Source: Candidatus Hydrogenedentota bacterium | GTDB lineage: Bacteria > Hydrogenedentota > Hydrogenedentia > Hydrogenedentales > SLHB01 | DNA: 64,000 nucleotides | NCBI GenBank assembly: GCA_029974275.1 | Contig: JARKSN010000313.1 | Location: 2,855 to 66,854 of the forward strand | Reading direction: 5' to 3' | Part shown: in pieces, positions 1-64,000 of the stretch | How the letters are laid out: each line of letters starts with the position of its first letter | How positions within the stretch are numbered: position 1 is the first letter of the stretch | Notes under the pieces: generated by a model | Database searches by the model: none | What the model was told of the DNA's origin: nothing | What the model saw: the letters and a program-made list of their open reading frames with translations, nothing else | Program-made: the position numbers and the translations under genes

Positions 1-199
1 AGAACACGTAATCCACCGGCTCGCGCAATACACGGGCAATACGCAACGCCAACAAGACCGACGGGTGCAGACGGCAACGCTCAATGGCAATGATGCTTTG
101 CCGCGAAACCCCAATTTCACGCGCCAAATCCACCTGCCGCAGCCCAAGACGCGCCCGAAGCTCACGTATTCTATTTTTCGCAACTGTATTGCTAATCAT
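1..199 (-). CDS. XRE-family helix-turn-helix transcriptional regulator, N-terminal part only (gene continues past window start)
   Basis: Minus-strand ATG at 199 reads MISNTVAKNRIRELRARLGLRQVDLAREIGVSRQSIIAIERCRLHPSVLLALRIARVLREPVDYVF, a classic Cro/C1 HTH_3 signature. It is absent from the ORF track because it runs off the window edge. Confidence 0.6.
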   Translation of the reverse strand, partial: MISNTVAKNRIRELRARLGLRQVDLAREIGVSRQSIIAIERCRLHPSVLLALRIARVLREPVDYVF

Positions 200-844
200 A
201 ATAAAAGTCTATCATATTCTACCTCCCAAATCAACCCCCAGGAGATATCACTTTACACTTTCTGCAAACGGCGTGGCCGTCTCCAACAAAAACCACCTGA
301 AAATCAACGCCGATCGAACAGCAGTTGAATCCTTCGGCTCCAAATCTCGCCCCTATATGTAAAGTTATCTATACATTGCTCGGGGCGCGCCGTGTGTGAT
401 GTGAAGTTTTTTGTACACGACGCAAGAAGGGAGCGCATGTTTTATATGCGCATTTTTCGCTAGGTTAATTATTTCGGCCTAGGTCCACTATTTCCGGACA
501 TCTACCCCCCCAAGATATCGGCTGGTCCTTCTTTCCGCCGACATCATGGTTCCAAAACGGGGCCGATGTTGCGTGACACATCGAAAAAACAAGGTTTCCA
601 GAAGCAAGGCCTTGCAGCGCGCAAGCGCCGATGCAACGCCCAGCCGTCTCCCAAAAATGAAAGCCCTCATCCTCATGGATCGTTTTCAGGCGCGGGGGCT
701 CGTTCCCATCATGCGACCACGCCCCCTCCGAAGCCCTTTCGAAAGTAAATACTCCTTTACTTTCTGGCAACAGGATTGCCTTTTCTGCTTGCGGCTTCCC
801 GGGTCTCACCGAATTGATCGATGGACCTGGCCCGGCAAGGCGCG

Positions 845-3800
845 TCATTGGGCTGCCATCGCCGGGGCTGAATTGGCGTCGCCTTCAAGCGATTTCGCCG
901 CTGCGGTCGCGGATTTCACCTCGCTGATGTAGAGGATGCTTTCGGAAGTGCTCTTGCCGCCGGTGGCCACGAGTTGCAGCGTGCACAGAAGCCCCGGCTG
1001 CATCGCGGCCGCCGCGCTCTGTCCGCCCTTGATGACGACAAGCAGTTCGCCCGGCCGCACGACGGAGCTGGAGATGGTTTTACCTGTCGCCGCATTGCCC
1101 AACGCCGCCGCAGCAGCAGCACGCGCGGACGGAGTGGTGAAGCGGGTTGGATCGTAGTTGAGAACGAACTGGATCGTAGCCGGTTTGGCGCCCATCGGGA
1201 TCTCGACGAACACCGGTATGTCGAGCACGCTTCCCGCCTTCACGACGCCCTGCGGACGAAGGGAGAGCTGGACATCCGGGACGAAGTAGGTGAATGCGTC
1301 GCGCAGGGTAGCCGTGCCGTTTGCCGCGACGGCCTGCACGCTGACCGCGCCATTGCCCTGGGGCGTCAAGGCGACGATGCCGTTGCCTCCGGGCAGGACG
1401 CGGAACCACGGGGCGGACGCAGCGCCAAAGGCAACGCTCGTGACGCCGGCAAGATTGGCTCCGGTGATCGTGACCAGCGTGCCGCCGACGGCGCTGCCGC
1501 GGGCAGGGGCCAATTGAGCCAGCGTGGGCACGGCTTCGGTGGCGCGCGCTTCCGCGAGAATGAGGCCGTCGTTCAACTCAGCCACCGTGAAGCGGAGAGT
1601 CGCCGTTTCCCCGGCTCCGGCCGTTGCCAGCGCGCGGAAGGTCAACACGGCCAGCACGCCCGATCCTTGGATAGGCTGGGCCCCGGCGCCGGCCAGTCGC
1701 AGCACGCCATTTTGAACATTCGCCACGGGAACCGGCCATGCATCGGTCAGGAGACCTTTGTTGAAGCCGACAAACTCGATCTGCGCGGGATCATATGCGA
1801 TTTCCGCGTAATAGCCGGCCACGGCCTCCGCGTTGTCTATCTGGATAGGGACTTGAAGGTCCGCATTCGCGCGCAGCGCCAAGGCGCCGGTGATGGTCAC
1901 GACACGCTTGGGAGCGCTGGGATCCGGAGAAGCAGGGGGCTGAGCGCCAACATCGGGGCCTTTGCCGTTCTTGTTGACGTCGGCAGGGAAGGACGCCAAC
2001 GTCCCCGCGGCATGTTTCAAAATCAGCGCGGCATCATAGGCGCCCACGACTGCCGGGGTGCGGGCGCTAACGTTTCCGCCGCCCAGATCGTCCGGCTTGC
2101 CCGAAAGCTGGGCCACCGGCAATTGCGCGATGAGCCCCACGCGCCGCTGGAGGACATAGGTTGCGTCTTGGGCGGTGGCCAGGCTGTCGCCATCGACATC
2201 GCCCCACGTGAACTGCCCTGCAGCGCCTTCAATGGTAAGGCTGCCGTCGTGCGTCGCGACCTTCAAGGCGTTCCGGTTCAACGAAACGCTCGACAGGGTC
2301 AGCGGCGTCACGCCCGCGGCAGCGGAAGGCAGTATGCGCAATTGCAGGGAGGCCAGGACGCCGCCGCCCGCGGCAAGGGCCTGGCCGGCGCCGGACACCG
2401 TCACGTAGTTGGCGCCTTTGTCGACTTGAACGCCGCCCCAGCGGCTCACGAGTGCGCCGTTGCTGGCTCCGGTGCAGTCGATTTTGGCATTGTCAAAGCG
2501 GACAGTCACGCTGAAACTCGTAATCCCCGCAGCGTTATTCAACGTGACGGGACAGGAGACCACCGCACTCGGAGCGGCGGTGAGAGTCGTCGGAATCGAA
2601 ACGATCAGGCCTTCTTCGCTGGGCGCATAGGTCGCTTGAAACGTAACGGTCGCGTCCTTGGCCAGGAAGGCGGCCTCTGCGGGAGGCGTGACGTAGCCAG
2701 TCACAGGCGAATACGCAATGGTGACCGCGCCGGTCGCCACGTTCGTCAGCGTCGTCGATCCCGTTCCGGCGTGAGAGACAGAGTCGGCGTCGGTCACCGT
2801 CCACCGGGCCGTGTCCGGCGAAACAGAAACCGCGACAGAACCCGCGTCGCGCGCGAGAACTGCCGAGACCGTGGCGTCGGCATTCATGACCACGCGGGCC
2901 TGGTTCGGATTCGTGGCGTCCTGAACGGCGCCGGACCAAGAAACAAGCGAATAGCCGCTTTCGGTTTGAGGAACATACGTGAGGGTCACGGCTGTGCCCG
3001 GCGCATACCGGTTGTCGGCGTCGGGCGCGGGGCTGGCGGTCACTTCGCCGTGGGAGGGCGAAAGCAACGTCAAGCGATAGGCTGTCGTGACGATTACCTG
3101 GCGCACCACGGCGACGGCCGCGTTCCCGGCGATATCGCTGACGGTGTACGTGACGGTGTATTGTCCCGCAACGGCCGTGTTGACGGCGTTCGTTGCGACG
3201 ATGCTCGCGCTAAGATCGCCGTCGATGGCGTCGGAAGCGGTTGCCCCTTCGTCGACATAGCTGGCTCCCTGGGAAACGGTAACGCGGGATTCCCCGATGA
3301 GGGCGATAACGGGAGGCGTCTTGTCGTACGCGGCGGAAACCATGCCCGAATCGGCAGGCGCGGGAGACGTATTGCCGGCATTGTCCTCGGCTTGGATCGC
3401 AAAATAGTATCTCCCCTCGGCGGAGGGAGAGAAACCGAAGGTTCCGGAAGAGGCCATCCGGGTTTGGCCGGTGTTGGTCCACGCGGCGTCCCCCTCTTTC
3501 TTGTACCACAAGGTGACGGTCTTCAGGCCGCTTCCCCCGGTGTCCCCGGCGTTGGCATAACTCAAGGTCAACGGGCCATTGATAGAGGGTGGACACTCCA
3601 TGGTTCCGGTCGTCGGCGCGGCATTGTCGAACACGGTCGACGACGCGTTCTCGACGGCCAGTTGCGGATTGACGTACACGGAATTCGCTATCTCGAGGGC
3701 GCTCTTCATAGAAGGAGAGAGGTCGAGCGGGGCGCTGGCGTCGAAACCGAACGCCCGGCCTGGCCCCCAACACGCCCAACACGCTACAAGACACATCATG

Positions 3801-3847
3801 CTCCGGAAGCAGACCGTGGAGATTGCTGGATGGTGGGCAAGTTTCAT
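845..3847 (-). CDS. Very large secreted cell-surface protein with Ig-like (DUF5011-type), dockerin-like, two cohesin-like and IPT/TIG domains; scaffoldin-like
   Basis: 1000-aa ORF with a hydrophobic N-terminus. Motifs recognised: a TPPVIALIGES...YTVTYTVSDIAGN segment (DUF5011-like Ig), GDVDGDSLATAQDATYVLQ (dockerin-like Ca-binding repeat), two cohesin-like segments (VVTITGALALRANADLQVPIQIDNAEAVAGYYAEIAYDPAQIEFVG and PATIQFVLNYDPTRF...ILYISEVK) and an IPT/TIG-like segment (GGTLVTITGANLAGVTSVAFG). The opposite-strand 967-aa ORF is Arg/Gly-rich junk. The true start may be M17/M18. Confidence 0.75.
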   Translation of the reverse strand: MKLAHHPAISTVCFRSMMCLVACWACWGPGRAFGFDASAPLDLSPSMKSALEIANSVYVNPQLAVENASSTVFDNAAPTTGTMECPPSINGPLTLSYANAGDTGGSGLKTVTLWYKKEGDAAWTNTGQTRMASSGTFGFSPSAEGRYYFAIQAEDNAGNTSPAPADSGMVSAAYDKTPPVIALIGESRVTVSQGASYVDEGATASDAIDGDLSASIVATNAVNTAVAGQYTVTYTVSDIAGNAAVAVVRQVIVTTAYRLTLLSPSHGEVTASPAPDADNRYAPGTAVTLTYVPQTESGYSLVSWSGAVQDATNPNQARVVMNADATVSAVLARDAGSVAVSVSPDTARWTVTDADSVSHAGTGSTTLTNVATGAVTIAYSPVTGYVTPPAEAAFLAKDATVTFQATYAPSEEGLIVSIPTTLTAAPSAVVSCPVTLNNAAGITSFSVTVRFDNAKIDCTGASNGALVSRWGGVQVDKGANYVTVSGAGQALAAGGGVLASLQLRILPSAAAGVTPLTLSSVSLNRNALKVATHDGSLTIEGAAGQFTWGDVDGDSLATAQDATYVLQRRVGLIAQLPVAQLSGKPDDLGGGNVSARTPAVVGAYDAALILKHAAGTLASFPADVNKNGKGPDVGAQPPASPDPSAPKRVVTITGALALRANADLQVPIQIDNAEAVAGYYAEIAYDPAQIEFVGFNKGLLTDAWPVPVANVQNGVLRLAGAGAQPIQGSGVLAVLTFRALATAGAGETATLRFTVAELNDGLILAEARATEAVPTLAQLAPARGSAVGGTLVTITGANLAGVTSVAFGAASAPWFRVLPGGNGIVALTPQGNGAVSVQAVAANGTATLRDAFTYFVPDVQLSLRPQGVVKAGSVLDIPVFVEIPMGAKPATIQFVLNYDPTRFTTPSARAAAAAALGNAATGKTISSSVVRPGELLVVIKGGQSAAAAMQPGLLCTLQLVATGGKSTSESILYISEVKSATAAAKSLEGDANSAPAMAAQ

Positions 3848-4010
3848 GTTGGGTTCCCTCGCTTGCTTGACTGTTAGGCCTTTGCCCGGCCGCTGCGAGC
3901 CCAGGAGTGCGGTCTCATGGGCGCGACAGAGCCGATGGACGTTTCCGGCATCGGCCTGTCGCGGTAGTCGGTTGAAACCACGCTCCTAGCATAGCAGGAA
4001 GGACCTGGGC

Positions 4011-4643
4011 TTACAATCCCAAGGCCGCGTTAATCACTATCTGCACGTCCATGGCGTCGACCGAACCCGAGGCGTCCATATCCGTCGGGGCGGGCGTCAC
4101 CAGACGGAGCGCGCCGTTGATGACGAGCTGCACGTCAAAGGCGTCCACGAGTCCGTCGCAGTTCACGTCGCCCCGGACAGTGGACTGCGGGACGGAGGTG
4201 GAGGACAGCGGGTCCGTGCCGGCTTGCATTTCGATCCCATCCCAAAAACCGTCATCGTCGCTATCGGGGAGGTAGGCGTACGTGCCCAACGCATATTCAT
4301 CGGCATTGGTCAAACTATCGCTGTCGCTGTCCTGGGTCGCATCGGTTCCCGTCAGCGGATCGATCCCGTTTTCCACTTCCCATCCGTCCGGCAACGAGTC
4401 GCCGTCGGTATCGGGAAGGTACGGGTTGGTTCCCAGGAGGATTTCGACATCGTCCAATAGTCCATCATTGTCCGTGTCGATCGGCGCTTCGACGATGATC
4501 TGAACGAGGGCGGCGGCGCCCGCCGAAAGGATGGCGGCCTGAGCTGTGGAACCGGCTGTCGCCATGAGGAGAATGAATGCACTCCAGGAGGCCTTGCGAA
4601 GGAATCGCCCTGTCCGGTTCTTTGCGCTCAGTGTCTTCTTCAT
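4011..4643 (-). CDS. Secreted protein with thrombospondin-type-3-like Ca-binding repeats and a C-terminal type-I dockerin repeat pair
   Basis: Signal peptide from internal Met (MKKTLSAKNRTGRFLRKASWSAFILLMATAGSTAQAA). Repeats DTDNDGLLDD, DTDGDSLPDG, DSDSDSLTNADE and DSDDDGFWDG. C-terminal GDVNCDGLVDAFDVQLVINGAL and DASGSVDAMDVQIVINAALGL match the dockerin duplicated F-hand repeat. Confidence 0.7.
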   Translation of the reverse strand: MKKTLSAKNRTGRFLRKASWSAFILLMATAGSTAQAAILSAGAAALVQIIVEAPIDTDNDGLLDDVEILLGTNPYLPDTDGDSLPDGWEVENGIDPLTGTDATQDSDSDSLTNADEYALGTYAYLPDSDDDGFWDGIEMQAGTDPLSSTSVPQSTVRGDVNCDGLVDAFDVQLVINGALRLVTPAPTDMDASGSVDAMDVQIVINAALGL

Positions 4644-5114
4644 AGTCGTGCCCTCGCTGTCTGGGTTTCGCGTCCGGGACGGCATGGTGCATACGTGGCG
4701 CCAACGGACGCTCCCCAGAGCGACATGCGCGCATCTACCGCGTAACTTATTGAAATTCAGTATGTTATCAACGAAAAACGATTCTGGAAATTCGGATCGT
4801 GGAGAGCGACAGGCTGAATCGCATCGACGGGCTTCTGGCGGGCCGTCAAGTTTTCGTCAACCGGAGCGCTGCATACCCCGGCATGGTGTCATAAAAAAGA
4901 TTGATTTTTCAAGTCCGCGATTTTGGCAATCTTAAATGTAAAAGGCGCGGAATAGGTTTACTAGTCCGAACAATATGGCGCAGTAGTAGGTATGGAAAAC
5001 TTAACTTTGTGAAAAAATACGTTTACAAAAAGAGCATTTTATTTTTCGGATCGAGGAGTTGGCAATATCGGAAGTGAATACGCTATTTTTTTGAATATGC
5101 GGCTTTAATGGTAT

Positions 5115-5984
5115 TTATTGAACGTGGCGTCGCACAGCCAGTTCCAGACCCCGCTGCACCAGGTTGATGTCGGTGAGCAGTTGGAGGGCCGCCAGGAGGG
5201 TGAAGAATAGGATGATCCGGTTGAACAGGCGTTCGGATACCCGGTGATGCATCCACTTTCCGAGGTAGGATCCGATGGGGATCAACCATACGAGCGACAA
5301 GTCGAAGAGAAGGACGTCGGTCTCGACCAGCCCCACGGCGAAATAGAATGGCAATTTTGTTATATTGAGCAGTGTAAACATCCAGGCAGTCGTGCCCACG
5401 AATACGTTCTTGCTCATGCCTTGAGCGAACATGTAAAGGCCGACGATGGGGCCCGCAGCGTGGGCCAGGGTGGAACAGAATCCTGCGGAAAGTCCGGCGA
5501 CGATGCTGAAGACAGGTCCTGGAGTAATGCGTTTCACCCAATTCCCGGCGTGTTCTTTTCCCACGATATATAGGGAAAAGACAATGGCAATGACGCCGAC
5601 GAAGCGTTTGATGGGCACGTCGTAGGTTTTGGCGCCTTCCTTGCCGATCCACCACCAGAGGGCCGCTCCAGCGAGGATTCCCGCGACGGCGGGCACATAC
5701 AGGGCGAGGATGGGTTTCCATTGTTTGTTATGGCGGTGGATGTAGATGGCGTTCAGATCGAGCAGGATGAGGAGGGGGAGCATGACGCCGGCTACGCGTT
5801 GGCTGGGCATGACCAGCATCATGAGCGGCAGGGATAAAATGCCCACGCCCCCGGCGAAACCGGATTTGCTGACGCCTTGAATGATGATGGCCACGGAAAC
5901 AAAGAGCCAGAATACCGGCTGGGGCATTCCCGGCGCGATGAAGTCGTCGAACACTCTCGATATCCTTTCCGGCGGCCTCTTCAT
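5115..5984 (-). CDS. TauE/SafE (DUF81) family anion/sulfite exporter-like membrane protein
   Basis: Multi-TM protein with paired Gly-rich helices (GFAGGVGILSLPLMMLV ... GLSAGFCSTLAHAAGPIVGLYMF) typical of DUF81. The ORF-track N-terminal 120-aa Pro/Ser-rich extension overlaps the upstream gene and is discarded. Start set at MKRPPERIS; MPQPVFW at 5927 is the alternative. Confidence 0.65.
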   Translation of the reverse strand: MKRPPERISRVFDDFIAPGMPQPVFWLFVSVAIIIQGVSKSGFAGGVGILSLPLMMLVMPSQRVAGVMLPLLILLDLNAIYIHRHNKQWKPILALYVPAVAGILAGAALWWWIGKEGAKTYDVPIKRFVGVIAIVFSLYIVGKEHAGNWVKRITPGPVFSIVAGLSAGFCSTLAHAAGPIVGLYMFAQGMSKNVFVGTTAWMFTLLNITKLPFYFAVGLVETDVLLFDLSLVWLIPIGSYLGKWMHHRVSERLFNRIILFFTLLAALQLLTDINLVQRGLELAVRRHVQ

Positions 5985-6045
5985 AGAAACGCCCGCCGTC
6001 GAGGCGGCGGGCGTGGAACCCGAGGGGCGCGTAGGGGCTGATCGG

Positions 6046-6729
6046 CTATGGCAACACGACCCAGGCGCCCGGTTCGCAGGCGCTTCCGAGTTTTTGGCCT
6101 GCGGACGATTTCTTGAAGGCGTCGAAATCGGCTCCGGCGGGCGGCAATTGGACGATTTCGCCGGAAGCGGCGCGCAGCAGCCGTTTTTGTGCGTAGACGC
6201 GTTCGACCGTGGCAACGGACACGTTTTCGGCGGCGTTGAGCCGAGCGATCTCGCGGTACAGGTCTTTGCGGTCGACATTTTCGGCGGCAACGACTTTTTG
6301 GGCCTCGTTTTTGGCGCTGGGATCGGCCAACGCCTGGGAAGGCCGGATTTCAAGATAGCCGTTGTTGGCTTCGCCGACAGCGCTGTTCTTTTTGAGTTGC
6401 TCGACGGAAGCGTGACGTTCCTTCATGCGTCCGGCGATTTCGGTGATTCTGGGGGAGGCCGATCGCAGATCGGCGGCGTAGGCGGTGCGGCACGGCGCCA
6501 GCGCATCGAGGATGTCGCGAAGCCGGGAGGATGGAGCGGGGGGCGCGGCGGTCGGTTCGGACAGGGCGTCTTTTTTGCCTTCGACAAAGTCCAGGACGTC
6601 GTCGGCCTGTTTTTCGATGTGCCGGATATCGACGGTGATATGCGCGTCGATGGTATGGCGGGTGGTGATGACGCACCCCAGGGCCAGCGCGCTGGCCGTG
6701 AAGGCGACGAGCGCTACGATGCCTCGCAT
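6046..6729 (-). CDS. YdbL-like (DUF1318) periplasmic lipoprotein
   Basis: Signal peptide with lipobox LALGC. NNGYLEI ... DRKDLYREIARLN ... RVYAQKRL motifs are characteristic of DUF1318/YdbL. Confidence 0.6.
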   Translation of the reverse strand: MRGIVALVAFTASALALGCVITTRHTIDAHITVDIRHIEKQADDVLDFVEGKKDALSEPTAAPPAPSSRLRDILDALAPCRTAYAADLRSASPRITEIAGRMKERHASVEQLKKNSAVGEANNGYLEIRPSQALADPSAKNEAQKVVAAENVDRKDLYREIARLNAAENVSVATVERVYAQKRLLRAASGEIVQLPPAGADFDAFKKSSAGQKLGSACEPGAWVVLP

Positions 6730-7190
6730 GGCGTGTTCCTCCTTTGAAGCGGCGCAAGGGGCCGCGTCCCATTTTTCCCTCTTGTTGCCATTCTACACCT
6801 TGGACGTCCGCCGGGCGAGTTTTATTCGATCTGAATTTGATTGCGGCGGCAGATCGCGTTAGGATGTTTCGCGATTCTTCTGCGCTGCGACAGCGAACGG
6901 GAAGAATCAGCGGGATGGCTGGTTGTATACGGCCTTGCGCGGGGGCTCCTGATTTTGTAGTGCACGCATTGCTCCGGGACCGGAATGCTTGCGCAGGCCG
7001 CAAAGGCCTTTGCACGCGGCGAATGTCTCGGCGCGGTCGGCGCGTGCGGGGGATGTTCTCGCGCCGCAATGCAGGGCGTTTCACGACGATCGCCCGCATC
7101 CATCGCTCAATGGGGAAAGGAGGGATGCCGCCAACCATCAGATCATGTTCCGTATTTCTGCGTCAATATTCCATCAAATAATACAGAAAC

Positions 7191-7210
7191 GGCCCGAACG
7201 TTACGGGCCC
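7191..7210 (+). promoter_or_regulatory. Small hairpin in the 5' leader of the alginate-export-family porin gene
   Basis: GGCCCG-aacgtta-CGGGCC, 17 nt upstream of the ATG and just 5' of the GGGGGGAAACC RBS. Confidence 0.25.
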
Positions 7211-7226
7211 GAAGCGGGGGGAAACC

Positions 7227-8804
7227 ATGCGAACAAGCATCGTGACAATCCTCATTGCCGTCGCGGCATTGGGGGCGGCGCCTGCGCTGGCCGAATTGCA
7301 GAACGTCACCGTCGGCGGCGAAGTGCGCATCAAGACCGATATTATCACGAACTGGATAGTGGATAACGCGCCGGTAGAACTGCGCATTCCTGCGGGCTTC
7401 ATGCCCAAACGCCCCATCGGGGATTTCATTCTGGCCAATCCGATCTTCAATGGCTTGGGCGTTGTCAGTCCGTATGCCTGGAGCAAAGTCAACGACGCCA
7501 ACTGGACAGAACAACGCACGCGGCTGCATGTCGCGGCGGATTTCACGGATGGCGTCGGCGCCTTCGTGGAACTCGAGGCGTACAATTTTTGGGGCGATAA
7601 TTTCCGCTCCGATTACGTCACCGGCGCGGACAACCGGGCCGGAACCAACGTCACGTTGTATCAAGCCTACATTGAAGCCAAGGAAATGTACGGCCTGCCG
7701 CTGTCGCTGCGCGTAGGGCGCCAGGAACTCGCGTTCGGCAGCCAGTGGCTTGTCGGACCAAAGGATTTTGGCCCCAACTACACCGGACGCTCTTTTGACG
7801 CCCTCAAGCTGACCTATGCGACCGACCTCTTCAAGGTCGACGCGTTCGCCTCGAAGCTGTTCGAAGGCGGCACGGTCGAGCAAGACGGCGACGTCGATTT
7901 CTACGGCCTGTACGCGAGTTTCCTGGGCATCGAGGACATCTCGATCGACGCGTACTGGTTCCTTCTGCGGGATGCGCGCCGTCTCTCCGACACGAACCTC
8001 GTCTGGTTCGGCGAATGGGTAGAGAATGTGTTGAAACTGGACGACTACGACGTCTCCAACCTTCACACGGTTGGAATGCGCGGCGCCGGCAAGATCGGCG
8101 GCTTCGATTTCGATGCTGATGTGGCCTACCAGTTCGGCGACGCCGACAGCGTGGGCTATCATTTCAAGCCGTTCCAGTATGGCGACAACCGAGCGGAGTT
8201 CGACGCGTGGGGCTGCAACCTGAACGTCGGCTACACCTTCGACATCGCCATGCAGCCGCGCCTGCACCTCGGCTACAGTTTCTATCAGGGCGCCGACAAC
8301 CGCGACCTGACGTTCTGGGAATGGCTGAATCCCTTCCATCGTCCCGAAGCCAGCGTCAGCTTCAACCGTCTGTTTTCGAACAAGATGGCCAGCGGATTTC
8401 TGGACCTGATGAACGACTACTCGAACGGACACATCTTTGTCACCGATGTCATGGCTCATCCCACGGAATCCGTGACCGTAATCGCAGGGTTGACCTATTA
8501 CTTGGCCGACGAAGCCTTCGCCGAGCCGTACTACGTCAAACTGGGGCGGTACCATATCCCGATCATGCCGAGTTGGTCCTTCTGGACGAAGGAAAGCAGC
8601 CGCGACCTCGGCCTCCAGTCCGACATCATCATCGTGTACGCCTATTCCAAGGACTTGACCACTTCGTTCCATTGGTGCCACCTGTTCACCGGCGACGGGC
8701 TCAAGGATGGCAACTACAATGCATGGAATGGTTTGATGTTCGATGGCGGAAGAGAGGGGAAGGATGGAGATTTCTTCTCGCTTGAGACCTGCCTGAAGTT
8801 CTAG
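7227..8804 (+). CDS. Outer-membrane beta-barrel protein, alginate-export (AlgE-like) porin family
   Basis: Signal peptide MRTSIVTILIAVAALGAAPALA. Long amphipathic beta-strand pattern rich in aromatic residues (YNFWGDNFRSDY, GRQELAFGSQWLVGP, KLTYATDLFKVDAF). GGGGAAACC RBS precedes the ATG. Confidence 0.6.
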   Translation: MRTSIVTILIAVAALGAAPALAELQNVTVGGEVRIKTDIITNWIVDNAPVELRIPAGFMPKRPIGDFILANPIFNGLGVVSPYAWSKVNDANWTEQRTRLHVAADFTDGVGAFVELEAYNFWGDNFRSDYVTGADNRAGTNVTLYQAYIEAKEMYGLPLSLRVGRQELAFGSQWLVGPKDFGPNYTGRSFDALKLTYATDLFKVDAFASKLFEGGTVEQDGDVDFYGLYASFLGIEDISIDAYWFLLRDARRLSDTNLVWFGEWVENVLKLDDYDVSNLHTVGMRGAGKIGGFDFDADVAYQFGDADSVGYHFKPFQYGDNRAEFDAWGCNLNVGYTFDIAMQPRLHLGYSFYQGADNRDLTFWEWLNPFHRPEASVSFNRLFSNKMASGFLDLMNDYSNGHIFVTDVMAHPTESVTVIAGLTYYLADEAFAEPYYVKLGRYHIPIMPSWSFWTKESSRDLGLQSDIIIVYAYSKDLTTSFHWCHLFTGDGLKDGNYNAWNGLMFDGGREGKDGDFFSLETCLKF

Positions 8805-8991
8805 GGCGTTTCACGCAACACATCGATGCCGACACGACGCCGGGCGTCAGCGCATAGCCGCTGGCGCCCGGCGTTTCTCGTGCAACCCCCCAAAGCGCGC
8901 CATTCGCCGTAGCCACGCCCGCTGTTTCCGCCCATCCTTTGGAACGATCCGCAACGGGGATGGTATACTGAATTCACGAGGAGAACGAAAC

Positions 8992-9516
8992 GTGTTGTGC
9001 GAACGATGTCGGAAAAACGCGGCTACGGCCCGGTACAGCGAGGTGGTCCACGGCAAGGTGTCCGTGCGGAACATCTGCAAGTCCTGCCTCGACGCCTTAC
9101 AGGAGGACCCCTCCACCGGGTTCGAGATCGCCGGAGCTCCTGCCGCCAAACGGACAAAAGCCGCCCAGGAACCGGCCGAGCCCGCCATCCCCCACCGATC
9201 GTGTCCGGCATGCGGACTCAGCTTGCGCATGGCGATCAAGGCGGGGCGCATGGGATGCGGCGCGTGCTACCGGAATTTCGGCGACGCCGTCGATTCCCAA
9301 CTGCGCGGGTTGCACGTCTCGTTGCGGCATCGGGGCAAGACGCCCCGCGTCGACGATATCCGCGATCGGGTTCGGGCCGATCTCCACGGCAAGCGCGCCC
9401 TGCTGCGCACCGCGCTCAAACTGGAAGATTACGAAAAAGCGGCCGCGCTCCGGGACGACATCAGAGCCCTGGAGACGGGGCTGGGGGCAACCGCAAGGAC
9501 GCCGGGACATAACTGA
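8992..9516 (+). CDS. mcsA: McsA-like activator of protein arginine kinase (zinc-finger CxxC pairs plus C-terminal UVR motif)
   Basis: GTG start 6 nt after a GGAGAA RBS. CERC...CKSC and CPAC...CGAC zinc-finger pairs. C-terminal LKLEDYEKAAALRDDIRALE is a UvrB/UvrC-type motif. The stop lies 4 nt before mcsB. Confidence 0.6.
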   Translation: MLCERCRKNAATARYSEVVHGKVSVRNICKSCLDALQEDPSTGFEIAGAPAAKRTKAAQEPAEPAIPHRSCPACGLSLRMAIKAGRMGCGACYRNFGDAVDSQLRGLHVSLRHRGKTPRVDDIRDRVRADLHGKRALLRTALKLEDYEKAAALRDDIRALETGLGATARTPGHN

Positions 9517-9519
9517 TTC

Positions 9520-10572
9520 ATGCTCGAGACATTCCTTGAAAAAACCGCGGCCTGGTCCGCGGGCAACGGCCCTCAAGCCGAAATGACGGTGTGCACCCGA
9601 GGCGGGATCGTGCGCAACCTCGCCGATTTTTCGTTTCCGTGGCGCTGTTCCGACGACGAACGCGCCGCCGTGGCGGACCGCGTCGCGAATGCGATCAAGC
9701 GTTCCAGCCTCCTTCCGGGCAGCCAGTACATCCCAGTGGATCATGCCGAACCGCGTGAACTCCGTTTTCTTTTGGAGCGGCGCCTCATCACCGAAGACCT
9801 GATACGGGCGGAAGGCCCCCGCGGCGTGCACATCAGCGCCGATCAGGATTTGTGCGTCATGGTGAACGGGCTGCATCACCTCCACATTCAGGCAATCGCG
9901 CCCGGCCTGCAGCCGGAAGAAATCTGGAAACGCCTGAACCTGGCAGACGACCAACTGGCGCGCCGCCTCGACTATACGTTCGATTCCAACCTGGGATATC
10001 TCGGACCGGAGCTCGCGCGTCTCGGCACGGGCCTGCGGCTCAGCGTTTTGGTCCATCTGCCCGCGCTCGCGCTTGCCAACACAATCCGTTCCTTGACCCA
10101 ATCGTTGCGCGACCAGTGGCACCTCCTCGAGGGAGCCTTTGGGGGAACACACGAAGCCCGAGGCGATCTGTATTGGCTGTCCAACCAATCCACCTTGGGC
10201 CGATCCGAGGACGAGATTGTGTTTCACTTGGGCCACTTCGCCGGGATGATTCTTTCCCAGGAGCAAAGCGCGCGCGCCGTTCTTCAGGGCGAATCGCCGC
10301 GCAGTCTGGAAGATCGCGTGGGACGCGCGTGGGGCATGGCCCGCGGCGCCCGGTTGCTCGACTTCGACGAAGCGCTCGCCTTGCTGTCGTCGTTGCGGCT
10401 GGGACACGCCCTCGGCATGCTTGAGGGGTGCGCCGTGCACCAGTTCAACGATCTCCTCCTCTCCGCGCAACGCGCCCACATCGAGTCTCGCAGGGGACAC
10501 GATTGCGACGAGCTTGCCCTTGGCGCCGAACGCGCCGATCTTTTCCAAAGCCTGTTTGCCGCGCACGGCTAA
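9520..10572 (+). CDS. mcsB: Protein arginine kinase McsB (ATP:guanido phosphotransferase family)
   Basis: N-terminus aligns with the McsB family (RNLADFSFP). Phosphagen-kinase core motifs present: LGYLGPELARLGTGLRLSVLVHLPAL and the C-terminal catalytic region. Confidence 0.75.
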   Translation: MLETFLEKTAAWSAGNGPQAEMTVCTRGGIVRNLADFSFPWRCSDDERAAVADRVANAIKRSSLLPGSQYIPVDHAEPRELRFLLERRLITEDLIRAEGPRGVHISADQDLCVMVNGLHHLHIQAIAPGLQPEEIWKRLNLADDQLARRLDYTFDSNLGYLGPELARLGTGLRLSVLVHLPALALANTIRSLTQSLRDQWHLLEGAFGGTHEARGDLYWLSNQSTLGRSEDEIVFHLGHFAGMILSQEQSARAVLQGESPRSLEDRVGRAWGMARGARLLDFDEALALLSSLRLGHALGMLEGCAVHQFNDLLLSAQRAHIESRRGHDCDELALGAERADLFQSLFAAHG

Positions 10573-10679
10573 CCCGGATTTTTGCGAACGCCTTGTCCCG
10601 AATTCACGAGGTCTGCGCGAGCAAAGGGACTGTTTTCGCCTCGGTCGATGCCACGGCATGGGACATTTACGGAGCGGCC

Positions 10680-11906
10680 ATGAAACACGTAATCATCGTA
10701 GGCGGCGGCGCGGCGGGCATGACGGCGGCAATCATGGCCGCGCGCCATGGGGCGCGGGTCACCGTGATCGAACGCATGCAGCGCGTGGGCAAGAAGCTTC
10801 TCGCAACCGGAAACGGACGCTGCAACCTAAGCAACCGGCGCCTGGACGCGTCGCGGTATCATGGTCGGCGGCCTGGATTCGTCGCGGGCGTCTTCGCCCG
10901 GTTTGGCCTGGAAGACACCCTTGATTTCTTCGGCGCGCTCGGCGTGGAGTTCATGGAAGAAAACGAGGGCCGGCTGTTCCCCGTCAGTCAGCAGGCCTCG
11001 AGCGTGTTGGATGTGCTGCGGTATGAGATGACCCGGTTGGGCGTGGCCGAAGTCTGCGACACAATTGTCCAAACGGTCACATCCAAGCACGGCAAGCTCC
11101 GGTGCGTCTGTGGCAACGAGCAAACCTTCGAAGGCGACCGCGTGATCGTGTGCGCCGGCGGCAAGTCCTCCCCGAATCTCGGCTCCAACGGCGGCGGCTA
11201 TAAGATTGCCCAGGCCTTGGGTCACGCCATCGTCGAGCCCTTTCCCGCGCTGGTCCAACTCAAGCTCGACGCGCCCTGGCTCAAGCGCATCGCCGGCATC
11301 AGCGTTCCCGGCAGCGCGCACGCCTGGATCGATGACAATCTTCGGCGCACGGAAACCGGTGAAATTCTCTTCACGGAATACGGCGTCTCCGGCACGGCCA
11401 TCCTGTCGCTAAGCCGGACCATATCCGAATCCATGCTGCAGGGCCGATCCGCGCAGGTGCGGATCGATCTGTTCCCGGCGTTGACTCCTGGCGAGCTGAC
11501 GGCGCTCCTCCAGCGGCGTTGCGCCCACGCGCCCTTCAAGCCCATTGACTTCAGTTTTGTGGGCTTGCTCCACAAGCGTCTCATTCAGGCGGCGTTGCAG
11601 TCCGCCGGCATTCAGGACGTGCAGCGGCCATGCGGCGAACTTTCGAGCGACGAGATCGCCCGCATCGCGGCGACGTTGAAGGCATGGACGTTTCCCGCCA
11701 CCGGGACGCAATCCTGGATGTTCTCCCAGGTCACTGCGGGCGGCGTGGATGTGGACGAACTCGACCCCGCCACGCTCCAATCCCGCCTCGCGCCCGGCGT
11801 CTATTTCGCCGGCGAGGTGATCGACATCGATGGCGATTCTGGCGGCTACAATTTGCAATGGGCGTGGTCTTCCGGCGCGGTGGCCGGCATTTGCGCGGCA
11901 TCGTGA
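10680..11906 (+). CDS. HI0933-family NAD(P)/FAD-dependent oxidoreductase (BaiN-like flavoprotein)
   Basis: ATG preceded by a GGAGCGG RBS. N-terminal Rossmann motif MKHVIIVGGGAAGMTAAIMAARHGARVTVIE, then GRCNLSN and the C-terminal GEVIDIDGDSGGYNLQWAWSSG typical of the HI0933 family. The ORF-track start at 10428 is an upstream extension. Confidence 0.8.
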   Translation: MKHVIIVGGGAAGMTAAIMAARHGARVTVIERMQRVGKKLLATGNGRCNLSNRRLDASRYHGRRPGFVAGVFARFGLEDTLDFFGALGVEFMEENEGRLFPVSQQASSVLDVLRYEMTRLGVAEVCDTIVQTVTSKHGKLRCVCGNEQTFEGDRVIVCAGGKSSPNLGSNGGGYKIAQALGHAIVEPFPALVQLKLDAPWLKRIAGISVPGSAHAWIDDNLRRTETGEILFTEYGVSGTAILSLSRTISESMLQGRSAQVRIDLFPALTPGELTALLQRRCAHAPFKPIDFSFVGLLHKRLIQAALQSAGIQDVQRPCGELSSDEIARIAATLKAWTFPATGTQSWMFSQVTAGGVDVDELDPATLQSRLAPGVYFAGEVIDIDGDSGGYNLQWAWSSGAVAGICAAS

Positions 11907-12285
11907 CGCTGCCGGCATTTTCGCGCCGCGATCCTTCCCGAATCCCCCGATTCGCAAGGCCCAAAATATTGGCGTCACGAGATGGACGGGGCCGCCTTGC
12001 GGCTTGTGGAAAACGTGTGGATTGTTTGTCAATACCCAAAATTAATACTGGACCGCGTTTTAGAAATCGCATATTCAATATTTTATATACTTATTCATAA
12101 CTTCTTTTTTTGAAACGAGTTACAGTCATATGCCCATCCACAAGACGCCTCATTTGCATCGATATGTGTTTTGCGGCAAGTTAGGGATTTCCTAGAATGC
12201 CCTGTGGAAAACTTGCGATCCGGGGCTGCGGCTGACACCGCAATATATTGTGTCGGTCAGAAAAGCGACCGGAAACGGGCCGTTG

Positions 12286-13092
12286 TCAAGGCTGGGCGCT
12301 GCGGTTGTCGTATGGGTCGCTTGGCCTTTCGGGGCCGCCGCCCGCAAGCCGGCGCAGGTTCCAGAGTTTTGCGTATTTGGTGAAGACGGAAAAGGCGCCG
12401 AGGCCGCATAGAACCGCTCCGTGGTAGCCGTCGCGGAATCCCTGCTTGAGCAAATACATTTTGAGAAAGCGGCTGAACGGGCGCGCCGTGACGTCGAACA
12501 ACGTGGCGCGCTTTCCCGATTCGAACAGGTCTTGGGCTCCCCACGACGTGAAGCGCTGAAAGGTAGCGAAGTATTCCTCGAAATTGCGCTTGTCGTCGTG
12601 GTACATCACTTGGTCGATCCGGCCGATCGTTCCTTCCACGGCCACGCGCGAGTGAACGCGTCGCGCGAGGTATCGGCCTTTGGCCGTGCGAAAGAGCCGC
12701 AGATTGTAGTCGCGCTGCCACCCGCAATATCCGATGAGTTTTCCGAAGAAATACGATCGGCGCCGGATGAGGTATCCGTCGCAACTGGCCGGGTCGTGGA
12801 TGATGGTCCGGATGCGGGCGGCCAGCTCGTCGGACACCCATTCGTCGGCGTCTAGGACGAGGGTCCATTCGGTGTCGATTTGCGGGATCGCCCAATTGCG
12901 TTGGGCGGCGGCGTTGCAATATTCGTGAACGACGACATGCGAGGAGTGCCGGCGCGCGATCGCATCCGATCCGTCGGTCGTGTTCGGGTCGACCACGCAG
13001 AAGAGGTCGTCCGCCCACGCTACGCTCGCGAGGCAGCGATCAATTCGGTCGCACGCATTGGGCACCAACGTCAGGACGGTGATTGCGCTCAT
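12286..13092 (-). CDS. Family-2 glycosyltransferase (LPS-core/KdtX-like)
   Basis: MSAITVLTLVPNA...LFCVVDPNTTDGS...LVLDADEW: GT-A fold with DxD-like motif. Confidence 0.7.
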   Translation of the reverse strand: MSAITVLTLVPNACDRIDRCLASVAWADDLFCVVDPNTTDGSDAIARRHSSHVVVHEYCNAAAQRNWAIPQIDTEWTLVLDADEWVSDELAARIRTIIHDPASCDGYLIRRRSYFFGKLIGYCGWQRDYNLRLFRTAKGRYLARRVHSRVAVEGTIGRIDQVMYHDDKRNFEEYFATFQRFTSWGAQDLFESGKRATLFDVTARPFSRFLKMYLLKQGFRDGYHGAVLCGLGAFSVFTKYAKLWNLRRLAGGGPERPSDPYDNRSAQP

Positions 13093-13140
13093 CTTCGCGC
13101 GTTCCTTGCGGATCATGCCGCTCGTCGAGGCGGCGCGGCG

Positions 13141-14724
13141 TCATTCATGGCCGCGCGAACGCAACAACTTGTACTCGATGCTGTCCACGAGGGCCTTGTA
13201 CGAGGCCGAAATGATGTTTTCCGACACGCCGACGGTGTCCCAGGAGCATTCATTGTCCGACGATTCGATCAGCACGCGCGTCTTGGCGCGGGTGGCGGCC
13301 TGCGTGTCGAGAATGCGCACTTTGTAGTCTTCGAGGCGGATATCGGCCAGTTCGGGATAGGTCGGTTGAAGGGCCTTGCGCAACGCATTGTTCAGGGCGT
13401 CGACGGGGCCGTTGCCTTCCGCTGCGGTATGCATGATGGAGCCGTCGGGCAGCCCGATCTTGACGGTCGCCTCGCAGGTGGAGAGTTCGCCGGGATCGCG
13501 GCGATCGACGCTGACGCGAAATCCGTGCAGATGGAAAAACGTGCGGTAACGGCCCGTTCCCTGGAGCACGAGCAGTTCGAGGGATGCGTCGGCTCCCTCG
13601 AACTCGTAGCCCTCGTTTTCGAGGTCTTTGACGCGCTGCAGAATGTGCTTGGTTTCCGGCAGATCGCGATCGAGAACGATCCCCAGGTCCGCCGCTTTTT
13701 GGAGCAAACTGGAACGGCCCGACATCTCGCTGACGCTGATGTGGGTCCGATTTCCGACCCATTCCGGAACGATGTGCTCGTAACTGTATTTGACCTTGCC
13801 CACGGCGTCCGCGTGCATGCCTCCTTTGTGCGTGAAGGCGTCGCGTCCGACAAAGGGATCGGAATCGCGCGGGGCGGTGTTGGCCAATTCGGCGACCAGA
13901 TGCGACAGGTGCGTGAGGCGCGCGAGTTGTTCGGAGGTTACGACCTCGACGCCCATCTTGAGTTGCAGGTTGGGGATGACCGAGATCAGGTTGGCATTGC
14001 CGGTGCGTTCGCCGTATCCGTTGATGGTGCCCTGAACGTGGGACGCGCCTTCGTGCACCGCGCTGAGGGTGTTGGCGACCGCGCAACCGCTGTCGTTGTG
14101 CACATGGATGCCGACGGCGGCCTCTGGAATGCGTTCCCGGACCGTGCGGACGATGCGGGCAATCTCCCACGGCAGGCGTCCGCCGTTGGTGTCGCACAGG
14201 CAGAGCACTTCCGCGCCCGAGCGCCAGCCGCGTTCCAGGGCGGTCAAGGCGTATTCCGCGTCTTCCAGGAATCCATCAAAAAAATGCTCGGCGTCGAGAA
14301 ACACGCGGCGTCCCTGCGATACGAGATAGGCGACGGACTCGTCGATGAGTTTCAGGTTTTCGTCCAGGGTGACGCGGAGGATTTCCTTGGCGTGCAGCGG
14401 AGAGGATTTCGCGAAGATCGTGACGATTTCGGTGTCGGCGGCGAGCAGCGCCTTGGTGTTGGGGTCGTCCTCGACGGCGCAGCGCGGATGGCGCGTGCTG
14501 CCGAACGCCGCCATTTTGGCGGTGCGCAGATTCAAGTCTTTCGCGCGCGCGAACAGTTCCGCGGCTTTCGGATTCGAGCCGGGCTGTCCGCCTTCGACAT
14601 ACTGCACGCCCAAGGCGTCGAGTTCGCGGACAATCCGAAGCTGATCGTCGGCGCTGAACTTGATGCGCGGACCCTGGGCGCCGTCGCGTAGGGTAGTGTC
14701 GTAGAGTTCCACTTTTCTAGTCAC
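13141..14724 (-). CDS. cimA: (R)-citramalate synthase, LeuA family
   Basis: MTRKVELYDTTLRDGAQGPRIKFSADDQLRIVRELDALGVQYVEGG is the hallmark N-terminus of CimA/LeuA-type HMGL-like aldolases. Length 527 aa with the LeuA dimerisation C-terminal domain. Confidence 0.8.
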   Translation of the reverse strand: MTRKVELYDTTLRDGAQGPRIKFSADDQLRIVRELDALGVQYVEGGQPGSNPKAAELFARAKDLNLRTAKMAAFGSTRHPRCAVEDDPNTKALLAADTEIVTIFAKSSPLHAKEILRVTLDENLKLIDESVAYLVSQGRRVFLDAEHFFDGFLEDAEYALTALERGWRSGAEVLCLCDTNGGRLPWEIARIVRTVRERIPEAAVGIHVHNDSGCAVANTLSAVHEGASHVQGTINGYGERTGNANLISVIPNLQLKMGVEVVTSEQLARLTHLSHLVAELANTAPRDSDPFVGRDAFTHKGGMHADAVGKVKYSYEHIVPEWVGNRTHISVSEMSGRSSLLQKAADLGIVLDRDLPETKHILQRVKDLENEGYEFEGADASLELLVLQGTGRYRTFFHLHGFRVSVDRRDPGELSTCEATVKIGLPDGSIMHTAAEGNGPVDALNNALRKALQPTYPELADIRLEDYKVRILDTQAATRAKTRVLIESSDNECSWDTVGVSENIISASYKALVDSIEYKLLRSRGHE

Positions 14725-14757
14725 GATGAATCCTTTCCCGCCGGATTTCCCCGGACG

Positions 14758-15996
14758 TCAGCCCGCGTAGGCAGCCAACGCCTCCGGCGTGATGGTTTCG
14801 AGGCGAAGGAAGGCCGGCGTCAACCGGTGCCCTTCTCCAAGATACGCCTTCATGTGCCGCGCCTGTTCTTCGGAATAGCGCGTCGCAGCCCCCGGCATCA
14901 CCCCGGCCCCGCACATAACGAAAGGAACCGGGCCGCCGGCGTGCGTCTTGGTGGCAATGGCCGTGATATGGTCGGGCGCAACGAGCAGGCGAGCGTCGCG
15001 GCGCGCCAGCGTATAGTCGAGGCACGGCGCAACGACTTTTCCGTCAAAATCCTCGATCGCCTGAATCTTGAGGTCGATCCGGCCTTCGTGGGCGGTTTCG
15101 TCCGGAGCCTCGACGTGAACAAAGACGAAATCGGCGTCTTCCAACGAATCCAGCGCGGCGGCGACTTTGCCGGCGTAGTTGGTGTCGAGATATCCGGTGG
15201 CCCCGGGGACCCGGATGACGCGCAACCCCGCGCAGACGCCGATGCCGCGCACCAGGTCGACGGCGGAAATGACCGATCCGGAAAGGCCAAAACGCTTCGG
15301 GTAGGTTTCCATGCGTGGCGCGCAGCCTTGTCCCCATAGCCAGATCGCGGTGGCGGCGGGTTTTCCTGCGGCGGCGCGCGCTGCATTGGCGGGATGCGCC
15401 GCAAGCGCGGGACGACACCGATCGGCGATCTCGGCAAGCCATTCGGCGCCGGGGCCCTGGGGCAGGTGTGGCGCATACGGCTGCCCCGTGATATTATGGG
15501 GCGGCGTGCACGAAGCCCGGGCGAGATCGGCGATCAGCGCCTCGCCGGTCAAAATGGCCAGGTGGCGGTAGCTGACTCCGGCGTGAAAACGAATGGGCAG
15601 GCCGTCCACGGCGGCGTTCAAACTCGGAATGATCGTGGCGGCTTCTTCGGAGGTGATGTGCCCGGAGGTAAAACTCTCCATGACCCCGTCCCGCAGCGTC
15701 ACCAGGTTGCAACGAAACGCAATCTGATCGGGATCGAGCGCGATCCCCATGCTGGCAGCTTCCAGCGGGGCGCGACCGGTGAACGTCTGATGGGGATCAT
15801 AGCCGAAAAGCGAAAGGTTGCCGATGTCGCTGCCGGGGGGAAGGTCTTCCGGAATCGGGCAAAATTGCCCGACAAGGCCTTTGCGGGCAGCTTCGTCCAT
15901 GGCAGGCGTGGAGGCGGCGTCGAGCGGCGTGCGATCGCCCAGTTCGGCCAGTGGATAATCGGCCATCCCGTCGCCTATGAGGACGAGGTATTTCAT
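14758..15996 (-). CDS. apgM: 2,3-bisphosphoglycerate-independent phosphoglycerate mutase, archaeal-type (ApgM / cofactor-independent family)
   Basis: MKYLVLIGDGMADYP...FCPIPEDLPPGSDIGNLSLFGYDP...RCNLVTL matches ApgM metalloenzyme-family motifs. Start chosen at MKY; the ORF-track upstream extension is discarded. Confidence 0.75.
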   Translation of the reverse strand: MKYLVLIGDGMADYPLAELGDRTPLDAASTPAMDEAARKGLVGQFCPIPEDLPPGSDIGNLSLFGYDPHQTFTGRAPLEAASMGIALDPDQIAFRCNLVTLRDGVMESFTSGHITSEEAATIIPSLNAAVDGLPIRFHAGVSYRHLAILTGEALIADLARASCTPPHNITGQPYAPHLPQGPGAEWLAEIADRCRPALAAHPANAARAAAGKPAATAIWLWGQGCAPRMETYPKRFGLSGSVISAVDLVRGIGVCAGLRVIRVPGATGYLDTNYAGKVAAALDSLEDADFVFVHVEAPDETAHEGRIDLKIQAIEDFDGKVVAPCLDYTLARRDARLLVAPDHITAIATKTHAGGPVPFVMCGAGVMPGAATRYSEEQARHMKAYLGEGHRLTPAFLRLETITPEALAAYAG

Positions 15997-16193
15997 GGGT
16001 GACTCCGAAGGGGATACTCGCCCGGAAAACGGACAAACCGTCTTCCAGGCATTTCTATCGAATGCGAAAAACGATACCATAGGGCATGCGACAAGTCAAG
16101 AAAGGCCTGTGTTGGCAAGGGGTGGCAAGGCCTTAGGAGTCCTGGCGGCGTCGACCGAGGTGCCATGGGTAAAATAGACCCGCAAACATAAAT

Positions 16194-16835
16194 ATGAATA
16201 CAGATAAAAACAATTTTTTCTCTAACTCTTCCCTGCTTACGGGTGGCATCGTGCTCAACGAGGAAACTCGCGAAAGACTCCGGGCGCATTGCGCCTTGAT
16301 TCGGGAGTGGAATGAATACGCCGGCCTGGTTTCGCGCAGCGAGGTGGAAGCGTTGGAGGCCAATCATGTGGTGGACTCGTTGAGCTTGGCGCCGATTGTC
16401 AGTCGGTTGACCGAGGGCCGGGGAGAGTTGTTGGACATTGGAAGCGGCGGTGGATTTCCTGCGTTGCCTCTGAAGATACTCTTTCCCATGCTTCAGGTGG
16501 TCCTGGTGGAGCGGAGCGAGCGGAAGGTTGGTTTCTTGCGCGGCGCCGTGGGGTCGTTGGCGCTGGAGGGAGTCGAGATTGTGCGTGGGGAGTTTCCGGC
16601 GGCTGTGGCCGATCGGTCACCCCGGCTTATCACGGCGCGTGCCGTGGAGAGGCCCGAGCAGGTATACAAAAGGGTGATCGCCTTTTTGCCGGAGGGTTCC
16701 AGTTTTTTGTGTCAGTCAGGCGTTTCGATACGGCTTCCGCGATCGTTCCACGTGGAACATGTTCGGGATGTGTGGTCAGAGCAGGGGTGGCGCCGGGGCG
16801 ACTTGGACATTATTACCCGTGTGGGCGAAGCCTGA
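16194..16835 (+). CDS. rsmG: 16S rRNA (guanine527-N7)-methyltransferase RsmG (GidB)
   Basis: LIREWNEYAGLVS...LLDIGSGGGFPALPLKILFP...VLVERSERKVGFL are RsmG SAM-binding and family motifs. Confidence 0.8.
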   Translation: MNTDKNNFFSNSSLLTGGIVLNEETRERLRAHCALIREWNEYAGLVSRSEVEALEANHVVDSLSLAPIVSRLTEGRGELLDIGSGGGFPALPLKILFPMLQVVLVERSERKVGFLRGAVGSLALEGVEIVRGEFPAAVADRSPRLITARAVERPEQVYKRVIAFLPEGSSFLCQSGVSIRLPRSFHVEHVRDVWSEQGWRRGDLDIITRVGEA

Positions 16836-16880
16836 TCGGGCCGCGACATCGTTCCACGTGGAACAGGGAATGGGATTCAC

Positions 16881-17264
16881 ATGGCATCCATGGACATCGG
16901 CGCTCTTCTTGCCCAGGATTCCCAGCGTTTCTTCCTTATTGAGTTGGCGGGACTATTCTGGCTGGCGGCAGAGGGCGCTATCCTGGCCGTTGTCTTGGCA
17001 GCGCGGCGGCATGTACAGGAAAGGCCGCACGCTTCCCGCCTGCGGATCGATCACGCAGACGTACGGCGGATCGCCGGGGGCGCGGCGGCGATTGGGCTGC
17101 TCCTTGGCATCGTCCTCGCCCATAACGCTATCGGGAACCCGCACAGCGCCCTTCAGACCATGTCTCTCCCCCTCGGAACGGAGGAAGAAGCCCTTCTCCA
17201 GGGGTTATGGCTTCGGCAAGCGAGCCTTCATCACCTCATTTGGGTGTCGTTCTGCACGGGATGA
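16881..17264 (+). CDS. Hypothetical small membrane protein
   Basis: ATG ORF with two predicted TM helices (FFLIELAGLFWLAAEGAILAVVLAA; AAAIGLLLGIVLAHNAIG). No family recognised. Confidence 0.3.
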   Translation: MASMDIGALLAQDSQRFFLIELAGLFWLAAEGAILAVVLAARRHVQERPHASRLRIDHADVRRIAGGAAAIGLLLGIVLAHNAIGNPHSALQTMSLPLGTEEEALLQGLWLRQASLHHLIWVSFCTG

Positions 17265-17636
17265 GTGCTTCTCGAGGCAGCGATTGTGTATCACGGATGC
17301 CGGACCTATGGGGCTTTACGCCGTCTGCTGGGTAGCGCGCCGCCGCGAATGCCGGGATCGACGCCAATGGCAGGGGCGATTTTACTGGGGCTTGCAATCG
17401 GGATAGCGCTGACGTCACAGACATCCGAGGCCTTGGCGCCGGCGCTTGGAATGGCTCCTGCCTGGTACGTGAGCGCGCGGTTGCAGGATGAGCCCTTCCG
17501 GAACGCGGTGATGCTCTACCTGAGAGTCGCGGGAATCGTGTGGATATTCGTGGAATGGGTTGCCGCGTGGGCGCTGATCCGAAGCTATTCGCTTCTGCGA
17601 AGCGCCTTGCCGGAAAAAGGCTGCGCCAATGGGTGA
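17265..17636 (+). CDS. Hypothetical small membrane protein
   Basis: GTG start abutting the upstream stop (TGAGTG). Predicted TM helices (AGAILLGLAIGIALT; VAGIVWIFVEWVAAWALI). No family recognised. Confidence 0.3.
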   Translation: MLLEAAIVYHGCRTYGALRRLLGSAPPRMPGSTPMAGAILLGLAIGIALTSQTSEALAPALGMAPAWYVSARLQDEPFRNAVMLYLRVAGIVWIFVEWVAAWALIRSYSLLRSALPEKGCANG

Positions 17637-18009
17637 CCTCATTCGCTGGATAGGGGGCCACTTCTCTCCCGAGGCGTATCTTTTTTGGACGCGCATCCAG
17701 GCATCTGCGTGGACGGCCGCAGATGTGGTCATCATCGTCTTTCTAACCGCCAGCATCAATGCGTGCCGTCGAAGCATAGGCCGAAAGGCGCATGTCGTGC
17801 CGTATCTTCTGACCGCGCTCACGCTTATTCCGGCGGCCTATCTACCCGTCGCCCCGTCCGGCCAGGCCATCTTCCGGACCGAATTGATGGTCACGATGCC
17901 GCATTTCTTGATGATTCTCTATCTGCTGCTCGCGAACCTGGGGACTCTCCCTGCGGCGCTGGCAAAGGCCGTGCGCGGCAGGGCTCCCGAAAACATCAAT
18001 ACTAATTAA
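17629..18009 (+). CDS. Hypothetical membrane protein
   Basis: Overlaps the previous ORF by 8 nt. Three hydrophobic segments. No family recognised. Confidence 0.3.
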   Translation: MGDLIRWIGGHFSPEAYLFWTRIQASAWTAADVVIIVFLTASINACRRSIGRKAHVVPYLLTALTLIPAAYLPVAPSGQAIFRTELMVTMPHFLMILYLLLANLGTLPAALAKAVRGRAPENINTN

Positions 18010-18066
18010 CCCCGATACTATATATGGAATATTGTTCGGTCTATCCGGAGAGGCGCGCGGGGCGTC

Positions 18067-19113
18067 TCATGTGGAGCGCGGCAGGCCCGCGGCGGCCCAG
18101 GCGAACAACCGCCGCAACGCCCAATTGCTGCGGCCGCACAAACGCGAGGCCAGCACGACGGCCTTGACGGTGCGCCGCGAAATTTTCACGTCGGCGCCGG
18201 AGACGAAGTCGCGTTTCCGGTCGATCTGGCGCAGCGTCAGCACGGCCATGCCCAGCGCCCACAGACAAAACTGGCGTATGCCTTGTTCCGATCGCGGAAT
18301 GAGGAGGGTGTAGTCGAGCGCGTTGCGCAGGTGTCCGTGCGCCGTTGCAATCACATGCCCGAGGCCCTTTTCGAAGGCTTCGTCGCGTTGCTCAGGCGTA
18401 AGGCGGCTCAGATCGAACCCTTCCCGGCGAAAGATCGATGCGGGCAGCCAGCAGACGTTGCGCCTTTTGTCGTCCCACACGTCCTTGAGAATGTTCGTCA
18501 TTTGCAAGCCTTGTCCGAACGACACCGCCAAGGCCTTGAGCGCGGCGCGCTTTTTGGCGATGGACGGCGAGTGGTGGCAAAAGAGATCGGTCAACATTTC
18601 GCCCACAACACCCGCGACGTAATAGCAGTAGTCGTCGAGGTGTTGCTGATCGTCGAGGCCGTGGGCGAACGCGCCTTCTTGAAAGCGCGCCATGCCTTCC
18701 GCCATCACCCGCACGCACCGGGCGATCGCGGCGCGGTCTTCCGGCGCGAAGGCATGCGTCAGTCCAACCACCGCCGGCGTATGGGCGACAAGGTCGCGCT
18801 CGGCGTCAAGGACTCCTTCGATCAGACGGGGCGCGAGTTCCGCCGCGAAGCGTTCCGGCGACTCGCGCTCCGCCACGACGTCGACAAAACGCTCCGCAAA
18901 ACGACGCTTCTCGTCTGGATTCAGGGAAACGCAATCTTCAATCGTGTCGGCAATCCGGCACAGAAGGTACGCATTGCCGACGACGATGCGCACCGACTCC
19001 GGCAATTGCGGGATCGTGAGGGCAAACGTGCGCGAAACGCCCTGCAGCGCGGCGCTCTGGTAGGCGAGCGCCTCCTGAAACGGCACAGGCTGATTTTGGC
19101 TCTGCAACGACAT
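18067..19113 (-). CDS. Squalene/phytoene synthase family protein (HpnC/HpnD/CrtB-like)
   Basis: VSRTFALTI, the first Asp-rich motif ADTIED, YCYYVAGVVGEM, and the second Asp-rich motif ILKDVWDD are diagnostic of trans-isoprenyl diphosphate synthase head-to-head enzymes. Confidence 0.75.
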   Translation of the reverse strand: MSLQSQNQPVPFQEALAYQSAALQGVSRTFALTIPQLPESVRIVVGNAYLLCRIADTIEDCVSLNPDEKRRFAERFVDVVAERESPERFAAELAPRLIEGVLDAERDLVAHTPAVVGLTHAFAPEDRAAIARCVRVMAEGMARFQEGAFAHGLDDQQHLDDYCYYVAGVVGEMLTDLFCHHSPSIAKKRAALKALAVSFGQGLQMTNILKDVWDDKRRNVCWLPASIFRREGFDLSRLTPEQRDEAFEKGLGHVIATAHGHLRNALDYTLLIPRSEQGIRQFCLWALGMAVLTLRQIDRKRDFVSGADVKISRRTVKAVVLASRLCGRSNWALRRLFAWAAAGLPRST

Positions 19114-19309
19114 GAACGCCCCGAAACAAAACAGAAAAATCCATTATGCCGTGCAATCCGGCAACGTGCGATCCGCATCATAGTATCCGCACGCCCCACG
19201 GGGCTCAACTTCGTGACGCCCCACGAATGCGCCGCCCGGCGCAGGTGTTATCATCGAGAAAGGCGATCGTCTTTGCATGGCAACCCATAGACGCCAGGAG
19301 GAGGCCCGC

Positions 19310-21460
19310 ATGCGCGCCGCTCGAAACAACACGCCGCCGAATCGGCTTGCCCGTGCGACAAGCCCCTACTTGCGGCAACATGCGCACAATCCCGTGGATT
19401 GGTTTCCGTGGTGCGAAGAAGCGCTGCGAAAAGCGGAGCGCGAGGACAAGCCCATTTTCCTGTCCATCGGCTACTCCGCGTGTCACTGGTGTCATGTCAT
19501 GGAACGAGAGTCCTTTGAAGACAAGGACACCGCGGCGCTGCTCAACGCGCATTTCGTCAGCATCAAGGTTGATCGAGAAGAGCGGCCCGATCTCGACGAG
19601 CTCTACATGAGCGCGGTGCAACTCACGACGCAAAACGGCGGATGGCCCATGTCGGTGTTCCTGACGCCGGAGCGGATGCCGTTCTACTGCGGCACGTATT
19701 TCCCTCCGTCCGATCAGCATGGGCGCCCAGGCTTCCAGACCGTGCTCCGCGCATTGGCGAAGGCGTGGCGAGAACAACGCGACTTCATTCGCGGCAATGC
19801 GCGGCAACTTACCGAATGCCTTCGCCTCGGCGGAGCGGGGCGACCCGAGGAAAGCGCGCCGATACGCCCCGATCTGATCCGCCATGCGGCGGCGGCGCTG
19901 TCCATGAGCTTCGACCCCGAACATGGCGGCTGGGGCGGCGCGCCGAAATTTCCCGCGCCGGCATCGATCGCGACGCTGTTGCGCCACGCCTGGCGTCACG
20001 GAGATTCCCATGCTCTCGCCATGGCCTCGTCCACCTTGGAAGCCATGGCGCGCGGAGGCATTCACGACCATCTTGGCGGCGGCTTCCACCGGTATGCGGT
20101 CGACGCGGCATGGCATGTTCCCCACTTTGAAAAAATGCTCTACGACAATGCGCAACTCGCGGCAGCATATCTCGAAGGATACCAATGCACGAAAAAATCG
20201 CTTTTCCGGGAGACGGCGGAAGGAATTTTTCGGTATGTCCTGCGCGATCTGATTTCTCCGGAAGGCGGTTTCTTTTCCAGCGAAGACGCAGACAGCGACG
20301 GACAGGAAGGGATGTTCTATCTGTGGAAGCGCGATGAATTGGACGCCGTTCTCGGCAAGGACGATGCGGCGCTTTTCGCCCATTGCTATAACGTGCGCCC
20401 CGAGGGAAATTTCGATTCGCCCGAAACGCGCCACGCGGGCATGAACATCCTGCGCCGGGCATGGCCCATCGACCCGCACGAAGCCGTTTTTTGCGGGATG
20501 GAGGCGACCGCGCTGGAGGCAGCGCTGGAGCCGATGCGGACGCGCCTTTTCAACGTCCGCGCCCAACGCGCCCGGCCAGGACGAGACGACAAAGCGATCG
20601 CTTCCTGGAATGGAATGATGATCGCGGCGTTCGCGCGCGGCGCGCAGGCACTCCACGAGCCACGGTATGCCGAAGCGGCCCGGCGCGCCGCCGGGTTCAC
20701 GCTCGAACGCTTGCGTCACGATGGACTGCTGGCGCGCAGTTATCGCGATGGCGCGACAAGCGCGCCGGGCTTCCTGGACGACTATGCCCAGGTCGCTTCG
20801 GCTTTGGTTGACCTGTACGAGACCGAGTTCGATGCGCGTTGGCTGCGCGAGGCCAAGCTGCTTGCCGATCGCATGATCGCGTTGTTTTGGGATCGGGAGG
20901 CAGGCGGCTTTTTCAGCGCGCCCCACGGCCAAGAGGACCTTATCGCGCGACTCAAACCGGTCTACGATACGGCCGAACCTTCTGGCAACGCGGCGGCGGC
21001 GACGCTCCTGCTGCGCCTGGCCGCCTATTTTGATAACGCCGAATACCGGAAAACGGCGGAAATCGTGCTCGAACAAAATGCGGCCCTGCTTGAAACGGTT
21101 CCGCAAGCCATGGGCCGCATGCTCTGCGCGGCAGACCAATATCTGCATCCCCCGACGGAAATCGTGCTGGTCGGACCGCGCTCATGCGCCGACGTCCAGC
21201 GCATGGTGCGCGCATTGCACGAGCATTTTCTTCCGAATAAAGTAGTGGCCTTGGCGGATGCTGAAGACGATGACCCGGTTGCGTCGCGGCGCAGGCCATG
21301 GGCCGCCGTCAACGCCATGCAACGCGGCGCGGCCACGGCGCTTGTATGCAGCGATTTCACGTGCCTGCCGCCGCTGGCTACGCCCGAGGCGCTGGCGCAA
21401 GCGTTGGAAAAAGCCAACGGGAGGACGCACGAATGCGCACATGGATCCTCGTCGGATTGA
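19310..21460 (+). CDS. yyaL: Thioredoxin-domain protein YyaL (DUF255 plus six-hairpin glycosidase-like domain)
   Basis: GGAGGAGG RBS 7 nt before the [26 protein letters not shown]...[19 protein letters not shown] is the DUF255/thioredoxin-like N-terminus of YyaL. About 700 aa. Confidence 0.75.
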
Positions 21461-23166
21461 TCGCGTTGATAGGCGCGGGGCTGCTGGACCGTCCCGTGCA
21501 AGCGCAGTCATCTTCCCCGGCGATGCGCGTCGAAGCGGTTACGCAAACCGACGCCGCTCACCCAGGCTCCCGCCTCGACGTCGCCATCGTCGCCACCCTT
21601 CCCGAAGGCTGGCATACCAACTCCAACGCGCCGCTGGAGGCATTTCTGATACCCACCGAACTCACCGTGACGCCTCCCGCAGGCATTACGGTCGAGCGCA
21701 TCGCGTACCCCGAGGCCAAGCGCGTCACGTTCTCGTTCTCCTCCACGCCTGTCGCCGTGTACGATCGCGAGTTTGTGATGCGAGTGCAGCTGGCCCTTGC
21801 CAAGGACCTGGCTCCCGGCGCATATCTGGCAACGGGCGCGCTGCGCTACCAGGCCTGCAACGATCGCACCTGCGCCCCGCCCAAAACCGTCCCCGTGTCG
21901 ATCGCGGTGAACGTCGTTCCGCCTGATCGCGCCGTGACGCCACAGCGCCCGGAACTGTTCGATCAGCCCCTTTCCGCCGCGCCCGCCGAAACGGGGCGGT
22001 CCGAAGCGCCAACGACGCCGGTCGCGGAGCCTTCCCCCGGCGCCTGGAAAGAACGACTCGAACGTTTCGAGACGATGAGCGTCGGAAGTTTCATGACCGC
22101 CTCCGAATTCTTGCGCTTCCTCGAGGACGCGGAATCGGGGAGAGGGCGATCGGCGACGGGCTTGTTTGAGGGACGCAGCATCGCGACGGTGATCCTCTTG
22201 ACGTTGATCGGCGGTCTCGCGCTGAACCTGACGCCGTGCGTGTTGCCGTTGATTCCCATCAACATCGCGATCATCGGCGCCGGCGCACGCGCCAGTTCGC
22301 GCGGACGCGGCTTCGCTTTGGGCGCGGTGTATGGCGGCGGCATCGCTCTCGTCTACGGCGCGCTCGGACTGATCGTCGTGATCGCCGGAAAGACCTTTGG
22401 CGCGATCAACGCCTCGCCTTGGTTCAACGGCGCGATCGCCGTCGTGTTTGTCGCGCTCGCCTTGGCCATGTTCGACCTGTTCCTAATTGATTTCACCCGC
22501 TTTCAAGCCAAGATCGGCCTCAAGAAAAAAGAAGGCGGCAGCTATCCCGTCGCGTTTTTCATGGGGGGGATATCCGCGCTACTCGCGGGCGCGTGCGTGG
22601 CGCCCGTCGTGATCGCCGTCCTTCTTTTCTCGCAAGACCTGTACGCCAAGGGGTCGTCGGCCGCGTTGCTGCTTCCCTTCCTGTTGGGCGTGGGCATGGC
22701 CTTGCCCTGGCCCTTCGCGGGAGCCGGTCTTTCCTTTCTGCCCAAGCCCGGCAAATGGATGGAGCGCGTCAAATATGCCTTCGGCGTTTTTATCCTGCTC
22801 CTCGCCGGATACTACGGCTACCTGTCCTACAGTCTGTTCACCGCCCGCACTTCCGAAACCACGCACGTGGCCCAAAGCGTCGCCGCCCTCGAAACACACG
22901 GCTGGACCTCGTCGCTCGAAGAAGGTCTTGCCCGCGCCGCTTCCGAGAAGAAACCCGTGGTGATCGATTTCTGGGCCACCTGGTGCAAGAACTGTCAAAT
23001 CATGAACGAGACCACCTTCAAAGACCCTGAAGTTGTCCGCCGTCTCGATCGCTACGTCAAAATCAAATACCAGGCAGAGTCTCCCGACGATCCGCCGCAC
23101 AAGGAAATTCTCGACCGCTTCCGCGCCGTCGGTCTGCCTACAATCGTGGTCCTGCGTCCAAAATGA
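21433..23166 (+). CDS. dsbD: Thiol:disulfide interchange protein DsbD (protein-disulfide reductase)
   Basis: Signal peptide [19 protein letters not shown]-terminal DsbD-alpha domain with [12 protein letters not shown]. Central multi-TM CcdA-like domain. C-terminal thioredoxin [12 protein letters not shown]. Confidence 0.8.
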
Positions 23167-23257
23167 ATCGGGAGCCGGGACTTTTCTTTTGGACACTCAT
23201 GCTCTATAATGTCGCCAATAGCCAGCGGTTCCGATGCCGCGAATGGAGGAACTAGAA

Positions 23258-23824
23258 ATGAACCGAAAGGTGCGCTTGGGTGTCGCCGTATGTGTGTCCA
23301 TGTTGCTTGCCGCGTTCTTGGTCGTCGCCACGCACGCCGACGACGGCGCCACGTACGTCGGCGCCGCCAAGTGCAAGATGTGCCACAACAAAGCCGATGA
23401 GGGGCAAGTGTGGACGAAGTGGCAGGAATCGAAACATGCCAAAGCCTTCGCGACGTTGAAAACGGATGAAGCCAAAGCGGTCGCCGAAAAAGCGGGCGTT
23501 GCCACGGCTCCGTCCGAAGCGCCCGAATGCCTGCGCTGCCACGTGACCGCATATGAGAAAGACAAGCCACTCCCGGCGGACATCAAGATGGAGGACGGCG
23601 TCCAGTGCGAAAGCTGCCACGGCCCTGAGTCCGCGCACTTTGCCGCAGCCAAAAAGGCGCTTGCAGACAAGTCCATTCCCCAAGTCCTTTCGGGCGCGCC
23701 CAAGGAAGAAACGTGCAAGAAATGCCACAATCCGGAGAGTCCGACGTATAAGGAATTCAACTTCAAGTCGTTCTCCGAAAAGATTGCCCATCCCAACCCG
23801 TTGCGAAAGGCCCCCAAATCCTGA
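23258..23824 (+). CDS. Periplasmic tetraheme c-type cytochrome
   Basis: GGAGG RBS. Signal peptide. Four CxxCH motifs (CKMCH, CLRCH, CESCH, CKKCH). Confidence 0.75.
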   Translation: MNRKVRLGVAVCVSMLLAAFLVVATHADDGATYVGAAKCKMCHNKADEGQVWTKWQESKHAKAFATLKTDEAKAVAEKAGVATAPSEAPECLRCHVTAYEKDKPLPADIKMEDGVQCESCHGPESAHFAAAKKALADKSIPQVLSGAPKEETCKKCHNPESPTYKEFNFKSFSEKIAHPNPLRKAPKS

Positions 23825-23995
23825 TCGCGCCGTGACCCGAGCGAAGCTGTCCGTTTGCGTGCGATGCGCGGTTTCCGGAGAGGCCTTCCTTCGCACAGCA
23901 AGCCGAGGCCATGATTTCGCCCGCGCACGCCGCAGCTGTGAGTGAATAACGATTGGGCTGGGTTCCGATCCGGACGACTGGACCATGGAGACGCC

Positions 23996-24643
23996 ATGAA
24001 AACACGCATCCTGCTGTCCGCACTCGTAGTCTGTTCCCTCGGGTGCGATGCCGACAACGTCAAATCCATTACGCAAGCGCGGATGGTTCCCGCGCCCGCA
24101 CTGGCGACGGCGGACGGGACGGCGACGCAAGGATTTCATGCGGCGCACCCCCCTATCGAGGCATCGGGCATGGCGGGATCGCCGCATGCGCGGACGGTTC
24201 CCTTCCGTTGGACCAAGCCCGCTTCCTGGGCCGACATTCCGCCCACGTCCATGCGGCTCGCCAATTTTTCCATTCCTGACCGGCCCCGCGTCGAATGCTA
24301 TATTTCGACGTTGTCGGGCGCGGCGGGGGGCGTCGCCGCAAACGTCAACCGTTGGCGCAACCAGATGGGGCAACCCGATCTCGCCTCCGACGAGATCGCC
24401 GCGTTGCCGACGATCGAGGTGATGGGCAAACCGGCTTCGATGGTCGAGACGACGGGCTCCTACACCGGCATGAAAGGGGCCACCGAACCCAACTACACGT
24501 TGCGCGGCCTTGTCTTGGAATTGCCCGGCCAGGTTCTTTTCGTCAAGATGATTGGTCCAACGGAAGAAGTGGCTGCCTTGAAGGAGGATTTCGTGGCATT
24601 ATGCGCCTCGATCGCCTCCGTTCCGCCGGAAGACGCCCCGTGA
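23996..24643 (+). CDS. Lipoprotein of unknown function, embedded in the cytochrome c maturation cluster
   Basis: MKTRILLSALVVCSLGC lipobox signal. No CxxC motif and no recognised family. Confidence 0.5.
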   Translation: MKTRILLSALVVCSLGCDADNVKSITQARMVPAPALATADGTATQGFHAAHPPIEASGMAGSPHARTVPFRWTKPASWADIPPTSMRLANFSIPDRPRVECYISTLSGAAGGVAANVNRWRNQMGQPDLASDEIAALPTIEVMGKPASMVETTGSYTGMKGATEPNYTLRGLVLELPGQVLFVKMIGPTEEVAALKEDFVALCASIASVPPEDAP

Positions 24644-25809
24644 AGATCATCCTTCAACGCGGGTTTCTCGCCCTTTCCTCGTACGGATTCTCCTGCATAT
24701 TGTTTTTGTTCCTGTTTGTGCTGACCTATCTGGGAACCATCGAACAGGTTACGCACGGCCTGTACGAAACCAGCCGGAAGTATTTCGAGTCCGTTTTTCT
24801 GACGCATTACCTGTGGGGAGTCGTTCCCGTGCCGCTCCCCGGGGCCTACCTCCTGCTCGTCCTGCTTGCCCTCAATCTCGTAGCCTGCGCCTTCGTGCGC
24901 AACCGGCTGAGTTGGGCGCGCACCGGCGTGTTGCTGGCCCATGCAGGCATCTTGCTCTTGCTGCTTGGCGCCTTCCTCTCTTTTCAACGCTCGCAACAGG
25001 GCCAACTGACACTGTACGAAAATGAGCACGCCCATGAATTCCAAAGCTATCAGCAATGGGAGATCGGGCTCTGTCCTCTTGCGAAACCCGGAACGACGGT
25101 GGAAGAGCGCATCATTTCGCCCCGAGATCTCGCCCAGGGGAAGCGGAACGCCCCTGTCTCTTTCGAATTTCCTGGGCTTCCCATCCGCCTTACGGTGTCG
25201 GATTTCGCTAGGAATGCCCGTCCTCAATCCGCAAGCGGATCTTCCGTCGCCGGCAAGGCGATCGACGGCGTCGTATTGACGGCGCTTCCCCCCGCTCGGG
25301 ATGGCGAGACGAATATTCCAGGAGCCTACGTAACCGTGGAGGACCTGTCCAGCGGCGAGCAGCGCGAAGGCATTTTGTGGGGCGCCGCGCGATCCCCGCT
25401 TGCGTTGGAATTGGGCGGCGTCTCCTGGGCGATCGAACTGCGGCGCCAGCGTTGGACCTTGCCTTTCCAGGTGACGCTTGATTCATTCGTCCGGGAGGTC
25501 TATCCGCGCACCTCCATCCCGAAGGTGTTTGAGAGCACAGTGACCGTCCGCGACGGCGATCTCGAGCAGCGTTTCAAGATCGCCATGAATGAGCCGTTGC
25601 GCTACAAGGGCTATACGTTTTTTCAATCCTCCTGGGGGCCGCCGAACGCCGGGCCCAACGATCGGCTCTACTCCACGCTCGCCGTGGTGAAAAATCCGGC
25701 GGAAAAATTCCCCTTGTACGCTTCCGCCGTCATATCCCTGGGCATGTCCATTCACTTCGGGCTGGCGCTCATCCCGCGCCTCAAGAACCGGAGACGGAGG
25801 ACGGCATGA
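24601..25809 (+). CDS. ccsB: Cytochrome c biogenesis protein CcsB/ResB (System II)
   Basis: N-terminal TM helices (FSCILFLFLFVLTYLGTIEQ), a large periplasmic domain, and the C-terminal RYKGYTFFQSSWGP plus final TM helix typical of the ResB family. Start ambiguous: ATG at 24601 overlaps the lipoprotein by 43 nt, or GTG at 24642 overlaps its stop. Confidence 0.7.
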   Translation: MRLDRLRSAGRRPVKIILQRGFLALSSYGFSCILFLFLFVLTYLGTIEQVTHGLYETSRKYFESVFLTHYLWGVVPVPLPGAYLLLVLLALNLVACAFVRNRLSWARTGVLLAHAGILLLLLGAFLSFQRSQQGQLTLYENEHAHEFQSYQQWEIGLCPLAKPGTTVEERIISPRDLAQGKRNAPVSFEFPGLPIRLTVSDFARNARPQSASGSSVAGKAIDGVVLTALPPARDGETNIPGAYVTVEDLSSGEQREGILWGAARSPLALELGGVSWAIELRRQRWTLPFQVTLDSFVREVYPRTSIPKVFESTVTVRDGDLEQRFKIAMNEPLRYKGYTFFQSSWGPPNAGPNDRLYSTLAVVKNPAEKFPLYASAVISLGMSIHFGLALIPRLKNRRRRTA

Positions 25810-27794
25810 GACCTTTGTTTTTCATACGCGTCGCGGCGATTTCCGGGGGGTTGTTTCTGGCATCCGCCGGTCTGGCCGGCACCCAGCCCGTGCAGGATCC
25901 TTCCGCGCCCCCGTCTTGGGATGCGCCAACCGAGCGGCTGTTTTCTTCCCTGCCCATCCAGGACGAGGGACGCATCAAGCCCATGGGGACATTCGCGGCG
26001 TACACGTTGATGAAGTTCAGCGGCAAGCAAACCTGCAAGGACCCGTCCGGGAATACGCTTTCCGCGACCGCTTGGCTTATGCACTGCCTGTTTCATCCGC
26101 GCTATGCGCAGACCTGCAACGTGTTCCGGGTGGACGATTCCGGCGTTATGGTGGCGCTCGGATTGCCGTTTACGCGCAAGCGCGACCTCTACGCGCACCA
26201 GGATCTCGCGCCCGCCGCCGCAAAACTCTCCGCGCTGGCCGAACAATACGCGCATGTGCCCGCCAAACAGCGGACGCCTCTCCAAACTCAACTCCTCAAC
26301 CTGGCCAGCAACGTTCACGATTTCGAATCGCTGCTGGGGGCGATGGACTTTACGGAAGTTTCGTTTACGTTTCCATCTTCCGATCCGCTGGGCGCCCTCT
26401 TTCCCCAAGATCGCCCGTATCGCATCAGCGACGCGCTCGCCAAGTCCGGCGCGATTCGAGCCGCCGTCATCGCGATGCGATCCCAGGCGGGCGCCGAGAA
26501 AGACCAGGATCCCCAGGGGTGGGCCTCGGTGGGCGTTTTGTTGGGAGAAATGGAAAAGATCGCGGCCCACGGCCATGTTCTTGCCCTTTTTCCGCCCCCG
26601 CCGGATTCGGGAGAAAAAGAATGGATGGCTCCTGCCGACGTCGTCGAATGGGCCTTCGATCGCGACGAGGAAGAGCCGTCCGCCGCTCCCATCGCTTTGT
26701 TGCGTTCGCTCGAGGATCTCGCCCTCGCCCGGCATGACGCCGCTGCATTCGCCGCCAACCTACGTCTCTTTCATGACGCCGTCACCCAGATCGCCATGGC
26801 CCGGGGCGAATACGAAAAAGTTCCTCTCGAAAACGCCTACCACCGCGCCAAGCTTTTTCAACGCAGCTTGATGTTGTATATCCTGGCCTTTCTGATCCTC
26901 GCGGCATCCTGGGCATTGCCCAAGCGAATGACCGAGAACACGTTTACGGACGCATTGTTGATGTTCGCCGTGTTTGCGCCCACGGCATGTCTCGGCGCGG
27001 GCATTGTTTTACGTTGCATCATTCGCGAGCGCCCCCCGGTGACGACGCTCTACGAAACCATTCTCTTCGTAACGTTCACGGCGGCGCTTATCGCCCTTCT
27101 CATTGAATTTCTTTCCAAACAACGTTTGGCGCTGTCGCTGGGGGCGATTCTTGGCGTGTTGGGAATGTTTTTGGCCAACAAATACGAAATCGAGGAGGGC
27201 GTGGACACGATGCCCAGCATGGTGGCCGTGCTGGATTCGAATTTCTGGTTGTCCACGCACGTGACCACCATTGCCATCGGGTATGCGGCCGGCCTGCTTG
27301 CGGGGGCCATCGCCCATGTATACCTTTTGGGAAAGCTCATGGGATTTCGGAAAGATGACCCCGTTTTTTATGGGGACATTACGCGCATGGTGTATGGGAC
27401 CTTGTGTTTCAGCTTGTTGTTTTCCGTGATTGGCACCGTGCTGGGCGGCGTCTGGGCCAACGAAAGCTGGGGCCGCTTCTGGGGATGGGACCCCAAGGAA
27501 AACGGGGCCCTTCTTATCGTTCTCTGGCAATTGGCCCTTCTCCATGCGCGATTGGGAGGTTATCTTCGCGATCACGGCGTCAACATGGGGGCGGTTTTTG
27601 GCGGCATTGTCGTCGCTTTCTCTTGGTTTGGGGTGAATTTGCTGGGCGTCGGCTTGCATAGCTATGGGTTTGCCACAGGAACCCATCGCGCCTTGCTGCT
27701 TTTCTACGCCGTCGAGGGCGTGGCGCTTTTGTTGGGCTGGGTGGCATGGCTGCGCTCGGACAGCGGATCCGCCGGGCAAAGCGCGAAGACATAG
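25806..27794 (+). CDS. ccsA: Cytochrome c-type biogenesis protein CcsA/ResC (System II heme lyase subunit) with large N-terminal periplasmic extension
   Basis: Start overlaps the ccsB stop (ATGA). C-terminal WGRFWGWDPKENGALLIVLW tryptophan-rich WWD heme-handling motif and conserved His-containing TM helices. 662 aa. Confidence 0.8.
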   Translation: MRPLFFIRVAAISGGLFLASAGLAGTQPVQDPSAPPSWDAPTERLFSSLPIQDEGRIKPMGTFAAYTLMKFSGKQTCKDPSGNTLSATAWLMHCLFHPRYAQTCNVFRVDDSGVMVALGLPFTRKRDLYAHQDLAPAAAKLSALAEQYAHVPAKQRTPLQTQLLNLASNVHDFESLLGAMDFTEVSFTFPSSDPLGALFPQDRPYRISDALAKSGAIRAAVIAMRSQAGAEKDQDPQGWASVGVLLGEMEKIAAHGHVLALFPPPPDSGEKEWMAPADVVEWAFDRDEEEPSAAPIALLRSLEDLALARHDAAAFAANLRLFHDAVTQIAMARGEYEKVPLENAYHRAKLFQRSLMLYILAFLILAASWALPKRMTENTFTDALLMFAVFAPTACLGAGIVLRCIIRERPPVTTLYETILFVTFTAALIALLIEFLSKQRLALSLGAILGVLGMFLANKYEIEEGVDTMPSMVAVLDSNFWLSTHVTTIAIGYAAGLLAGAIAHVYLLGKLMGFRKDDPVFYGDITRMVYGTLCFSLLFSVIGTVLGGVWANESWGRFWGWDPKENGALLIVLWQLALLHARLGGYLRDHGVNMGAVFGGIVVAFSWFGVNLLGVGLHSYGFATGTHRALLLFYAVEGVALLLGWVAWLRSDSGSAGQSAKT

Positions 27795-27881
27795 GCGCAG
27801 AGGTGCAAGGGGTTCCGAAGGGGGACGAGGTTCGCAAAGGCGGGATTGCAGATAAAAAATCTCGTTTCTCTCTTTTTTCCC

Positions 27882-27910
27882 TTTACAAGTTTCATGAAAT
27901 GCACTACAAT
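27882..27910 (+). promoter_or_regulatory. Sigma-70-like promoter upstream of the multiheme cytochrome / beta-barrel cassette
   Basis: TTTACA - 17 nt - TACAAT, in the 425-nt gap between ccsA and the first cytochrome gene. Predicts an about 300-nt leader containing a GGCGTTTTC...GAAAACGCC inverted repeat. Confidence 0.4.
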
Positions 27911-28219
27911 GCGTCTATTCCTGATGGTCTTCGAGGTTGCGGATGCTGAAACGGCGTTTTCGGAACGTGCCTTGCGGACGGAAGAGTTCGCGTGAAAACG
28001 CCTGCGTGCGCTCCCGAGCGATGGTCCGGGGCGGGGATGAATGCGCCGCAGGTTCGAGTGAAGCGCGCCAGCCTTTTGTGCAGTGCTAGCAGTACCCGTA
28101 ATCGTGAGAGAGGCCTATGCGTGCATGGTCTCGGAACGATGCGTGCGGTTCCATGAGCGATGGGTATCGAGATGGCCGGGGTGTGTAGCGTGTATGGGAA
28201 TGCGTGAAAGGGACTGATC

Positions 28220-30784
28220 ATGAAACGTCGGATCGCAGCGCCTATAATCTCTCTTCTGGCAACGGGGATGCTTGCGCTTGGAGTGGGGGGATGCGGCCTG
28301 GTCGTGGTGTCGCCTTCCGTGGCGTCGTTGAAGGTTGGTCAGACCGTGGGGCTGACCGCGAGCGGCACGTCGGACACGAGTTTCACGTGGCGCACCTCGA
28401 ATCCGGCCGTGGCTTCGGTAAGTGAGGGCGGGGTGGTGACGGCGCTGGCGATTGGGTCGGCCCGCATCACGGCGACCGGCAACGCTTCCGGTCAAGTGGG
28501 GAGCGCCGTCATCAACGTCGTGCCGTTTGTGGCGCGCGTCACGGTCGTTCCGGACGCGGCTTCCCTGGAGGCAGGCAAGACCTTGGCGCTGGCGGTTTCC
28601 TCGAATGATCCCCTTGACGCGAATTTTGAATGGGTTTCCAGCGATACGGCCGTTGCGACGGTCGACGCTTCCGGCGTGGTGACGGGGGCGGCTTCAGGAA
28701 TGGCCGTCATTTCGGCCACGGGCGTTCATAGCGGTGCGGGCGCCAAGGGGACATGCTCGATCACGGTCACCCCGCGCGTCATTCTTCCCCCTGTTGCGAA
28801 CGCGGGCGTCAGCGGAACGGCTTCCTACAACACCACGGTCGCGTTGGACGGGTCGTTGAGCAGCGATCCGCAGAGTTTGACGTTGACCTATGCGTGGACG
28901 CAGACTTCGGGGCCTGCGGCGACGCTTACGGGGGCGACGACGAACAAGCCTTCCTTCAAGCCTGCGCAACCGGGGTCGTACGTGTTTGAGCTGGTTGTGA
29001 ACAACGGGACCTTGTCCAGCGCTCCCGCGACGGTCACGATCACGGCGGTGAACAATCCCCCTGCGGCGGCCATAGCGATTGACGCCATTTCGGATATCGA
29101 GCGGCAGTACCTGGGGTTGGAAAGCACCTTGTCGAGCGGCTTGTCCAATGTCGGCGTCGGCACGGACGTGTATTTGCTGGGATCGGCCACGGACATCAAC
29201 GGCGATGCCATCGTCGGGTTTCAGTGGTCGATCGTGTCGCGCCCTGCCGGCTCCCTGGCGGCGTTGACCACCCCCACGGAGGCGGACACGGCGTTTCGCC
29301 CGGATGTCGCTGGCACGTATCGGATTTCGCTGATCGCTTCCGACGGTCTGAAAGCGGCGGGGGCCGCCGCCACGCAGGATATTCACGCGGGCTTCTGGGT
29401 CGGCGAAGGCACCGACGTTGGCCAGAGCGCCTGTGCGCCGTGTCACAACGGCACGGTCGCGCCGGACAAGACCACGGAGTGGCTGGGCACCAAACACGCC
29501 ATCACGTTTGCCAATCGGATTGATGGGCTGTACGGTCCGACGTATCCCGAGTATTGCCGCCGCTGTCATACGGTTGGGTATGACAAAACCGGCACGGCGG
29601 CAAACAATGGATTCGACGACGTGGCGGCGTCGGTAGGCTGGACGCTTCCCGGCACGCTACAGCCGGGCAATTGGGCGGCCCTGATCGCCGACACGCCGCA
29701 GTTGGCGCGTCTGGCGAATGTCCAATGCGAGAATTGTCATGGCCCGGCGAGCCAGCATGTGGCCGGGGCGGCGTTCACGCGCGACAAGAAGATGTCGGTT
29801 TCCTTCGGCAGCGGCAACTGCGGCATGTGTCATGGACAGGAAGAGGAATGGAAGCTGACCGGTCATGCGGACGAAAACGCGGAGCCGTGGACGATGCCGG
29901 TGGGGCCGTCTCGGACGGCGTGTGTGCGATGCCATTCGGGGGTGGGTTTTATCGACACGATTGGCGGGGTCACGCCGGCGCGCACGACCAAGCAGAATCC
30001 CACGTGCGCGGTGTGTCATGATCCCCACAGCGACGCCCACGAAGCCCAGTTGCGTTTGGGGGATGAGGTCACCTTGCCGGGCAACGTGCGCGTGACGGGG
30101 GTCGGGCCGAACGCGGTATGCATGTATTGCCACAACGCGCGGCGGGCTCCGGCGGACGCCCTCGCTGGGTCCTATCCGCATTACAGCACCGCGTCGGAGA
30201 TGGTCCTGGGGGTCAATGGGATCACCTATTCCAACGGTCCCATTCCCAATTCGCCGCATACCTTGATGAAGACGGGATGCGTGGACTGTCATATGGCGCC
30301 GACGCCGGGCGTGGAACGCGACAATGTGCATCAGCCGGGCGAGGGCGTGGTGGGGGCGCATACCTTGGCAATCACCGCTCGAACCTCCGATCCGGCAAGC
30401 CCGGATTATGGGTTTGAGAACGTGCAGCACGCATGCAACACGGCGGGGTGCCATGACAAGAGCCCCATCGTCGCGGTGAATCGCACGGCGTATGGAGATT
30501 ATGATGGCGATGGCGCGATCGAGGGCGTCCAGGATGAGGTGCGGGATTTGATGGCGCTGGTGAAGACCGCGATCGTGAACAGCGGGGTGACGGCGCTTGC
30601 CAACAACCCCTACTGGGCCAACGTCACCACCAATGCCCAGCGCAGGGCCATTTACAACTATTCCCTGGCAAAGGGCGATGGCAGTTACGGCATTCACAAT
30701 ACGGGTTTCGTGGTTGGATTGCTCCAGTTGTCCTACAAAGATTTGAAGGGGCATGACGTTCCGGGGGCGACGCTCCGGTATTGA
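28220..30784 (+). CDS. Outer-surface lipoprotein multiheme c-type cytochrome with three N-terminal bacterial Ig-like (Big_2) domains (8 CxxCH plus one CX4CH)
   Basis: Lipobox LALGVGGCG. Three Big_2-like repeats (TSNPAVASVSEGGVVTALAIGSARITATG; SSDTAVATVDASGVVTGAASGMAVISATG). Heme motifs CAPCH, CRRCH, CENCH, CGMCH, CVRCH, CAVCH, CMYCH, CVDCH plus C-terminal CNTAGCH. Confidence 0.8.
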   Translation: MKRRIAAPIISLLATGMLALGVGGCGLVVVSPSVASLKVGQTVGLTASGTSDTSFTWRTSNPAVASVSEGGVVTALAIGSARITATGNASGQVGSAVINVVPFVARVTVVPDAASLEAGKTLALAVSSNDPLDANFEWVSSDTAVATVDASGVVTGAASGMAVISATGVHSGAGAKGTCSITVTPRVILPPVANAGVSGTASYNTTVALDGSLSSDPQSLTLTYAWTQTSGPAATLTGATTNKPSFKPAQPGSYVFELVVNNGTLSSAPATVTITAVNNPPAAAIAIDAISDIERQYLGLESTLSSGLSNVGVGTDVYLLGSATDINGDAIVGFQWSIVSRPAGSLAALTTPTEADTAFRPDVAGTYRISLIASDGLKAAGAAATQDIHAGFWVGEGTDVGQSACAPCHNGTVAPDKTTEWLGTKHAITFANRIDGLYGPTYPEYCRRCHTVGYDKTGTAANNGFDDVAASVGWTLPGTLQPGNWAALIADTPQLARLANVQCENCHGPASQHVAGAAFTRDKKMSVSFGSGNCGMCHGQEEEWKLTGHADENAEPWTMPVGPSRTACVRCHSGVGFIDTIGGVTPARTTKQNPTCAVCHDPHSDAHEAQLRLGDEVTLPGNVRVTGVGPNAVCMYCHNARRAPADALAGSYPHYSTASEMVLGVNGITYSNGPIPNSPHTLMKTGCVDCHMAPTPGVERDNVHQPGEGVVGAHTLAITARTSDPASPDYGFENVQHACNTAGCHDKSPIVAVNRTAYGDYDGDGAIEGVQDEVRDLMALVKTAIVNSGVTALANNPYWANVTTNAQRRAIYNYSLAKGDGSYGIHNTGFVVGLLQLSYKDLKGHDVPGATLRY

Positions 30785-30848
30785 GCGCAGGTTTTCCAGG
30801 GGCGCGAAGGGGCGGCGTGCGTGCGGGACATAACGTGAGAATGGCGGC

Positions 30849-31646
30849 ATGAACGTGATGTGGAAATCGCTGGCGGTTCCGGCAGGACTGTTGGGTTTTG
30901 TCGTGGCGAGTTCTCTGGGCGCGCAACAGTGCGGCGGGCCGGCCACGGTGGGAACGGGGGTTTGCATCGCGTGTCATGACGGGCGTTCCGCCACGGACCA
31001 ACTCGATTTTCTGGTCAGCCAGCATGCCGGCATCGAGTGCGAAGCCTGCCACGGACCGGGCTACGTGCATGTACGCAATGGCGGACGCGGCGGACGGTTC
31101 ATCAAAAACCCCGCCAAGGAGTCATTCGCGAACGCGTATCGGCTTTGCACCGCTTGCCATGCGGAGCAGGTGGCTGGTTTTCTGGCGAGCGGTCACGGCC
31201 AGAAACAGGCGGCGACGTGCCATGACTGTCACGACGTGCATGCGCCCGGCGGCGCCCGACGCAATCCGAACAACAACGAGATGTGTCTGACATGCCATGC
31301 GCCGTTCGGATTTTCGGACAGCGCGGCCATCGAGGCGCATACGATGTATCATCCGAATGATCCGGGGGGGACGGGCGCGAGTCGTTGCATCTCCTGTCAC
31401 ATGCCGCCGTTGGACGCGATCCTTCAGGCAGACGGCCCGCATGATCACACGCTGGCGACGATCCCGCCGATTCGTTCCAACGAGGCCGCGCAGGCGGGCG
31501 CGGTTCCGACGCCGCCCAATTCGTGTTCGGGCATCGCGGGCTGTCACGATGGTTCCGTGCCCGGCGCGCCGATTTTTGACGTCGACAATTTCACCTTTAA
31601 CGGCATACTCCAATCGCTCTATGAGCAGGTGGGTCAGATGCCGTAA
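30849..31646 (+). CDS. Periplasmic multiheme c-type cytochrome (6 CxxCH plus one CX5CH)
   Basis: Signal peptide MNVMWKSLAVPAGLLGFVVASSLGAQQ. Motifs CIACH, CEACH, CTACH, CHDCH, CLTCH, CISCH and C-terminal CSGIAGCH. Confidence 0.8.
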   Translation: MNVMWKSLAVPAGLLGFVVASSLGAQQCGGPATVGTGVCIACHDGRSATDQLDFLVSQHAGIECEACHGPGYVHVRNGGRGGRFIKNPAKESFANAYRLCTACHAEQVAGFLASGHGQKQAATCHDCHDVHAPGGARRNPNNNEMCLTCHAPFGFSDSAAIEAHTMYHPNDPGGTGASRCISCHMPPLDAILQADGPHDHTLATIPPIRSNEAAQAGAVPTPPNSCSGIAGCHDGSVPGAPIFDVDNFTFNGILQSLYEQVGQMP

Positions 31647-31673
31647 CGCGGCGGTCCGGGAACGGTCGGGGTC

Positions 31674-33302
31674 GTGATCCGGCGGCGCATGGCGGAGGCG
31701 GGGAGACGCACGGTGGGAGTTGAGCACGCATTTCGATGGCGGTGGGCGTTGGCAGGCGTTGTCCTATGGGGTTTCGTGATCGGCGCTTCCGCACGCGCCG
31801 CGGATCAAGGAGACGACGCTTCTTCGGAAGCCGGGCAGGAAACCCTTCAGGCGCCGCGCGCGGCTGCTCCTGAATCGACCGCGGGGGATGAAAAGCCCGA
31901 GAAGACGCCGAAGAAGTGGTTGCGGGGCAGCTTTGAAACCGGTCTGGACGCCGCATGGTCGGACCGGGATTCGGACATCAATCTGGATCAAACCTTGCGC
32001 GTGAAGATTGACCCGCCGAATCATGAGCGGATTCATATTCGCGCATCGTTGTGGCTGCGGGAAGACCTTGACGGCGACGAGTCGCGGACGAGCGGCTTGC
32101 GCGATGTCGACGACGCCTACGGGTCGAGCGTTCGGTTTCGTCCGCTATACATGTATGTGGACGTGGACGATCTCTGGGGCGATTCCACGTTGCGCCTCGG
32201 CCGGCAACGCATCCAGGAAGGAACGGCCTGGAACCGGATCGACGGCCTTTACTTCAAACAGCGCGCGGCGTGGGGGGACTGGTATGTTTTCGCAGGCGCG
32301 CGGGCTTCCTTGTACACAGACGCGCACAGGGATTTCGCGGGCGGCGGCGGCGTCTCGTTCCGCCCGGCCCCGGCGACGCGGATAGCGCTGGACGGGTATT
32401 ACGGCACGGAGCGCGATCGCGATCGCGATGAGACGTTTTTCTGGCCGTTGGCGTGGGGCGCCTGGTTCAACCTCGCCTCGCCGAGGGCGGTCCCGGACGA
32501 TCGGGAAGACCATCAGATATCGCTGAGCGCGTGGCAAGCGGTCGGCGCGCATCTCATGCTGTATGGCCGTCTCACGGAGCAAAGCGGCGCGTTTCACAGC
32601 GCGCTCCTCAGCGCGACGGGAACCATCCCCGCGTGGAACCTCACCTACGAGGCGGCCTACCGCGCCCAGACCGACGCCATTGGGGATCGACTGCGCGATC
32701 TGGGCGGTTTTTACCAGACCGTGGGGCGCCGCGACAAGCGCCAGGACTTTCGGATCGCCTTGCATCGCCCGCTGACGGAAAAATGGACGCTTTCGCTGGA
32801 AAGCGAATTTCGCCGAAGCGACGCCCATGCTTCCGGTTTCGGCAATCGCGATTATGATCGTTACGCGGCGATCCTGTCGGCGGAAAAGCTGCGGGGCGGC
32901 ATCGACGCCACCGTCGGTCTCGCGTGGTGGCGCACCGATCGCGATCAGGGGTCGACGGCCGTCACGGCGGAGGTTGCCAAGAAATGGAGCCGCCTTTCGC
33001 TGGCGTTGGGGGCTGATTTCGAGCGATACGAGGACCGGATTGTTTATCATCCCCTGTCGTTTTGGGCGGACCAATTCACGCCGGGGACGATCTTCGGCGC
33101 GTATCCATTCGTCAATCGTTTGCTGTATCTCGCGGATGGCGTGGCGATCGACACGCGCGAAAACGTGCGGTCGATCTACGGAAAGGCCAAATGGACCGTC
33201 CGGCCTGACCATGACGTGAACGCGCGCGTCTCGTACGAGACGGACAGCGAGCCGGATTCGCCGTACTGGCGGGTGCAGATGGGATATGTCGTTCGTTTCT
33301 AA
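31674..33302 (+). CDS. Outer-membrane beta-barrel protein (porin-like), candidate porin component of a porin-cytochrome complex
   Basis: Signal peptide ending ASARA. About 500 aa of alternating amphipathic beta-strand-like segments rich in Tyr, Trp, Arg and Asp. Terminates YVVRF: a C-terminal aromatic Phe is the classic BAM recognition signature of OM beta-barrels. Lies between multiheme cytochrome genes. Start may be M6 at 31689. Confidence 0.6.
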   Translation: MIRRRMAEAGRRTVGVEHAFRWRWALAGVVLWGFVIGASARAADQGDDASSEAGQETLQAPRAAAPESTAGDEKPEKTPKKWLRGSFETGLDAAWSDRDSDINLDQTLRVKIDPPNHERIHIRASLWLREDLDGDESRTSGLRDVDDAYGSSVRFRPLYMYVDVDDLWGDSTLRLGRQRIQEGTAWNRIDGLYFKQRAAWGDWYVFAGARASLYTDAHRDFAGGGGVSFRPAPATRIALDGYYGTERDRDRDETFFWPLAWGAWFNLASPRAVPDDREDHQISLSAWQAVGAHLMLYGRLTEQSGAFHSALLSATGTIPAWNLTYEAAYRAQTDAIGDRLRDLGGFYQTVGRRDKRQDFRIALHRPLTEKWTLSLESEFRRSDAHASGFGNRDYDRYAAILSAEKLRGGIDATVGLAWWRTDRDQGSTAVTAEVAKKWSRLSLALGADFERYEDRIVYHPLSFWADQFTPGTIFGAYPFVNRLLYLADGVAIDTRENVRSIYGKAKWTVRPDHDVNARVSYETDSEPDSPYWRVQMGYVVRF

Positions 33303-33321
33303 CGCGAAGGAGTGTGCTGCG

Positions 33322-34344
33322 ATGCCGCGCCGCAACGGAAAGCTATGGTTGATGACGGGCCTGCTCGTTGCGCTTGCGGGCGCGTGCATGACGTATTCGG
33401 TGACTTCCTTGGCGCGCAAGGACCGCGGTATCCGCGCCCACCATGCCCAGCACGCCAAGGAAGGGCTGGCCTGCGCCGACTGCCACGCTTTCGACAAGGG
33501 GGAGGCTGTTTTTCCCGGTCATGACACCTGCAGCGCCTGCCACGAGGTCGACGCCGAGCTCACGCCCGGCAAGGCGTGCGAGAAATGCCATACGAAGGAG
33601 GGCTACGCGATCGAGCGCTATGTCAAGCGCGTGCGGGATGAAGTGAAATTCGCGCATCCGGTTCATCTTGCCAAAGGCATCGAATGCGCCGTCTGCCATG
33701 CCGATCCCGACAAGTCCCTGCTGTCGACCGGATCGCTGAAACCGTTCTGCATGGACTGCCATGGCAAGACCGATCCCGCGCTGAATGCTTGCGAGACCTG
33801 TCACGCCGTCATCAACAAGACCGTCCGCCCGACGGAACGCGGCGGAGTCCGCTTGGCGCACGATGCCCCCGCCATTTGGGAACGCGTGCATGGCCGCGAG
33901 TCGCGGGTCGATCCGAAATACTGCGCGTTGTGCCACGACCAGGAGGATGATTGCGAGGATTGTCACCGCAAGACGCCTCCCCGGGATCATACCGTGGCGT
34001 GGCGTCGCGACGGGCACGGCCTGCGCGCCCAATGGGATATCGAGAAATGCTCCACCTGTCATGAAGAAGACATGTGCATCAAGTGTCACCGGAACGCCGC
34101 GCCGCGATCGCACGCCGCCGGGTGGGGAAGCCCCGCCAATCTTCATTGCGCGACATGCCATTATCCGCCTGCGGGGGAAGGATGCGTGACGTGTCATGAG
34201 ACCGTCTCGCATGCGACGGCCATGCCGTCGCCGCATGATATGGGCATTTTCCCGCCAAAATGCGGCCGCTGTCATCCCGGAGGATTGCCCAATCGCGCGC
34301 CCCACATCATGAACGGCAGCGCGCGCTGCGCCGTTTGCCACTGA
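33322..34344 (+). CDS. Multiheme c-type cytochrome, 14 CxxCH motifs (c7-polymer-like)
   Basis: Signal peptide MPRRNGKLWLMTGLLVALAGAC (lipobox-like). CADCH, CSACH, CEKCH, CAVCH, CMDCH, CETCH, CALCH, CEDCH, CSTCH, CIKCH, CATCH, CVTCH, CGRCH, CAVCH: one heme per about 24 residues. Overlaps the barrel gene by 17 nt if started at 33286. Confidence 0.8.
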   Translation: MPRRNGKLWLMTGLLVALAGACMTYSVTSLARKDRGIRAHHAQHAKEGLACADCHAFDKGEAVFPGHDTCSACHEVDAELTPGKACEKCHTKEGYAIERYVKRVRDEVKFAHPVHLAKGIECAVCHADPDKSLLSTGSLKPFCMDCHGKTDPALNACETCHAVINKTVRPTERGGVRLAHDAPAIWERVHGRESRVDPKYCALCHDQEDDCEDCHRKTPPRDHTVAWRRDGHGLRAQWDIEKCSTCHEEDMCIKCHRNAAPRSHAAGWGSPANLHCATCHYPPAGEGCVTCHETVSHATAMPSPHDMGIFPPKCGRCHPGGLPNRAPHIMNGSARCAVCH

Positions 34345-34654
34345 GAGCGCCGCCTGCCGTTCCCGTGGCGTGACGGTTCCGCGCGAAAGATATCCGGGCG
34401 CAGCGTTCAAGCGCTCGGCCCAGCTGCAGGTTCTGTTGCGCATGTTCCCAAGGACGCCAACGGCCTCGGTCGCGGGAAGAGCCGTGGCGGCGGCGCTCCT
34501 TCCTCTGGAACCCGCAGGCGTGGAATCGTACAATGCCCCGCGAGAGAGACCCGTGGGGGAAAACGCTGAACCATGTTTGCCAGGAGCGCCGCCGAGCACA
34601 TGATAGCCGGCCTTTGTGGTCATGCCGTTGGATTGCGCGCCGGGGCGCCGCCGC

Positions 34655-36109
34655 ATGACTGATATCGGACGGCATGGGCGCAACATCGCGTGGCTTGCGT
34701 TGGCCGATCTTTTTGGCAAGGCGTGCGGCGTATTCTATTTCGCCTACCTTTCGCGAAGTCTGTCCGTGATCGAGAATGGATGGTACGGGACATTCATCGC
34801 CGCCATTCCGATACTCAGCACGCTGAATACGCTCGGGTTTCAGGACATCGTGACGCGGGAGACGTCCCGGGACCGCGGTCGCGTTCACGCGCTCATGGGG
34901 TCGGGCATGGCGACGCAGCTGGGTCTTTTCGTGGTTCTGCTCCCGGCGGTCTGGGGCGTGTCCGTGTGGCTGGGCTACGATCCGTCTCTTCGTTTCGTCA
35001 TCGCGTTGGCGGCGCTGGCGGCCCTTGAACGGGCGCTGATCTCGATGCATGCCGCCGTAATCGCCGCGCACGAACGCTTCAAATACGCCAGCATCGTCGC
35101 GATTTTCACGCGGTCGGCAACGGTGGCGGGCGGCATAGGCTTGCTGTACTTGGGCTATGGGCTCAAGGGCATTCTCTGTTTCACCCTCGGCGTTTTTGTC
35201 ATGGAACTGCTGCTTACGTACGTTGCGGTTCGCCGGAAATGCGTGAACTATCGCCTCGTGTATCGTCTTTCCGACGTGCGCTTTCTCCTGCGCGAGGGAT
35301 CGGGGATGGCGTCGGGGCGCCTTGTGTCGGTACTATATTACAGTATGGACATGTTTGTCCTCAACGCCTTGGTTTCCGGCGAGGAAGTGGGTTATTTTGC
35401 GGTGGGGACCCGGTTTCTGGCGCTGCTTTGGACGTTTCCCGATCTCTTGGAGAGCGTTTCCTATCCCATTTTGAGCCGCAAGGCGCTCGAGGGGGAGGCG
35501 TCGCAGCATTTCGCTTTTTTGCGGTTGGTCAAGGGGATGACGCTGATTGGGTTTCCGATGGCATGCGGCATGTCGGCGCTTTCCGAGGGGGTGGTGGCCA
35601 CGTTGTGCGGCGCCAAGTTCATTCCCGGAGCGGCGGCGGCGGCGGTCTTGACGTGGGTGCTTGCGTTGGAAATGCTGATGCGGATTCCCACGGTGTATTT
35701 GCGCGCCCGTTCGTGTTTTGCGGCCGTCACGCGCTGCTACGCCTTGGGCGTCGCGATAAAGCTTCCGTTGGCATGGCTGCTCGTTCCTCGGCTGGGCGTC
35801 AACAGCTTTCTGGCAATCAGCGTCCTGGCCTCCTGCATCATGTCTGTGGTCATTTTTCGAAGCGTGCGCTCCGTGTTGCCGGCTCTTTTTTGGCGCGAGG
35901 TTTTCGTGACGGCGGGCAAGCCTTTGATCGCTGCGATCGCGATGGCGGCCATGCTGTGGCCGATGAGGGACCTGTCGGTTTTCCTCACCGTGCCGGCGGG
36001 AGCGATCGGGTATGGCGTTGTTTTTGCCGCATTGGGCGGGATCGATCCGTTCGATCTTTCCTTTCTGCGCCAGCTGCTTGTCCGAAAAGGCGGCCGGGAA
36101 GCGGCGTAA
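34655..36109 (+). CDS. Polysaccharide/oligosaccharide flippase (Wzx/MOP superfamily)
   Basis: About 12 predicted TM helices. Overall similarity to O-antigen/teichoic acid flippases (LADLFGKACGVFYFAYLSRSLSV...). Start could be 34616. Confidence 0.65.
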   Translation: MTDIGRHGRNIAWLALADLFGKACGVFYFAYLSRSLSVIENGWYGTFIAAIPILSTLNTLGFQDIVTRETSRDRGRVHALMGSGMATQLGLFVVLLPAVWGVSVWLGYDPSLRFVIALAALAALERALISMHAAVIAAHERFKYASIVAIFTRSATVAGGIGLLYLGYGLKGILCFTLGVFVMELLLTYVAVRRKCVNYRLVYRLSDVRFLLREGSGMASGRLVSVLYYSMDMFVLNALVSGEEVGYFAVGTRFLALLWTFPDLLESVSYPILSRKALEGEASQHFAFLRLVKGMTLIGFPMACGMSALSEGVVATLCGAKFIPGAAAAAVLTWVLALEMLMRIPTVYLRARSCFAAVTRCYALGVAIKLPLAWLLVPRLGVNSFLAISVLASCIMSVVIFRSVRSVLPALFWREVFVTAGKPLIAAIAMAAMLWPMRDLSVFLTVPAGAIGYGVVFAALGGIDPFDLSFLRQLLVRKGGREAA

Positions 36110-36356
36110 TCCGGGCGGCATGTTCCGCGCCATCGCTCGACTTTTTAATACGATGCCCCCAGAAGGCTTACCCACTGCAAAAGCTTTGCTGAAGGTATGC
36201 GTGGCTAGAGCGTTTTCGCTAATTATGCCTGAGCCCATCCTCCCGACAATCCTTCATCTTTTGGCAATCGGCTATGGGAAACGGGGAGGGATATCGAGAT
36301 TCTTTGATATTTGGTTTCAAGGCGCGCCTGTCACGCAACTACGTGAAAATTTACGC

Positions 36357-37133
36357 CTATTTTTGCTGCAACAGCCGGATGCGCTGCGCGATTTGTTTGA
36401 TGGGTTTTGTGTAGGGGGTTGCGTCGCCGGCGCAGGCGAGGTAGTCGATGCGGAGGGTCTTTTTTGTGGGGGCCTTCCAGGTTTCGGCGTCGAAGGAGCC
36501 GATGAGGGTGAGGCCCGCGTCGGCAATGGCTTGTTCGATGAATTCGCGGGGGTACATGCGTTCGCGAATGACGCTCTCCGCGCCGCGATTGACTTTCACG
36601 ATGGTCTCGGACAGTCCCTTGCCGCGATGGTACCGGCTGTCCCAGTCGCTCGAAATGCGCCCGGTTCGTTCGCTCCAGCGTTGGTCCTCGAAATGTTCCA
36701 GCACCATGCGCTCGGTCACGACGTCGAAATAGAACAGGCCTTGTGGCCGTAGCGCGCGCGCGACTTCGCGCAATCCTTTGCGGAAATCGCGTTCGGCCAG
36801 CAGGAAATTAAAACTGTCGAACAGGCACGTCACGAAATCGACGTTGCGAAACGGCAGCGCGCGAAGGTCCGCGACGGCTACTGGAAGCCTCCGCGCGCCT
36901 TTCTTCCCGGCGCGCACCATCGCGGGCGAAAGGTCGCACCCCACGCTGGTCCACCCCGTCCTGCGCAGGCGCTTGATCAACGTGGCCGTGCCGCACGCCG
37001 CATCGAGATGCACGAACGGCTCGGGCAACATCTCCGCCAGCGCGCGCACCCCGACTTCCCACCGATCATAGTTCACATGCGCCATCAGCGGGTCGTAGTA
37101 ACGGGCCAGGTCTTTGAAGGCGTCTTCGATCAT
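36357..37133 (-). CDS. Class I SAM-dependent methyltransferase
   Basis: MIEDAFKDLARYYD...HLDAACGTATLIKRL...VGCDLSPAMV: SAM-binding motif I (DAACGTG-like) and post-I acidic residue. AAGAGG RBS 8 nt upstream. Confidence 0.75.
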   Translation of the reverse strand: MIEDAFKDLARYYDPLMAHVNYDRWEVGVRALAEMLPEPFVHLDAACGTATLIKRLRRTGWTSVGCDLSPAMVRAGKKGARRLPVAVADLRALPFRNVDFVTCLFDSFNFLLAERDFRKGLREVARALRPQGLFYFDVVTERMVLEHFEDQRWSERTGRISSDWDSRYHRGKGLSETIVKVNRGAESVIRERMYPREFIEQAIADAGLTLIGSFDAETWKAPTKKTLRIDYLACAGDATPYTKPIKQIAQRIRLLQQK

Positions 37134-37147
37134 GGAGTAAGCCTCTT

Positions 37148-37179
37148 GGGGAAACCCTTCTTGGAAGAAGGGTTTTCCC
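37148..37179 (-). promoter_or_regulatory. Strong hairpin immediately 5' of the methyltransferase ribosome-binding site
   Basis: GGGGAAACCCTTCTtggaAGAAGGGTTTTCCC: about 14-bp near-perfect stem (one G-U). On the minus strand it ends about 15 nt upstream of the AAGAGG Shine-Dalgarno for the ATG at 37133. Confidence 0.4.
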
Positions 37180-37257
37180 AAACTCCTTCCCAAGAACTTT
37201 TGTTGGCGCTTCGCGCGTGGGATGCGCAGCACTAAAAAAGTTTTTTGGAAAGGGGTT

Positions 37258-37290
37258 CGGGGAAAACCATTTTTCAAAAAAGTTTTCCCC
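37258..37290 (-). terminator. Candidate intrinsic terminator downstream of yqeK
   Basis: CGGGGAAAACC...GTTTTCCCC inverted repeat (9-bp stem, 13-nt A/T loop). On the minus strand a U-run (CCAAAAAACUUUUUU) follows after a 9-nt spacer. Confidence 0.4.
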
Positions 37291-37300
37291 GGTTATCGTT

Positions 37301-37882
37301 CTATCTCTTTCGTTGCAGCCAATTATGAAATGCCAAGGTATTCGGATCGACAACGGTCTTGGTCAGCACGTGGTGGAGTTTTTTTCCAGACACGTATATG
37401 AGTGCGGGCATGAAGCCTTCGTTGGTCAGGATGGCGCGCGCTTCGGCGGCTTCTGGGTGCGTACGCAACGGCTCGGAAAAATCGGCGAAGTAGAGCGCGA
37501 GACCCGTCGTGCTCATTTCGGGATGCCCGGTCGTGTGCCATCGGATCGCGTCGAGCACATCCTCGTCGTCGATGCCCAACACGCGCCGGCATTCTTCCGC
37601 CGAAACAGGGCCATGCAGCAGTTTGGGTTTGCGCAGGGAGACGTCGGACACCGGGATGTCGCACCGGCGCGCCGCCGCCAACAGGTCCTCATCGCTCATG
37701 CCTTTGCACAAATCGTGCAGCAGGCCCGCTTGGACGCACTGCGCCGCGGCGATGCCCACGCGATCGGCGATCGTCAACATGAGTTCCGTGGCGGAGATGC
37801 AATGGTTCGCGGTCTTCTCGCTCAGGCGCGCGCGGATCAGCGAGACGTACTCTTCGGCGCGCGGCACGTCAAGAAGCGGCAT
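37301..37882 (-). CDS. yqeK: YqeK-type HD-domain phosphohydrolase (bis(5'-nucleosyl)-tetraphosphatase family)
   Basis: HCISATELMLTIADR...GLLHDLCK is the HD motif. Conserved nadD-yqeK synteny with a 14-nt overlap with nadD. The ORF-track Cys/Arg-rich N-terminal extension is discarded. Confidence 0.75.
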   Translation of the reverse strand: MPLLDVPRAEEYVSLIRARLSEKTANHCISATELMLTIADRVGIAAAQCVQAGLLHDLCKGMSDEDLLAAARRCDIPVSDVSLRKPKLLHGPVSAEECRRVLGIDDEDVLDAIRWHTTGHPEMSTTGLALYFADFSEPLRTHPEAAEARAILTNEGFMPALIYVSGKKLHHVLTKTVVDPNTLAFHNWLQRKR

Positions 37883-38450
37883 GATAGATGCCTTTCCTGC
37901 GGATGAGTTGCAGCACGGCGGCCGGCAGCAGGTCGCCGAGTTCTCCGCCGTTTTGGATGCGATCGCGGATTTCCGTGGAGGAGAGATCCACCGGCGTGAA
38001 CGGCAACACCGTCGCATAGGGCCGCAGCATCGCGGGGATTTCAAACGCGCCGGGTCTGGGGACGATCAACACGCGCGCGCGCTCGAGAATGCCCCGCGTG
38101 TCGCGCCAAAACGGGAAATCCATGGCCATGTCGAGGCCGACGATCAAAAAAAGCTCTGCGCCGGGGTGCATTCCTTGCAGCGCGCGGAGCGTGTCCACCG
38201 TATAGGACGGCCCTGGCCGGTCCAATTCGACGCGGCTCGCGGTCATCTGGGGCTCGTTTTCGAGGGCGGTTTCGACCATGGCAAGGCGGTCTTCCGCGCA
38301 AGCCGTTGGTCCGTCGCCTTTGTGCGGCGGGCGCGCGGCGACGACAAACAGCACGCGGTCGAGTTGACCCACGGCCAGCGCGGCGCGCGCAATGTCGAGG
38401 TGCGCGTTGTGAATCGGGTCAAAGGTGCCGCCGTAAACGCCTAACCGCAA
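37869..38450 (-). CDS. nadD: Nicotinate-nucleotide adenylyltransferase NadD
   Basis: MRLGVYGGTFDPIHNAHL (the (H/T)xGH nucleotidyltransferase motif) and SSTEIRDRI near the C-terminus. Confidence 0.85.
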   Translation of the reverse strand: MRLGVYGGTFDPIHNAHLDIARAALAVGQLDRVLFVVAARPPHKGDGPTACAEDRLAMVETALENEPQMTASRVELDRPGPSYTVDTLRALQGMHPGAELFLIVGLDMAMDFPFWRDTRGILERARVLIVPRPGAFEIPAMLRPYATVLPFTPVDLSSTEIRDRIQNGGELGDLLPAAVLQLIRRKGIYHAAS

Positions 38451-38454
38451 TGCC

Positions 38455-39726
38455 TTATCCCCGAAGTTGGCCGGAACCGCGCACGATGTATTTCAAGGTG
38501 GTCAGTTCCTTGAGCGCCATCGGCCCGCGGCAATGCAGCTTGTTGGTGCTGATGCCGATCTCGGCGCCCAGTCCAAACTCGAAGCCGTCGGTGAAGCGCG
38601 TCGACGCGTTCACGTACACGGCCGCGCTGTCCACCGCATCGAGAAAGCGTTCCGCCGCCGCGTAGCTTTCCGTGACGATGGCGTCGGAATGGCGCGATCC
38701 GTAGTGATTGATGTGACGGATCGCCTCCTCGAGAGAGCCGACGATCTTGATGGAGAGAATCTTGTCCAGATATTCCGTGCGCCAATCCTCTTCGATGGCG
38801 GGCGTGCAGTCGATGAGGCTTCGCGTGCGCTCGCAACCGCGCAGTTCGCAGCCGCCGTCCTGCAACGCCGCCGCCATGCGCGGCAACGACAACGGCGCGA
38901 TGGCCGCATGCACCAACAAGGTTTCCATGGCGTTGCACGTGCCCGGACGTTGGAGCTTCGCGTTGACGCATATTTTTTCGGCCATGTCCACGTCGGCGTC
39001 ATCGTGAATGTACGTGTGGCACACGCCGTCGAGATGCGCGACGACCGGAATGCGCGACTCCTCATAGATTCGCGCGACAAGACCTTTGCCGCCGCGCGGC
39101 ACGATGACGTCGATGTAGTGATCGAGTTGGAGCATCTCGCCGACGGCCGCGCGATCGGTCGTGTCGATAATCTGGACGGCGTGTTGCGGCGCGCCGGCTT
39201 CGACGGCTCCGTCGATGAAAATGCGCGCGATGGCGAGGTTCGAATGAATGGCCTCCGACCCGCCGCGCAGAATGCACGCGTTGCCGGACTTCAAGCACAG
39301 CGCCGCCGCATCGGCGGTTACGTTGGGGCGGCTCTCGTAGATAATGCCCACCACGCCCAGCGGCACGCGAATCTGCGCGATGCGCATGCCGTTGGGGTGC
39401 ACGTATTGATGCGTCACGTCTCCCACGGGATCGGGCAACGCCGCCACGACTTCGAGTCCCTCGGCCATCGCGTCAATCCGTTTATCGGTCAGTTCGAGAC
39501 GGTCGAGCATCGCCGCCGACAGGCCTTTGGCGCGGCCTGCCTCGAGGTCCTTGGCGTTTTCCGCGCGGAGAACTTCCTTGTTCGCCCGCAGGCGTTTTGC
39601 GACGGCCGACAACGCGGCGTTTTTCACGGACACCGACAACGATCGCAACGTGTCCGCGGCGTCGCGCGCCTGCCGTCCGATGGATTCCATGCGATCTTTC
39701 AAAGCCGAATTTTCTACGTGCGCCAT
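38455..39726 (-). CDS. proA: Gamma-glutamyl phosphate reductase ProA
   Basis: Aldehyde-dehydrogenase-fold ProA motifs: [36 protein letters not shown] and catalytic Cys context [16 protein letters not shown]. Confidence 0.85.
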
Positions 39727-39822
39727 CCTGCTTGCTCCTCAAGGAATGCGCCGGCCTTCGCTGGCGCCTTTCATGAATCTTGCCTGCATCTTGCGGACGG
39801 CGCGTCGTTGCGAACCTGCGCG

Positions 39823-39996
39823 CTACGCGCCGCCGTTTCCATTCGAGAATTCCTTCAGCCGGGCCAGCATGCGCTTGATGTCGAGCGCGCCTTTGACGGC
39901 CACGAAAACGGTGATGCACGCGTACCACAAGAGCGCGGCAACGGTCAGCGCCAGCCAGAAATATTGAAGCGCGGGAACGGGCATGCTCTGTTCCAT
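39823..39996 (-). CDS. 57-aa single-pass membrane protein translationally coupled to the sodium:solute symporter
   Basis: ATG begins 2 nt after the symporter stop. MEQSMPVPALQYFWLALTVAALLWYACITVFVAVKGAL has one TM helix. No family recognised. Confidence 0.35.
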   Translation of the reverse strand: MEQSMPVPALQYFWLALTVAALLWYACITVFVAVKGALDIKRMLARLKEFSNGNGGA

Positions 39997-39998
39997 GG

Positions 39999-41552
39999 CT
40001 ATGCGGCCTCCTCGCCTTTCACGGCGATCTTGAGGTAGGAGCCAATCACCATCGCCAGCCCCGCGGCAACATAGGCCGCGATGCCGGGGATGTATGGACC
40101 AAGCCTCTCGGCAAAGGCTTCCGTCGCCGGGACTTTCTGCAACACCAAGAAACCCACCGGAAACACGGCGCCGCAGATTATCGCGCCCAAGGCTCCCCAG
40201 TTGTTCGAGCGTTTCCAGTAGCAACACGCGATGAGCAACGCCGACATGCTGGACAGGTAGACGGTGCCCGTCAAGCCGAGGTAGGTCCACACGTCGCCTT
40301 TGATCTCGTACCACAATCCGTAAAACATCAAGAACAAGCCGATCGCGCCCACCAGAATGCGGTTCGCGCCCAAACGTTTCCGCTCGGTCCACTTCGCCTT
40401 GCGCTTGCGCGAAAGGATGTCGTTGTAAATCACGCTGGCCCACGTCAACATGTAGGAGGAGTCCGTCGACATTTCCGCCGCCAGCATCGAGGCGATGAGA
40501 ATGCCCATCAGCCCCACGGGAACGATGCTGGCCAGCAACATCGGCATCGCGACGGTTGTGTCGCTCGCGGGCACCACGCCCGAGGGAAGCGTCGCCAAGG
40601 CCGCGATGCCCCACAGCCCCGGCAGCAAGCACGCGCACACCGTAAAGAAGCACGATGCGGAATAGATGCGGCGGCTCGTGGCGGAGTCCTTCGCGGCAAG
40701 CAGACGTTGAATTTTCGTTTGCCAGGTGAGCATGGCCGCCGTCTGCAAGAGCAGATTGAACCCGATATATTGCCACCCCATCTTCGGGTGCGCGATGGGA
40801 TTGAAGCCGCCCTCGCCGTAGTGCTCCATCACGGTCGCGGTCAGCTTGCCCCAGCCGACGTCCCGGAGGATGAGGACCGTCACGAGAAGCAGGCCGATGC
40901 TCATCACGACGAACTGAAGGAAATCGGTCACCAGCACCGAAAGCATTCCGCCCATGATTGTGTATGTCGCCACGGCTATCAGCAGGCCGGTCATGGTCAA
41001 CTCAAGATAATGCGCCCCTGCCCAGGCCATTAACGCATTCATCCACGAAGGCGAGGCGGCGGCCTCGGCGGCGCGGGCGGCCGCTTGGCCGCTGATCCCG
41101 AAGACATGGACGAGAAAATTGCCGCCCATGCGCAGAAAAACGCCCATGTTGAGCAGTCCGCCCAAAATAATCACGACGCCGCTCAAGCGGCGTATGCCAT
41201 ACCCGAAACGTCGCTCCAACAATTCGGGGATGGTGATGACCCCCGCGTCCCGTAACGGCTTCACGCAAAAGCCCGTCAGCCCGATGAACAGCATGGCCGC
41301 CGCGCCCAGAATGCCGACGACGGCTCCGGAAAAGCCCTTGTCGTAGCCGTTCTGCGCCATGTACATGCACGTGACAATGCCGAATTCCGTGGCGGACAAC
41401 GAAGCGATTCCCAGCGACAGCCCCATCTCGCGGCCCGCAACCAGGAAATGCTCCACTTTGCCCACGAACTTGCGCACGGCAATGCCCGCGAACATCGTCC
41501 CAACGAGATAAACGGCCACAATGGCCCAATCCAAACCCGAAAAATGCGACAT
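39999..41552 (-). CDS. Sodium:solute symporter family (SSS) transporter
   Basis: 13-TM topology and SSS family motifs (MSHFSGLDWAIVAVYLVGTMFAGIAVRKF..., GREMGLSLGIASLSATEFG). Confidence 0.8.
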   Translation of the reverse strand: MSHFSGLDWAIVAVYLVGTMFAGIAVRKFVGKVEHFLVAGREMGLSLGIASLSATEFGIVTCMYMAQNGYDKGFSGAVVGILGAAAMLFIGLTGFCVKPLRDAGVITIPELLERRFGYGIRRLSGVVIILGGLLNMGVFLRMGGNFLVHVFGISGQAAARAAEAAASPSWMNALMAWAGAHYLELTMTGLLIAVATYTIMGGMLSVLVTDFLQFVVMSIGLLLVTVLILRDVGWGKLTATVMEHYGEGGFNPIAHPKMGWQYIGFNLLLQTAAMLTWQTKIQRLLAAKDSATSRRIYSASCFFTVCACLLPGLWGIAALATLPSGVVPASDTTVAMPMLLASIVPVGLMGILIASMLAAEMSTDSSYMLTWASVIYNDILSRKRKAKWTERKRLGANRILVGAIGLFLMFYGLWYEIKGDVWTYLGLTGTVYLSSMSALLIACCYWKRSNNWGALGAIICGAVFPVGFLVLQKVPATEAFAERLGPYIPGIAAYVAAGLAMVIGSYLKIAVKGEEAA

Positions 41553-41683
41553 AAGATTCCTCGCCTTGCGGACAGTCCGCCCTCGTTTCGCGGGTATATG
41601 ACCGCGCCACTGTATCCCTTTCAGGACACGGTATCAACCCGAAATCGATCCCCCAAACACGATTTCAAACGCCATGGCGCGCA

Positions 41684-42547
41684 TCATGCCTGCGCGAAAT
41701 GCTTCGCCTCCATGCGCTTCAAGAAGGCCAGTCCCTCGCGCAACAAGTCATCGCTTGAAGACGCAAGTCGGCGCCAGATGCACGTGGCCGCCGCCATCGC
41801 CGGCGAGACCTCGCAGAAAGATTCGAGGCCCGCCACGCCGGCGTATCCGGCCTCCGCCAAGGCCCCGAAGATGCCGTCCCAATCGACGACGCCCGTGCCG
41901 GGCGCGCCGCGATGACTCTCGCTGAGGTGGAAATGGCACAAATACGGCGCGGCTTTTTGCGTGGGGCCGCGAAAATCGGCCTCCTCGATGTTCATGTGGT
42001 ATGCGTCGAGATGAACGGCCACGTTCGGTTCGCCGATCAGCTCTCGTAGTCGCAACGCTTGATCGCAGGTGTTGACCAGGAACGACTCGTACCGGTTGAT
42101 GGGCTCAATGCCGACGGTCACGCCCAAGTCCCGGGCGTGCCGCGCCGTTTCCTTCAATGCCGCCGCCGCCCAATCCCAATGCCGCTGCTCCGGAAAACCG
42201 GTTATTCTCCGTCCTATGGCCGAATAAACAACCCCGGAAAAGGTCGTCGCGCCCATCCTGGCCGTCGCCTCGACGCACGCCTTGAGATACTCCACGCTGC
42301 GCCGCCGCACGCCTGGATCATCCGCCGTCGGATCGGTCGCTTCGCTGCACGCTGTCGACGCGCACACCCCGATGCCGGCGTCCGCCGCCGCCGCCCGAAT
42401 GGCCGCCGCATCGATCTTTTCGATCTCCATCAACGGAATCTCGATGAGATCAAACCCCAACGCCTTGGCATGCGCGATTAAATGCAGCGTCTCGTTCGAC
42501 CAGCTTGTCGTCCATGCATACGCATGGACCGCGTACCGAATCCCCAT
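41684..42547 (-). CDS. Sugar phosphate isomerase/epimerase (xylose-isomerase-like TIM barrel)
   Basis: MGIRYAVHAYAW...GFDLIEIPL...GIEPINRYES...HLDAYHMNIEE: AP-endonuclease-2/xylose-isomerase-like TIM-barrel metal ligands. Upstream ORF-track extension discarded. Confidence 0.7.
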   Translation of the reverse strand: MGIRYAVHAYAWTTSWSNETLHLIAHAKALGFDLIEIPLMEIEKIDAAAIRAAAADAGIGVCASTACSEATDPTADDPGVRRRSVEYLKACVEATARMGATTFSGVVYSAIGRRITGFPEQRHWDWAAAALKETARHARDLGVTVGIEPINRYESFLVNTCDQALRLRELIGEPNVAVHLDAYHMNIEEADFRGPTQKAAPYLCHFHLSESHRGAPGTGVVDWDGIFGALAEAGYAGVAGLESFCEVSPAMAAATCIWRRLASSSDDLLREGLAFLKRMEAKHFAQA

Positions 42548-42686
42548 GACTCCCTTCCCTTTCCGCCCCCCCGATCGACCCATCGGAAAACCCCATGCCG
42601 CATAAACTATCCGCTCTTCCAGGGCTCCTGTCAAGAACGGACCCTGCCGGTTGACGCGTTCGGAACGCGCCGGTAAACTGCGCCCT

Positions 42687-43391
42687 ATGAAACCGGATGC
42701 GATCATCGTCTTGCCTGCCTACAACGAAGCTGTCCGCATCGGGGAAATCGTGCATGCCGTGCGCGCGGCCATGCCGGACGCGGACGTCGTCGTGGTGAAC
42801 GACGGATCGAGCGACGACACCGGAACGCGAGCGCGGGAAGCCGGAGCCATCGTGTTGCCGCTTCCCTTCAACATGGGCTATGGCGTGGCGCTTCAAACCG
42901 GTTACAAATACGCCCTCGAAAAAGGCTATGCCTATCTCGTGCAACTCGACGCGGACGGCCAGCACGATCCCCGCGGGATGGCGCCGTTGCTCGATCGCGT
43001 GCGGTCGGGCGCGTGCGACGTGTGCCTCGGGTCGCGCTTTCTCGAAGGCGACACCTACCGCGTGCCGTTTGCCCGGCGTGCGGGCATGTACTTGTTCCGG
43101 CGCATCGCGACGGCCCTGATCGGCGCGACCATCACCGACCCCACCAGCGGATTTCAAGCGATGAACCGCCGCGTCGTCGCGTTTTTCTGCCGCGACCTGT
43201 ACCCCGTCGACTACCCCGACACGGACGTGCTCGTGTTGCTCCACCACAGCGGCTTTCGCATCGCCGAATGCCCCGTGGTGATGTACGCCGGGCAACAAGA
43301 GAAATCCATCCATGCCGGGTTGCGGCCCGTGTACTACCTGTTCAAAATGGCGCTGGACATTCCCCTCAACCTTCTGCGCCGGGAGAAATAA
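42687..43391 (+). CDS. Family-2 glycosyltransferase (polyprenyl-phosphate sugar transferase, GtrB/DPM1-like)
   Basis: MKPDAIIVLPAYNEA...VVVVNDGSSDDT...LVQLDADGQHDP: GT2 DXD and QxxRW-less short form typical of polyprenyl-phosphate glycosyltransferases. Confidence 0.8.
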   Translation: MKPDAIIVLPAYNEAVRIGEIVHAVRAAMPDADVVVVNDGSSDDTGTRAREAGAIVLPLPFNMGYGVALQTGYKYALEKGYAYLVQLDADGQHDPRGMAPLLDRVRSGACDVCLGSRFLEGDTYRVPFARRAGMYLFRRIATALIGATITDPTSGFQAMNRRVVAFFCRDLYPVDYPDTDVLVLLHHSGFRIAECPVVMYAGQQEKSIHAGLRPVYYLFKMALDIPLNLLRREK

Positions 43392-43394
43392 GCC

Positions 43395-43766
43395 ATGGAC
43401 ATCCGTCAAAAAGTCCTCGCGGTGGCGTGCGGCGCTGCTCTCATGATCACCATCATCGAACTCGTGCGACGCCGCAAACTCAAGGAAGAATACTCCTGGC
43501 TGTGGCTGCTCGCCGGCGCGACCATCCTCGTGATAGGCCTTCACTATCCATTGCTCGTGTGGATCACCAAGTTCGTCGGCGCGGGCTTCACGTCCTCGAC
43601 GCTCTTCTTCTTCGGCCTGTTCTTCCTGCTCGCCCTCGCCCTGCAATTCAGCGTCAAAATTTCCAGCCTCGAGACCCAACTCAAGAACCTCGCACAAAAG
43701 GTCGCCCTGCAAAACGCCCAGGAACCCGCCCAGACTCCGGAGGACATGAACCGGCCAAAGGAATAA
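43395..43766 (+). CDS. DUF2304-family small membrane protein (GT2-associated)
   Basis: Starts 4 nt after the GT2 stop. Three TM segments and C-terminal coiled-coil-like SLETQLKNLAQKVALQ, as in DUF2304 proteins that accompany GtrB-like GT2 genes. Confidence 0.6.
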   Translation: MDIRQKVLAVACGAALMITIIELVRRRKLKEEYSWLWLLAGATILVIGLHYPLLVWITKFVGAGFTSSTLFFFGLFFLLALALQFSVKISSLETQLKNLAQKVALQNAQEPAQTPEDMNRPKE

Positions 43767-43795
43767 TTGCCCTTGTTTGGACGTGAAGGTTGGCT

Positions 43796-44935
43796 TTACG
43801 GAGCCGGTCGCGACGTCGCGCCGCGATACTCCAGTTCGCAGCAGCCTTGGCAGATGCAGTAGACGCCTTTCTTGAGGCGGTTGCGCAGGGCGCGCATGCG
43901 GGGGCCGTTCCAGAGTTCGCGCATGGACTGTTCGCGGACGTTGCCGACCTTGCCCGGCAGGCAGGCATACGCGTCGCCTTTGCAGCCGATCATGAAGTTG
44001 GTCCAGGGCGACCGGCATTCGAAACGGCGCAGGTCGAGCCCGCCGTCGTAGTACTGGAGAAGTTCCTCGCGCGGCATGGTGGGCAGGCGCAGGCCGATGC
44101 CGGCCCGGTCGGCGGCGGCGCGGGTCGCGTCGAGGCAGCGCGTCAACGCCGCGCGCTCGATACGCGGCAACCGCGCCAGGTCGATCGTCAACGTGTCCGG
44201 GTCGGTGGCGCCGACGCCGGGAACGCTGGGGATGCACATCTCGATCGCGAGGTTCAGCACGTTCGCGCCGGCCTTGGCAATGAGCGCGGGCAGTTCCGGC
44301 AGGGCGTCCAGATTGGCGTTCTGGATCACCGCCGTCACGTGGATTAGCGGACATTGCTTGCCCAGCTTCTCGCGCGCGCGCGTGAGGGCGCGCATCGCCG
44401 CAAGGGTCCGGTCGAACGCGCCTTCCGCGGTGAGTTTGTCGTGCAGGTCGCGCGGGCCTTCGAGCGAGAAACCCGCGAACGCCAGCCCCTTGCCCATGGG
44501 CGTCTTCGGGGCGAGGCGCGCACACAGCGCGGCATTCTCGTCCGAGAGGCGCGTGCCGTTCGTGATGAAATGCACCCGCCGCTTGCGCGCGGCGTGTTCG
44601 AGGAGCGTGACGAAGTCCTCGCGCACCCACGGCTCGCCCCCGGTGAAGGTGATCAGCCCGTACGGTACCGTCTCGTCGATCAGACGCAACCACTCCTCGG
44701 TGGTCAGTTCGCCTTCCCGCTGTTGTTCCGGCGAATTCTGGCGGTACCACTCCAGGTATTGGCACATCGCGCAGCGCAGGTTGCACCGCCGCGTCACTTC
44801 AAAAAAATAGTGCCATGCTGGAAAGGCTTTTCCCTGCGTCGACCAATGATACGGCGCCGCGCTGTACAGGCGCGTCGCCAACCGGTACAGCGATCCAAGA
44901 CTCATGGGACGATTTTCAGAAGCCGTCTGCGCCAT
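43796..44935 (-). CDS. Radical SAM enzyme with C-terminal SPASM domain
   Basis: CNLRCAMCQY CxxxCxxC cluster and GGEP SAM-binding motif. C-terminal Cys-rich CRSPW...GCKGDAYACLPG...CICQGCC (SPASM auxiliary cluster). Confidence 0.8.
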   Translation of the reverse strand: MAQTASENRPMSLGSLYRLATRLYSAAPYHWSTQGKAFPAWHYFFEVTRRCNLRCAMCQYLEWYRQNSPEQQREGELTTEEWLRLIDETVPYGLITFTGGEPWVREDFVTLLEHAARKRRVHFITNGTRLSDENAALCARLAPKTPMGKGLAFAGFSLEGPRDLHDKLTAEGAFDRTLAAMRALTRAREKLGKQCPLIHVTAVIQNANLDALPELPALIAKAGANVLNLAIEMCIPSVPGVGATDPDTLTIDLARLPRIERAALTRCLDATRAAADRAGIGLRLPTMPREELLQYYDGGLDLRRFECRSPWTNFMIGCKGDAYACLPGKVGNVREQSMRELWNGPRMRALRNRLKKGVYCICQGCCELEYRGATSRPAP

Positions 44936-45022
44936 CCTTCTCGCTCTCCGTTTCAGAACGCGAACGCGAAAGCCAAGTGTAGCACGCCGGATCGCGCGGT
45001 CCCAATCGGGCGGGCGCCAAGG

Positions 45023-45451
45023 CTATGCGTCGGGATTTTTGCCCGCGCGTTTGGGAGGCGAAATCTTCATCAGCGCGATGAGAAAGGCCCCGAGCAAGGC
45101 CCCGAACGCGGCATATTGGAGCGATCCCAGCACGCCGAAGAACAGCAGCACGCTGACGAACTCATTCCGAAACGCCGCATCGGCGGCCAGCGCAAAGACG
45201 TCGTATCCCAACGAAAGCGGCATGTCCATCCCCCGGAACAAAAGATAGGCGAACAACACGCCGCCGCCGCCCCATGCCAGCGAGAACAAGGAGGAGACCA
45301 GGCAAAGCGTCATCACCGCCGCGAAGTGCGCCGCGCCCACGAGAAAGGCAAGCCTTCGCGGCGACCGTCGCGTCGGATCGGACAGATAGACGCCCGCAAC
45401 GCCTATCAGCAAAAACATGCCCATCGGAAATCCAACGTATTCCATCATCAT
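45023..45451 (-). CDS. Hypothetical 4-TM membrane protein
   Basis: Four hydrophobic helices. No family recognised. Sits between the GH-like gene and the rSAM gene on the same strand. Confidence 0.4.
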   Translation of the reverse strand: MMMEYVGFPMGMFLLIGVAGVYLSDPTRRSPRRLAFLVGAAHFAAVMTLCLVSSLFSLAWGGGGVLFAYLLFRGMDMPLSLGYDVFALAADAAFRNEFVSVLLFFGVLGSLQYAAFGALLGAFLIALMKISPPKRAGKNPDA

Positions 45452-45491
45452 GTCGTCCTTGCGCGGCGCCGCTCAACGGGCGTCCGGAAAA

Positions 45492-47294
45492 TCATTCCGT
45501 CCGGTACACATAGCGGAACCGCGCATTGGGCGCGGCGTCCCCGTTGAGAAGGAAGGCGTCTGTATCGTCCGGCATCTGGAAGTTATCCGCCCATTTGAAC
45601 GAGAGGCGCAGGGGGGCCTCTCCCTCGGGCAGGCCCAATGACGCCCGAGACGCGATCAGCATGACTTCGTTGCCTGCGACGCGGAGTTGCGCCTCTCCCG
45701 CGGGTTGCCAGTTCCAGCCGTTGCGGGTGCGTTCGAGCACGCTTGTCTTGGCGTCCTTGATCTGGCGGTTGACCGCGAAATCAAAGCCCTGCCATCCGGT
45801 GGCGGGGTTGTTGTCGCTGTCGATGAACAGCACCATCCAATCCGGGTCCGTGGACGGCGAGAGCGGATCGCGCGTTTTCGCATAGAAATACAGATTCGCC
45901 GCGTCACGGGCGACTTTCGCCAACACGATGTCATTGCGGCCGGTGTTGTTTACATAGCGCGTGGCGGTGTTGTAGCCCGGATGATCGCGGTGAAACACAT
46001 CGCCGATGCCGTCGCGGTATTCCGGACCTACGTCCTCCCACGCGCCGAATCCAGCGTCCAGATCGATGGTCTTCGGCGCGGACGCAACGGGCAGTGGGCG
46101 CACGCCCTTGTATTTCCGGACGTAATCGACAAGTTGGTAGTAATAGTTGTCGCCGTGGCCGCCCTTCATTGGTTCAATGTCGCGACTGTTCTCCTGATCG
46201 AACGCGTCCACAAACATCACCGGCAGCTTCTTGCCGTTGAATTCCTGAAAACGCCCGGCGATCCACTCGTTCCATCCCGTCACAAACACCGTACGCGGGT
46301 CTTCGCGCAGCGCGCGCTCCCATTGCTCCGCGAAATTGTAGCCGTGCAACACCGCGTCGGGGCGCGTGTCGTCGCGGCCGTCGTGAAAACTGCGCCCGCG
46401 CGAGGTGGGCTCGGACATTGTCCCGAGGCGCAGGCCGCGTTCATCCGTCACGGCGTTCTGCGCGACGCCCACCGACATCTGCTCCTTCTCGCCCTTGCTG
46501 TTGCGGAACACATGCTGCGGGTAGACCTCGAGCCAACTCCACATGTCCGGCGCGATGGGGCCCATGAAATAATCGGGCTGCGGCCAGCGGAAGGTGAAGA
46601 AATCGTGCAGTTCCGGCTCGACCTGTTCCTTGTTCGCCAGGATGAGCGGCTTGCCCTCCCACTGAAACCAAAGGTCCTTGTGAATGCCCTTACTGTAAAG
46701 ATCATCGTATATCTCGCGGACGGTCGTCTTGGGGTCCCAAAACGGCGTCAGGAACGCAATCTGCGGCACGCGGTTGCCGGCCTGTTGCACGGCGTGGAAC
46801 GCTTCCAGCAACGCCATATACTGCTGCTTGTACGTGACGCGGTTGCTCGTGTCAAAAACAATGGCGTCCACGCCGGCGTCGGCAAGCATCTGGGCATGCT
46901 TGCGCAACACCCACGGATCGTCGGTAAGGTAGTAGCCAAACAACGCCTCGCCCCAATGGTGCGGCGCATGCAGCGGGCCCCACAGCGGACTGTCGGACTT
47001 GTTCATGGCATCGGGGTCCATGCGCAGAATCCGCGTGACGTCCCACGGCCCTCCGTTCGCATGCGGGCCAAGCCACAGAAAATAAAACATACAGACATAA
47101 CGTCCAGGACTATACGGTCGCGCCGTGTCGGCCATGGCCACGGCGCGCCCCAGCGCATCCGTCGCGGCCCACGTGTCGCTGAAGACATCCCGTGCGGGGG
47201 CCGCATCTCCTTCGGCCATCGCCCCAACGGCGGCAAACAAAATAACCGCCGCCCCCACAACAAGCGCTATGCCGCCTCTTCGTTGTCCTTGCAT
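45492..47294 (-). CDS. Secreted glycoside-hydrolase-like protein (TIM-barrel, GH99/GH71-like) with C-terminal beta-sandwich domain
   Basis: Signal peptide MQGQRRGGIALVVGAAVILFAAVGAMA. Trp-rich catalytic-barrel-like motifs (FYFLWLGPH, VFVTGWNEWIAG, VDAFDQENSRDIEP). Family assignment tentative. Confidence 0.5.
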   Translation of the reverse strand: MQGQRRGGIALVVGAAVILFAAVGAMAEGDAAPARDVFSDTWAATDALGRAVAMADTARPYSPGRYVCMFYFLWLGPHANGGPWDVTRILRMDPDAMNKSDSPLWGPLHAPHHWGEALFGYYLTDDPWVLRKHAQMLADAGVDAIVFDTSNRVTYKQQYMALLEAFHAVQQAGNRVPQIAFLTPFWDPKTTVREIYDDLYSKGIHKDLWFQWEGKPLILANKEQVEPELHDFFTFRWPQPDYFMGPIAPDMWSWLEVYPQHVFRNSKGEKEQMSVGVAQNAVTDERGLRLGTMSEPTSRGRSFHDGRDDTRPDAVLHGYNFAEQWERALREDPRTVFVTGWNEWIAGRFQEFNGKKLPVMFVDAFDQENSRDIEPMKGGHGDNYYYQLVDYVRKYKGVRPLPVASAPKTIDLDAGFGAWEDVGPEYRDGIGDVFHRDHPGYNTATRYVNNTGRNDIVLAKVARDAANLYFYAKTRDPLSPSTDPDWMVLFIDSDNNPATGWQGFDFAVNRQIKDAKTSVLERTRNGWNWQPAGEAQLRVAGNEVMLIASRASLGLPEGEAPLRLSFKWADNFQMPDDTDAFLLNGDAAPNARFRYVYRTE

Positions 47295-47408
47295 GATCCG
47301 TCTCCTTGCCGATCGGCCCCTCGCATTTCGCTTCGCATCATACCATTCCGCAAGGAAAATCAAGAACGAGACCCCAAGGTTTCTGTTCCAGGCTGGAATT
47401 TATCCCCA

Positions 47409-47435
47409 TTGACAATTTTCTAGTTAGGGTATAAA
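47409..47435 (+). promoter_or_regulatory. Sigma-70-like promoter upstream of the TSP3-repeat protein gene
   Basis: TTGACA - 15 nt - TATAAA in the divergent intergenic region, about 210 nt upstream of the ATG at 47645. Confidence 0.35.
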
Positions 47436-47644
47436 GTGAAAAGTTGGAACGTAGTGCGCGAGCATCTGGAAGAAAAGGGGAGGAGGCCGCGCCGTTCTTG
47501 GGGAACGGGCGAGGGAACCGCGCCGAAAGGGGGTGAAACGCCGCGCTTTTGAATCAATACTCCATCTGGTGACGCTCAGTAAGAACATGTTTTCGCGTCC
47601 TGACTGAGTGGGTATGGCCAACGTTACAGAGGGAGGTTGCAGCT

Positions 47645-49855
47645 ATGGTACCCGTCAGGAAGGGTCGGCGCGCCGCGGTTTGCCTATGGGGCATGGCGGC
47701 ATTCGCGTCGATCTGCACGCTCTCGCAAGCGCAAGGAGTGAATTTTTCCGTGGACTCCAATGCGGCGGGGCTTTCCGGCTCCGCCGTGGCCGCCGATAAC
47801 CATCCGGCCCACGTCTTTATCGGCGGCGGCGGAACAAACGTTGTGCGCGTTTCGCGAAATGATTTGGGGCTGCTGGCCGGCGACAACGTGGACGCCATTT
47901 CCTTTCCGCAGCAGACGCTGATGGTGGAGCCCACCTATCCGTGGACCGTTATGTGGCATTTCTCCGTGGACCCGCCGACCCAAGGCGCTCCGGGTTCTGC
48001 GGTGAACACGGAACAAGGATTGACGCCGCCCGAAGCGGCAGGCGACGTGTTCGTCGCCACCGGTCCGCCCGCCTTCTCCAACGCCAAAGCGATCGACGAA
48101 TCCGTTTTGGGGCTGGCTGCGCCGGGAGGGCCCGAAGACAATGTAGACGCTCTCGACTTGGATGCTCCCTTTTTGCCGCGTCCACTGCCCAGAGGATCCC
48201 TGTTCTTCTCCCTATCCGCCGGATCCCCCTCCTTACTATCGAGTGGCAGAACCGCCGGCGACATTCTCATGCCCGATGGAATGGGCGGTTTTGAACTGGC
48301 TGTTCCTCCCTTTTTGTGGTCGTCGGGATTGTATCTGCCGAACGGATCGGATGTAAGTCTTGGCATTCCCGGGCAGGACTTGGACGCCCTGTTTCTCGAC
48401 TCGATCCAGTTTCCTTACTTCTCCATCGCCGCGCCGTGGGTGTCGCCCGGCGGCCCCATCGCCCCCGGCGACATCTTGTGCCCCGATGGAACCGGGACAT
48501 TTCCCTTCGCCCCCAAGAATGGCGCAGCCGACATTGTCATCTCGGCTCCGCAATTGGGGCTGACCGTGAACGATAACCTCAATGCGCTGGACGCTCACGG
48601 GACGGTTTTCCCGTCCGAACCTGAGAATCCCGCGAACCAAATGCCGCACATGAACGGGCGCTTCCTCACGCCGGTCCCCGATAACAATCAACCGCCGCTG
48701 AGCGGACGGCCAAATTGGTGTTCCCCCGTGGCGACTCTCAACGTGGTGGAGTTCTGGGAAGTGAACCAGGCGCACGCAAGCGCACAAGGTTTGCTGGACC
48801 CCGCCGATGTGGTCCCCGGGCCGGGCGTACGCCCCGGCAGTTCCACAGCGGATTACATCGGATGGTTCATGGACACCAGCAATCAGGGCAGTCCTGCCCG
48901 CGCCAATCCCGGAAACGGCGGCACGTTGGACATCGACATCATGCCCGGGTTTGACGAGTTCCTGCGGTGGGATAGCGCGAATCTGTTCGGATGGCCCGCC
49001 GCCATGCCCTATGCGAAAACCCAGCACGCATGGGCGCTAGGGTATAGTTTTCGACCCGCTACGGCGGAACCCCAGGCATGGACGGAGCTGACGACCGAGA
49101 TCGATGCGCTACGGACGCTCATCATGTCGTTCGTCATGTGGTCGCTCAAAAATCCCATCCACGTCATGGCGAATGGTTTGGGCGCATCCCCGGTCAGCAT
49201 CACCTTCTACGAATGGGCGCCCCCCGCAGCCGCCGGAAACACCGGTTCCAACACGGAAACATGGGACTTTGGCATGGGGATCGGCCACAGCGTGACGGCT
49301 GTAGGCTATCTCAATGGCGTAGACCCGGACGGGCCAGGTCCTTGGCCGACATGCGACTGGGTGATAGTCCACGACAACTGGTCGAGCACGCCGCGCAACG
49401 TCGCCGTGCCATGGGTGGATTTCTCGAACGCGCCCCCCAACAACCCGGCAACGGTCCTTGGCGATCCTGCCGCTACTAACTGGTGGCGCTCCAACGTCGT
49501 GGCCAGCCTCGGCAATGATTCGGACGGCGACGGAATTCCCGATTCCGTAGAAGGAACGGGCGACTCGGACGGCGACGGAACTCCCGACTATCTCGATCTG
49601 GACAGCGACGATGACGGAATCCCCGATGTCACCGAAGGCTCAAGCGATCCGGACAGCGATGGCGTTCCGAACTACCTTGATTTGGACAGCGACGGTGACG
49701 GCGTGCCCGATTCACTCGAGCGCATCCTCGGCTCCAATCCCTACGACGCCGGCAATCCCACGGAAATACCTGCGGCGCACTGGCTACTGGTGGCGCTGGC
49801 GCTTCTGACGGCAGGGTGGCTACTGGCGCGAAAAAGAAAATCGCCCATGGCGTAA
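47645..49855 (+). CDS. Secreted protein with thrombospondin-type-3 Ca-binding repeats and C-terminal hydrophobic anchor with basic tail (PEP-CTERM-like)
   Basis: Signal peptide [32 protein letters not shown]-terminal repeats [32 protein letters not shown] and [20 protein letters not shown]. Final [32 protein letters not shown]. Confidence 0.65.
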
Positions 49856-49967
49856 TGCATGCACCGGGTCCCTGCAGGCCTTCCTGCGGGGACCCGCGCC
49901 CTTTCGATCCATGAGGAAAGAGGGCGTGGGGCGCGCATTCGCGGAAAACGGCCGTGCGGATCGCGGT

Positions 49968-51863
49968 TTACGCGACGGGATGGCCGCTATGATGCTGCAC
50001 AAAAGCGCGAACGGCGCGCGTGAGAGACGGCGCATCGAGACCGATCTCCGCGAGTTGCTCCTCGCGGGTGGCGTGGTCGATAAAGCGATCGGGAAAGCCG
50101 AGCGTTTTGACGCGAACTCCTGAGCCTTCGAATTTTCCCTCCTGGGAATAGTATTCAAGCACCGATGCGCCCAATCCGCCAAGGAGGGTGTTCTCCTCCA
50201 CCGTCACGATCAACCCGCCCGATAGGCGGTCCAACATGGCCGTATCCAGCGGCTTGACGAACCGGGCATCGACCACCCCTACGGATATGCCCTCCCGCGC
50301 AAGGGCGTCGGCGGCCTCCAAACATGCCGCCAAGCATGGCCCCACGCCCAAGAAGGTCGCGTCCGTCCCTTCGCGCAAGATTTCGGCGCGGGAAATGTCG
50401 CGCCCGTCAGCCGGGCCGATCCGCGGCGCCAATCCGCGGGCATACCGAATCGCCACGGGGCCGGATTGCTCCAACGCCCAGGCCAGTGCCCGCTGCAAAT
50501 CTTGGGCGTCACGCGGCGCCAGCAACGTGAGGTGAGGAATGATGCGCAAAAAAGACAGATCGAAGGCTCCTTGCTGGGTGGGGCTGTCCTCGCCCACCGC
50601 TCCGGCGCGATCGATTGCGAACACGACCGGCAGGCGCTGCAAACAGACGTCGTGCAGCGCTTGGTCAAAGCCTCGCTGCAGAAACGTCGAGTAAATGGCG
50701 CAAATCGGCTTCATGCCCTGCGCCGCCAACCCCGCCGCAAACGTGACGGCGTGTTCCTCGCAAATGCCAACGTCGTATACGCGATCCGGAAATTCTTTTG
50801 CAACCGTCGAAAGACCGGTTCCCGTCGGCATGGCCGCCGTGATGGCCGCCACCTTCGAATCGGCGCGGAACGCCTCCAACGCCGCTTGGGAAAAGGCCTC
50901 CGTAAAGGTCGGACATGGGGGAGAATTTGGCGTGAAGCGTCCCGTGGTGATGTCGAACGCCGCAACGCCATGATAGGTTTGCGGATCTTCTTCCGCAAAA
51001 CTGTACCCTTTTCCCTTTTGTGTCACGACATGAAAAAAAACAGGGCCGTGCAATTTGCGTAGATTCGAAAAACATTCGGTGAGCGTGGGCAAATCGTGGC
51101 CGTCCACCGGGCCCACGTAGCGGAAACCAAGCTGCTCGAACAACGTGCCCGGCGTCAAAAAGCCCTTGACCGTTTGTTCCAAGCGAGACGCCGCCCGCGT
51201 CACGTGTTCGCCCAGCATGCGCTTCATGAAGCTCCCGATGTCTTCCTTGGCGCGCGTGTAGATGCCTGCGGTGATCAAACGGCTGAAATACGACGACAAC
51301 GCCCCGACGTTGGGCGATATCGCCATCCGGTTGTCATTGAGGACGACAAGCAGGTCCTTGCCGAGATGGCCCGCATGCGCCAGCGCTTCAAAGGCCATTC
51401 CCCCTGTCATGGCTCCGTCGCCGATGATCGCAACGACTTTGCGATCGTTTCCCAGCCAATCGTTGGCCACGGTCATGCCGAGGGCCGCCGATATCGAGGT
51501 CGAGCTATGCCCCACGCCAAACGCGTCGTATTCGCTCTCGGAAGGCCGGGGGTAGCCGCTGAGGCCGCCTTTCTTGCGGACGCTGCAAAACCGTTCCCGG
51601 CGTCCGGTAAGCAGCTTGTGCGCGTAGCATTGATGTCCCACATCCCATATCAGCAGATCGTTTGGAGTGTCGTAGACGTAATGCAGCGCGATGGTCAGTT
51701 CCACCACTCCCAAATGCGGCGCCAGATGCCCCCCGTTTACGGCCGCCGTCGCAATGATGGTCCGGCGAACCTCGTCGGCCAACGAGTCCAACTCCTCCGC
51801 CGGAAGCTTTCTCAGATCGATTGGGCTGGCAATAGAATCCAACAATGGCGTGTTGTCCGCCAT
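49968..51863 (-). CDS. dxs: 1-deoxy-D-xylulose-5-phosphate synthase
   Basis: LLDSIASPIDLRKL...GGHLAPHLGVVELTIALHYVYDTPNDLLIWDVGHQCYAHKLLTGRRE: TPP-binding Dxs motifs throughout. Start chosen at MADNTPLL; the ORF-track upstream extension is discarded. Confidence 0.85.
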   Translation of the reverse strand: MADNTPLLDSIASPIDLRKLPAEELDSLADEVRRTIIATAAVNGGHLAPHLGVVELTIALHYVYDTPNDLLIWDVGHQCYAHKLLTGRRERFCSVRKKGGLSGYPRPSESEYDAFGVGHSSTSISAALGMTVANDWLGNDRKVVAIIGDGAMTGGMAFEALAHAGHLGKDLLVVLNDNRMAISPNVGALSSYFSRLITAGIYTRAKEDIGSFMKRMLGEHVTRAASRLEQTVKGFLTPGTLFEQLGFRYVGPVDGHDLPTLTECFSNLRKLHGPVFFHVVTQKGKGYSFAEEDPQTYHGVAAFDITTGRFTPNSPPCPTFTEAFSQAALEAFRADSKVAAITAAMPTGTGLSTVAKEFPDRVYDVGICEEHAVTFAAGLAAQGMKPICAIYSTFLQRGFDQALHDVCLQRLPVVFAIDRAGAVGEDSPTQQGAFDLSFLRIIPHLTLLAPRDAQDLQRALAWALEQSGPVAIRYARGLAPRIGPADGRDISRAEILREGTDATFLGVGPCLAACLEAADALAREGISVGVVDARFVKPLDTAMLDRLSGGLIVTVEENTLLGGLGASVLEYYSQEGKFEGSGVRVKTLGFPDRFIDHATREEQLAEIGLDAPSLTRAVRAFVQHHSGHPVA

Positions 51864-52291
51864 CTGAGGCGAAAGCATGTCCATACAGTCCGCAATTCTC
51901 CCCAAGCGCCTTGCGCCGCCCTGCCGCGACGTGGAGCGCCTTGCTTCCGAACGATCCGCGCCCCATCTGGAACCGCGATATAACGTCGCACGCGCCGGCA
52001 TCTCCGTCACAAAACCTTTTTGCGAAAGCTACTTATACCATATTTCCGGGTCGAAAGGCACGTGCGCGCCGCGGACCGTAGAAGGCAGCGACAATGGCTG
52101 GCGTTTCCGTCGCGACGGTCCAGCCTTCGTCGCGGAGTTTTTTGTTTGGCGAGGCGGATGTCTTTGGCGGTTTGGTCGAGCTTGTAGCCGCAGGAACGGG
52201 GTGTTCTTCCCGGCGCTTGACGGCGCGTTTCAGTGCAACACTCGTGCGCACATGAGTAGGGACATCTTCCAACGCATGAGAGGAAGCCGCT

Positions 52292-52936
52292 ATGTCATGT
52301 CACATCGATCCCGAGACCCATTTGTTGACGGAAACTCCGCACCGGCCCAGTCCCGATTCCGGAGGCGTCATCACACCCGAAGCCATTGTTATCCATTACA
52401 CGGGCGGGGGACGAGCCGCCGGCAGCATCGACTGGTTGACGCGCGCCGATGACGTGTATGTTTCCGCCCATGTCGTGATGGATCGCGACGGCTCCATCAC
52501 GCAGCTTGTTCCCTTTAATCGCCGGGCGTTTCACGCAGGCCGCAGCGCATGGAACGGCCGCTCCGCCCTCAACGATTGGAGCATCGGCATTGAACTCGCC
52601 AATTACGGTGTTTGCTTGGAGCAACCGGACGGAGGCGTTCGCGCGTCTACGGGCGCTGAAATTGCCCGGGGAAGCGCCCTTCGCGCCGCGCAAAAACACG
52701 GCGGGCCTGTTGTCTGGTGGGAACGTTTTCCGGAAGCCCAGATCGATGCCTGTGCGCGGCTCTGCGTCGCATTGATGCGCGCCTATCCCATCGAGCTTGT
52801 TCTGGGACATGACGATGTCGCCCCGGGCCGTAAAGTCGACCCCGGCCCCGCGTTCGACCTGGATGCGTTTCGGGCGCGGGTCGCCGTGTGCGGCGGTTCT
52901 TGCGGGAATGCTCGTTTGGATGCAACGGGGTTGTGA
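52292..52936 (+). CDS. ampD: N-acetylmuramoyl-L-alanine amidase, AmpD-like (amidase_2 family)
   Basis: IVIHYTGGG...SAHVVMDRDGSITQLVPFNRRAFHAGRSAWNGRSALNDWSIGIELAN...VLGHDDVAPGRKVDPGPAFD: zinc-amidase_2/PGRP motifs. Confidence 0.75.
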   Translation: MSCHIDPETHLLTETPHRPSPDSGGVITPEAIVIHYTGGGRAAGSIDWLTRADDVYVSAHVVMDRDGSITQLVPFNRRAFHAGRSAWNGRSALNDWSIGIELANYGVCLEQPDGGVRASTGAEIARGSALRAAQKHGGPVVWWERFPEAQIDACARLCVALMRAYPIELVLGHDDVAPGRKVDPGPAFDLDAFRARVAVCGGSCGNARLDATGL

Positions 52937-52985
52937 GAATTCGGGCCAGGCGTTGCGCGGGGAACGGGCGGGGAAAAAATAGAAA

Positions 52986-53078
52986 TGGCGGAGAGAGCGG
53001 GATTTGAACCCGCGGTACCCCTTGTGAGGGTACACACGCTTTCCAAGCGTGCGCCATCAACCACTCGGCCATCTCTCC
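52986..53078 (-). tRNA. tRNA-Ser (anticodon GGA)
   Basis: Minus-strand sequence GGAGAGATGGCCGAGTGGTTGATGGCGCACGCTTGGAAAGCGTGTGTACCCTCACAAGGGGTACCGCGGGTTCAAATCCCGCTCTCTCCGCCA. 7-bp acceptor stem, anticodon loop TTGGAAA (GGA), long variable arm typical of Ser, T-arm GGTTCAAATCC, encoded CCA. Confidence 0.85.
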
Positions 53079-53226
53079 GCGCCGGAAACGCCGATTTTAG
53101 GCGCCGGGGCGGAATAATGTCAACTTGCCTTTTGGGCGCAGTTGCGTCTTTCCTTGGAAGTGTGGTTTGATGCTGGCGTGTTGAGTGCGGAAAACGTTGT
53201 GAAGGACGTGGCGCGAGGAAGACGAC

Positions 53227-53886
53227 ATGAAGCCGATAGCCGTTTTGACGCTGGTTGCAGCATTGTTGTGGGCGATGACATCGTGCAGCCCGAAGCCTTC
53301 TGGCAGCCCGGCGGCATCGCAGGGAAGCGCCGGAGCGGAGGCGGTGCAGGGAACGATCGAGGAGACGGTTGAAATCGGCGATGTCGAGCAGTCTGTGCTG
53401 TTGTCGCTGACGTTGGCCAGCACGCTCACCGGCCCCAACATCCGCCAGGAGTTGCTCCGGGATCCGCGTCAGATCATCAATTTGGCCCGGGTGTCTGTCA
53501 AGCCTCCGTTTCCGAAGGAGTTGCCTATTTTGTTGACCATTTCTTCGATGCGCACCTTTCCGGATACGCCGGTGGTGTTGCGGGTGCGCGCGTTTGCGGA
53601 TGAGCGGCCGGTTGGCGTTTTTGCGGCGATTGCGGGCCGACACGACACGGGAAATCGGGATGTGTTGTGGACCTTTGATCCGTTGAAGGATGTTCCGGCG
53701 TTTCCCGATACGATGTTGGTCCGGGTGGAGGCGGACGCGTTGTTGATGCCGGCGGGCACGGATCCGGGATCGATTGATCTCCAGACGGCCACGACTTCGC
53801 CCGAGCGCGTCACGAAGCTTATTGGCAATCCGTTGCGCATCCAATTTCACGGGAATGGCGCGCCTGAGGCCCCCGCGGCTTCGTGA
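53227..53886 (+). CDS. Lipoprotein of unknown function
   Basis: MKPIAVLTLVAALLWAMTSC lipobox. No family recognised. Confidence 0.5.
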   Translation: MKPIAVLTLVAALLWAMTSCSPKPSGSPAASQGSAGAEAVQGTIEETVEIGDVEQSVLLSLTLASTLTGPNIRQELLRDPRQIINLARVSVKPPFPKELPILLTISSMRTFPDTPVVLRVRAFADERPVGVFAAIAGRHDTGNRDVLWTFDPLKDVPAFPDTMLVRVEADALLMPAGTDPGSIDLQTATTSPERVTKLIGNPLRIQFHGNGAPEAPAAS

Positions 53887-53975
53887 CATCCCTGCCTGCT
53901 TCACAGCCAACGTCTTGAAAAAGACATCGCCGGAAGGCGTTGCGGCGTTCCCGGCGATGTGATTGGCGCACGGAA

Positions 53976-55211
53976 TCAGTTCTGGACAACGACGTATATC
54001 GGGTTGCTGATCGCGGTTACGCCATCCATGTATGCGTTTCCTGGCCCGGGGTTGGGCGTGGGGATGCGGTGCAGTTCGGGGCGGTAATAGGCGGACGCGG
54101 ACGGCGTGTCGCGGAACGTGTAGGCGTTGGCGCCGCCCAGGAGCGCGGTGAAGCGGAACAAGACGCCGTCTTTGTAGATCAACAGCAAATCGTAGGAAGC
54201 ATACCCCTGTTGGCTCATCCAGTTTTTGATGTCGACAAAGCGAAGCTGGCGGTTTAGAAGGGCCTGGATCGTGGCGTTGTCGAAGTCGATGATGCCGCCG
54301 CCGCCGGGGTTGCCCGCGACGTTGACTTGGAAGGCGATGGGCTGTCCGGCGCAGGCGATTTCGTCGCCCATGCGGGCGTCATCGTACCGGCCGTCCTGGT
54401 TCGCGTCCGCCGCGAATTCGAGGCGCGGTCCGGCCGGATCGTAGGTCACGGAGGCGCGTCCGTTGCGGATGGCTTCCAGGATGGCGGCTCCGGTTCTTGC
54501 CTGGGCATACACCCATGTGGTGGGCTTTCCGAGGCCGCTATATTTGTGTTCGGATCCCCAGAGCCAGGAGTATGCGCCGGTCAACGTGTGGGTGTCGCTG
54601 CCTCCGACGAGCGGCACGCGATTTCCGGCGCGGAGCAGGTCGTCGTAGAAGGCGCGGCCTTGAAAGGCGACGAGGTCTGCTGTGCAAAAGGGAAGGTTCC
54701 AGATTTCGACCGCGTCGGGGAGGTAGGCGAGCGGGTATTTCCAGAGGTGGCTCTCTGGGTGGTTGATGGAGAACAGGGCGCCTTGTTCGGCGGCGGCGGT
54801 TTGGGCGGCGTCGGCGTTGTTTGCGCGGTTGGCGGTCCACAGGGGGCCATAGTTGAACATGGCGTCTTTTAGAATGTTCGCATGGCCTTTCGCGGTGGTC
54901 CATTCCATTCCGTAAAGCAGGATCATCGACGTCGATCGGTAGTTGGCGTTGTGCCATTGTGCGGGATAGCCCATGGTCAGGGGCGAGTTGTCGTGATCGG
55001 TGATGACGTAGTAGTCAAAGCCTAGCGTTTGGGCTTTTTTGATGTGGTCGGAGACGCTGTTGATGCCGTCGCTTTGGTTGGAGTGCGCATGGAGGTCGCC
55101 TTTGAGCCAGACGCCGCCGAATACGGGCGGGTTGTCGGCCCATGCCAGAGACGCAATGAGGAGAAACGCGCTAACGGCTGCCGTAACACGACTGGGCGCA
55201 TGTTGCATGAT
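53976..55211 (-). CDS. PHP-domain metal-dependent phosphoesterase (CehA/McbA-like), secreted
   Basis: Signal peptide MQHAPSRVTAAVSAFLLIASLAWA. GDLHAHSNQSDG is PHP motif I; HPESHLW and GGSDTH are further PHP motifs. Confidence 0.7.
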   Translation of the reverse strand: MMQHAPSRVTAAVSAFLLIASLAWADNPPVFGGVWLKGDLHAHSNQSDGINSVSDHIKKAQTLGFDYYVITDHDNSPLTMGYPAQWHNANYRSTSMILLYGMEWTTAKGHANILKDAMFNYGPLWTANRANNADAAQTAAAEQGALFSINHPESHLWKYPLAYLPDAVEIWNLPFCTADLVAFQGRAFYDDLLRAGNRVPLVGGSDTHTLTGAYSWLWGSEHKYSGLGKPTTWVYAQARTGAAILEAIRNGRASVTYDPAGPRLEFAADANQDGRYDDARMGDEIACAGQPIAFQVNVAGNPGGGGIIDFDNATIQALLNRQLRFVDIKNWMSQQGYASYDLLLIYKDGVLFRFTALLGGANAYTFRDTPSASAYYRPELHRIPTPNPGPGNAYMDGVTAISNPIYVVVQN

Positions 55212-55431
55212 GATGCCCTCTCGGGTTGTTCCCGCGCGGACTTGCGCCCTTTTCTTGCTCAAGCCCCGCCCTCTTCGCTGTGGAGATCATGACACGAATC
55301 CAACACGGAGTATATGTCTAAATATGTGAATTCGTCAAGGGGTTTTCGTTGCGGCGTTGGAGGGGGGGGAGTATACTTTGGGGCGCAACGTTTTCGTCGG
55401 AATGCAAGCATTGGAGAAGGGAAGAGAAGTC

Positions 55432-57102
55432 ATGAGGAGCGATATCGTCAAAAAAGGTTTCGAACGTGCGCCGCACCGCTCGTTGTTGTGGGCGACCGGC
55501 CAGATTCAGTCGGCGGAGGATTTCAGGAAGCCGTTTATCGCGATTTGCAACAGTTTCATCGAGATCATCCCCGGCCACGTGCATTTGAATGAGTTGGGGC
55601 GTCTCGCCAAGGAGGCCGTGCGCGAGGCGGGCGGCGTTCCGTTCGAGTTCAACACGATCGGCGTGGACGACGGGATCGCGATGGGGCATGCGGGCATGAG
55701 CTATAGCTTGCCTTCGCGCGAGTTGATTGCCGACTCGGTGGAGACGGTCATCAAGGCTCACTCGTTCGACGGGATGATTTGCATTCCGAATTGCGACAAG
55801 ATTGTGCCGGGCATGATCATGGGCGCGATGCGCTGCAACATTCCGACGATTTTCGTCTCTGGCGGCCCGATGCTTGCGGGCAAGACGAAGGATGGGAAGA
55901 CGGTTGATTTGATCAGCGTGTTCGAGGGCGTGGGCGCGTATCAGAAGGGCGAGTTGACGGATGAGCAGTTGGACGATCTTGAGCGCAATGCGTGTCCGTC
56001 GTGCGGGTCGTGTTCGGGCATGTTCACGGCGAACTCGATGAATTGCTTGTGCGAAGCGCTGGGCATTGCGTTGCCGGGCAACGGCACCGTTCTCGCCACC
56101 ACCGGGGACCGTCGCGAATTGGTGAAGCAGGCCGCGCGACAGGTTTTGAAGCTTGTCGAAGCCGATCTGAAGCCGCGCGACATCGTCACGCCGAAGTCGA
56201 TCGACAATGCGCTTGCGCTCGACATGGCGATGGGCGGCTCGACCAACACCGTGCTGCACACGTTGGCCATCGCTCATGAAGCGGGCGTGGATTATCCGCT
56301 TGCGCGCATCAATGAGGTGTCCGCGCGGGTGCCGAATATTTGCAAAGTCGCGCCGTCGATTCATTGGCACATGGAAGATGTTCACGCCGCGGGCGGCATC
56401 AGCGCGATTCTCGCCGAACTCGCGAAAAAGCCCGGCGCGTTGCATCTCGATGCGCCGACGGTCACGCTGAAGACCCTTGGCGAGAATATTCAGGGCGCGA
56501 CGAGCACGAACCTGGAAGTCATTCGCGCGCTCGACAACGCCTACAGTCAGACCGGCGGTCTCGCGATCTTGTTCGGCAATCTCGCCCCTGACGGCGCGGT
56601 CGTGAAGGAGGCGGGGGTGGACAAGGCCATCTTGAGGCACACCGGCCCGGCGGTCGTGTTCGAGAGCGAAGAGGAGAGCATGAAGGGCATTCTCGCGGGC
56701 AAGGTGAAGGATGGCGATGTCGTCGTTATTCGTTACGAGGGTCCGAAGGGCGGCCCCGGCATGCGGGAGATGTTGGCGCCGACCTCGGCGGTGATGGGGA
56801 TGGGTCTTGGCAAGTCCGTCAGCCTCATCACGGACGGGCGTTTCTCGGGCGGCACGCGCGGCGCCTGCATCGGGCACGTTAGCCCGGAAGCGGCGGACGG
56901 CGGTCTCATTGCGTTGGTGCGCGACGGCGACCGGATCGAGATCGATATCCCCGCGCGCACGCTCAATCTGAAGCTGTCCGACGCCGAGATTGACGCGCGC
57001 CGCAAGGAAATGCCCGCGGCGCCGGATCGCAAACTGAGCGGTTGGCTCAAGCGTTATCAGCGCATGGTGACCAGCGCGAACACGGGAGCCGTGCTCGAAT
57101 AG
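55432..57102 (+). CDS. ilvD: Dihydroxy-acid dehydratase
   Basis: GGAGAAGGGAAGAGAAG RBS region. [19 protein letters not shown]...[27 protein letters not shown]...[16 protein letters not shown]: IlvD/EDD family 2Fe-2S ligands. Confidence 0.9.
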
Positions 57103-57124
57103 GTCGCGAGCGGCAAGGTTTTCA

Positions 57125-57163
57125 GCGCCCGTCTGTCGGATGGCAGACGGGCGCTTTCGTTTT
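57125..57163 (+). terminator. Rho-independent terminator hairpin downstream of ilvD, overlapping the etfA stop codon
   Basis: GCGCCCGTCTG-tcggatgg-CAGACGGGCGC (11-bp perfect stem) followed by TTTCGTTTT. The convergent etfA gene's TAA stop lies in the T-tract (57162-57164). Confidence 0.6.
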
Positions 57164-58175
57164 ATTGCAACAGCGCATTCACGGCGCGCATGACTTCGAA
57201 GGCGTCGGCGACGTAGAGCACGTCGGCTTTGCCGTGGGCCCAGCCGCAGTTGGGGTCGAGGCTGATGGCGCGGCGTTCGTTGATGAAGCGCCAGCCGACG
57301 ACGTGCGGCTCTTCGCCGTGGCAGCAGGTGGACAGGCCTTTGGGGTGGCGCGGCGTGGAGCCGGTCTGGCCGACTTGGTTGAGGTGGGTCATGAAGGGCA
57401 GGACGGCTTGGCCTTCGCCGCTGAGGTCGACGATGGATTTGCTGCCGCCGAGCGAGGCTTGGGTTGCGTTCAGGAACCCGAGAATGATCGACTGGGCATC
57501 GTCGATGTGCGTTTGCCCGTCGGCCTGTTTTTTGGTCCAACCCGCGCCCGCCACGAAAAGCAGTTTCGCCTCGGGACGAATCGTCTGCGCGCCGCTGGAA
57601 GGCGATTGCACGCCCTGGACAACGGTGCGGCGTTGCGCATCGGACAGGTTGGCGGCGACGCGTTCGATGGTTGCCGCCCCCGCCTCTCCGGTCCACGCCG
57701 GGTGGGTGCCGGGGTCGACGCCGATAAGCCATGGGCGTTGTTGGCGCGATTGCACGGCTTCCATGCGTTGGCGGTAATACCAGCGGGTGATCGATGCGCC
57801 TTCGATTTTTGTCGCGTGGAGGTCGGCGGCCCCGCCGAGGCGCGCGGCGGCTCCGGGCAACACGCGGTTCATGCGCGACGTGCCGGGCGCCACGATCAGC
57901 GTCGCGCTCGCCGCCGTGCACAGGGCTGCAATGGCCGCGGCGTCGGTGGCGTAGCGGGGCTGCGCGAAGTCCGCGCCTTCCACTGCGAGCATGCGTTGCG
58001 CGCCGCAGTTGGCCAAGGCGTTCGCGGCCGGTTGCACTCGTTCGCCGATAAGTCCCGCAAGCAACGGCGCGCCTAATGCGGCGGCAAGTTCTTTTGCGGC
58101 GGTCATGGCCTCGCAAGCAGACTTGGCCAACGCGGCGTCGGATTCAGTGTGCGCTATGAAGAGGATCGTTTCCAT
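57162..58175 (-). CDS. etfA: Electron transfer flavoprotein alpha subunit
   Basis: METILFIAHTE... start; FAD-binding C-terminal domain motifs (LLFVAGAGW...). ORF-track N-terminal 11 aa trimmed. Confidence 0.8.
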   Translation of the reverse strand: METILFIAHTESDAALAKSACEAMTAAKELAAALGAPLLAGLIGERVQPAANALANCGAQRMLAVEGADFAQPRYATDAAAIAALCTAASATLIVAPGTSRMNRVLPGAAARLGGAADLHATKIEGASITRWYYRQRMEAVQSRQQRPWLIGVDPGTHPAWTGEAGAATIERVAANLSDAQRRTVVQGVQSPSSGAQTIRPEAKLLFVAGAGWTKKQADGQTHIDDAQSIILGFLNATQASLGGSKSIVDLSGEGQAVLPFMTHLNQVGQTGSTPRHPKGLSTCCHGEEPHVVGWRFINERRAISLDPNCGWAHGKADVLYVADAFEVMRAVNALLQ

Positions 58176-58223
58176 GTTCAGATTCCTACTGTTGGTCCCA
58201 AACCCCATTCGAGGGGTGGCGTG

Positions 58224-59024
58224 TTATCCCTTGATCCACTCGACGATTTCGCGCGCGATCGCGTCGGGGGGGAGGTCCTTGACGATGCGCGTTTCGCGGC
58301 GTTGGCTGGGCAGTGATACGGAGGCATAGTTGATGCCTGCGCCGGGGAGGTTGGCGGGCTTGGCGCGTTGCAACGCGGGCATGGCGGTGCGCATGTTGGC
58401 CATGCCGGTTTGGGGGTTGTTGGGCGGCTCGGGAAGATTGCCGGTCGCCCATCCCAACACGGCCGGGGGGCCCGCGCATACGGAGACTTGGTGGTTGCCG
58501 CCTTCGACGCGTTCGAGAATTCGGAGCGCGCCGTTGTCGGCGACCGTCAATTCGTCCACGCCCTGGAACTGGTCCGCGATGCCGAGGCGTTCGCCGATGA
58601 TCTGCAACGTGGCTCCCGCGCCGCGCGAGGCCGATTCCCATCCGCCGAACACGAGCAGACGGGTCAGGTCCAGGTCTGCAATCGCGCGGATGGCATCGGC
58701 CAGCGCAGCCCCGACTTCGTATGCGTCGGTGAATCCGCCGCCGGGGCCGTCGAGCGCGACTAACTCGAACGGGGCCTTTTGCGCGACGGTCATGAGGACT
58801 TGTTGGAGTTTGGCCTTGGGTCCGAGGCTCACGAGCCAGACCTTGCTGCCTGGCGCGTTTTTGGCCAAGTGGGCGGCCTCGTATAGTGCGTGACCGGCCC
58901 AGGGGTCCAACGCCGCCGGCAGCATCAATTCGTTTTTGATCGCGGGGCCGGCGATCGGCTCCAGGGTTTGCAGGGGGTCCGGAACAATTCCCGCGCATAC
59001 GACGATGTGATAGTTTTGTGACAC
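58224..59024 (-). CDS. etfB: Electron transfer flavoprotein beta subunit
   Basis: GTG start with AAAGGAAC RBS (VSQNYHIVVCAGIVPDP). EtfB family motifs (LVSLGPKAKLQQVL; LLVFGGWESASRGAG). Confidence 0.75.
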   Translation of the reverse strand: MSQNYHIVVCAGIVPDPLQTLEPIAGPAIKNELMLPAALDPWAGHALYEAAHLAKNAPGSKVWLVSLGPKAKLQQVLMTVAQKAPFELVALDGPGGGFTDAYEVGAALADAIRAIADLDLTRLLVFGGWESASRGAGATLQIIGERLGIADQFQGVDELTVADNGALRILERVEGGNHQVSVCAGPPAVLGWATGNLPEPPNNPQTGMANMRTAMPALQRAKPANLPGAGINYASVSLPSQRRETRIVKDLPPDAIAREIVEWIKG

Positions 59025-59155
59025 GATGCGTTCCTTTCTTGGCTCCACAGGCTTGCATGGCGGCGCCCGAAATTCGGGGCGCGAACCCATCCCGTCCGCC
59101 GACGCGTCTGCGGCGAATGGTTATGCCTTTTCCCGCTTGTGAAAACAACCTTTCG

Positions 59156-60073
59156 TCATGTTTCCATCGCGCCGACGAGCTTGTTTACGTCGTCGATCGC
59201 GTGACGGCTCAAATAGGCCGCGATTCCGCGGATCGCCTGCACCGGCGCGTCGGGCTGGCGGAAGGACATCGATCCGATGGACACGGCGCGCGCGCCTGCG
59301 AGCAGAAACTCGATGGCGTCGCTCGCGCGGCAGATGCCGCCGGCGCCGATGATCGGAATGCGCAACACGCGGGCGGCGTCCCATACCATCTTGAGCGCGA
59401 CGGGTTTTATGCAGGGGCCGCTCAAGCCGCCGACGATGTTCGAGAGACGCGGGCGCCGCGTTTCCGCGTCGATGGCCATGCCCAGCAGCGTGTTGATGAG
59501 GCACACGCCGTCGGCCCCGGCCTCTTGGGCGGCCAGGGCGGGTTCGCGGATATCGAGGATGTTCGGGGTGAGCTTGATGAAGAGCGGCAGTTTGGTGGCG
59601 GAGCGTATGGTTCGGGTGTATTGCGCGACGCGCTCCGGGTCTTGGGCGACGAGCGGGGCGCCGCGCGTTGTTTTTGCGTCGTGCACGTTCGGACAGGACA
59701 GATTGGCTTCGATGGCGTCCGCCGCGCCGGCCGCTTCGAGACGGCGCGCGAGTTCCGCGTATTCGTCGGCGTTCGCGCCGTAGATGTTGGTGATGATCGT
59801 CGCGCCTTTTTCGCGCAGATACGGGGTCTTGTCGCGCAGGTAGGCGTCGATGCCCACGTTTTGCAGGCCGATCGCGTTCAGGATGCCCGCGGGCGTCTCG
59901 ACCAGTCGCGGCGGGCGATTTCCGGGGCGCGGATTGAGCGAGATGCTTTTCGTCGTGACGGCGCCAAGCGTCGCCACGTCGTAGTAGCGGTCGTATTCGC
60001 GGCCATAGCCGAAGGTGCCCGACGCGACCGTCACGGGGTTTTTCATGTTGAGGCCGCCGAGGTCGATGGCCAT
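59156..60073 (-). CDS. pyrD: Dihydroorotate dehydrogenase (class 1B) catalytic subunit
   Basis: MAIDLGGLNMKNPVTVASGTFGYG...NAIGLQNVG...EANLSCPN...GGLSG: class 1 DHODH motifs. Sits 10 nt downstream of pyrK. Confidence 0.85.
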   Translation of the reverse strand: MAIDLGGLNMKNPVTVASGTFGYGREYDRYYDVATLGAVTTKSISLNPRPGNRPPRLVETPAGILNAIGLQNVGIDAYLRDKTPYLREKGATIITNIYGANADEYAELARRLEAAGAADAIEANLSCPNVHDAKTTRGAPLVAQDPERVAQYTRTIRSATKLPLFIKLTPNILDIREPALAAQEAGADGVCLINTLLGMAIDAETRRPRLSNIVGGLSGPCIKPVALKMVWDAARVLRIPIIGAGGICRASDAIEFLLAGARAVSIGSMSFRQPDAPVQAIRGIAAYLSRHAIDDVNKLVGAMET

Positions 60074-60083
60074 GTTGGGGGCG

Positions 60084-60899
60084 CTAGAGGTCGTAGGCAA
60101 AGTTATGTTTTTCCCAATCGATGAGCGCGGCATCGAACACCGGGCCGTCGAGACACACGCGCACCATGCGTTCGCCGTCGATCTCCCTCGTGGATTCGAC
60201 GACGCAGCCGAGGCAGGCGCCGTCGCCGCAGGCCATCTGCGCTTCGAGCGAGACGAGGCAGTTTGCGCCGGCAGCCGCCGCGACGTTCGCGACGGTCTGC
60301 ATCATGATCATCGGCCCGCACGCATACACGCGCGCGTCCGGGCCGGGGCTCAGTCGTTCGAGCGCCTGCGCGGCGTAGGCTTTTTCGCCTGCGGAGCCGT
60401 CGTCGGTCGCGATATGGAGCGTGCAGCCCATGTCGCGAAAGTCTTCTTCGCACAGCAGCAGGCTTCGGGTGCGCGCGGCCAGAATCACTTCCGGGGGGGC
60501 GCCGGTTTTGCGCGCAATCGCTTCGGTCAGCGCGGGGAAACACGCCACGCCGATGCCCCCGGCAACGATGATGTGGCGTTGGAACGTCGTGTCGATGGGG
60601 AAGCCGTTGCCGAGGGGCCCTTGCAACGAAACCGTTTGCCCCGGCGCATGGCGCGAGAGGAGCCGCGTGCCTTCGCCCTCGATTTTGTACAGCAGGCTGA
60701 CGACGCCGTCGTCGGGATGAATGCGTTCGAAGCACAAGGGCCTGCGCAGGAAGGGGTGCAATCCTTCGCTGACGAGCGTCATGACGAATTGGCCCGGTTG
60801 CGCCGCGGAGGCGATTTCCTGCGCGCGCACGCGCATGCGGAATTGGCCGGGCGCCACTTCCGCGTTCGAGAGGATGCGGCAATCGCTGAGGTATCGCAT
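60084..60899 (-). CDS. pyrK: Dihydroorotate dehydrogenase electron-transfer subunit (FAD/2Fe-2S)
   Basis: FNR-like FAD/NAD domain plus C-terminal Cys cluster ACGDGACLGCVV (2Fe-2S), diagnostic of PyrK. Its start overlaps the disA stop region (CATGTCA). Confidence 0.8.
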   Translation of the reverse strand: MRYLSDCRILSNAEVAPGQFRMRVRAQEIASAAQPGQFVMTLVSEGLHPFLRRPLCFERIHPDDGVVSLLYKIEGEGTRLLSRHAPGQTVSLQGPLGNGFPIDTTFQRHIIVAGGIGVACFPALTEAIARKTGAPPEVILAARTRSLLLCEEDFRDMGCTLHIATDDGSAGEKAYAAQALERLSPGPDARVYACGPMIMMQTVANVAAAAGANCLVSLEAQMACGDGACLGCVVESTREIDGERMVRVCLDGPVFDAALIDWEKHNFAYDL

Positions 60900-60900
60900 G

Positions 60901-61986
60901 TCAGCGCCTGATGCGTTCGAGGGCGAGTTGGTCGCGCAGGGTGTTGAGGCTCATGCGGATGCGTTCGGCCAATACCTCGCCGACGCCGTCGACTTCGCAC
61001 AGGTCTTCCTTGGGGGCGCGCATGATCGCTTGCAACGAGCCGAAGCGCTGCACGAGGTTCTCGATGATTTGCGCGTTCAGGCGATGCGTCTGGGTGAGGA
61101 TGCGATAGCCGCGCGAGCTGAGATAGGTGTCGATCGAGCGCAGGTTGGGTCCGTACCCGAGGGATTGGCTGATGCTGCCCAGGGTGAGCAGGTCTTGTTG
61201 CGATATTTCGCGCACTTTGTCGCGGACGTCTTCGTAGCTTTGGCCGGGACGCGGCCGGTAGTAGTCTTTGATGACGAGTTCGGCTTCTTCGAGCGGGAAG
61301 ATTAATTCCTTGAGTTGCAAGTCGATCAAGCGGCCTTCGGTGCCGAGTTCGAGCAGGTAGGGTTCGATCTCGAAGGCGATGCGGGCGACCATTTCGTAGC
61401 GTTGGACCGATTTGCACACGTCGAAGATGGTGACCATGTCCTGGAATTCGCGGGTGCTCAGGTCCTGGTTGGCCTGGTTCATCGTGTTGATGTATTTCTC
61501 GAGGGTCTGGATGGCTTGCGCGGCTTTGTTGAGCAGCGTGGGGATATTGTCCATGCCGTGCTTGATGTCGTGCACGTATAGGGTCACCGCGGAGCGTCGT
61601 TCCGACACGGCGACCACCACGCATTTGGCTTGTCGCGCCAAACGTCCCGCCGCGCGGTGGCGCGTGCCGGTTTCGTCGGAGGGGATCGAGTTGTCGGGCT
61701 TGAGGAATCGGTTCGCGTAGAGAATGCGCGTGGCGTCTTCGTCGCAGATGATGGCGCCGTCCATTTTCGACAGTTCGTACAAGAGTTGGGGCGTGAAGGG
61801 CGCGTTCAATTCGACGCCGCCTTCGGAAAGGTCCGCCAGGCGTTTGGGTTCGCCTAGGCAAATGAGGGCTCCGTTGCCGCCTTGCAGGATCGCCGCGATC
61901 CCTTCCCGCAGGGCCGTGCCCGGCGAGACCATTAACAGCGCTTCGCGGTATGCTTCTTCGCTGTTTTTTTTGCGCAGTTTTGCCAT
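60901..61986 (-). CDS. disA: DNA integrity scanning protein DisA (diadenylate cyclase)
   Basis: N-terminal DAC domain (MDGAIICDEDATRILYANRFL; RHRAAGRLARQAKCVVVAVSERR DGA/RHR motifs) and C-terminal HhH DNA-binding domain. Confidence 0.85.
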   Translation of the reverse strand: MAKLRKKNSEEAYREALLMVSPGTALREGIAAILQGGNGALICLGEPKRLADLSEGGVELNAPFTPQLLYELSKMDGAIICDEDATRILYANRFLKPDNSIPSDETGTRHRAAGRLARQAKCVVVAVSERRSAVTLYVHDIKHGMDNIPTLLNKAAQAIQTLEKYINTMNQANQDLSTREFQDMVTIFDVCKSVQRYEMVARIAFEIEPYLLELGTEGRLIDLQLKELIFPLEEAELVIKDYYRPRPGQSYEDVRDKVREISQQDLLTLGSISQSLGYGPNLRSIDTYLSSRGYRILTQTHRLNAQIIENLVQRFGSLQAIMRAPKEDLCEVDGVGEVLAERIRMSLNTLRDQLALERIRR

Positions 61987-61987
61987 G

Positions 61988-63349
61988 TCAACGCTCCATC
62001 GCCCATTCGATTGCCTGGGTTATGCCGGCGGCCGGCAGTAGATGCATCGCGTCGCCGTCGAGATCGCTCATGCAGCCTCGCGGCAACACGCACGACGCAA
62101 ACCCGAATTTCTTCGCCTCGGCCACGCGTTGCCGCGCGAGATCGACCGCGCGAATTTCGCCCGCGAGCCCTATCTCGCCAAAGGCCGCGAGGCCCGGCGG
62201 CAAGGGGACTTCGAGCAAACTCGACATGACCGCCAAGGCGACGGCGAGGTCGGTCGCGGGTTCGTCGAGCCGCACGCCGCCCGCCACGTTCACGAACACG
62301 TCGCGGTCGGAGACGTGCGCCCCGGCGCGTTTTTCGAGCACCGCGAGAATCAGCGACACGCGGTTGGGGTTCATGCCCGTCACCGTGCGGCGCGGCGTGC
62401 CCATCATGGCATCGCCCACGAGCGCCTGGACCTCGACCAACAACGGGCGCGTGCCTTCGACGCTCGGTATCACGATCGAGCCGCTCACGCCTTTGGGCCG
62501 TTCGTTGAGGAACAGCGCGCTGGGATTGGGCACTTCCTTGAGCCCCGCCTCGGTCATTTCAAAGACGCCGATCTCGTTGGTCGAGCCGAACCGGTTCTTG
62601 ACCGCGCGCAGGATGCGCAGCGCCTGCTTGCCCTCGCCTTCGAAGTATAGAACGGTGTCCACCAGATGTTCCAGCAGCCGCGGACCTGCGATCGCGCCGT
62701 CCTTCGTCACGTGGCCGACGAGAAACACCGGCACGCCCGTGTCCTTTGCAATACGCAGGAACTCATTCGCGCACTCGCGCACCTGACCGACGCTGCCGGG
62801 CACGGCAGGCAACTGCGCGGTGTACATCGACTGAATGGAATCGACCACCACGAAACGGTAGTCGTTCTGCAGGATTTCCTTGCGGACGGATTCGACTTGC
62901 GTCTCCGTCAGGATGAGCAGGTCGTCGCACAAAGCGCCGAGTCGCGACGCGCGCAGGCGGGCCTGGTCGAAGGATTCTTCGCCGGAGACGTAGAGGGTGC
63001 GCCCGTGCGTGCTCGCGAGCGTGTGGCTGACCTGCAGCATCAGCGTCGATTTGCCGATGCCCGGGTCGCCGCCGATCAAGGTGAGACTTCCCGGCACCAC
63101 GCCGCCGCCCAATACGCGGTCGCATTCGCTCATGCCGGTCAGCAGGCGGGGCGGGGCTTGTTGCGCGCGATCGGTGATGGGGATGGGGCCCGCCGTCTCG
63201 CGATAGGTCTGGCGGACGTGATCACCTTCCTCGGCAATGCGCTCCTCGACGATGGTGTTCCACTCGCCGCATTCGGCGCAGCGGCCCATCCACCGCGCAA
63301 GCACTACGCCGCAGGATTGACAGACAAATCTGGACTTTGGCTTGGCCAT
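61988..63349 (-). CDS. radA: DNA repair protein RadA (Sms)
   Basis: MAKPKSRFVCQSCG...CAECGEWNT C4 zinc finger, Walker A GDPGIGKST, KNRFG motif and C-terminal Lon-protease-like domain. Stop is 1 nt before the disA ATG. ORF-track N-terminal 160-aa extension discarded. Confidence 0.85.
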   Translation of the reverse strand: MAKPKSRFVCQSCGVVLARWMGRCAECGEWNTIVEERIAEEGDHVRQTYRETAGPIPITDRAQQAPPRLLTGMSECDRVLGGGVVPGSLTLIGGDPGIGKSTLMLQVSHTLASTHGRTLYVSGEESFDQARLRASRLGALCDDLLILTETQVESVRKEILQNDYRFVVVDSIQSMYTAQLPAVPGSVGQVRECANEFLRIAKDTGVPVFLVGHVTKDGAIAGPRLLEHLVDTVLYFEGEGKQALRILRAVKNRFGSTNEIGVFEMTEAGLKEVPNPSALFLNERPKGVSGSIVIPSVEGTRPLLVEVQALVGDAMMGTPRRTVTGMNPNRVSLILAVLEKRAGAHVSDRDVFVNVAGGVRLDEPATDLAVALAVMSSLLEVPLPPGLAAFGEIGLAGEIRAVDLARQRVAEAKKFGFASCVLPRGCMSDLDGDAMHLLPAAGITQAIEWAMER

Positions 63350-63649
63350 GTGAGAAATCTCGGTTCCAAGGCTATCCGGAACACGCTGGAGGAGGGGCCA
63401 GCGGGGCAAGTATAGCATGTTCCGCGGGCGTGATCTCGCAAACGGATCAGGCCAATGCATGGCATTCTCGTTCCTTCGACGATATCCAAGCGCCCGCCGA
63501 AAACGCGGTTGGCACAGAGACCGGACGTTACGAAAAGCCTTCGCGGCATGTTGCGTGTGTCTTGAGGTGGTCGTGGTGATGGAAATTTGGAATGGAGTCA
63601 CGGGCACGAAAAGACACAACGTTGGGGAGAGGAAGGGGCTTTCTGCGAA

Positions 63650-63711
63650 CTCCGCGTTCTCCGCGCCTTTGCGATAAGATTCTTCAACGCAGAGGCGCGG
63701 AGAACGCGGAG
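63650..63711. repeat. 19-bp perfect inverted repeat with 24-nt spacer, about 300 nt upstream of radA
   Basis: CTCCGCGTTCTCCGCGCCT ... AGGCGCGGAGAACGCGGAG. Neither arm is followed by a T-tract, so it is not a canonical intrinsic terminator. Candidate protein-binding palindrome or REP-like element. Confidence 0.5.
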
Positions 63712-64000
63712 AAGAGAAAAGAACCGCCCGGCACAACGAACGGGCGCTACACAAAAAGAGAAAGGAACGAGACGGCAAAAAACGGCGTGGAATAGGGAAT
63801 GAAAAAACTCGGACAAACCGAAATGCCATGCGATTGGTCTGATGTCTCCTTGCGAAATCCCCGCAGCATGCGTTACTATTTGGACGGGGCAGGCACGCGA
63901 TCGGCGCCGCATGCGACGGCGAGAAGCGGCCTATTCGGGCGCAAGAATGATTTCGAATGACAACCTCGCGCCGCCTAAAGACGGCTTCGCAATAAACCAG

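Follow-up and report, generated by a model that had tools for sequence, protein, structure and literature searches.

The window analysed here is a stretch of 64,000 nucleotides from a Candidatus Hydrogenedentota bacterium (contig JARKSN010000313.1). Near one end it carries two neighbouring open reading frames, which we call genes A and B, both on the minus strand and both where an earlier sequence-only reading had placed them, with B starting at 4643 as first read. The features of the locus, in window coordinates, are:

4688..4703, minus strand: candidate sigma-54 promoter of the -24/-12 kind (TGGCGC-N5-ATGCA), located 60 nt ahead of the start codon of B (upstream alignment)
4011..4643, minus strand: gene B, predicted secreted protein with TSP3 repeats and a dockerin at the C-terminus, 210 aa (ORF, Pfam, family)
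4536..4643, minus strand: predicted signal peptide of B, aa 1-36, ending ...STAQA↓A (sequence and family alignment)
4224..4481, minus strand: four TSP3-type calcium-binding loops of B (Pfam TSP3_bac, E 1e-12)
4014..4178, minus strand: type-I dockerin of B, aa 156-210 (Pfam Dockerin_1, 32.3 bits, cut-off 22.9)
3848..4010, minus strand: B-A intergenic spacer, 163 nt
845..3847, minus strand: gene A, scaffoldin-like predicted secreted protein, 1000 aa (ORF, Pfam, family alignment)
3746..3847, minus strand: predicted signal peptide of A, aa 1-34, with a conserved A-x-A↓F-D motif at its end (family alignment)
3323..3625, minus strand: N-terminal Ig-like domain of A, aa ~75-175 (weak Big_13/Big_9 matches)
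3089..3307, minus strand: Bact_surface_Ig-like (DUF5011) domain of A, aa 181-253 (Pfam E 3.1e-17, 62.8 bits, cut-off 27)
2624..3076, minus strand: variable insert of A, an InlB B-repeat-like domain (aa 258-330) and an unassigned beta domain (aa ~335-408) (Pfam, alignment)
2225..2608, minus strand: cohesin module 1 of A, aa ~414-541 (Pfam 38.8 bits, cut-off 24.1)
1952..2212, minus strand: internal dockerin of A, aa 546-632 (family profile against the ScaB dockerin)
1532..1906, minus strand: cohesin module 2 of A, aa ~648-772 (Pfam 53 bits, E 5e-14, cut-off 24.1)
1286..1528, minus strand: IPT/TIG domain of A, aa 774-854 (Pfam E 2.7e-7, 30.9 bits, cut-off 20.9)
893..1279, minus strand: cohesin module 3 of A, divergent type, aa ~857-985 (family profile, AF2 beta-sandwich)

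The product of gene A is identical to P0001, and its relatives in the NCBI cluster carry the name "cohesin domain-containing protein" or else "DUF5011 domain-containing protein". GC3 of both genes (0.75-0.76) is typical of coding sequence in the window. The start giving 1000 aa is supported by a signal-peptidase-like motif, A-x-A↓F-D/E, which recurs across the family alignment with F35 invariant and a hydrophobic core upstream. The NCBI start, giving 954 aa, was rejected; it would cut off the predicted signal peptide. At this length A is not the giant protein it had been called, and the Pfam search of A found no surface-anchoring module and no CBM, so that of the proposed surface location only "secreted" is supported.

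The N-terminal part differs among A homologues, whose lengths range from 750 to 2547 aa. The Ig-like domain at aa ~75-175, where the Big_13/Big_9 matches (E ~1e-3) fall below the Pfam cut-offs, is missing from the homologue in L007. The DUF5011 domain that follows was already part of the sequence-only reading, as was the IPT/TIG domain, and Pfam recovered both. The InlB B-repeat-like domain of the variable insert matches Flg_new_2 (E 2.3e-8), and the insert as a whole is lacking in the homologues from L003 and L007 and present twice in those from L010 and P0189.

The core of A, conserved in the family, comprises 600 aa in the order cohesin, dockerin, cohesin, TIG, cohesin. Two cohesin-like modules had been proposed; their identity stands, while their number rises to three, of two types. 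The Pfam Cohesin match to the whole protein (E 1.2e-24) covers three stretches. Local HMMs identified cohesins 1 and 2 as paralogues and found no cross-match between them and cohesin 3, which on its own scores 18.2 bits in Pfam, below the 24.1 cut-off. Searched against PDB sequences, a five-sequence family profile of cohesin 3 matched the NagJ (E 3e-4) and ScaC (E 5.6e-4) cohesins, and the module forms a beta-sandwich in the AF2 model. That model, covering aa 408-1000, has a pLDDT of 87.7 (~90 for cohesin 1), and with it Foldseek retrieved type I, II and III cohesins together with the non-cellulosomal cohesin of Archaeoglobus fulgidus (TM 0.72-0.80), confirming the predicted cohesin folds. The TIG domain profile matched plexin IPT domains among PDB sequences.

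The dockerin-like repeat reported inside A lies below the Pfam cut-off (16.1 bits), but its family profile matches the Acetivibrio cellulolyticus ScaB dockerin (4UYQ_B) over both F-hands with an E of 5e-7, and it was upheld. Of its two F-hands, the first, DVDGDSLATAQD, comes close to the canonical form. In this genome the second loop has degenerated to NVSARTP, where the family has DVSGDxP, and the alignment shows that its acidic ligands are lost; a conserved FPAD-x-NGxG-GPD motif follows. The AF2 model gives the module three helices.

Gene B proved to encode, as first described, TSP3 repeats followed by a dockerin. The aspartates of the four loops, DTDNDGLLDDVE, DTDGDSLPDGWE, DSDSDSLTNADE and DSDDDGFWDGIE, are invariant across the family alignment. 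The dockerin consists of two near-identical halves, DVNCDGLVDAFDVQLVINGAL and DMDASGSVDAMDVQIVINAAL, and among PDB sequences it matches the XynY dockerin (2CCL_B, E 0.007). In most of the family its second loop has degenerated, and the helix residues DVQ[LI]VIN[AG]AL are highly conserved in both halves, the pattern expected of a protein-binding face. Local HMMs separate the B dockerin from the internal dockerin of A, so that the pair holds two dockerin types as well as two cohesin types. Taken together, the cohesin and dockerin calls held under profile searches and fold comparison, and the cohesin-dockerin observation on A and B is confirmed.

Both genes belong to conserved families, all named members of which come from Candidatus Hydrogenedentota (Hydrogenedentes/Hydrogenedentota). 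Among 50%-identity clusters, about 16 representatives align in one stretch to the complete A core, and the B family has at least 15 full-length members of ~200-210 aa with 40-52% identity. In six of ten distinct loci (window/L001, L003-6, L007-9, L010-12, L094 and L096) gene B directly precedes A in the same orientation, with a spacing of 58-197 nt where measured, and adjacency is kept with A cores down to 32-43% identity. The pairing is not obligate, since B is not adjacent to A in the other four loci and some B-like genes stand by themselves (L013, L097). In L002 and L098, which are without B, another protein with a B-type dockerin is encoded 5-8 kb away, so that such a protein lies within 10 kb of the A-family gene in 8/10 loci. 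In related genomes, non-enzymatic proteins with a CarboxypepD_reg domain or of the FG-GAP/DUF5011 kind also end in a B-type dockerin. No dockerin-bearing enzyme was found in the window or the related loci, which cover only a minor portion of each genome. Conserved adjacency, a common candidate sigma-54 promoter and the lack of dockerin enzymes among the proteins seen strengthen the proposal of a self-contained pair outside cellulosomes, though "self-contained" has to be qualified, given these further carriers of the B-type dockerin.

In six divergent loci, a TGGCAC-N5-TTGCW element precedes the start codon of B by 60-69 nt, and the only invariant columns of their upstream alignment are bases of this sigma-54 element. 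Matches of at least 9/11 are expected ~0.025 times per 450 nt; the window's own match is 9/11 and, taken alone in the window, is not above chance. When the loci were scanned, no sigma-54-like element appeared between B and A, and A-like genes without B carry an element of their own. A search of the B-A spacer revealed no terminator-like site, and a GAGG-type ribosome-binding site lies in it upstream of A. These features suggest that B and A form a two-gene operon under the candidate sigma-54 promoter, a proposal included in the probability given below.

In seven of the ten related loci the A-like gene adjoins PEP-CTERM/exopolysaccharide or sigma-54 regulator genes (sigma-54 activator, Poly_export, Wzc-like kinase, Hexapep, WecG, PrsT-like TPR, PEP-CTERM), whose best NCBIfam matches are XrtA/PEP-CTERM system components, albeit below equivalog cut-offs. 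The B-family gene of L097 adjoins an exosortase-EpsI locus. Within 60 kb of A/B in the window, genes for EPS, an exosortase or a sigma-54 activator were not found. To the sequence-only reading our data thus add conserved A and B families, their kept gene order, the candidate sigma-54 element and the EPS/PEP-CTERM neighbours in relatives.

Because the proposed operon usually stands beside sigma-54 regulators, PEP-CTERM and polysaccharide-export genes, the putative A/B complex is most likely a protein component of an exopolysaccharide matrix. Our preferred reading, to which we assign a probability of roughly 55% as a whole, is that B and A constitute a sigma-54-controlled, non-enzymatic cohesin-dockerin assembly module of the extracellular matrix. 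After export, the internally symmetric dockerin of B would plug into one of the two cohesin types of A, the duplicated cohesins 1 and 2 being the simplest choice; the binding of B to A is itself inferred. The internal dockerin of A would engage the other cohesin type, either within its own chain or on another A molecule, and calcium-dependent chains or networks would result. Further proteins with a B-type dockerin (CarboxypepD_reg, FG-GAP/DUF5011) could load onto the same scaffold. The matrix in question would be that of a floc, biofilm or capsule, and the complex would be turned on along with it.

The internal dockerin could instead clasp a neighbouring cohesin of its own chain, making A a rigid stalk or adhesin with the N-terminal Ig domains as its working end and B a co-regulated, independent calcium-binding matrix protein. 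The pTM of 0.67 for the modelled five-module chain suggests confident packing between modules, N-terminal variation of the kind seen here is frequent in adhesin tips, and B-like genes without a nearby A fit as well. Such a lock would nevertheless leave two or three conserved cohesins without a partner, and the regular presence of a B-type dockerin protein within 10 kb of A also argues against it; we consider it rather unlikely. That A and B share regulation only, as separate secreted proteins of a sigma-54 matrix regulon whose modules bind other ligands (polysaccharide or other proteins), we regard as very unlikely. Most non-cellulosomal cohesin and dockerin modules reportedly lack a demonstrated partner, the calcium loops are partly degenerate in both dockerins and the pairing is missing in 4/10 loci; yet, to our knowledge, all cohesins and dockerins characterised so far have been cognate partners, the gene order and close spacing have withstood deep divergence, and the dockerin helices are conserved as for a protein-binding face.

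The assembly module proposed here shares several traits with the adaptor scaffoldins of cellulosomes (A. cellulolyticus ScaA/ScaB; PDB 3L8Q, 4UYP/4UYQ), namely several cohesins and a dockerin in one non-catalytic secreted chain, matching cohesin folds, a ScaB-like internal dockerin, and two types each of dockerin and cohesin, which suggests hierarchical assembly. These likenesses, including best fold matches to cellulosomal cohesins, would also suit a cellulosome-like carrier, in which the cohesins of A collect dockerin-tagged hydrolases encoded elsewhere and B is a minor non-catalytic passenger, competitor or loading regulator. The occurrence of the B-type dockerin on several different proteins and a Peptidase_C25 gene at the end of L010 point the same way, as do the cellulosome-like systems proposed in other candidate phyla such as Cloacimonadota (PMC8542988). 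However, the dockerin proteins seen, within the small part of each genome covered, are all non-catalytic, A has neither CBM nor anchoring module, and the surrounding genes serve EPS biosynthesis and regulation rather than coding for glycoside hydrolases. Unlike adaptor scaffoldins, in which the dockerin is C-terminal, A carries it between two cohesins; the searches around A/B turned up no dockerin-tagged glycoside hydrolase, CBM, SLH domain or sortase anchor; and the host belongs to a Gram-negative candidate phylum, with a candidate sigma-54 operon and EPS genes adjoining in related genomes. An enzyme-carrying role is therefore unlikely, and the pair probably aids the building of extracellular matrix.

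In A. fulgidus, cohesin and dockerin modules occur within one protein, as in A. We know of no conserved two-gene operon, sigma-54 promoter or EPS link described for those proteins, which also lack DUF5011, TIG or a TSP3 partner. Their setting is likewise non-cellulosomal, and their cohesin (2XDH) matches in fold with a TM of 0.78. The Clostridium perfringens toxin-complex pairs (NagJ cohesin; PDB 2JH2, 2O4E, 2OZN) similarly join secreted proteins outside cellulosomes, and the NagJ cohesin is the best match of the cohesin 3 profile; they differ in organism and regulation and link large glycoside hydrolase toxins, whereas the A/B-type partners seen are all non-catalytic. Candidatus Stygibacter (Cloacimonadota) provides another genome-based cohesin-dockerin proposal from an uncultured non-Firmicutes phylum, with dockerins on chitinase, amylase and peptidase homologues and a scaffoldin bearing CBMs and a T9SS C-terminal domain (PMC8542988); no dockerin enzymes, CBMs or T9SS C-terminal domain were found with A/B.

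The PEP-CTERM/exosortase system, in which sigma-54 control is established (Haft et al. 2006, PMC1569441; RpoN-dependent pepA, PMC9850573), has a -24/-12 promoter shortly upstream of the start codon, which is also where the candidate element of A/B lies. Related A/B loci also share its PEP-CTERM proteins, sigma-54 response regulators, polysaccharide export protein, tyrosine autokinase, PrsT-like TPR protein and exosortase-EpsI, neighbours that the window itself lacks. Unlike the substrates of that system, neither A nor B showed a PEP-CTERM tail in sequence and Pfam searches, and the two would rather be accessory, co-regulated matrix proteins.

We found that the neighboring genes A and B form a conserved two-gene unit, which encodes a scaffold with three cohesins and one dockerin (A) and a TSP3-dockerin protein (B). 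Both open reading frames proposed by the sequence-only reading are present on the minus strand as it placed them, with GC3 values of 0.75–0.76, as in real genes of this window of 62% G+C.

845-3847, minus strand: gene A, ORF of 1000 aa
4011-4685, minus strand: gene B as the longest ORF; an internal ATG at 4643 gives a protein of 210 aa
3709-3847, minus strand (2972 in L001, the related contig counted with the window as one locus): NCBI start difference for A (M47, signal peptide omitted), from the family alignment and two cluster members at 1000 aa
4688-4703, minus strand: sigma-54 -24/-12 element TGGCGCCACGTATGCA, at a conserved position upstream of B

A database protein identical to A (P0001, an NCBI protein from the metagenome-assembled genome GCA_022706165.1) is annotated by NCBI from M47, that is, with 954 aa. 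The members of the 90% cluster of A, hosted by Candidatus Hydrogenedentes/Hydrogenedentota, are named "cohesin domain-containing protein" or "DUF5011 domain-containing protein", and a domain-level label for A is therein already given by NCBI; for two of them the annotation gives the full length of 1000 aa. In the family alignment the N-terminus is hydrophobic and closes with A-x-A; the next residue is an invariant F, and D or E comes after it. Because this N-terminus is conserved across the family, we consider the 1000-aa start to be correct, and the predicted signal peptide of A is lost in the M47 start. A lipoprotein reading of A (LVAC, aa 20-23) was rejected, since the family does not conserve the cysteine and has instead the cleavage-type motif A-x-A before F.

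The longer start of B at 4685 was also rejected. The sigma-54 element lies immediately before that ATG, and transcription would thus begin only downstream of this codon; a GAGG ribosome-binding site precedes 4643, which is therefore the real start, as had been proposed. Both proteins appear to be secreted, judging from their sequences. Their C-termini (…ALGL in B, …APAMAAQ in A) carry no PEP-CTERM sorting domain (PF07589/TIGR02595), and no SLH, LPXTG, T9SS C-terminal domain or transmembrane anchor was found in either protein; the description of A as a surface protein thus lacks support.

The domains assigned to the pair from sequence (DUF5011, cohesin and TIG in A, TSP3 and dockerin in B) were recovered by Pfam: Bact_surface_Ig-like/DUF5011 at aa 181-253 (E 3e-17) and TIG at aa 774-854 (E 2.7e-7) of A, three cohesin stretches on the whole A protein (E 1.2e-24) and TSP3_bac in B (E 1e-12). 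Scanning of sub-segments of A added an InlB B-repeat-like domain at aa 258-330 and a weak Ig-like domain at aa ~75-175. Against the PF00963 cut-off of 24.1 bits, cohesins 1 and 2 score 38.8 and 53 bits, and the C-terminal cohesin 3, scanned alone, stays below it with 18.2 bits. A five-sequence family profile of cohesin 3 nevertheless matches the NagJ cohesins (E 3-4e-4) and a ScaC cohesin (E 5.6e-4). An AlphaFold model of aa 408-1000 built from 16 sequences (pLDDT 87.7, pTM 0.67), used in place of an earlier and poor two-sequence AF2 model (pLDDT 49.7), shows three all-beta modules (beta-sandwiches), the TIG domain and, for the dockerin, three helices. The cohesin fold is a nine-stranded beta-sandwich of jelly-roll type. 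Foldseek matched this model in the PDB to type I, type II and type III cohesins and to the non-cellulosomal cohesin of A. fulgidus (TM 0.72-0.80, rmsd 2.4-3.4 Å), the output not assigning each match to one of the three modules. The cohesin modules are therefore real, as the sequence-only reading had it, and their count is three rather than two. Cohesins 1 and 2 match each other at E 1e-16 to 1e-23 and cohesin 3 matches neither, so the three fall into two types. As cohesins, they would be expected to bind a cognate dockerin.

A dockerin F-hand was recognized by D/N at loop positions 1, 3, 5, 9 and 12, duplicated, with a helix after each loop. The dockerin of B reaches 32.3 bits (PF00404, Dockerin_1, cut-off 22.9); its loop 1 DVNCDGLVDAFD is canonical and its loop 2 DMDASGSVDAMD near-canonical here, being degenerate at position 5 in most members of the B family. 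The helix (DVQ[LI]VIN[AG]AL) is almost the same in both halves of this dockerin, which is reminiscent of the dual-mode dockerins of type I. The internal dockerin of A, at 16.1 bits in the sub-segment scan, is under the same cut-off, and its five-sequence family profile matches the ScaB dockerin of A. cellulolyticus (4UYQ_B) over the two F-hands (E 5e-7), with many other dockerins ranking below. The profile failure that the sequence-only reading had named as telling against its cohesin and dockerin calls thus did not occur. Loop 1 of the internal dockerin DVDGDSLATAQD is near-canonical; loop 2 is longer, with 14 residues, and the acidic residues at positions 1 and 5 are gone in this genome.

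aa 592-598 of A, about nt 2054-2074, minus strand: second loop of the internal dockerin, NVSARTP against DVSGDxP in the family alignment, two acidic calcium ligands being lost only here

Folding and cohesin binding by the dockerins of A and B are predicted to depend on calcium. The two dockerins are of distinct types, cross-matching only at E 0.008, and no further cohesin or dockerin was found in the 64-kb window. We suggest that the B-type dockerin (that ending B) plugs into one cohesin type of A and that the internal dockerin of A engages the other, in cis or in trans, both contacts together producing calcium-dependent networks that would form part of the exopolysaccharide (EPS) matrix. For this reading as a whole we estimate a probability of roughly 0.55. 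The internal dockerin, placed between cohesins 1 and 2, might instead close an intramolecular lock within A, with B acting independently. We regard such a lock as rather unlikely.

The homologue search with the whole A protein was dominated by DUF5011-repeat proteins, a word-index search with the C-terminal core recovered only one full homologue, and the search of representatives was dominated by TIG-repeat giants, from which members were chosen by a single full-length stretch. About 16 representatives of 50%-identity clusters match the core, with its order cohesin-dockerin-cohesin-TIG-cohesin, in this way; their N-terminal part is variable, total lengths range from 750 to 2547 aa, and one member is without cohesin 1. 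Proteins of the B family (196-210 aa, 40-52% identical over the full length) are all built alike: behind the signal peptide come a short beta segment, which is conserved, four TSP3 loops and the dockerin. A profile search of contigs with the B-family alignment followed the generic TSP3 pattern and returned unrelated TSP3 proteins from many phyla.

Among ten distinct A-family loci, six have a B-family gene directly upstream of A on the same strand (window/L001, L003-6, L007-9, L010-12, L094 and L096; handles refer to contigs of related genomes, at least some of them of metagenome origin), and this order is kept even though the A cores have diverged between loci to 32-43% identity. In two more loci a protein ending in a B-type dockerin lies 5-8 kb from the A-like gene; in L002 it is a CarboxypepD_reg protein, in L098 an FG-GAP/DUF5011 protein of 1575 aa. 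Neither B nor another protein with a B-type dockerin was found near the A-like genes of L095 (a contig of 7.7 kb) and L099, and B-like genes stand without a nearby A in L013 and L097. The B-type dockerin, with its DVQLVINAALG signature, ends proteins with CarboxypepD_reg or FG-GAP/DUF5011 domains in related genomes:

L002, 550-2037
L013, 2991-3962
L098, 1-459

The pair works like an adaptor scaffoldin system, and A, with three cohesins, has the two or more expected of a scaffoldin. A might instead be an enzyme-carrying, cellulosome-like scaffold whose enzymes would be encoded elsewhere in the genome. However, the features tested among those that define a cellulosome are missing: no dockerin-fused glycoside hydrolase or plant-cell-wall enzyme was found in the 64-kb window or in the related loci examined, A and B match no CBM and have no anchor, and the dockerin proteins of the loci examined are of TSP3, CarboxypepD_reg and FG-GAP/DUF5011 types, all non-catalytic. 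We regard such a scaffold as unlikely, slightly more so than the lock.

A and B share one sigma-54-type promoter. In the window, L003, L007, L010, L094 and L013, an element TGGCAC-N5-TTGCW starts 60-69 nt ahead of the start codon of B, each copy having 9-10 of 11 consensus matches, compared with a background of 7 sites with at least 9/11 in 128 kb. The upstream regions of B are otherwise unconserved, the only invariant columns before the ribosome-binding-site region being the TGGC and TGC of the element. The window copy alone is weak (9/11; 12 matches in the window against 19.5 expected, not above chance), and we base the assignment on the position conserved across loci and not on the window score. 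Between B and A neither a sigma-54 element nor a terminator-like site was found, and A-like genes without B have their own element (L095, L099, L002). A and B might also be co-regulated only and never bind each other, a reading that we find very unlikely. A mirror-tree comparison of B with A-core identities gave r = 0.22, which says little with divergence saturated.

An inverted repeat GTAA-N3-16-TTAC (e.g. TGTAAACATATGTTACA) occurs 44-64 nt upstream of the -24 element in L013, L095, L099 and L003, that is, in 4 of 11 sigma-54 promoter regions against about 0.007 expected per 110 nt, and is a candidate site for the sigma-54 activator. A degenerate version lies at ~4741-4767 (minus strand) of the window, where the repeat is not clearly present. 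The Rfam scan of window positions 1-5300 gave no riboswitch or leader; a whalefall-1 RNA match at 3407-3455 (plus strand), opposite to and inside the coding sequence of A, was rejected as probably due to chance (22 bits against a gathering score of 37, E 0.027).

The pair usually appears to sit within EPS/PEP-CTERM loci. In seven of the ten loci it adjoins at least one gene type of the EPS/PEP-CTERM/sigma-54 kind, namely sigma-54 activators, a response-regulator/sigma-54 pair, PEP-CTERM proteins, Poly_export, a Wzc-like tyrosine kinase, Hexapep and WecG transferases or a large TPR protein. The best NCBIfam matches of these neighbors are the XrtA/PEP-CTERM components pepcterm_export, pepcterm_TyrKin, PrsT and PEP_resp_reg, all under their equivalog cut-offs, and the B homologue of L097 adjoins an exosortase-glycosyltransferase fusion (Exosortase_EpsH) and EpsI. 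A sigma-54 element also precedes the PEP-CTERM genes that L003 and L007 have upstream of B. Sigma-54 sites at a short distance upstream of PEP-CTERM genes, as well as PrsK, PrsR and PrsT proteins, have been described (Haft et al. 2006, PMC1569441), and RpoN dependence was shown experimentally for a floc-forming PEP-CTERM gene (PMC9850573).

The matrix-network reading can be extended, tentatively and with more doubt than belief, to a previously undescribed extracellular matrix builder with the pair as its core, a sigma-54-switched protein "Velcro". Here A would polymerize through its internal dockerin and the divergent third cohesin, the paralogous cohesins 1 and 2 would capture calcium-loaded B and other non-enzymatic dockerin-tagged proteins, and exosortase/PEP-CTERM EPS would be cross-linked into flocs or capsules. 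If true, this would be the first defined physiological role for a non-cellulosomal cohesin-dockerin system outside enzyme or toxin assembly.

Cohesin and dockerin modules outside the cellulolytic Firmicutes have been catalogued for more than 15 years and, to our knowledge, almost none of them has a known partner or role. A class of non-cellulosomal cohesin-dockerin proteins, reportedly set out by Peer and colleagues in 2009, is said to be almost uncharacterized. The pair belongs to this known class. Our literature search found no paper joining cohesin, dockerin and PEP-CTERM, and no link between Hydrogenedentes and dockerins beyond passing mentions. What appears to be new is the operon and its conservation, the placement of a dockerin between paralogous cohesins inside A, a set of cargo proteins that are not enzymes, control by sigma-54 and the tie to EPS. 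With two genes behind one promoter, three cohesins that fall into two types, two types of dockerin and no enzymes seen, the pair is a compact test case that is conserved and tied repeatedly to sigma-54-controlled EPS loci. If the binding is confirmed, cohesin-dockerin pairing would serve not only enzyme display but also the architecture of matrix or flocs, in a phylum that is poorly known, and synthetic biology would gain new orthogonal protein connectors that depend on calcium; if it fails, the pair would be a useful caution against "cellulosome-like" calls from domain matches in metagenome-assembled genomes.

In the window itself no EPS/exosortase locus was found beside the pair, the operon being detached from such genes. 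Its neighbors include housekeeping and metabolic genes, the cytochrome c biogenesis genes and multihaem cytochromes lie farther off, and the TauE/SafE, DUF1318 and porin genes upstream are not conserved beside the pair in any other locus.

1-199, minus strand (L001 6482-6925): gene for a 147-aa HTH_3/HTH_31 regulator, downstream of A, cut by the window start
5115-8804, upstream of the operon: TauE/SafE-family membrane protein, DUF1318 protein and 525-aa alginate-export-type outer-membrane porin
8992-10572, plus strand: McsA-like (UVR motif) and McsB-like (ATP:guanido phosphotransferase) pair, a protein-arginine-kinase module
45492-47363 (minus strand), 47645-49855 (plus strand) and 37509-38444 (plus strand): large ORFs of 623, 736 and 311 aa with coding-like GC3 and no Pfam match
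21298-34344, plus strand: DsbD-like protein and ResB/CcsA-type cytochrome c biogenesis genes, then an 854-aa protein that combines Big_2/PKD with multihaem MtrC/MtrF-like domains

After the 854-aa protein, the last cluster continues with two more multihaem cytochromes and a 542-aa ORF without Pfam match, and it looks like a cluster of the extracellular-electron-transfer type.

Follow-up and report, generated by a model that had tools for sequence, protein, structure and literature searches.

System II cytochrome c maturation is usually described as CcsB plus CcsA, or the fused protein CcsBA, together with a thiol-reduction branch, and the solved System II structures are of fused enzymes that work alone. 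The usual third gene beside resB-resC or ccsBA encodes a membrane-tethered periplasmic thioredoxin of the ResA/CcsX/HCF164 or CcmG type. System I employs periplasmic helpers tethered to the membrane, the apocytochrome chaperone CcmI/CcmH to hold substrate and the heme chaperone CcmE to hold heme. The described hallmark of fused CcsBA is a pair of periplasmic domains, PD1 and PD2, and the enzyme loads its own WWD/P-His site with heme directly (PMC10663686). The fused CcsBA of Helicobacter hepaticus works without a partner of the kind reported below (PMC10663686, PMC8112865).

We analyzed a 64,000-nucleotide stretch of “Candidatus Hydrogenedentota” DNA (the window; GCA_029974275.1, JARKSN010000313.1:2855-66854) that contains a System II locus. 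The genes dsbD, cyt4, X (a lipoprotein gene), ccsB, and ccsA form a co-directional run on the + strand, as an earlier note on this DNA had described, and multiheme cytochrome genes follow downstream. The features of the locus are as follows.

19277..21460, +, yyaL, a YyaL/DUF255 thioredoxin-domain protein (PF03190, E 1e-77)
21433..23166, +, dsbD (PF11412, DsbD_N; PF02683, TM domain; PF13899, thioredoxin; NF001419, E 3e-59)
23234..23824, +, cyt4, a four-heme c554-like periplasmic cytochrome (PF13435, E 3e-19; 4 CxxCH)
23996..24643, +, X, a lipoprotein of 215 aa (signal peptide plus lipobox SLGC)
23996..24046, +, predicted signal peptide and lipobox of X, MKTRILLSALVVCSLG-C17 (from the sequence)
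24047..24199, +, tether of X, ~50 residues, low-complexity and poorly conserved (residues 18-68, pLDDT 36-66)
24200..24643, +, Mog1/PsbP-fold domain of X (residues 69-215 and stop codon)
24640..25809, +, ccsB/resB, 389 aa (PF05140, E 1e-16)
25806..27794, +, ccsA, 662 aa (PF01578, E 1e-22; TIGR03144, E 4e-37)
28220..34344, +, downstream multiheme cassette

The 28-nt overlap of yyaL with dsbD and the ATGA overlap of ccsB with ccsA are as first noted. The X/ccsB junction, absent from the earlier note, is also an overlap (GTGA), given that ccsB most plausibly starts at GTG 24640, in agreement with the N termini of its homologues. Gaps of 67 nt and 171 nt separate dsbD from cyt4 and cyt4 from X, respectively. 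Scanning positions 19000-28400 for promoters and terminators returned counts no higher than those from shuffled sequences.

CcsB consists of three TM segments, a periplasmic domain corresponding to PD1 (~residues 118-358), and one further TM segment (TM segments at 7-38, 57-91, 90-117, and 359-381). Its invariant H101 is the equivalent of TM-His1, and the protein aligns to residues 58-311 (the PD1 region) of H. hepaticus CcsBA (7s9y) at an E value of 4e-19. The PF05140 match, topology, and TM histidine are those of a System II CcsB/ResB. CcsA has an N-terminal signal/TM segment, a periplasmic domain of ~320 residues (residues 26-347, nt 25881-26846), and eight TM segments, with PF01578 confined to residues 414-618. 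Its WWD motif, WANESWGRFWGWDPKENG (residues 550-567, nt 27453-27506), occupies columns that are invariant in 7 homologues. H485, H580, and H618 are likewise invariant and line up with the CcsBA structures, so that the protein carries the WWD motif, two flanking periplasmic histidines, and the TM histidine of a System II CcsA.

The earlier note had singled out the N-terminal extension of CcsA. It is real and large in this 662-aa protein but not unusual, as it aligns with PD2 of fused CcsBA. The CcsA profile matched residues 253-403 and 411-803 of Bacteroides thetaiotaomicron CcsBA (25vk) and residues 529-925 of 7s9y; the first of these 25vk segments pairs with profile positions 22-176 and is colinear with the match to the core. 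Because the extension is the PD2 equivalent, ccsB and ccsA together constitute a split CcsBA. The fused enzymes of H. hepaticus (7s9y/7s9z) and B. thetaiotaomicron (25vk) are colinear with CcsB plus CcsA of the window, in the order TM-His1/PD1/beta-cap, TM segments, PD2, and WWD/P-His core, and a GRxKPM motif is common to PD2 of the fused proteins and the window CcsA. The PD1-plus-PD2 architecture is thus present here, encoded by two genes divided between PD1 and PD2. Lipoprotein X is a third gene with no counterpart described or detected in fused CcsBA systems, and the activity of the H. hepaticus fused enzyme alone implies that X is not needed for the core chemistry.

X matched no family in Pfam, NCBIfam, or PDB sequences, in line with the first reading of it, and 24 homologues gave no match to Pfam or NCBIfam even at E values up to 1. 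The X family nonetheless comprises about 11,000 clusters at 50% identity, every one named “hypothetical.” The signal peptide of X ends in a lipobox Cys that is near-invariant in our family alignment (A1), and 181 of the 224 family members carry a sequence resembling a lipobox; lipidation is predicted from this feature. The tether that follows is gap-rich and variable in the alignment.

The conserved signature lies in the folded domain. It comprises W72, P75, W78, M86-R87, and E100-C101-Y102 in the N-terminal part; G111-G112-x3-N-V-N-R-W-R-x-Q (helix 112-123) and G154 in the middle; and F-V-K-M-x-G-P (182-188), F199, and S205 toward the C terminus. X lacks CxxC, as the earlier note had stated, and has a single near-invariant Cys, C101, within the motif E-C-Y. 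Most Planctomycetes members carry two to three tandem domains. Each domain of the multidomain proteins (185 with two domains and 7 with three) retains the signature, with 85-100% conservation of its residues. Ala or Val stands in for C101 in 6-15% of domains, which makes an essential role for its thiol in catalysis less likely. M86 declines to 54% in first domains, and neither alignment A1 nor the per-domain conservation contains an invariant His.

Structure prediction and a synteny survey had both been proposed in the earlier note. The model of X is confident and places the domain in the Mog1/PsbP-like superfamily, whose fold is an alpha-beta-alpha sandwich built on a central antiparallel sheet. 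Its fold matches are protein-binding accessory modules, among them lipoproteins that attach to membrane machines from the periplasmic or lumenal side (LpqN, which is closest, CyanoP/PsbP, PnsL1, and DcrB). Sequence-family models for PsbP, DUF1795, and LpqN gave no significant profile match to X. CyanoP/PsbP and PnsL1 have the Mog1/PsbP fold and serve photosystem II and NDH as extrinsic proteins; X differs from them in its ~10% identity, its lack of a Pfam match, its partner machine, and its own signature motif. The Mycobacterium tuberculosis protein LpqN (PDB 6e5d) is 12% identical to X and belongs to a different phylum, with a different partner and pathway.

Three other identities for X were rejected. 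A replacement for ResA/CcsX is ruled out by the missing CxxC, the lack of a thioredoxin family match, and the Mog1/PsbP-like fold; X resembles ResA/CcsX/HCF164 and CcmG in its place as the third gene beside the synthase genes and as a predicted membrane-tethered periplasmic protein but has neither their CxxC nor their thioredoxin fold. A detached CcsBA domain is likewise ruled out, since no CcsBA chain appeared among the fold matches. X is also not a CcmE-type heme chaperone, which would have an OB fold and the His of HxxxY; its fold is different, and it has no invariant His.

Across Hydrogenedentota, Planctomycetota, Verrucomicrobiota, and Lentisphaeria, X proved to be the most constant neighbor of ccsB-ccsA. 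About 85 loci in four phyla were chosen by X, and wherever the sequence reached far enough, X was in essentially every case the immediate neighbor of ccsB-ccsA. All 7 looked-up loci of homologues with 33-42% identity, from three phyla, have ResB-CcsA immediately after X in the same orientation, and all other neighbors differ. In 80 genome loci found by the X motif (3 of them incomplete), the order is X, ccsB, and ccsA with its N-terminal domain wherever downstream DNA is present; the exception is L028, where X follows ccsA and still adjoins it. The most distant members, at 26-29% identity, have the same arrangement.

For the reverse sample we used a CcsB pattern search, based on a 4-sequence alignment, to pick 66 metagenome loci with the upstream flank present. 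X was upstream in 59 of them (immediately so in 57 and within ~500 nt in 2) and absent in cis from 7 (L091, L101, L102, L115, L116, L128, and L137), so that some paralogues either do not require it or draw on a copy encoded elsewhere. Across 147 loci the median distance from X to ccsB is 10 nt; the two genes overlap in 46 loci, by 4 nt in 35 of these, and lie 0-30 nt apart in another 59. No X-CcsB fusion occurs among the best 120 CcsB homologues (309-478 aa). In the open-access papers searched, ccsBA of PVC bacteria was not connected with a PsbP-like lipoprotein or with a third gene of any kind, and a survey of anammox System II does not mention a third gene beside ccsBA. The earlier note had flagged X as a candidate accessory factor, a proposal strengthened by the lack of any known family for X and by its presence in the ccs loci of relatives.

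Based on this linkage, a functional connection between X and System II is highly likely, and X very probably represents a third, previously undescribed component of the system in Planctomycetes, Verrucomicrobia, Lentisphaerae, and Hydrogenedentes. Conservation and translational coupling of a third gene across large, cytochrome-rich phyla suggest that the split PD1-plus-PD2 synthase has an extra extrinsic partner. The reading that we favor, and consider reasonably probable, is that X is a lineage-specific third component of the split CcsB/CcsA holocytochrome c synthase, as an extrinsic subunit or accessory factor. The linkage itself is read from genomes, and from it we infer a physical association with CcsB and CcsA and the existence of a ligand.

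In this reading, X would be exported and lipid-anchored on the outer face of the cytoplasmic membrane, with the ~50-residue flexible tether bearing a protein-binding domain of Mog1/PsbP fold. Because their reading frames are translationally coupled, X and CcsB would be made in fixed proportion. A specific mechanism can be offered with less assurance, as a credible possibility. The domain, or two to three in tandem, may dock where PD1 of CcsB and PD2 of CcsA together form a periplasmic chamber. A conserved set of polar and aromatic residues (R87, E100-C101-Y102, N116, N118, R119, W120, Q123, and K184) is the candidate site. While the thioether bonds form, this site could hold either the apocytochrome in its unfolded state or the active site loaded with heme. 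X would then do for System II what extrinsic subunits or substrate chaperones do for other machines. Retention of the signature in every tandem domain is not what a docking surface for one unique site on CcsBA would call for, and the ligand may be apocytochrome, heme, or another molecule. By analogy, X is possibly a functional equivalent of CcmI/CcmH or CcmE, although their TPR and OB folds are unrelated to that of X and they serve another pathway.

Somewhat more speculative still is a stronger form, in which System II of PVC bacteria and Hydrogenedentota is a three-component system and X a required periplasmic chaperone that binds unfolded apocytochrome (CxxCH segments) or heme at a site present in every tandem domain and feeds the split chamber. 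If true, X would be without precedent among described System II proteins as a chaperone of substrate or heme, and the PsbP fold would gain a biochemical function new to it. More generally, the association of X with System II offers a testable functional context for ~10,000 “hypothetical” lipoprotein clusters, a new class of partner for the PsbP/Mog1 fold, and a handle on the delivery of apocytochromes to the System II active site and their release from it, in particular those that are very large or multiheme. It also suggests that coexpression of X may improve heterologous production of multiheme cytochromes from PVC bacteria or Hydrogenedentes.

The same conserved residues could instead mark a periplasmic heme handler analogous to CcmE, each domain binding heme through Cys, Tyr, or Met and basic residues. 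Such a protein would buffer heme, protect it, or pass it on at the external WWD site; alternatively, it would scavenge heme lost from the synthase. The near-invariant M86, C101, Y102, R87, R119, K184, W78, and W120 would suit heme ligation and propionate binding, a site in every tandem domain is what a small ligand would call for, and LpqN, the closest fold match, binds hydrophobic small molecules. However, the Mog1/PsbP fold is not known to have a heme-binding member. The candidate ligands are also not constant, given the substitutions at C101 and M86 described above, and X offers no invariant His; moreover, CcsBA delivers heme straight to its own WWD/P-His site (PMC10663686). We consider this role unlikely.

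Equally unlikely is a purely structural X, an extrinsic subunit or assembly factor that joins CcsB (PD1) to CcsA (PD2) without contacting substrate. It would account for the confinement of X to the split PD1-plus-PD2 synthase (X was never detected with fused CcsBA lineages) and for its translational coupling to ccsB, and it has precedent in PsbP, CyanoP, PnsL1, and LpqN, all extrinsic partners of membrane complexes. The same signature in two or three tandem domains is, however, hard to reconcile with one docking site, and some split ccsB-ccsA loci have no X in cis.

That X is an envelope lipoprotein unrelated to cytochrome maturation, kept in the operon for historical or regulatory reasons, is very improbable: its function is read here from genes, it is missing from the 7 CcsB-chosen loci, and one weak family match (P0081) lies in another context, but its adjacency and orientation are kept in four phyla, even by members with 26% identity, whereas all other neighbors change, 4-nt start/stop overlaps are frequent, and it stays beside ccsA even where the order changes (L028).

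In the window, DsbD rather than X is the more likely source of reductant. DsbD has the alpha, beta, and gamma domains, each with its redox Cys pair (C142/C147, C269/C388, and C518xxC521), and probably supplies reductant for CxxCH thiols. Elsewhere, dsbD was not found beside the X-ccsBA module except for one weak match (L042). YyaL, which the earlier note had counted as a further redox component, has no signal peptide or TM segment and is absent near the module in all other loci inspected. A place in the periplasmic redox chain is rejected on these grounds, and YyaL is probably cytoplasmic and outside the module. The adjacency of yyaL and dsbD to the module here is weak evidence.

The tetraheme cytochrome cyt4 has a signal or anchor segment. 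Its orthologues (37-59% identity) lie directly upstream of X or ccsB in L001-3, L010, L011, L015, L017, L094, L097, L122, L131, L091, L115, and L137, and it is a conserved upstream partner only in a Hydrogenedentes subclass embedded in multiheme clusters. The cassette downstream of ccsA encodes a Big_2/PKD cytochrome with 8 CxxCH motifs plus CNTAGCH, a second cytochrome with 6 CxxCH motifs plus CSGIAGCH, a 542-aa protein without a family match, and a 14-heme cytochrome. In L091 and L137, counterparts of the cassette’s barrel-like protein and 14-heme cytochrome adjoin cyt4-ccsB. The co-location of heme attachment machinery with multiheme clients, to which the earlier note had drawn attention, is real here but specific to the cyt4-bearing Hydrogenedentes subclass; of the 158 remaining X-ccsBA loci, 148 lack a multiheme gene in their vicinity.

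Some Hydrogenedentes MAGs have two X-ccsBA modules, one of which, of the window’s type, lies inside a multiheme cluster, the other being a putative housekeeping copy, and members of these clusters contain conserved nonstandard CX3-5CH motifs. Those conserved in the neighboring cytochromes are C[AS]GxxGCH, CGxVCH, and CNTAGCH. Wolinella succinogenes has the dedicated System II lyases NrfI and CcsA1, and a cluster-embedded synthase copy beside CX3-5CH cytochromes resembles that arrangement, the link between synthase and motif being one of co-location here.

In four phyla, the gene for a 215-aa lipoprotein (X) shows tight and nearly universal coupling to split ccsB-ccsA, and we infer that this variant of System II cytochrome c maturation includes X as a third component. 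System II and both split and fused forms of CcsBA are already well known; the conserved PsbP-fold lipoprotein is the new part. Neither X nor any third gene of such kind is described in the searchable literature, and a specialist would find it surprising that so widespread a partner went unnoticed. ORF listing and profile searches upheld the coordinates and junctions in the earlier note for the ccs region (window ∼62% G+C):

19277-21460, +, YyaL/DUF255 protein
21433-23166, +, dsbD, with DsbD_N, TM, and thioredoxin domains and 3/3 redox Cys pairs
23234-23824, +, c554-like cytochrome with four CxxCH motifs
23996-24643, +, X, 215-aa lipoprotein
24640-25809, +, ccsB/resB
25806-27794, +, ccsA
28220-34344, +, downstream of ccsA, three multiheme cytochromes and a 542-aa protein without family match

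The GTG start of ccsB, which agrees with the N termini of homologues, overlaps the stop codon of X (GTGA), and an ATGA overlap joins ccsB and ccsA. A 171-nt gap (23825-23995) separates the four-heme cytochrome gene from X, and a pattern scan of it found no promoter or terminator. In locus L002, the corresponding gap has a predicted 45-aa ORF.

Synteny was assessed with loci chosen by X (forward) and with loci chosen only by CcsB similarity (reverse). In all seven loci looked up, from two other Hydrogenedentes lineages, Verrucomicrobiales, and three Planctomycetes-type MAGs, X (33 to 42% identity) lies directly 5′ of ResB-CcsA on the same strand, with a short ResB (384 to 488 aa) and a long CcsA (641 to 802 aa), and all other neighbors vary. 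Scanning one genome for each species with the motif ANVNRWRxQ yielded at least 589 confirmed stretches. The best 80, which include cultured Brevifollis gellanilyticus NBRC 108608 (L077), show the order X-ccsB-ccsA, with the CcsA N-terminal domain, wherever downstream DNA suffices; contigs L035, L066, and L087 end too early to show it. As an exception, X directly follows ccsA in L028. Even the most divergent relatives detected, with 26% and 29% identity, lie directly 5′ of ResB-CcsA; the marginal match P0081 does not.

The reverse test used 80 metagenome loci, 66 of them with upstream flank: X was immediately upstream of ccsB in 57/66, within ∼500 nt in 2/66, and not in cis in 7/66. The estimated gap from X stop to ccsB start had a median of 10 nt over 147 loci, with overlaps in 46 (35 of them 4 nt) and gaps of 0 to 30 nt in 59. 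The linkage is far beyond chance and is the pattern expected of a stoichiometric partner. The comparison with relatives that the earlier note proposed thus places X next to ccsB in 7/7 looked-up and 57/66 CcsB-chosen loci and supports its suggestion of an accessory factor. In L170, an extra 152-aa ORF separates a distant X (26% identity) from a shortened 266-aa ResB. X-ccsBA contigs L013, L081, and L086 are labeled as Nitrospiraceae, Anaeromyxobacter, and Bifidobacteriaceae MAGs; genuine presence in these taxa seems less likely than mis-binning, at least in the case of Bifidobacteriaceae.

A “hypothetical protein” encoded in a Candidatus Hydrogenedentes MAG shares 99% identity with X. X comprises a signal peptide and lipobox (SLG-C17), ∼50 poorly conserved residues, and a compact domain. 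As noted earlier, it has no CxxC and no recognizable family: X and 23 homologues matched no Pfam, NCBIfam, or PDB sequence family. It is no “orphan,” as it had been called, but one member of a very large family without annotation. Word-indexed searching gave 81 relatives, and an exhaustive profile search returned 10,959 cluster representatives (50% identity) at E ≤ 1e-3 and 8,280 at E ≤ 1e-10, from Hydrogenedentota, Planctomycetota, Verrucomicrobiota, and Lentisphaeria; all source names seen were “hypothetical protein.” The signature consists of W72, P75, W78, M86-R87, E100-C101-Y102, G111-G112-x3-N116-V-N118-R119-W120-R121-x-Q123, G154, F182-V-K184-M-x-G187-P188, F199, and S205. Among 227 retrieved proteins, 35 have one domain, 185 two, and 7 three, and each domain of the tandem forms keeps the signature at 85 to 100%. 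C101 is near-invariant, yet Ala or Val in 6 to 15% of domains.

Fold matches were LpqN (12.5), BT_1490 (11.8), Apa (11.3), CyanoP (11.1), Mog1 (10.9), PnsL1 (9.8), and DcrB (9.1), along with several type VI secretion immunity and chaperone proteins; no thioredoxin or CcsBA chain was among them. X is exported and probably lipidated, and its domain has a Mog1/PsbP fold. Precedents of this fold bind other proteins, as chaperones or as extrinsic partners, and several are lipoproteins that dock on membrane machines, such as CyanoP on PSII and LpqN on MmpL transporters.

Profiles of the synthase proteins align colinearly with CcsBA structures: CcsB with residues 58-311 of Helicobacter hepaticus CcsBA (7s9y), and seven CcsA proteins with 529-925 of the same chain and with 253-403 and 411-803 of Bacteroides thetaiotaomicron CcsBA (25vk), sharing a GRxKPM motif. 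By these alignments, the pair is a CcsBA split between periplasmic domains PD1 and PD2. The large CcsA extension in the earlier note is real (residues 26-347, between the signal/TM segment and eight TM helices) and is kept in all syntenic loci, but it is PD2 of CcsBA rather than a novelty. All catalytic features were found: CcsB has the invariant H101, and CcsA has the WWD motif, H485, H580, and H618. Fused CcsBA enzymes work alone (PMC10663686, PMC8112865), whereas the split pair is accompanied by X.

Given this self-sufficiency and seven loci without X, X would modulate or assist the core chemistry rather than perform catalysis. Its long tether could bring the domain to the PD1/PD2 chamber, where its site may bind a ligand that is repeated or generic, for instance segments of unfolded apocytochrome or perhaps heme. 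A polar and aromatic site kept in every tandem domain favors such a site over a single docking surface alone. One rival is that X acts solely as a structural clamp on the split enzyme. Another is that X handles heme: the residue types suit, but the family has no invariant His, conservation of Cys and Met is not strict, and to our knowledge the fold has no heme precedent. Operon hitch-hiking is unlikely given the synteny. The hypothesis of X as a System II partner is directly testable.

X is common to two classes of module. In many Hydrogenedentes lineages, a four-heme cytochrome precedes X-ccsBA, or ccsBA without X, always inside multiheme clusters with 13- to 14-heme and 5- to 10-heme proteins, some of which carry conserved CX3CH, CX4CH, or CX5CH motifs. 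The proximity of heme machinery to heavy clients raised in the earlier note is real but lineage specific: 148/158 other loci had no nearby ORF for a protein with at least four hemes. MAGs HYD1 (L011/L016) and CAVUWV01 (L015/L019) each carry one X-ccsB-ccsA module per class, the four-heme cytochrome preceding only one, which suggests a housekeeping and a cluster-dedicated synthase. X is absent in cis from split ccsB-ccsA in L101, L102, and L128 and in four further loci, L091, L115, L116, and L137; in these four, the four-heme cytochrome abuts ccsB in its place.

The cytochrome at 28220-30784 has 8 CxxCH and CNTAGCH (CX4CH), and that at 30849-31646 has 6 CxxCH and CSGIAGCH (CX5CH); the six-heme orthologues in L015, L017, and L137 also have C[AS]GxxGCH, and CGxVCH (CX3CH) recurs in NapC/NirT-like neighbors of L001, L010, L094, and L097. 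These motifs may be extra, nonstandard heme sites served by the adjacent synthase. The gene for the 542-aa protein (31674-33302; no Pfam match) runs into the start of that for the 14-heme cytochrome (33286-34344). In L091 and L137, clear homologues of this protein lie ahead of a 14-heme cytochrome and cyt4-ccsB (cyt4, the four-heme gene); it could form the outer-membrane barrel in a conduit of the porin-cytochrome type.

The earlier note also counted dsbD and yyaL as redox components of the locus, and neither has conserved adjacency to the module elsewhere. The YyaL protein has no signal peptide or TM segment and is therefore probably a cytoplasmic protein with no part in periplasmic heme attachment. 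Its CHWCH sequence (C69-C72) resembles a heme motif by chance.

Follow-up and report, generated by a model that had tools for sequence, protein, structure and literature searches.

A candidate porin-cytochrome electron conduit with an OcwA-like cytochrome in an uncultured Hydrogenedentota bacterium

Four adjacent, co-directional genes (g1-g4, positions 28220-34344, + strand) in a 64,000-nt stretch of Hydrogenedentota DNA, hereafter the window, encode three multi-haem cytochromes and one 22-strand barrel, as found by translation, motif scanning and structure modelling. We consider it likely (probability about 0.75) that g1-g4 specify a porin-cytochrome (Pcc-type) trans-outer-membrane electron conduit. 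Machines of this kind are known; the one described here is a new version, from a little-studied, uncultured bacterial group. The preliminary description of this DNA had already read the region in this way, and the tests set to refute that reading favoured it. We regard as demonstrated the genes of the cluster and their motifs, the fold of the barrel, the homologies and the conservation of synteny, all described below. We found no published account of such a conduit in Hydrogenedentota, and surveys of the group, which describe aerobes and fermenters and no extracellular electron transfer (PMC11406978), speak against it.

Layout of the cluster and its neighbours

All four ORFs are present on the + strand, with the translations first described. 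Of the spacing first given (gaps of 64 and 27 nt, then a 17-nt overlap), the overlap between g3 and g4 is probably an artefact of a g4 ORF drawn too long, and a 19-nt gap takes its place. The g4 start is more likely ATG 33322 because a Shine-Dalgarno sequence, AAGGAG (33307..33312, + strand), lies 9 nt upstream and because a 100%-identical database protein (P0335) has 340 aa. We place the end of the cassette at 34344 because the gene directly downstream of g4 encodes a Wzx-type flippase. The 425-nt gap upstream of g1 holds a sigma-70-like match (27882..27910, + strand, TTTACA-17-TACAAT, 10/12), a weak candidate for the operon promoter. No other ORF of the window has three or more CxxCH motifs, and none encodes an inner-membrane quinol oxidase.

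As previously noted, the cassette lies directly downstream of a System II cytochrome c maturation locus (21298..27794, + strand), which Pfam matches to the upstream genes confirm. These encode a DsbD/CcdA-type thiol reductant transporter (21298-23166; DsbD_TM, 2.7e-40), a DsbH-like thioredoxin, ResB/CcsB (24295-25809; ResB, 1.2e-16) and a long CcsA (25806-27794; Cytochrom_C_asm, 1e-22). Of 39 related loci, at least 10 also have ResB and/or CcsA homologues less than 10 kb from the g2-barrel-g4 triad. The System II genes are probably accessory to the cluster, and a transcript shared with g1-g4 is improbable.

The barrel and its three cytochromes

The g3 gene (31674..33302, + strand) encodes an outer-membrane beta-barrel protein with a signal peptide, an acidic, Pro-rich N-terminal linker, a C-terminal Phe and no Cys. 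Its end, ...YVVRF, is as first reported; the 542-aa length is probably too great, and the start is more likely ATG 31689 because a 99%-identical database protein has 537 aa. Modelling of the product, proposed earlier as a check, gave a plug-less barrel of 22 strands (pLDDT 79.7) with a disordered, acidic N-terminus. The long loops of the model all follow odd-numbered strands, where extracellular loops should lie. A family profile gathers some 530 clusters (50% identity); of 148 representatives, 129 keep the C-terminal Phe. Neither Pfam nor NCBIfam has a model for this family: g3 matched none, the MtrB/PioB family included, and its profile gave no detectable match among PDB sequences, again including MtrB. 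The best structural match of the model is the barrel of a TonB-dependent receptor, a match generic to large barrels, and the superposition on Cir covers the barrel only. Is g3 then a TonB-dependent receptor? We rejected this assignment, there being no Plug or TonB_dep_Rec Pfam match and no plug in the model. One g3 homologue (P0006) bears the NCBI name TonB-dependent receptor.

The g4 gene (33286..34344, + strand; 340 aa from ATG 33322) encodes a c7-repeat cytochrome with a predicted lipobox (LAGAC), and the motif scan confirmed the 14 CxxCH motifs counted before. There are 14 conserved distal His for these 14 haems and no CxxCK motif, which points to a wire and not an enzyme; from its sequence, g4 looks like a pure wire. 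The family profile matches ActA (6lod, 9e-17) and GSU1996 (3ov0, 2e-16). The apo model is poor in the C-terminal half (pLDDT 69) and had no fold matches. A lipobox is found in 31 of 36 g4 orthologues.

Analysis of related genomes shows which cytochrome accompanies the barrel. The g2-barrel-g4 triad occurs in all 39 related loci, labelled mostly Hydrogenedentota, wherever the contig extends. In all five remote relatives of the barrel that were examined (E 1e-66 to 3e-23), a 12-14-haem g4 homologue (27-38% identity) is encoded immediately after it. By these comparisons it is the 14-haem g4, not g2, that is conserved together with the barrel, and g4 likely threads the barrel as its wire.

The g2 gene (30849..31646, + strand) specifies a 265-aa cytochrome of MtrA/NrfB type with a signal peptide and an invariant Cys28. 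It had been described as a heptahaem protein. Six of its sites are CxxCH; the seventh is an atypical CX5CH (CSGIAGCH, 31524..31547, + strand), and the surrounding motif, PNSC[AS]Gxx[GA]CHD, does not vary among 35/35 orthologues, which also share seven invariant non-motif His. The protein is probably heptahaem, and some orthologues have 8 haems. The best solved match of the family profile is the MtrA chain 6r2q_A (E 3.2e-19), and NrfB gives 5.5e-9. Against the DmsE/MtrA model TIGR03508, however, g2 scores 54.8 bits, below the cutoff of 192.2, and covers model positions 1-152 only; its NCBIfam match to the GSU2203 decahaem is likewise partial and below cutoff. We conclude from these comparisons that g2 is homologous to MtrA, yet not a member of the MtrA/DmsE family. 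The earlier statement that no element is a simple Mtr or Pcc orthologue therefore stands as regards orthology, but goes too far where it implies unrelatedness. A PROSITE-type lipobox is present in 23 of 35 g2 orthologues, the copy in the window having a non-canonical Gln at -1. Most g2 orthologues, like g4, are thus predicted lipoproteins rather than plain periplasmic proteins. With three putative lipoproteins in the cluster, the sidedness of each cytochrome is ambiguous.

The first gene, g1 (28220..30784, + strand), encodes an 854-aa lipoprotein cytochrome with a signal peptide and a PROSITE-type lipobox (TGMLALGVGGC) ending at Cys25. An Ig-like region (~residues 29-380) precedes a nonahaem domain (~residues 395-854). 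Three Big_2 domains had been proposed; Pfam instead gives two Big_2 (2.8e-18) and two K319L-like_PKD stretches (5.6e-18), making four Ig-like modules. The count of eight CxxCH plus one CX4CH was correct. The latter, the ninth haem site (CNTAGCH, 30434..30454, + strand), is conserved, C350, C355 and H356 of the haem domain being invariant in 11/11 homologues. The C-terminal 465 aa match OcwA (6i5b) in four collinear segments (E 1.6e-13) from the N-terminal, middle and C-terminal helical parts, and there is a Cytochrome_C554 Pfam match. From sequence, g1 shares with OcwA nine haem sites and, by prediction, a c554-like tetrahaem part, an NrfA-like pentahaem part and a C-terminal helical bundle. 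In the NCBIfam scan it matched neither the OmcA/MtrC decahaem model TIGR03507 nor any NrfA-type model. When the OcwA His-His pocket motifs were aligned to g1, one was His-Tyr and the other fell on an uncertain alignment edge. Homologues of the haem domain carry T9SS secretion tails, and one (P0166) is verrucomicrobial, with no barrel found within 8 kb of its locus. These matches identify g1 as a homologue of the Gram-positive protein OcwA, a characterised surface terminal reductase (PMC6703420).

It is likely that g1 is itself a surface reductase, swappable between loci. In sister loci an OmcA/MtrC decahaem takes the place of g1 while the barrel-g4 pair is constant; a full-length one is encoded in Hydrogenedentota loci (470 bits, TIGR03507). 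In remote relatives, the barrel and g4-like genes are often followed by a decahaem lipoprotein passing the same model (238 bits, cutoff 209). Also found beside the triad in Hydrogenedentota loci are an NrfH-like 5-haem membrane protein, a c554-like tetrahaem and CbcL-like cytochrome c/b fusions; the NrfH- and CbcL-type modules are quinol-oxidising.

Comparison with known systems

Published descriptions of conduits call for a porin of 18-22 strands, a partner with 5-14 haems and a lipoprotein cytochrome (PMC4245776, PMC6148476), and by sequence and model the cluster agrees on all three. Under the definitions of Shi et al. 2014 and Jimenez Otero et al. 2018, the modelled g3 has the strand count of a Pcc integral outer-membrane barrel (~18-22), the adjoining cytochromes with export signals have 14 CxxCH (g4) and 6 plus 1 (g2) motifs, and the predicted lipoboxes of g1 and g4 would provide at least one outer-membrane redox lipoprotein. 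No curated NCBIfam model for OmbB/OmaB/OmcB or Ext proteins matched in the cluster, and the Geobacter systems OmbB-OmaB-OmcB and ExtABCD/ExtEFG (PMC4282303, PMC4245776, PMC6148476) were compared by layout and published descriptions. As in Geobacter, the barrel, whose 22 strands lie within the 18-22 predicted for Pcc porins, is followed by a haem-dense partner (omb then oma), there are lipoprotein cytochromes in the cluster, and an outer cytochrome has atypical CXnCH motifs. Partners of up to 14 haems are known from Ignavibacterium, Kuenenia and Anaeromyxobacter clusters. Geobacter surface cytochromes are non-orthologously swapped (PMC6148476), as g1 is here with OmcA/MtrC of sister loci. Unlike Geobacter Pcc, the present cluster has an extra MtrA/NrfB-like cytochrome upstream of the barrel, a barrel partner that is itself a predicted lipoprotein, and an OcwA-like surface component with Ig-like domains. 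Furthermore, the CX5CH site is in a small cytochrome, whereas Shi et al. describe atypical motifs in outer cytochromes only.

The cluster shares with Shewanella MtrCAB (PDB 6R2Q) the three-part logic, MtrA as the best solved match of the g2 profile, and true OmcA/MtrC-family decahaems in sister and remote loci. It differs in strand number (22 against 26 in the barrel), in the haems of g2 (7 against 10), in that g1 is not OmcA/MtrC, and in that the barrel is conserved together with the c7-type g4 and not with the MtrA-like g2. Membership of the Mtr family was rejected, since g3 is not MtrB/PioB (26-28 strands), g2 is below the TIGR03508 cutoff and g1 lacks a TIGR03507 match.

With OcwA of Thermincola potens (PDB 6I5B, PMC6703420), g1 shares nine haem sites, the c554-like N-terminal part, a CVDCHM motif and a C-terminal helical DGSxGxHN motif. 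In contrast to OcwA, it belongs to a diderm, is lipidated by prediction, has four N-terminal Ig-like domains, uses CX4CH at its ninth site, has His-Tyr at one His-His pocket motif and is encoded beside an outer-membrane barrel. The porin-multihaem clusters of Verrucomicrobia (He et al. 2017, PMC5615132) are also from uncultured freshwater heterotrophs and place a porin of at least 20 strands beside an 8-haem cytochrome, sometimes with an extracellular multihaem cytochrome; the 8-haem orthologues of g2 and the verrucomicrobial homologue of the g1 haem domain are further likenesses. No 14-haem partner is described there (PMC5615132), and the porins were compared by description. Finally, g4 resembles the GSU1996-type c7-repeat nanowire cytochromes and ActA of Alternative Complex III in profile (~1e-16 to both), in having one haem per ~24 aa and in being all bis-His. 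It differs from them in its 14 haems, its lipobox and its strict linkage to an outer-membrane barrel, and is not part of a quinol oxidase.

Proposed mechanism and alternative readings

We infer that the four products assemble into one complex, and give its exact topology, the direction of electron flow and the substrate on the same footing. Electrons would come from quinol-oxidising cytochromes of the inner membrane whose genes lie elsewhere in the genome. The plug-less 22-strand g3 barrel would be the insulating sheath, most likely threaded by its obligate partner g4, the 14-haem, all-bis-His, c7-type wire, in the role of MtrA/OmaB. The g2 heptahaem, an MtrA/NrfB-type module with one CX5CH, may be an adaptor docked at one barrel mouth. 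The OcwA-like nonahaem lipoprotein g1, on its four Ig-like domains, would be the exposed terminal oxidoreductase, in contact with acceptors that are insoluble or macromolecular (Fe(III)/Mn(IV) oxides, humics, electrodes or partner cells, for example). Attaching the ~30 haems would fall to the adjacent System II genes.

The same hardware might run inward and feed the respiratory chain, like MtoAB/PioAB, with extracellular Fe(II), reduced humics, a cathode or a syntrophic partner as electron donor. In principle porin-cytochrome conduits can pass electrons either way, and Fe(II) oxidisers use homologous Mtr-type systems (PMC6148476, PMC4245776); the oxygen reductases of most Hydrogenedentota genomes are a possible sink (PMC11406978), and Cyc2-type iron oxidase homologues are reported in the group (PMC9769843). 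We nevertheless think inward flow unlikely. Fe(II)-oxidising conduits usually have no large surface cytochrome (PMC4245776), whereas this cluster has g1 and sister loci have OmcA/MtrC; the characterised role of both OcwA and OmcA/MtrC is that of a terminal reductase (PMC6703420), and the NrfH-like and CbcL-like neighbours in related loci resemble the quinol oxidases of metal reducers.

It is still less probable that the cytochromes form a periplasmic or surface reductase of NrfA/octahaem type for a soluble substrate (nitrite, hydroxylamine, sulfite or tetrathionate), the barrel being a mere substrate or product porin. Through OcwA, g1 does belong to the c554/NrfA/octahaem superfamily; OcwA-family proteins slowly reduce nitrite and hydroxylamine in vitro (PMC6703420), the ~7 conserved non-motif His and one Met for nine haems in the g1 family could leave open-site haems, and g2 weakly matches NrfB and NrfH. 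However, no CxxCK motif occurs in any of the four proteins, g4 is all bis-His, and nitrite turnover by OcwA, at ~1 per minute, is far slower than by NrfA (PMC6703420). The barrel adjoins multihaem cytochromes in 39/39 loci and 5/5 remote relatives, and the pair with g4 persists when g1 is exchanged for OmcA/MtrC decahaems. A plug-less 22-strand barrel is also much larger than known substrate porins, and the Ig-like stalk domains of g1 and the T9SS tails of its homologues likewise argue against such a reductase.

That the barrel is a Slam- or usher-like translocon or assembly factor exporting the neighbouring cytochromes, all predicted or likely lipoproteins, to the surface rather than a sheath is hardly credible, as g3 has no Slam (DUF560), usher or other Pfam domain and its model no plug or periplasmic domains, while a stable complex would account for the barrel being so strictly paired, one to one, with a thin 12-14-haem wire even in deeply diverged relatives.

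Beyond the reading of g1-g4 as a conduit, we tentatively suggest, as a possibility of rather low probability, that the barrel and its 14-haem wire are the core of an unrecognised conduit family spanning many phyla, with ResB and the long CcsA as a dedicated haem lyase. This CcsA is unusually long, and with ResB it is recurrently linked to the triad. The lyase could then serve the invariant CX5CH of g2 and CX4CH of g1; Wolinella, with its specialised CcsA isoenzymes, offers an analogy. If this is true, the barrel-wire family would make extracellular respiration a widespread capacity in Hydrogenedentota, a candidate phylum of heterotrophs.

Genes and borders of the cassette

Four plus-strand genes make up the cassette (28220-34344), and they have the positions and translations given in the preliminary description. 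The first, g1 (28220-30784, 854 aa), encodes an Ig-domain lipoprotein cytochrome with eight CxxCH motifs plus CNTAGCH (a CX4CH site); g2 (30849-31646, 265 aa) encodes a small cytochrome with six CxxCH motifs plus CSGIAGCH (CX5CH); g3 (31674-33302, 542 aa) encodes the barrel, which has no haem motif and no cysteine and ends in YVVRF; and g4 (33286-34344, 352 aa as the longest ORF) encodes a cytochrome with 14 CxxCH motifs. A motif search found no CxxCK in any of the four proteins, and a motif count found no further ORF of 150 aa or more in the window with more than one CxxCH. Three details needed revision. Where three Big_2 domains had been described in g1, there are two Big_2 and two K319L/PKD-like domains, i.e. 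four Ig-like modules. The 17-nt overlap between g3 and g4 is probably an artefact of choosing the longest ORF, since AAGGAG lies 9 nt ahead of ATG 33322 and a database protein 100% identical to g4 has 340 aa; g4 probably starts at this ATG. The probable start of g3 is ATG 31689, and a 99%-identical database protein has 537 aa.

On the 5' side lies the System II cytochrome c maturation locus, as first described, with genes for a DsbH-like thioredoxin, DsbD/CcdA, ResB and CcsA. The gene following g4 encodes a Wzx-type flippase, and the cassette therefore consists of four genes. A promoter-like site in the 425-nt gap 5' of g1 may tentatively be regarded as a candidate promoter; a terminator scan gave no convincing intrinsic terminator after g4. 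Long opposite-strand ORFs over the cassette (e.g. 33343-34719, minus strand) were taken as shadow ORFs of GC-rich DNA; the plus-strand products all have homologues and domains.

Some other features of the window deserve mention. The longest ORFs for the DsbH-like thioredoxin (19277-21460, plus strand) and DsbD (21298-23166, plus strand) overlap by about 160 nt, and DsbD probably starts further downstream; the thioredoxin has a weak GH76-like match at its C-terminus. A secreted 1000-aa protein (845-3847, minus strand) has cohesin, bacterial surface Ig-like and IPT/TIG domains. No Pfam family matched any of three large ORFs in 42450-49855 (778, 623 and 736 aa) at E<=1e-5, and the sole RNA gene detected by Rfam and ARAGORN is a tRNA-Ser(GGA) (52986-53078, minus strand).

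The barrel and its cytochromes

The g3 protein matched no Pfam or NCBIfam family, and the barrel profile found no related solved protein among PDB sequences. Its 66 close homologues, mostly from Candidatus Hydrogenedentota metagenome-assembled genomes, are all unannotated or called 'hypothetical'; the nearest relative in the genome collection is only about 50% identical. An exhaustive profile search gave 533 clusters at E<1e-3 (356 at E<1e-10), and among ten remote relatives just one carried a name, 'hypothetical protein', in a deltaproteobacterium. Is g3 then a soluble protein or an ordinary porin, either of which was held at the outset to count against a conduit? An AlphaFold2 model built from a 42-sequence alignment (mean pLDDT 79.7, pTM 0.73) begins with the helix of the signal peptide, continues with a disordered linker rich in acidic residues and proline, and then has 22 beta-strands without a plug. 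Its four long loops, after strands 3, 9, 13 and 19, are all on one face, as an outer-membrane protein would have them. A C-terminal Phe is the usual outer-membrane assembly signal, and it is found in 129 of the 148 family representatives retrieved. The model and these family features predict that g3 is not a soluble protein, nor an ordinary porin of 16-18 strands.

A remote relative of 1123 aa, P0297, combines a ResB-like N-terminal half with a barrel in one predicted chain, which may be a true fusion or a gene-calling artefact. P0200 and P0306 seem at first sight to join barrel and cytochrome, but frameshifts in the gene calls are the likely cause, and neither was counted as evidence. The window has a second outer-membrane barrel gene (7227-8804, plus strand), of the AlgE-like 'Alginate export' family (Pfam E 3.3e-35), which is unrelated to the cytochrome cluster.

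In g4 all 14 CxxCH motifs are invariant and a further 14 His are conserved; 31 of 36 orthologues have a lipobox. By profile, g4 is related (about 1e-16) to the c7-repeat haem wire GSU1996 and to ActA of Alternative Complex III, and the best 120 matches in its profile search were close orthologues only. The best solved match of the g2 family profile is MtrA (6R2Q chain A, E 3.2e-19), followed by NrfB, and the score of g2 against the DmsE/MtrA family model, 54.8 bits, is far below the cutoff of 192.2. Its CX5CH site is invariant in 35/35 orthologues, as are seven extra His, which supports a predicted complement of seven bis-His haems. Cys28 is also invariant and falls within a PROSITE-type lipobox in 23 of the 35, the window copy not among them.

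The C-terminal 465 residues of g1 form a collinear match to OcwA (6I5B, E 1.6e-13) that is spread over four segments and takes in a C-terminal helical DGSxGxHN motif. OcwA is a nonahaem surface terminal reductase of Thermincola potens with a c554-like and an NrfA-like part (PMC6703420). The CX4CH site is invariant in all 11 homologues. Only two database proteins (98% and 49% identity) have the full Ig plus haem-domain architecture; further haem-domain homologues bear other appendages, including T9SS sorting tails in Calditrichaeota, which argues for an extracellular location. On one Calditrichaeota contig (L047, 5514-14871) the gene for the OcwA-like, T9SS-tailed P0071 is flanked by a NapC/NirT cytochrome gene and a gene for a Fur regulator; a neighbouring gene encodes another multihaem protein with a T9SS tail and with CBM9/EB_dh domains. 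With no barrel near P0071 in this locus, the arrangement seems to be another way of bringing cytochromes to the surface.

Conserved neighbourhood

Scanning one genome for each species gave 39 loci. Wherever the contig reaches far enough, the gene before the barrel encodes a cytochrome of about 280-390 aa with 6 or 8 CxxCH motifs, and the gene after it a cytochrome of about 340-400 aa with 14. The barrel/14-haem pair occurs in no fewer than 39 species-level genomes, most of which bear the label Hydrogenedentota, plus remote relatives elsewhere; some homologous MAG contigs are labelled Nitrospiraceae, FCB group and, in one case, Bathyarchaeia, the labels being taken as given. The gene after the remote barrel relatives (E 1e-66 to 3e-23) encodes a 12-14-haem g4 homologue (27-38% identity) in 5/5 examined. 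Loci L043 and L045 have the order barrel, 13-haem g4-like lipoprotein, 10-haem lipoprotein, with g2 absent; the L043 decahaem protein scores above the cutoff of the OmcA/MtrC model TIGR03507 (238.5 vs 209.3 bits), and this is exactly the MtrB/MtrA-analogue/MtrC arrangement. Because a g4 homologue follows the barrel in remote relatives and these two loci lack g2, g4 appears to be the obligate partner of the barrel, and g2 an add-on of Hydrogenedentota-type clusters and their nearest relatives.

Sister Hydrogenedentota loci have extra cytochromes beside the g2-barrel-g4 triad (L033:6243-8318, minus strand; L033:13222-14664; L003:3199-8341; L001:15696-16970, minus strand). Encoded near the triad are an OmcA/MtrC decahaem lipoprotein of full length (470 bits), an NrfH-like membrane protein with five haems, a tetrahaem protein resembling c554, and CbcL-like fusions of 11- and 19-haem cytochromes c with FdnI-type cytochrome b; a 13-haem protein also occurs. 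Taken together, the first four types would span the whole way from quinol to the cell surface. The OmcA/MtrC decahaem stands in the place of g1 in most sister genomes, and in another Hydrogenedentota genome the g1 orthologue adjoins NapC-like and CbcL-like genes, not the triad. The same pattern is seen in Geobacter, where non-orthologous exchange of surface cytochromes is documented (PMC6148476).

Maturation genes also recur. ResB and an unusually long CcsA (24295-27794, plus strand) lie directly 5' of the cassette; the CcsA has 662 aa, with the Pfam assembly domain confined to residues 414-618. At least 10 of the 39 related loci (L002, L005, L016, L017, L020, L024, L028, L029, L036 and L038) have homologues of ResB and/or CcsA no more than 10 kb from the triad. 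The pair may serve as a lyase specialised for the invariant CX4CH and CX5CH sites.

A predicted electron conduit

Published operational criteria for porin-cytochrome (Pcc) conduits are a porin of 18-22 strands, a cytochrome with 5-14 haems encoded beside it, and one or more lipoprotein cytochromes (PMC4245776, PMC6148476). Compared on gene content and predicted fold, the cassette is a Pcc-type cluster by this layout; by the curated family models its proteins fall outside the MtrB/PioB, MtrA/DmsE and OmcA/MtrC families. The sequence features, modelled fold, homologies and synteny shown for the cassette are best read as those of a porin-cytochrome conduit, and its identity as an electron conduit is well supported. 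In the complex that we infer, g3 would be the sheath and g4 the occupant of its lumen, a wire threaded through the barrel by analogy with the three-gene remote clusters. The g2 protein would be an MtrA/NrfB-like adaptor at one barrel mouth, and g1 a surface reductase kept off the membrane by its four Ig-like domains. We likewise infer the sidedness of the lipoproteins, the direction of electron flow and the substrate, and the same hardware might instead take electrons inward. The cassette might also specify an NrfA-type catalytic reductase, with the barrel as the porin serving it, but the interchangeability of g1, the all-bis-His ligation predicted for g4 and the size of the barrel speak against this. 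Nor is the barrel likely to be a lipoprotein translocon, as Slam and usher domains are absent and barrel and wire are strictly paired.

Clusters in Verrucomicrobia have been termed 'novel porin-MHC' (PMC5615132). We found no paper on a conduit in Hydrogenedentota, for which the literature on multihaem cytochromes, extracellular electron transfer and porin-cytochrome systems gave only mentions of Cyc2; a recent genome survey of the group covers oxygen reductases and [FeFe]-hydrogenases, and multihaem cytochromes are unmentioned (PMC11406978). The barrel/14-haem pair is conserved and without a curated family model. Besides this unmodelled barrel family, the points of interest are the phylogenetic setting, the diderm Ig-domain-bearing OcwA homologue, and the invariant atypical haem sites adjoining a recurrently linked ResB/long-CcsA pair.

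Whether a bacterium can use minerals, humics or electrodes for respiration depends on its outer-membrane electron conduits, and to our knowledge characterised examples are limited to the Mtr family and a few Geobacter systems. The four-gene cassette is a compact unit suited to heterologous work. Its g1 protein is a diderm counterpart of OcwA, a Gram-positive reductase, and the invariant CX4CH and CX5CH sites beside a maturation system offer a handle on atypical haem attachment. If functional, the conduit would give the Hydrogenedentota, which are distributed worldwide, a further means of respiring without oxygen.

Follow-up and report, generated by a model that had tools for sequence, protein, structure and literature searches.

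Two neighbouring multihaem cytochromes encoded in the analysed 64,000-nt stretch of DNA (the window) each carry an expanded Cys…Cys-His motif, CX4CH in a lipoprotein cytochrome and CX5CH in a small cytochrome. Both motifs are very probably covalent c-type haem attachment sites with a lengthened inter-cysteine loop that arose independently of each other. The analysis demonstrates that the sites are conserved, that they correspond in position to canonical sites, that the histidine stoichiometry fits and that synteny is kept; that haem is actually attached, what the loop does and how the associated conduit is arranged are inferred. The first-pass annotation had located the two motifs correctly to within 1–3 nt and had suggested expanded CXnCH haem sites, which proves to be the best reading of both, with strong conservation of the site in the small cytochrome. 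It had further placed them at the C-termini; they are indeed the last haem sites of their proteins, but lie 108 and 32 residues, respectively, short of the ends. Chance occurrence of the motifs is ruled out by their conservation. Gene conversion between the two genes was likewise rejected, the common stretch being just 5 residues long in non-homologous surroundings.

The lipoprotein cytochrome and its CX4CH site

The lipoprotein ORF (28220-30784, forward strand) encodes 854 aa. The N-terminal sequence consists of a signal peptide with a lipobox-like …GVGG-C, and is followed by Big_2 and PKD-like domains, as identified by Pfam. The remainder (aa ~390-854) forms an OcwA-like nonahaem cytochrome domain with C-terminal helices, which matches OcwA (PDB 6I5B) with E=1.6e-13 in sequence search. 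The predicted structure (pLDDT 86.8) also retrieves 6I5B in Foldseek, with E=7.5e-9 and a TM score near 0.5; OmhA, MccA and NrfA come next in the ranking. In sequence, fold, nine haem sites and C-terminal helices, the lipoprotein belongs to the OcwA-like nonahaem surface cytochromes.

The sequence contains eight CXXCH motifs and one CNTAGCH. The latter, C739-NTAG-C744-H745-D746 (30434..30457, forward strand), is the predicted attachment site of haem 9, and three long helices follow it. Among the homologues of the domain, 103/120 contain nine CXXCH motifs, and in the MAFFT alignment of the OcwA-like nonahaem domain the column of CNTAGCH is occupied by the canonical CXXCH of haem 9 in 118/120, which establishes positional homology to a canonical site. 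The Cys-Cys-His of the motif is conserved, with C350, C355 and H356 forming invariant columns in alignment A2. The expansion to CX4CH is found in 2/121 OcwA-like relatives, the window's own lipoprotein included; the only other case among the 120 homologues is P0121, which is 55% identical and reads CNTTGCHD. Since CXXCH stands in the same column in nearly all homologues, the CX4CH is, judging from this alignment, a recent two-residue insertion into the canonical haem-9 site.

Such an insertion would have converted a canonical CXXCH into CNTAGCH, yielding the C-x-T-A-G-C-H-D arrangement of haem II of cytochrome c3. The match to CATAGCHD and CGTAGCHD (PDB 2CDV and 1MDV) is literal, and it is a literal likeness only, as the c3 match was non-significant (E=3.7) when a 38-residue peptide around the CX4CH was used as query against the PDB. 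A Pfam search with PF02085 gave no match to the lipoprotein at E<=0.01, which places it outside the class III cytochromes c3. The CX4CH copy is, by its spacing, of a textbook type long known from cytochrome c3, and the theme of such motifs is well understood.

The small cytochrome and its length-variable CX5CH site

The small cytochrome (30849-31646, forward strand, 265 aa) contains a signal peptide and is MtrA/DmsE-like. It aligns with MtrA (6R2Q_A) with E=1.6e-10, and scores 54.8 bits against TIGR03508 (cut-off 192.2), over the first ~150 positions of that model, and 59.7 bits against the GSU2203 family NF041028 (cut-off 325). With sub-cut-off scores and seven haem sites, it resembles the DmsE/MtrA and GSU2203 families without being a member of either. 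Similarly, PF02085 gives a weak, sub-cut-off match at residues 116-185, which does not amount to class III c3 membership. The AF2 model has a pLDDT of 93, with values of 93-97 over residues 221-240, which include the CX5CH loop; Foldseek against the PDB returned weak matches, the best of which is MtrA (E=7e-3).

Six CXXCH motifs and one CSGIAGCH are present in the sequence, the last being C226-SGIAG-C232-H233-D234 (31524..31550, forward strand), the predicted attachment site of haem 7. The CX5CH spacing is kept in 120/120 retrieved homologues, with the consensus …PPNSC[AS]GxxGCHD. Specifically, C226, G228, G231, C232 and H233 are invariant, so the Cys-Cys-His of the motif is fully conserved, and Asp follows in 117/120. 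The homologues are nearly all from Hydrogenedentota, to which the family is essentially confined. As to the AGCHD tail, only Gly-Cys-His, mostly with Asp, is fixed in the small-cytochrome family, where the Ala is variable (31/120), and on the lipoprotein side the CX4CH is restricted to the two sequences described above. The tail is also less specific than it had appeared, since an Asp comes after 25% of the canonical CXXCH motifs in one family and 19% in the other.

The histidine count agrees with one additional haem. The subfamily with six CXXCH motifs (66 sequences) contains 7 conserved non-motif His and that with eight (50 sequences) contains 9, that is, the number of canonical sites plus one in both, which provides a distal axial ligand for the extra haem. 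In the proposed arrangement, C226 and C232 would hold haem 7, H233 would be its proximal ligand and one of the seven conserved extra histidines its distal ligand, and the invariant G228 and G231 may let the five-residue loop span the two haem vinyl positions.

A profile search for relatives over 1.84 billion representatives recovered the homologous site in distant relatives as PN[ST]C(x)nCH, with n=2, 3, 4, 5 or 6, preceded by RCxxCHMP…HsHTF…P. The loop is of canonical length (n=2) in P0402, P0453, P0420, P0439 and P0373, through which the CX5CH is positionally homologous to a canonical CXXCH. In the proteins of these relatives, 18/19 CX5CH and 17/36 CX3CH motifs fall at the PN[ST]C(x)nCH site, vs 42/2818 canonical motifs. 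Because the same site varies from n=2 to n=6, the CX5CH is, by this positional homology, a haem site whose loop can differ in length.

In the literature searched for this spacing, we found no description of CX5CH as a haem-binding motif. Published expanded or variant motifs comprise CX2CK, CX3CH, CX4CH, CX11CH, CX15CH and CX17CH, and CXnCH with n=2-5 has been counted by regular expression only (PMC12545173). Since the published spacings do not include CX5CH, haem attachment at this spacing is an extrapolation, and the CX5CH would add a further spacing to a known haem-attachment theme. The haem-counting scripts described in the genomic studies consulted accept CX2-4CH at most (PMC5566968, PMC10734462), and would therefore score the whole Hydrogenedentota small-cytochrome family one haem short. 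The haem so missed is the terminal one of a predicted wire, which bears on how electrons are modelled to leave the conduit. Additionally, the natural n=2-6 series at one homologous site offers a ready test set for the loop-length tolerance of cytochrome c synthases.

Gene neighbourhood and alternative readings

Downstream of the small cytochrome lie a gene for a 542-aa secreted protein (31674..33302, forward strand) and one for a lipoprotein cytochrome of 352 aa (33286..34344, forward strand), which contains 14 CXXCH motifs, as do its orthologues. The 542-aa protein has no family in Pfam or NCBIfam; on account of its signal peptide and C-terminal aromatic …GYVVRF end, it is presumed to be an outer-membrane β-barrel, the porin of a conduit. 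In related loci its gene always lies between those of the small and the 14-haem cytochrome, and the order of this triad (small cytochrome, putative porin, 14-haem lipoprotein) is kept in almost every locus whose flanks are long enough. The Hydrogenedentota triad resembles a conduit of the porin-cytochrome type for electrons, in which case the wire would end in the haem of the CX5CH site. The cassette, as read from its genes, suggests that Hydrogenedentota carry out extracellular electron transfer, a subject on which nothing was found in the titles and abstracts of the literature searched.

Directly upstream of the cassette is a System II cytochrome c synthase pair, a ResB-like gene (24295-25809, PF05140) and a CcsA-like gene (25806-27794, PF01578 and TIGR03144), preceded by genes for DsbD (21298-23166) and a tetrahaem c554-like cytochrome (23234-23824), all on the forward strand. 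This location raises the question of whether maturation of the CX5CH requires a dedicated synthase, namely the adjacent pair, as CcsA1 serves the CX15CH of MccA. In 14/47 genome loci an orthologous pair is encoded <=10 kb from the triad; of the loci that extend >=9 kb downstream, 11/28 have such a pair near the triad. The CcsA-like protein carries a 390-aa N-terminal extension and, with 128 bits, falls short of the TIGR03144 cut-off of 187.6 bits. On the other hand, at least 17 full-flank loci have no synthase gene nearby, and the full DsbD accompanying ResB/CcsA in the window is what a general system would lead one to expect. Moreover, the best 120 CcsA homologues form a single group of 43-54% identity and about 650 aa, whose taxon names, where given, are Hydrogenedentes/-ota except for two Lentisphaeria, one Nitrospiraceae and one unclassified 'bacterium'. 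Because these homologues constitute one phylum-wide orthologue group, the pair looks like the ordinary System II synthase of the phylum. The check for an extra lyase proposed in the first-pass annotation thus did lead to a ResB/CcsA pair next to the cassette, but we regard a dedicated synthase as unlikely. Haem sites of the c3 type with CX4CH are matured by general systems and need no dedicated lyase, which also speaks against this reading. The view that expanded sites usually need dedicated lyases is accordingly overstated, although dedicated synthases are documented for CX15CH and CXXCK (PMC12285233). A broader variant, in which CX5CH, and CX6CH in relatives, are real, uncharacterised haem c spacings at a length-plastic terminal site (PN[ST]C(x)nCH, n=2-6) of MtrA-like wires and the conduit-linked ResB/CcsA is either specialised or unusually permissive for such loops, has a small but appreciable chance of being correct.

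The extra cysteines might instead not both bind haem: C226 could form a disulfide, e.g. with the invariant Cys28, or belong to a non-haem metal site, leaving the haem attached through one thioether or none. The odd number of cysteines (15) in the small cytochrome, together with a spacing that lacks biochemical precedent in the literature searched, would fit such an arrangement. However, Cys28 directly follows the hydrophobic region of the signal peptide, with mostly Gly or Ser at position -1, and is thus placed like a lipoprotein cysteine, in the stretch where confidence in the model is lowest (pLDDT 64); the homology of the site to a canonical CXXCH and the histidine count, which calls for one bis-His haem beyond the canonical motifs, argue for haem attachment as well and make a non-haem role of C226 very unlikely. 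The other proposal, that the two motifs constitute one shared specialised haem or metal module for contact between the neighbouring proteins, builds on the fact that each is the last haem site of its protein and reads x-G-C-H-D. The ends of both proteins are indeed similar (CxxCHM[PA]P … HT[LF] … C(x)nCH), and when their terminal two-haem modules are compared by global hhalign the expanded sites pair up (P=1.3e-4), but local hhalign aligns just the CxxCHMxP segment; BLASTP of the lipoprotein against the small cytochrome runs one haem out of register and is uninformative on the motif. More decisive is the distribution of the sites. The expansion is rare among the lipoprotein relatives yet universal among the small-cytochrome homologues, and the triad, found in 47 loci, almost always lacks an OcwA-like neighbour. 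The outer cytochromes adjoining the triad have canonical sites only, as in loci L001 and L003, where the CX5CH small cytochrome stands beside an MtrC-like decahaem outer cytochrome, and P0121 has no small cytochrome nearby. Asp after CH, for its part, is the commonest residue at ordinary haem sites too. This distribution largely refutes a shared inter-protein module, which we consider highly improbable. One site being a rare insertion and the other a family-wide CX5CH, the preferred reading of two haem attachment sites of independent origin would account for their separate histories.

Comparison with known systems

The closest parallel to the lipoprotein motif is haem II of cytochrome c3 from Desulfovibrio vulgaris (PDB 2CDV, 1MDV), which agrees with it in spacing and in the residues T-A-G-C-H-D. 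The c3 motif is seen in a solved structure with a covalently bound bis-His haem. The lipoprotein site sits at haem 9 of an OcwA-like domain and stems from an insertion, and the lipoprotein is not a c3. As for the domain itself, OcwA of Thermincola potens (6I5B) and OmhA (6QVM) are cell-surface multihaem cytochromes of the NrfA/MccA/c554 superfamily. OcwA and the lipoprotein have in common the nine haem sites and C-terminal helices with a DGSxGIHN segment. Unlike OcwA, the window protein is a diderm lipoprotein with N-terminal Big_2 and PKD domains, and its last site is CX4CH instead of CXXCH.

MccA, the octahaem sulfite reductase of the OcwA clade, also carries its expanded motif at the last haem position (bioRxiv 10.1101/2022.02.24.481543). 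There, haem 8 is bound by CX15CH or CX17CH with the dedicated synthase CcsA1, and a System II synthase gene lies nearby, as in the window. The window loops comprise 4-5 residues rather than 15-17, and the window proteins show no evidence of an extra Cu site when compared with MccA.

The window cassette recalls the MtrCAB and Geobacter Pcc conduits in that the MtrA-like small cytochrome is encoded together with a putative porin and lipoprotein multihaem cytochromes in a fixed gene order. The putative porin of the window matches neither Pfam nor NCBIfam, and the small-cytochrome family differs from the decahaem MtrA/DmsE in having 7 (or 9) haems instead of 10, the last of them at a CX5CH site.

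Cassette layout and the small cytochrome

The cassette, which belongs to a Candidatus Hydrogenedentota genome, lies on the forward strand and opens with an 854-residue lipoprotein (28220–30784), in which a signal peptide with the lipobox-like end …GVGG/C precedes Big_2 and PKD-like domains and then a multihaem domain. It is followed by a small cytochrome of 265 residues (30849–31646), a 542-residue secreted protein (31674–33302) that matches no Pfam or NCBIfam family and ends in …GYVVRF, and a 352-residue lipoprotein with 14 CXXCH motifs (33286–34344), the genes of the latter two overlapping by 17 nt. The expanded motifs noted in the first-pass annotation are borne out by the sequence: the large lipoprotein carries a CX4CH motif (C739-NTAG-C744-H745-D746, nt 30434–30457) besides eight CXXCH motifs, while the small cytochrome carries a CX5CH motif (C226-SGIAG-C232-H233-D234, nt 31524–31550) besides six. 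Our main explanation, which we hold to be highly probable, is that both are haem-c sites of independent origin.

Sequence comparison shows the small cytochrome to be MtrA/DmsE-like; it matches MtrA (6R2Q_A) with an E-value of 1.6e-10, and positions 1–152 of TIGR03508 match its residues 35–186 with a score far below the family cut-off. The segment …PPNSC[AS]G-x-x-GCHD is kept in all 120 homologues retrieved by a search made without using the motif; specifically, both cysteines, Gly228, Gly231 and the histidine are invariant, and aspartate follows in 117 of them. Sixty-six homologues with six CXXCH motifs have seven conserved histidines outside the motifs (H59, H74, H116, H131, H164, H168 and H200 in the window numbering), and 50 homologues with eight CXXCH motifs have nine. 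The conserved non-motif histidines thus always exceed the canonical sites by one, which fits a bis-His haem at CX5CH. Two independent tests at the sequence level, this histidine count and the homology to canonical sites in distant relatives, indicate that CX5CH binds haem. The AlphaFold model has a mean pLDDT of 93, with residues 221–240 at 93–97. Additionally, Cys28 (30930–30932), directly after the hydrophobic region of the signal peptide, is invariant in all homologues. The residues ahead of it often make a poor lipobox (AQQ/C in the window; VDG/C, QTN/C and IEG/C in homologues); either the phylum has a relaxed lipobox or Cys28 serves some other purpose.

Predicted terminal haem sites in distant relatives and in the large lipoprotein

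When 1.84 billion representative proteins were searched with a profile, 13,747 matches had E ≤ 1e-3, and 86 of them reached E ≤ 1e-30. Distant multihaem proteins in this search retain the full terminal module, RCxxCHMP…D-x-H-s-H-T-F…P…PN[ST]C-(x)n-CH, with n equal to 2 (P0402, P0453, P0420, P0439, P0373), 3 (P0372, P0427, P0403, P0419 and others), 4 (P0381, P0437, P0447, P0460, P0471), 5 (P0451 and both units of P0361) or 6 (P0394, P0396). When all CXnCH motifs of 143 distant relatives are counted, the terminal site holds 18 of 19 CX5CH, 17 of 36 CX3CH and 42 of 2818 canonical motifs. Since n varies at a homologous site, this appears to be a haem site whose inter-cysteine loop is unusually free in length; in the Hydrogenedentota family the loop is fixed at five. 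The module is also repeated within larger proteins (P0361, P0372, P0373, P0374, P0381). Of these, P0361 contains a pair of units that both end in CX5CH, and P0372 a pair with CX3CH; P0381 combines a canonical unit with a CX4CH unit (CMTAGCH), so that loop length can differ between repeats of one protein.

The haem domain of the large lipoprotein (residues ~390–854) matches Thermincola OcwA (6I5B) with an E-value of 1.6e-13 by phmmer against PDB sequences. Its AlphaFold model (pLDDT 86.8) retrieves OcwA as the best Foldseek match (E = 7.5e-9, TM about 0.5), followed by OmhA, MccA and NrfA. Sequence and model identify the domain as a nonahaem cytochrome of the OcwA-like type. In 103 of 120 homologues every haem motif is a canonical CXXCH, nine in number, and the MAFFT column holding CNTAGCH reads C-x-x-C-H in 118 of 120, which makes the site haem 9 with a recent two-residue insertion. 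Among the 120, CNTTGCHD occurs only in P0121, the closest relative (55% identity). Two other homologues, P0122 and P0128, carry an extra CX3CH (CVNSCH and CMNSCH, respectively) in an N-terminal extension absent from the window protein.

Probably independent sites and the adjoining maturation genes

The first-pass annotation had read the two motifs as a shared AGCHD module, possibly for inter-protein contact. Conservation and homology uphold both as predicted haem sites; the distribution across loci and homologues speaks against a shared contact module. With the motif itself as search pattern, a scan that took one genome from each species gave 47 loci, almost all with the label Hydrogenedentota; given its pattern, the scan is informative on synteny only. 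The order small cytochrome, 542-residue protein, 14-haem lipoprotein holds in essentially every locus with sufficient flank, while an OcwA-like gene adjoins this triad only in the window. CX5CH is kept beside outer cytochromes without an expanded site, as in loci L001 and L003, where the adjoining lipoprotein is an MtrC-like decahaem cytochrome with canonical sites only. Conversely, the flanking genes of P0121, the sole other OcwA-like protein with CX4CH, include no small cytochrome. The pentapeptide itself is weak evidence for a shared module, because CXXCH is followed more often by aspartate than by any other residue in both families (25% and 19%) and the alanine is variable in the small-cytochrome family (31/120). 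Both proteins share a terminal pattern, CxxCHM[PA]P … HT[LF] … C(x)nCH; global profile-profile alignment pairs the CX4CH with the CX5CH site (P = 1.3e-4), while local alignment keeps only the CHMxP segment. The two expansions might occupy homologous places in an old two-haem module; in that case they would have arisen in parallel and would not represent a shared contact surface.

Directly upstream, on the same strand, lies a complete System II block for cytochrome c maturation (21298–27794), comprising DsbD (21298–23166), a tetrahaem c554-like cytochrome (23234–23824), a ResB-like gene (24295–25809 from its annotated start) and a CcsA-like gene (25806–27794). The ResB-like start is uncertain because a 233-residue ORF without family match (23942–24643, forward) overlaps it by about 350 nt and because the Pfam match is restricted to residues 388–449. 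Just upstream of DsbD lies a 727-residue protein (19277–21460, forward) that combines a DUF255/thioredoxin domain at its N-terminus with a GH76-like region. General systems mature the CX4CH sites of c3-type cytochromes. CX15CH and CXXCK are known to have dedicated synthases (PMC12285233), and the first-pass annotation had proposed looking for a dedicated CcsA/CcsB paralogue. The adjoining pair would be a candidate for such a synthase by position, and its linkage to the triad is real: an orthologous pair (41–53% identity) lies within 10 kb in 14 of 47 loci, and in 11 of the 28 whose downstream flank is 9 kb or longer. At L005, the only such locus looked at in detail, the pair is downstream, with a tetrahaem gene between it and the triad. 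However, the best 120 CcsA-like homologues form a single group (about 650 residues, 43–54% identity), in which nearly all named members are called Hydrogenedentes CcsA, and a full DsbD accompanies the pair in the window. A dedicated role is improbable, and from these sequences the pair appears to be the standard System II machinery of the phylum, sited near its largest client operon.

Proposed conduit and comparison with known systems

We propose that the exported small cytochrome forms a chain of seven bis-His haems, in which C226 and C232 hold the last haem and H233 is its proximal ligand, and that the invariant Gly228 and Gly231 let the five-residue loop span the vinyl positions. The putative porin and the 14-haem lipoprotein would join it in a trans-outer-membrane conduit, which in the window genome would pass electrons to the OcwA-like surface reductase. 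Lying at the end of the wire, the CX5CH haem would probably be where electrons are handed over, and its loop may conceivably tune exposure or potential. The triad (window 30849–34344, forward; L001–L051) recurs in nearly all Hydrogenedentota loci examined as an apparent porin-cytochrome conduit, comprising the CX5CH cytochrome, a protein of ~530 residues without known family ending in …GYVVRF, and a 14-haem lipoprotein of ~350 residues, about one haem for every 25. Titles and abstracts in a literature search gave nothing on such conduits in Hydrogenedentota.

CX5CH is absent from the haem-binding motif lists of recent surveys, and a full-text search for it returned only a regular expression with n = 2–5 in one paper (PMC12545173); the genome surveys consulted count CX2-4CH only (PMC5566968, PMC10734462). 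The invariant CX5CH and its n = 2–6 series would be of interest for haem counting, conduit modelling and cytochrome c synthase specificity. An expanded-loop haem site is no surprise in principle. In MccA, of the same superfamily clade, a CX15CH/CX17CH expansion likewise occupies the last haem position (bioRxiv 10.1101/2022.02.24.481543). The lipoprotein CX4CH is a motif type already known: its CNTAGCHD has the same residue pattern as the site of haem II in Desulfovibrio cytochrome c3 (CATAGCHD in 2CDV, CGTAGCHD in 1MDV), where the solved structure has covalently bound haem. What is new is a variation on such expanded sites, namely the invariant CX5CH and the n = 2–6 series at a single homologous site.
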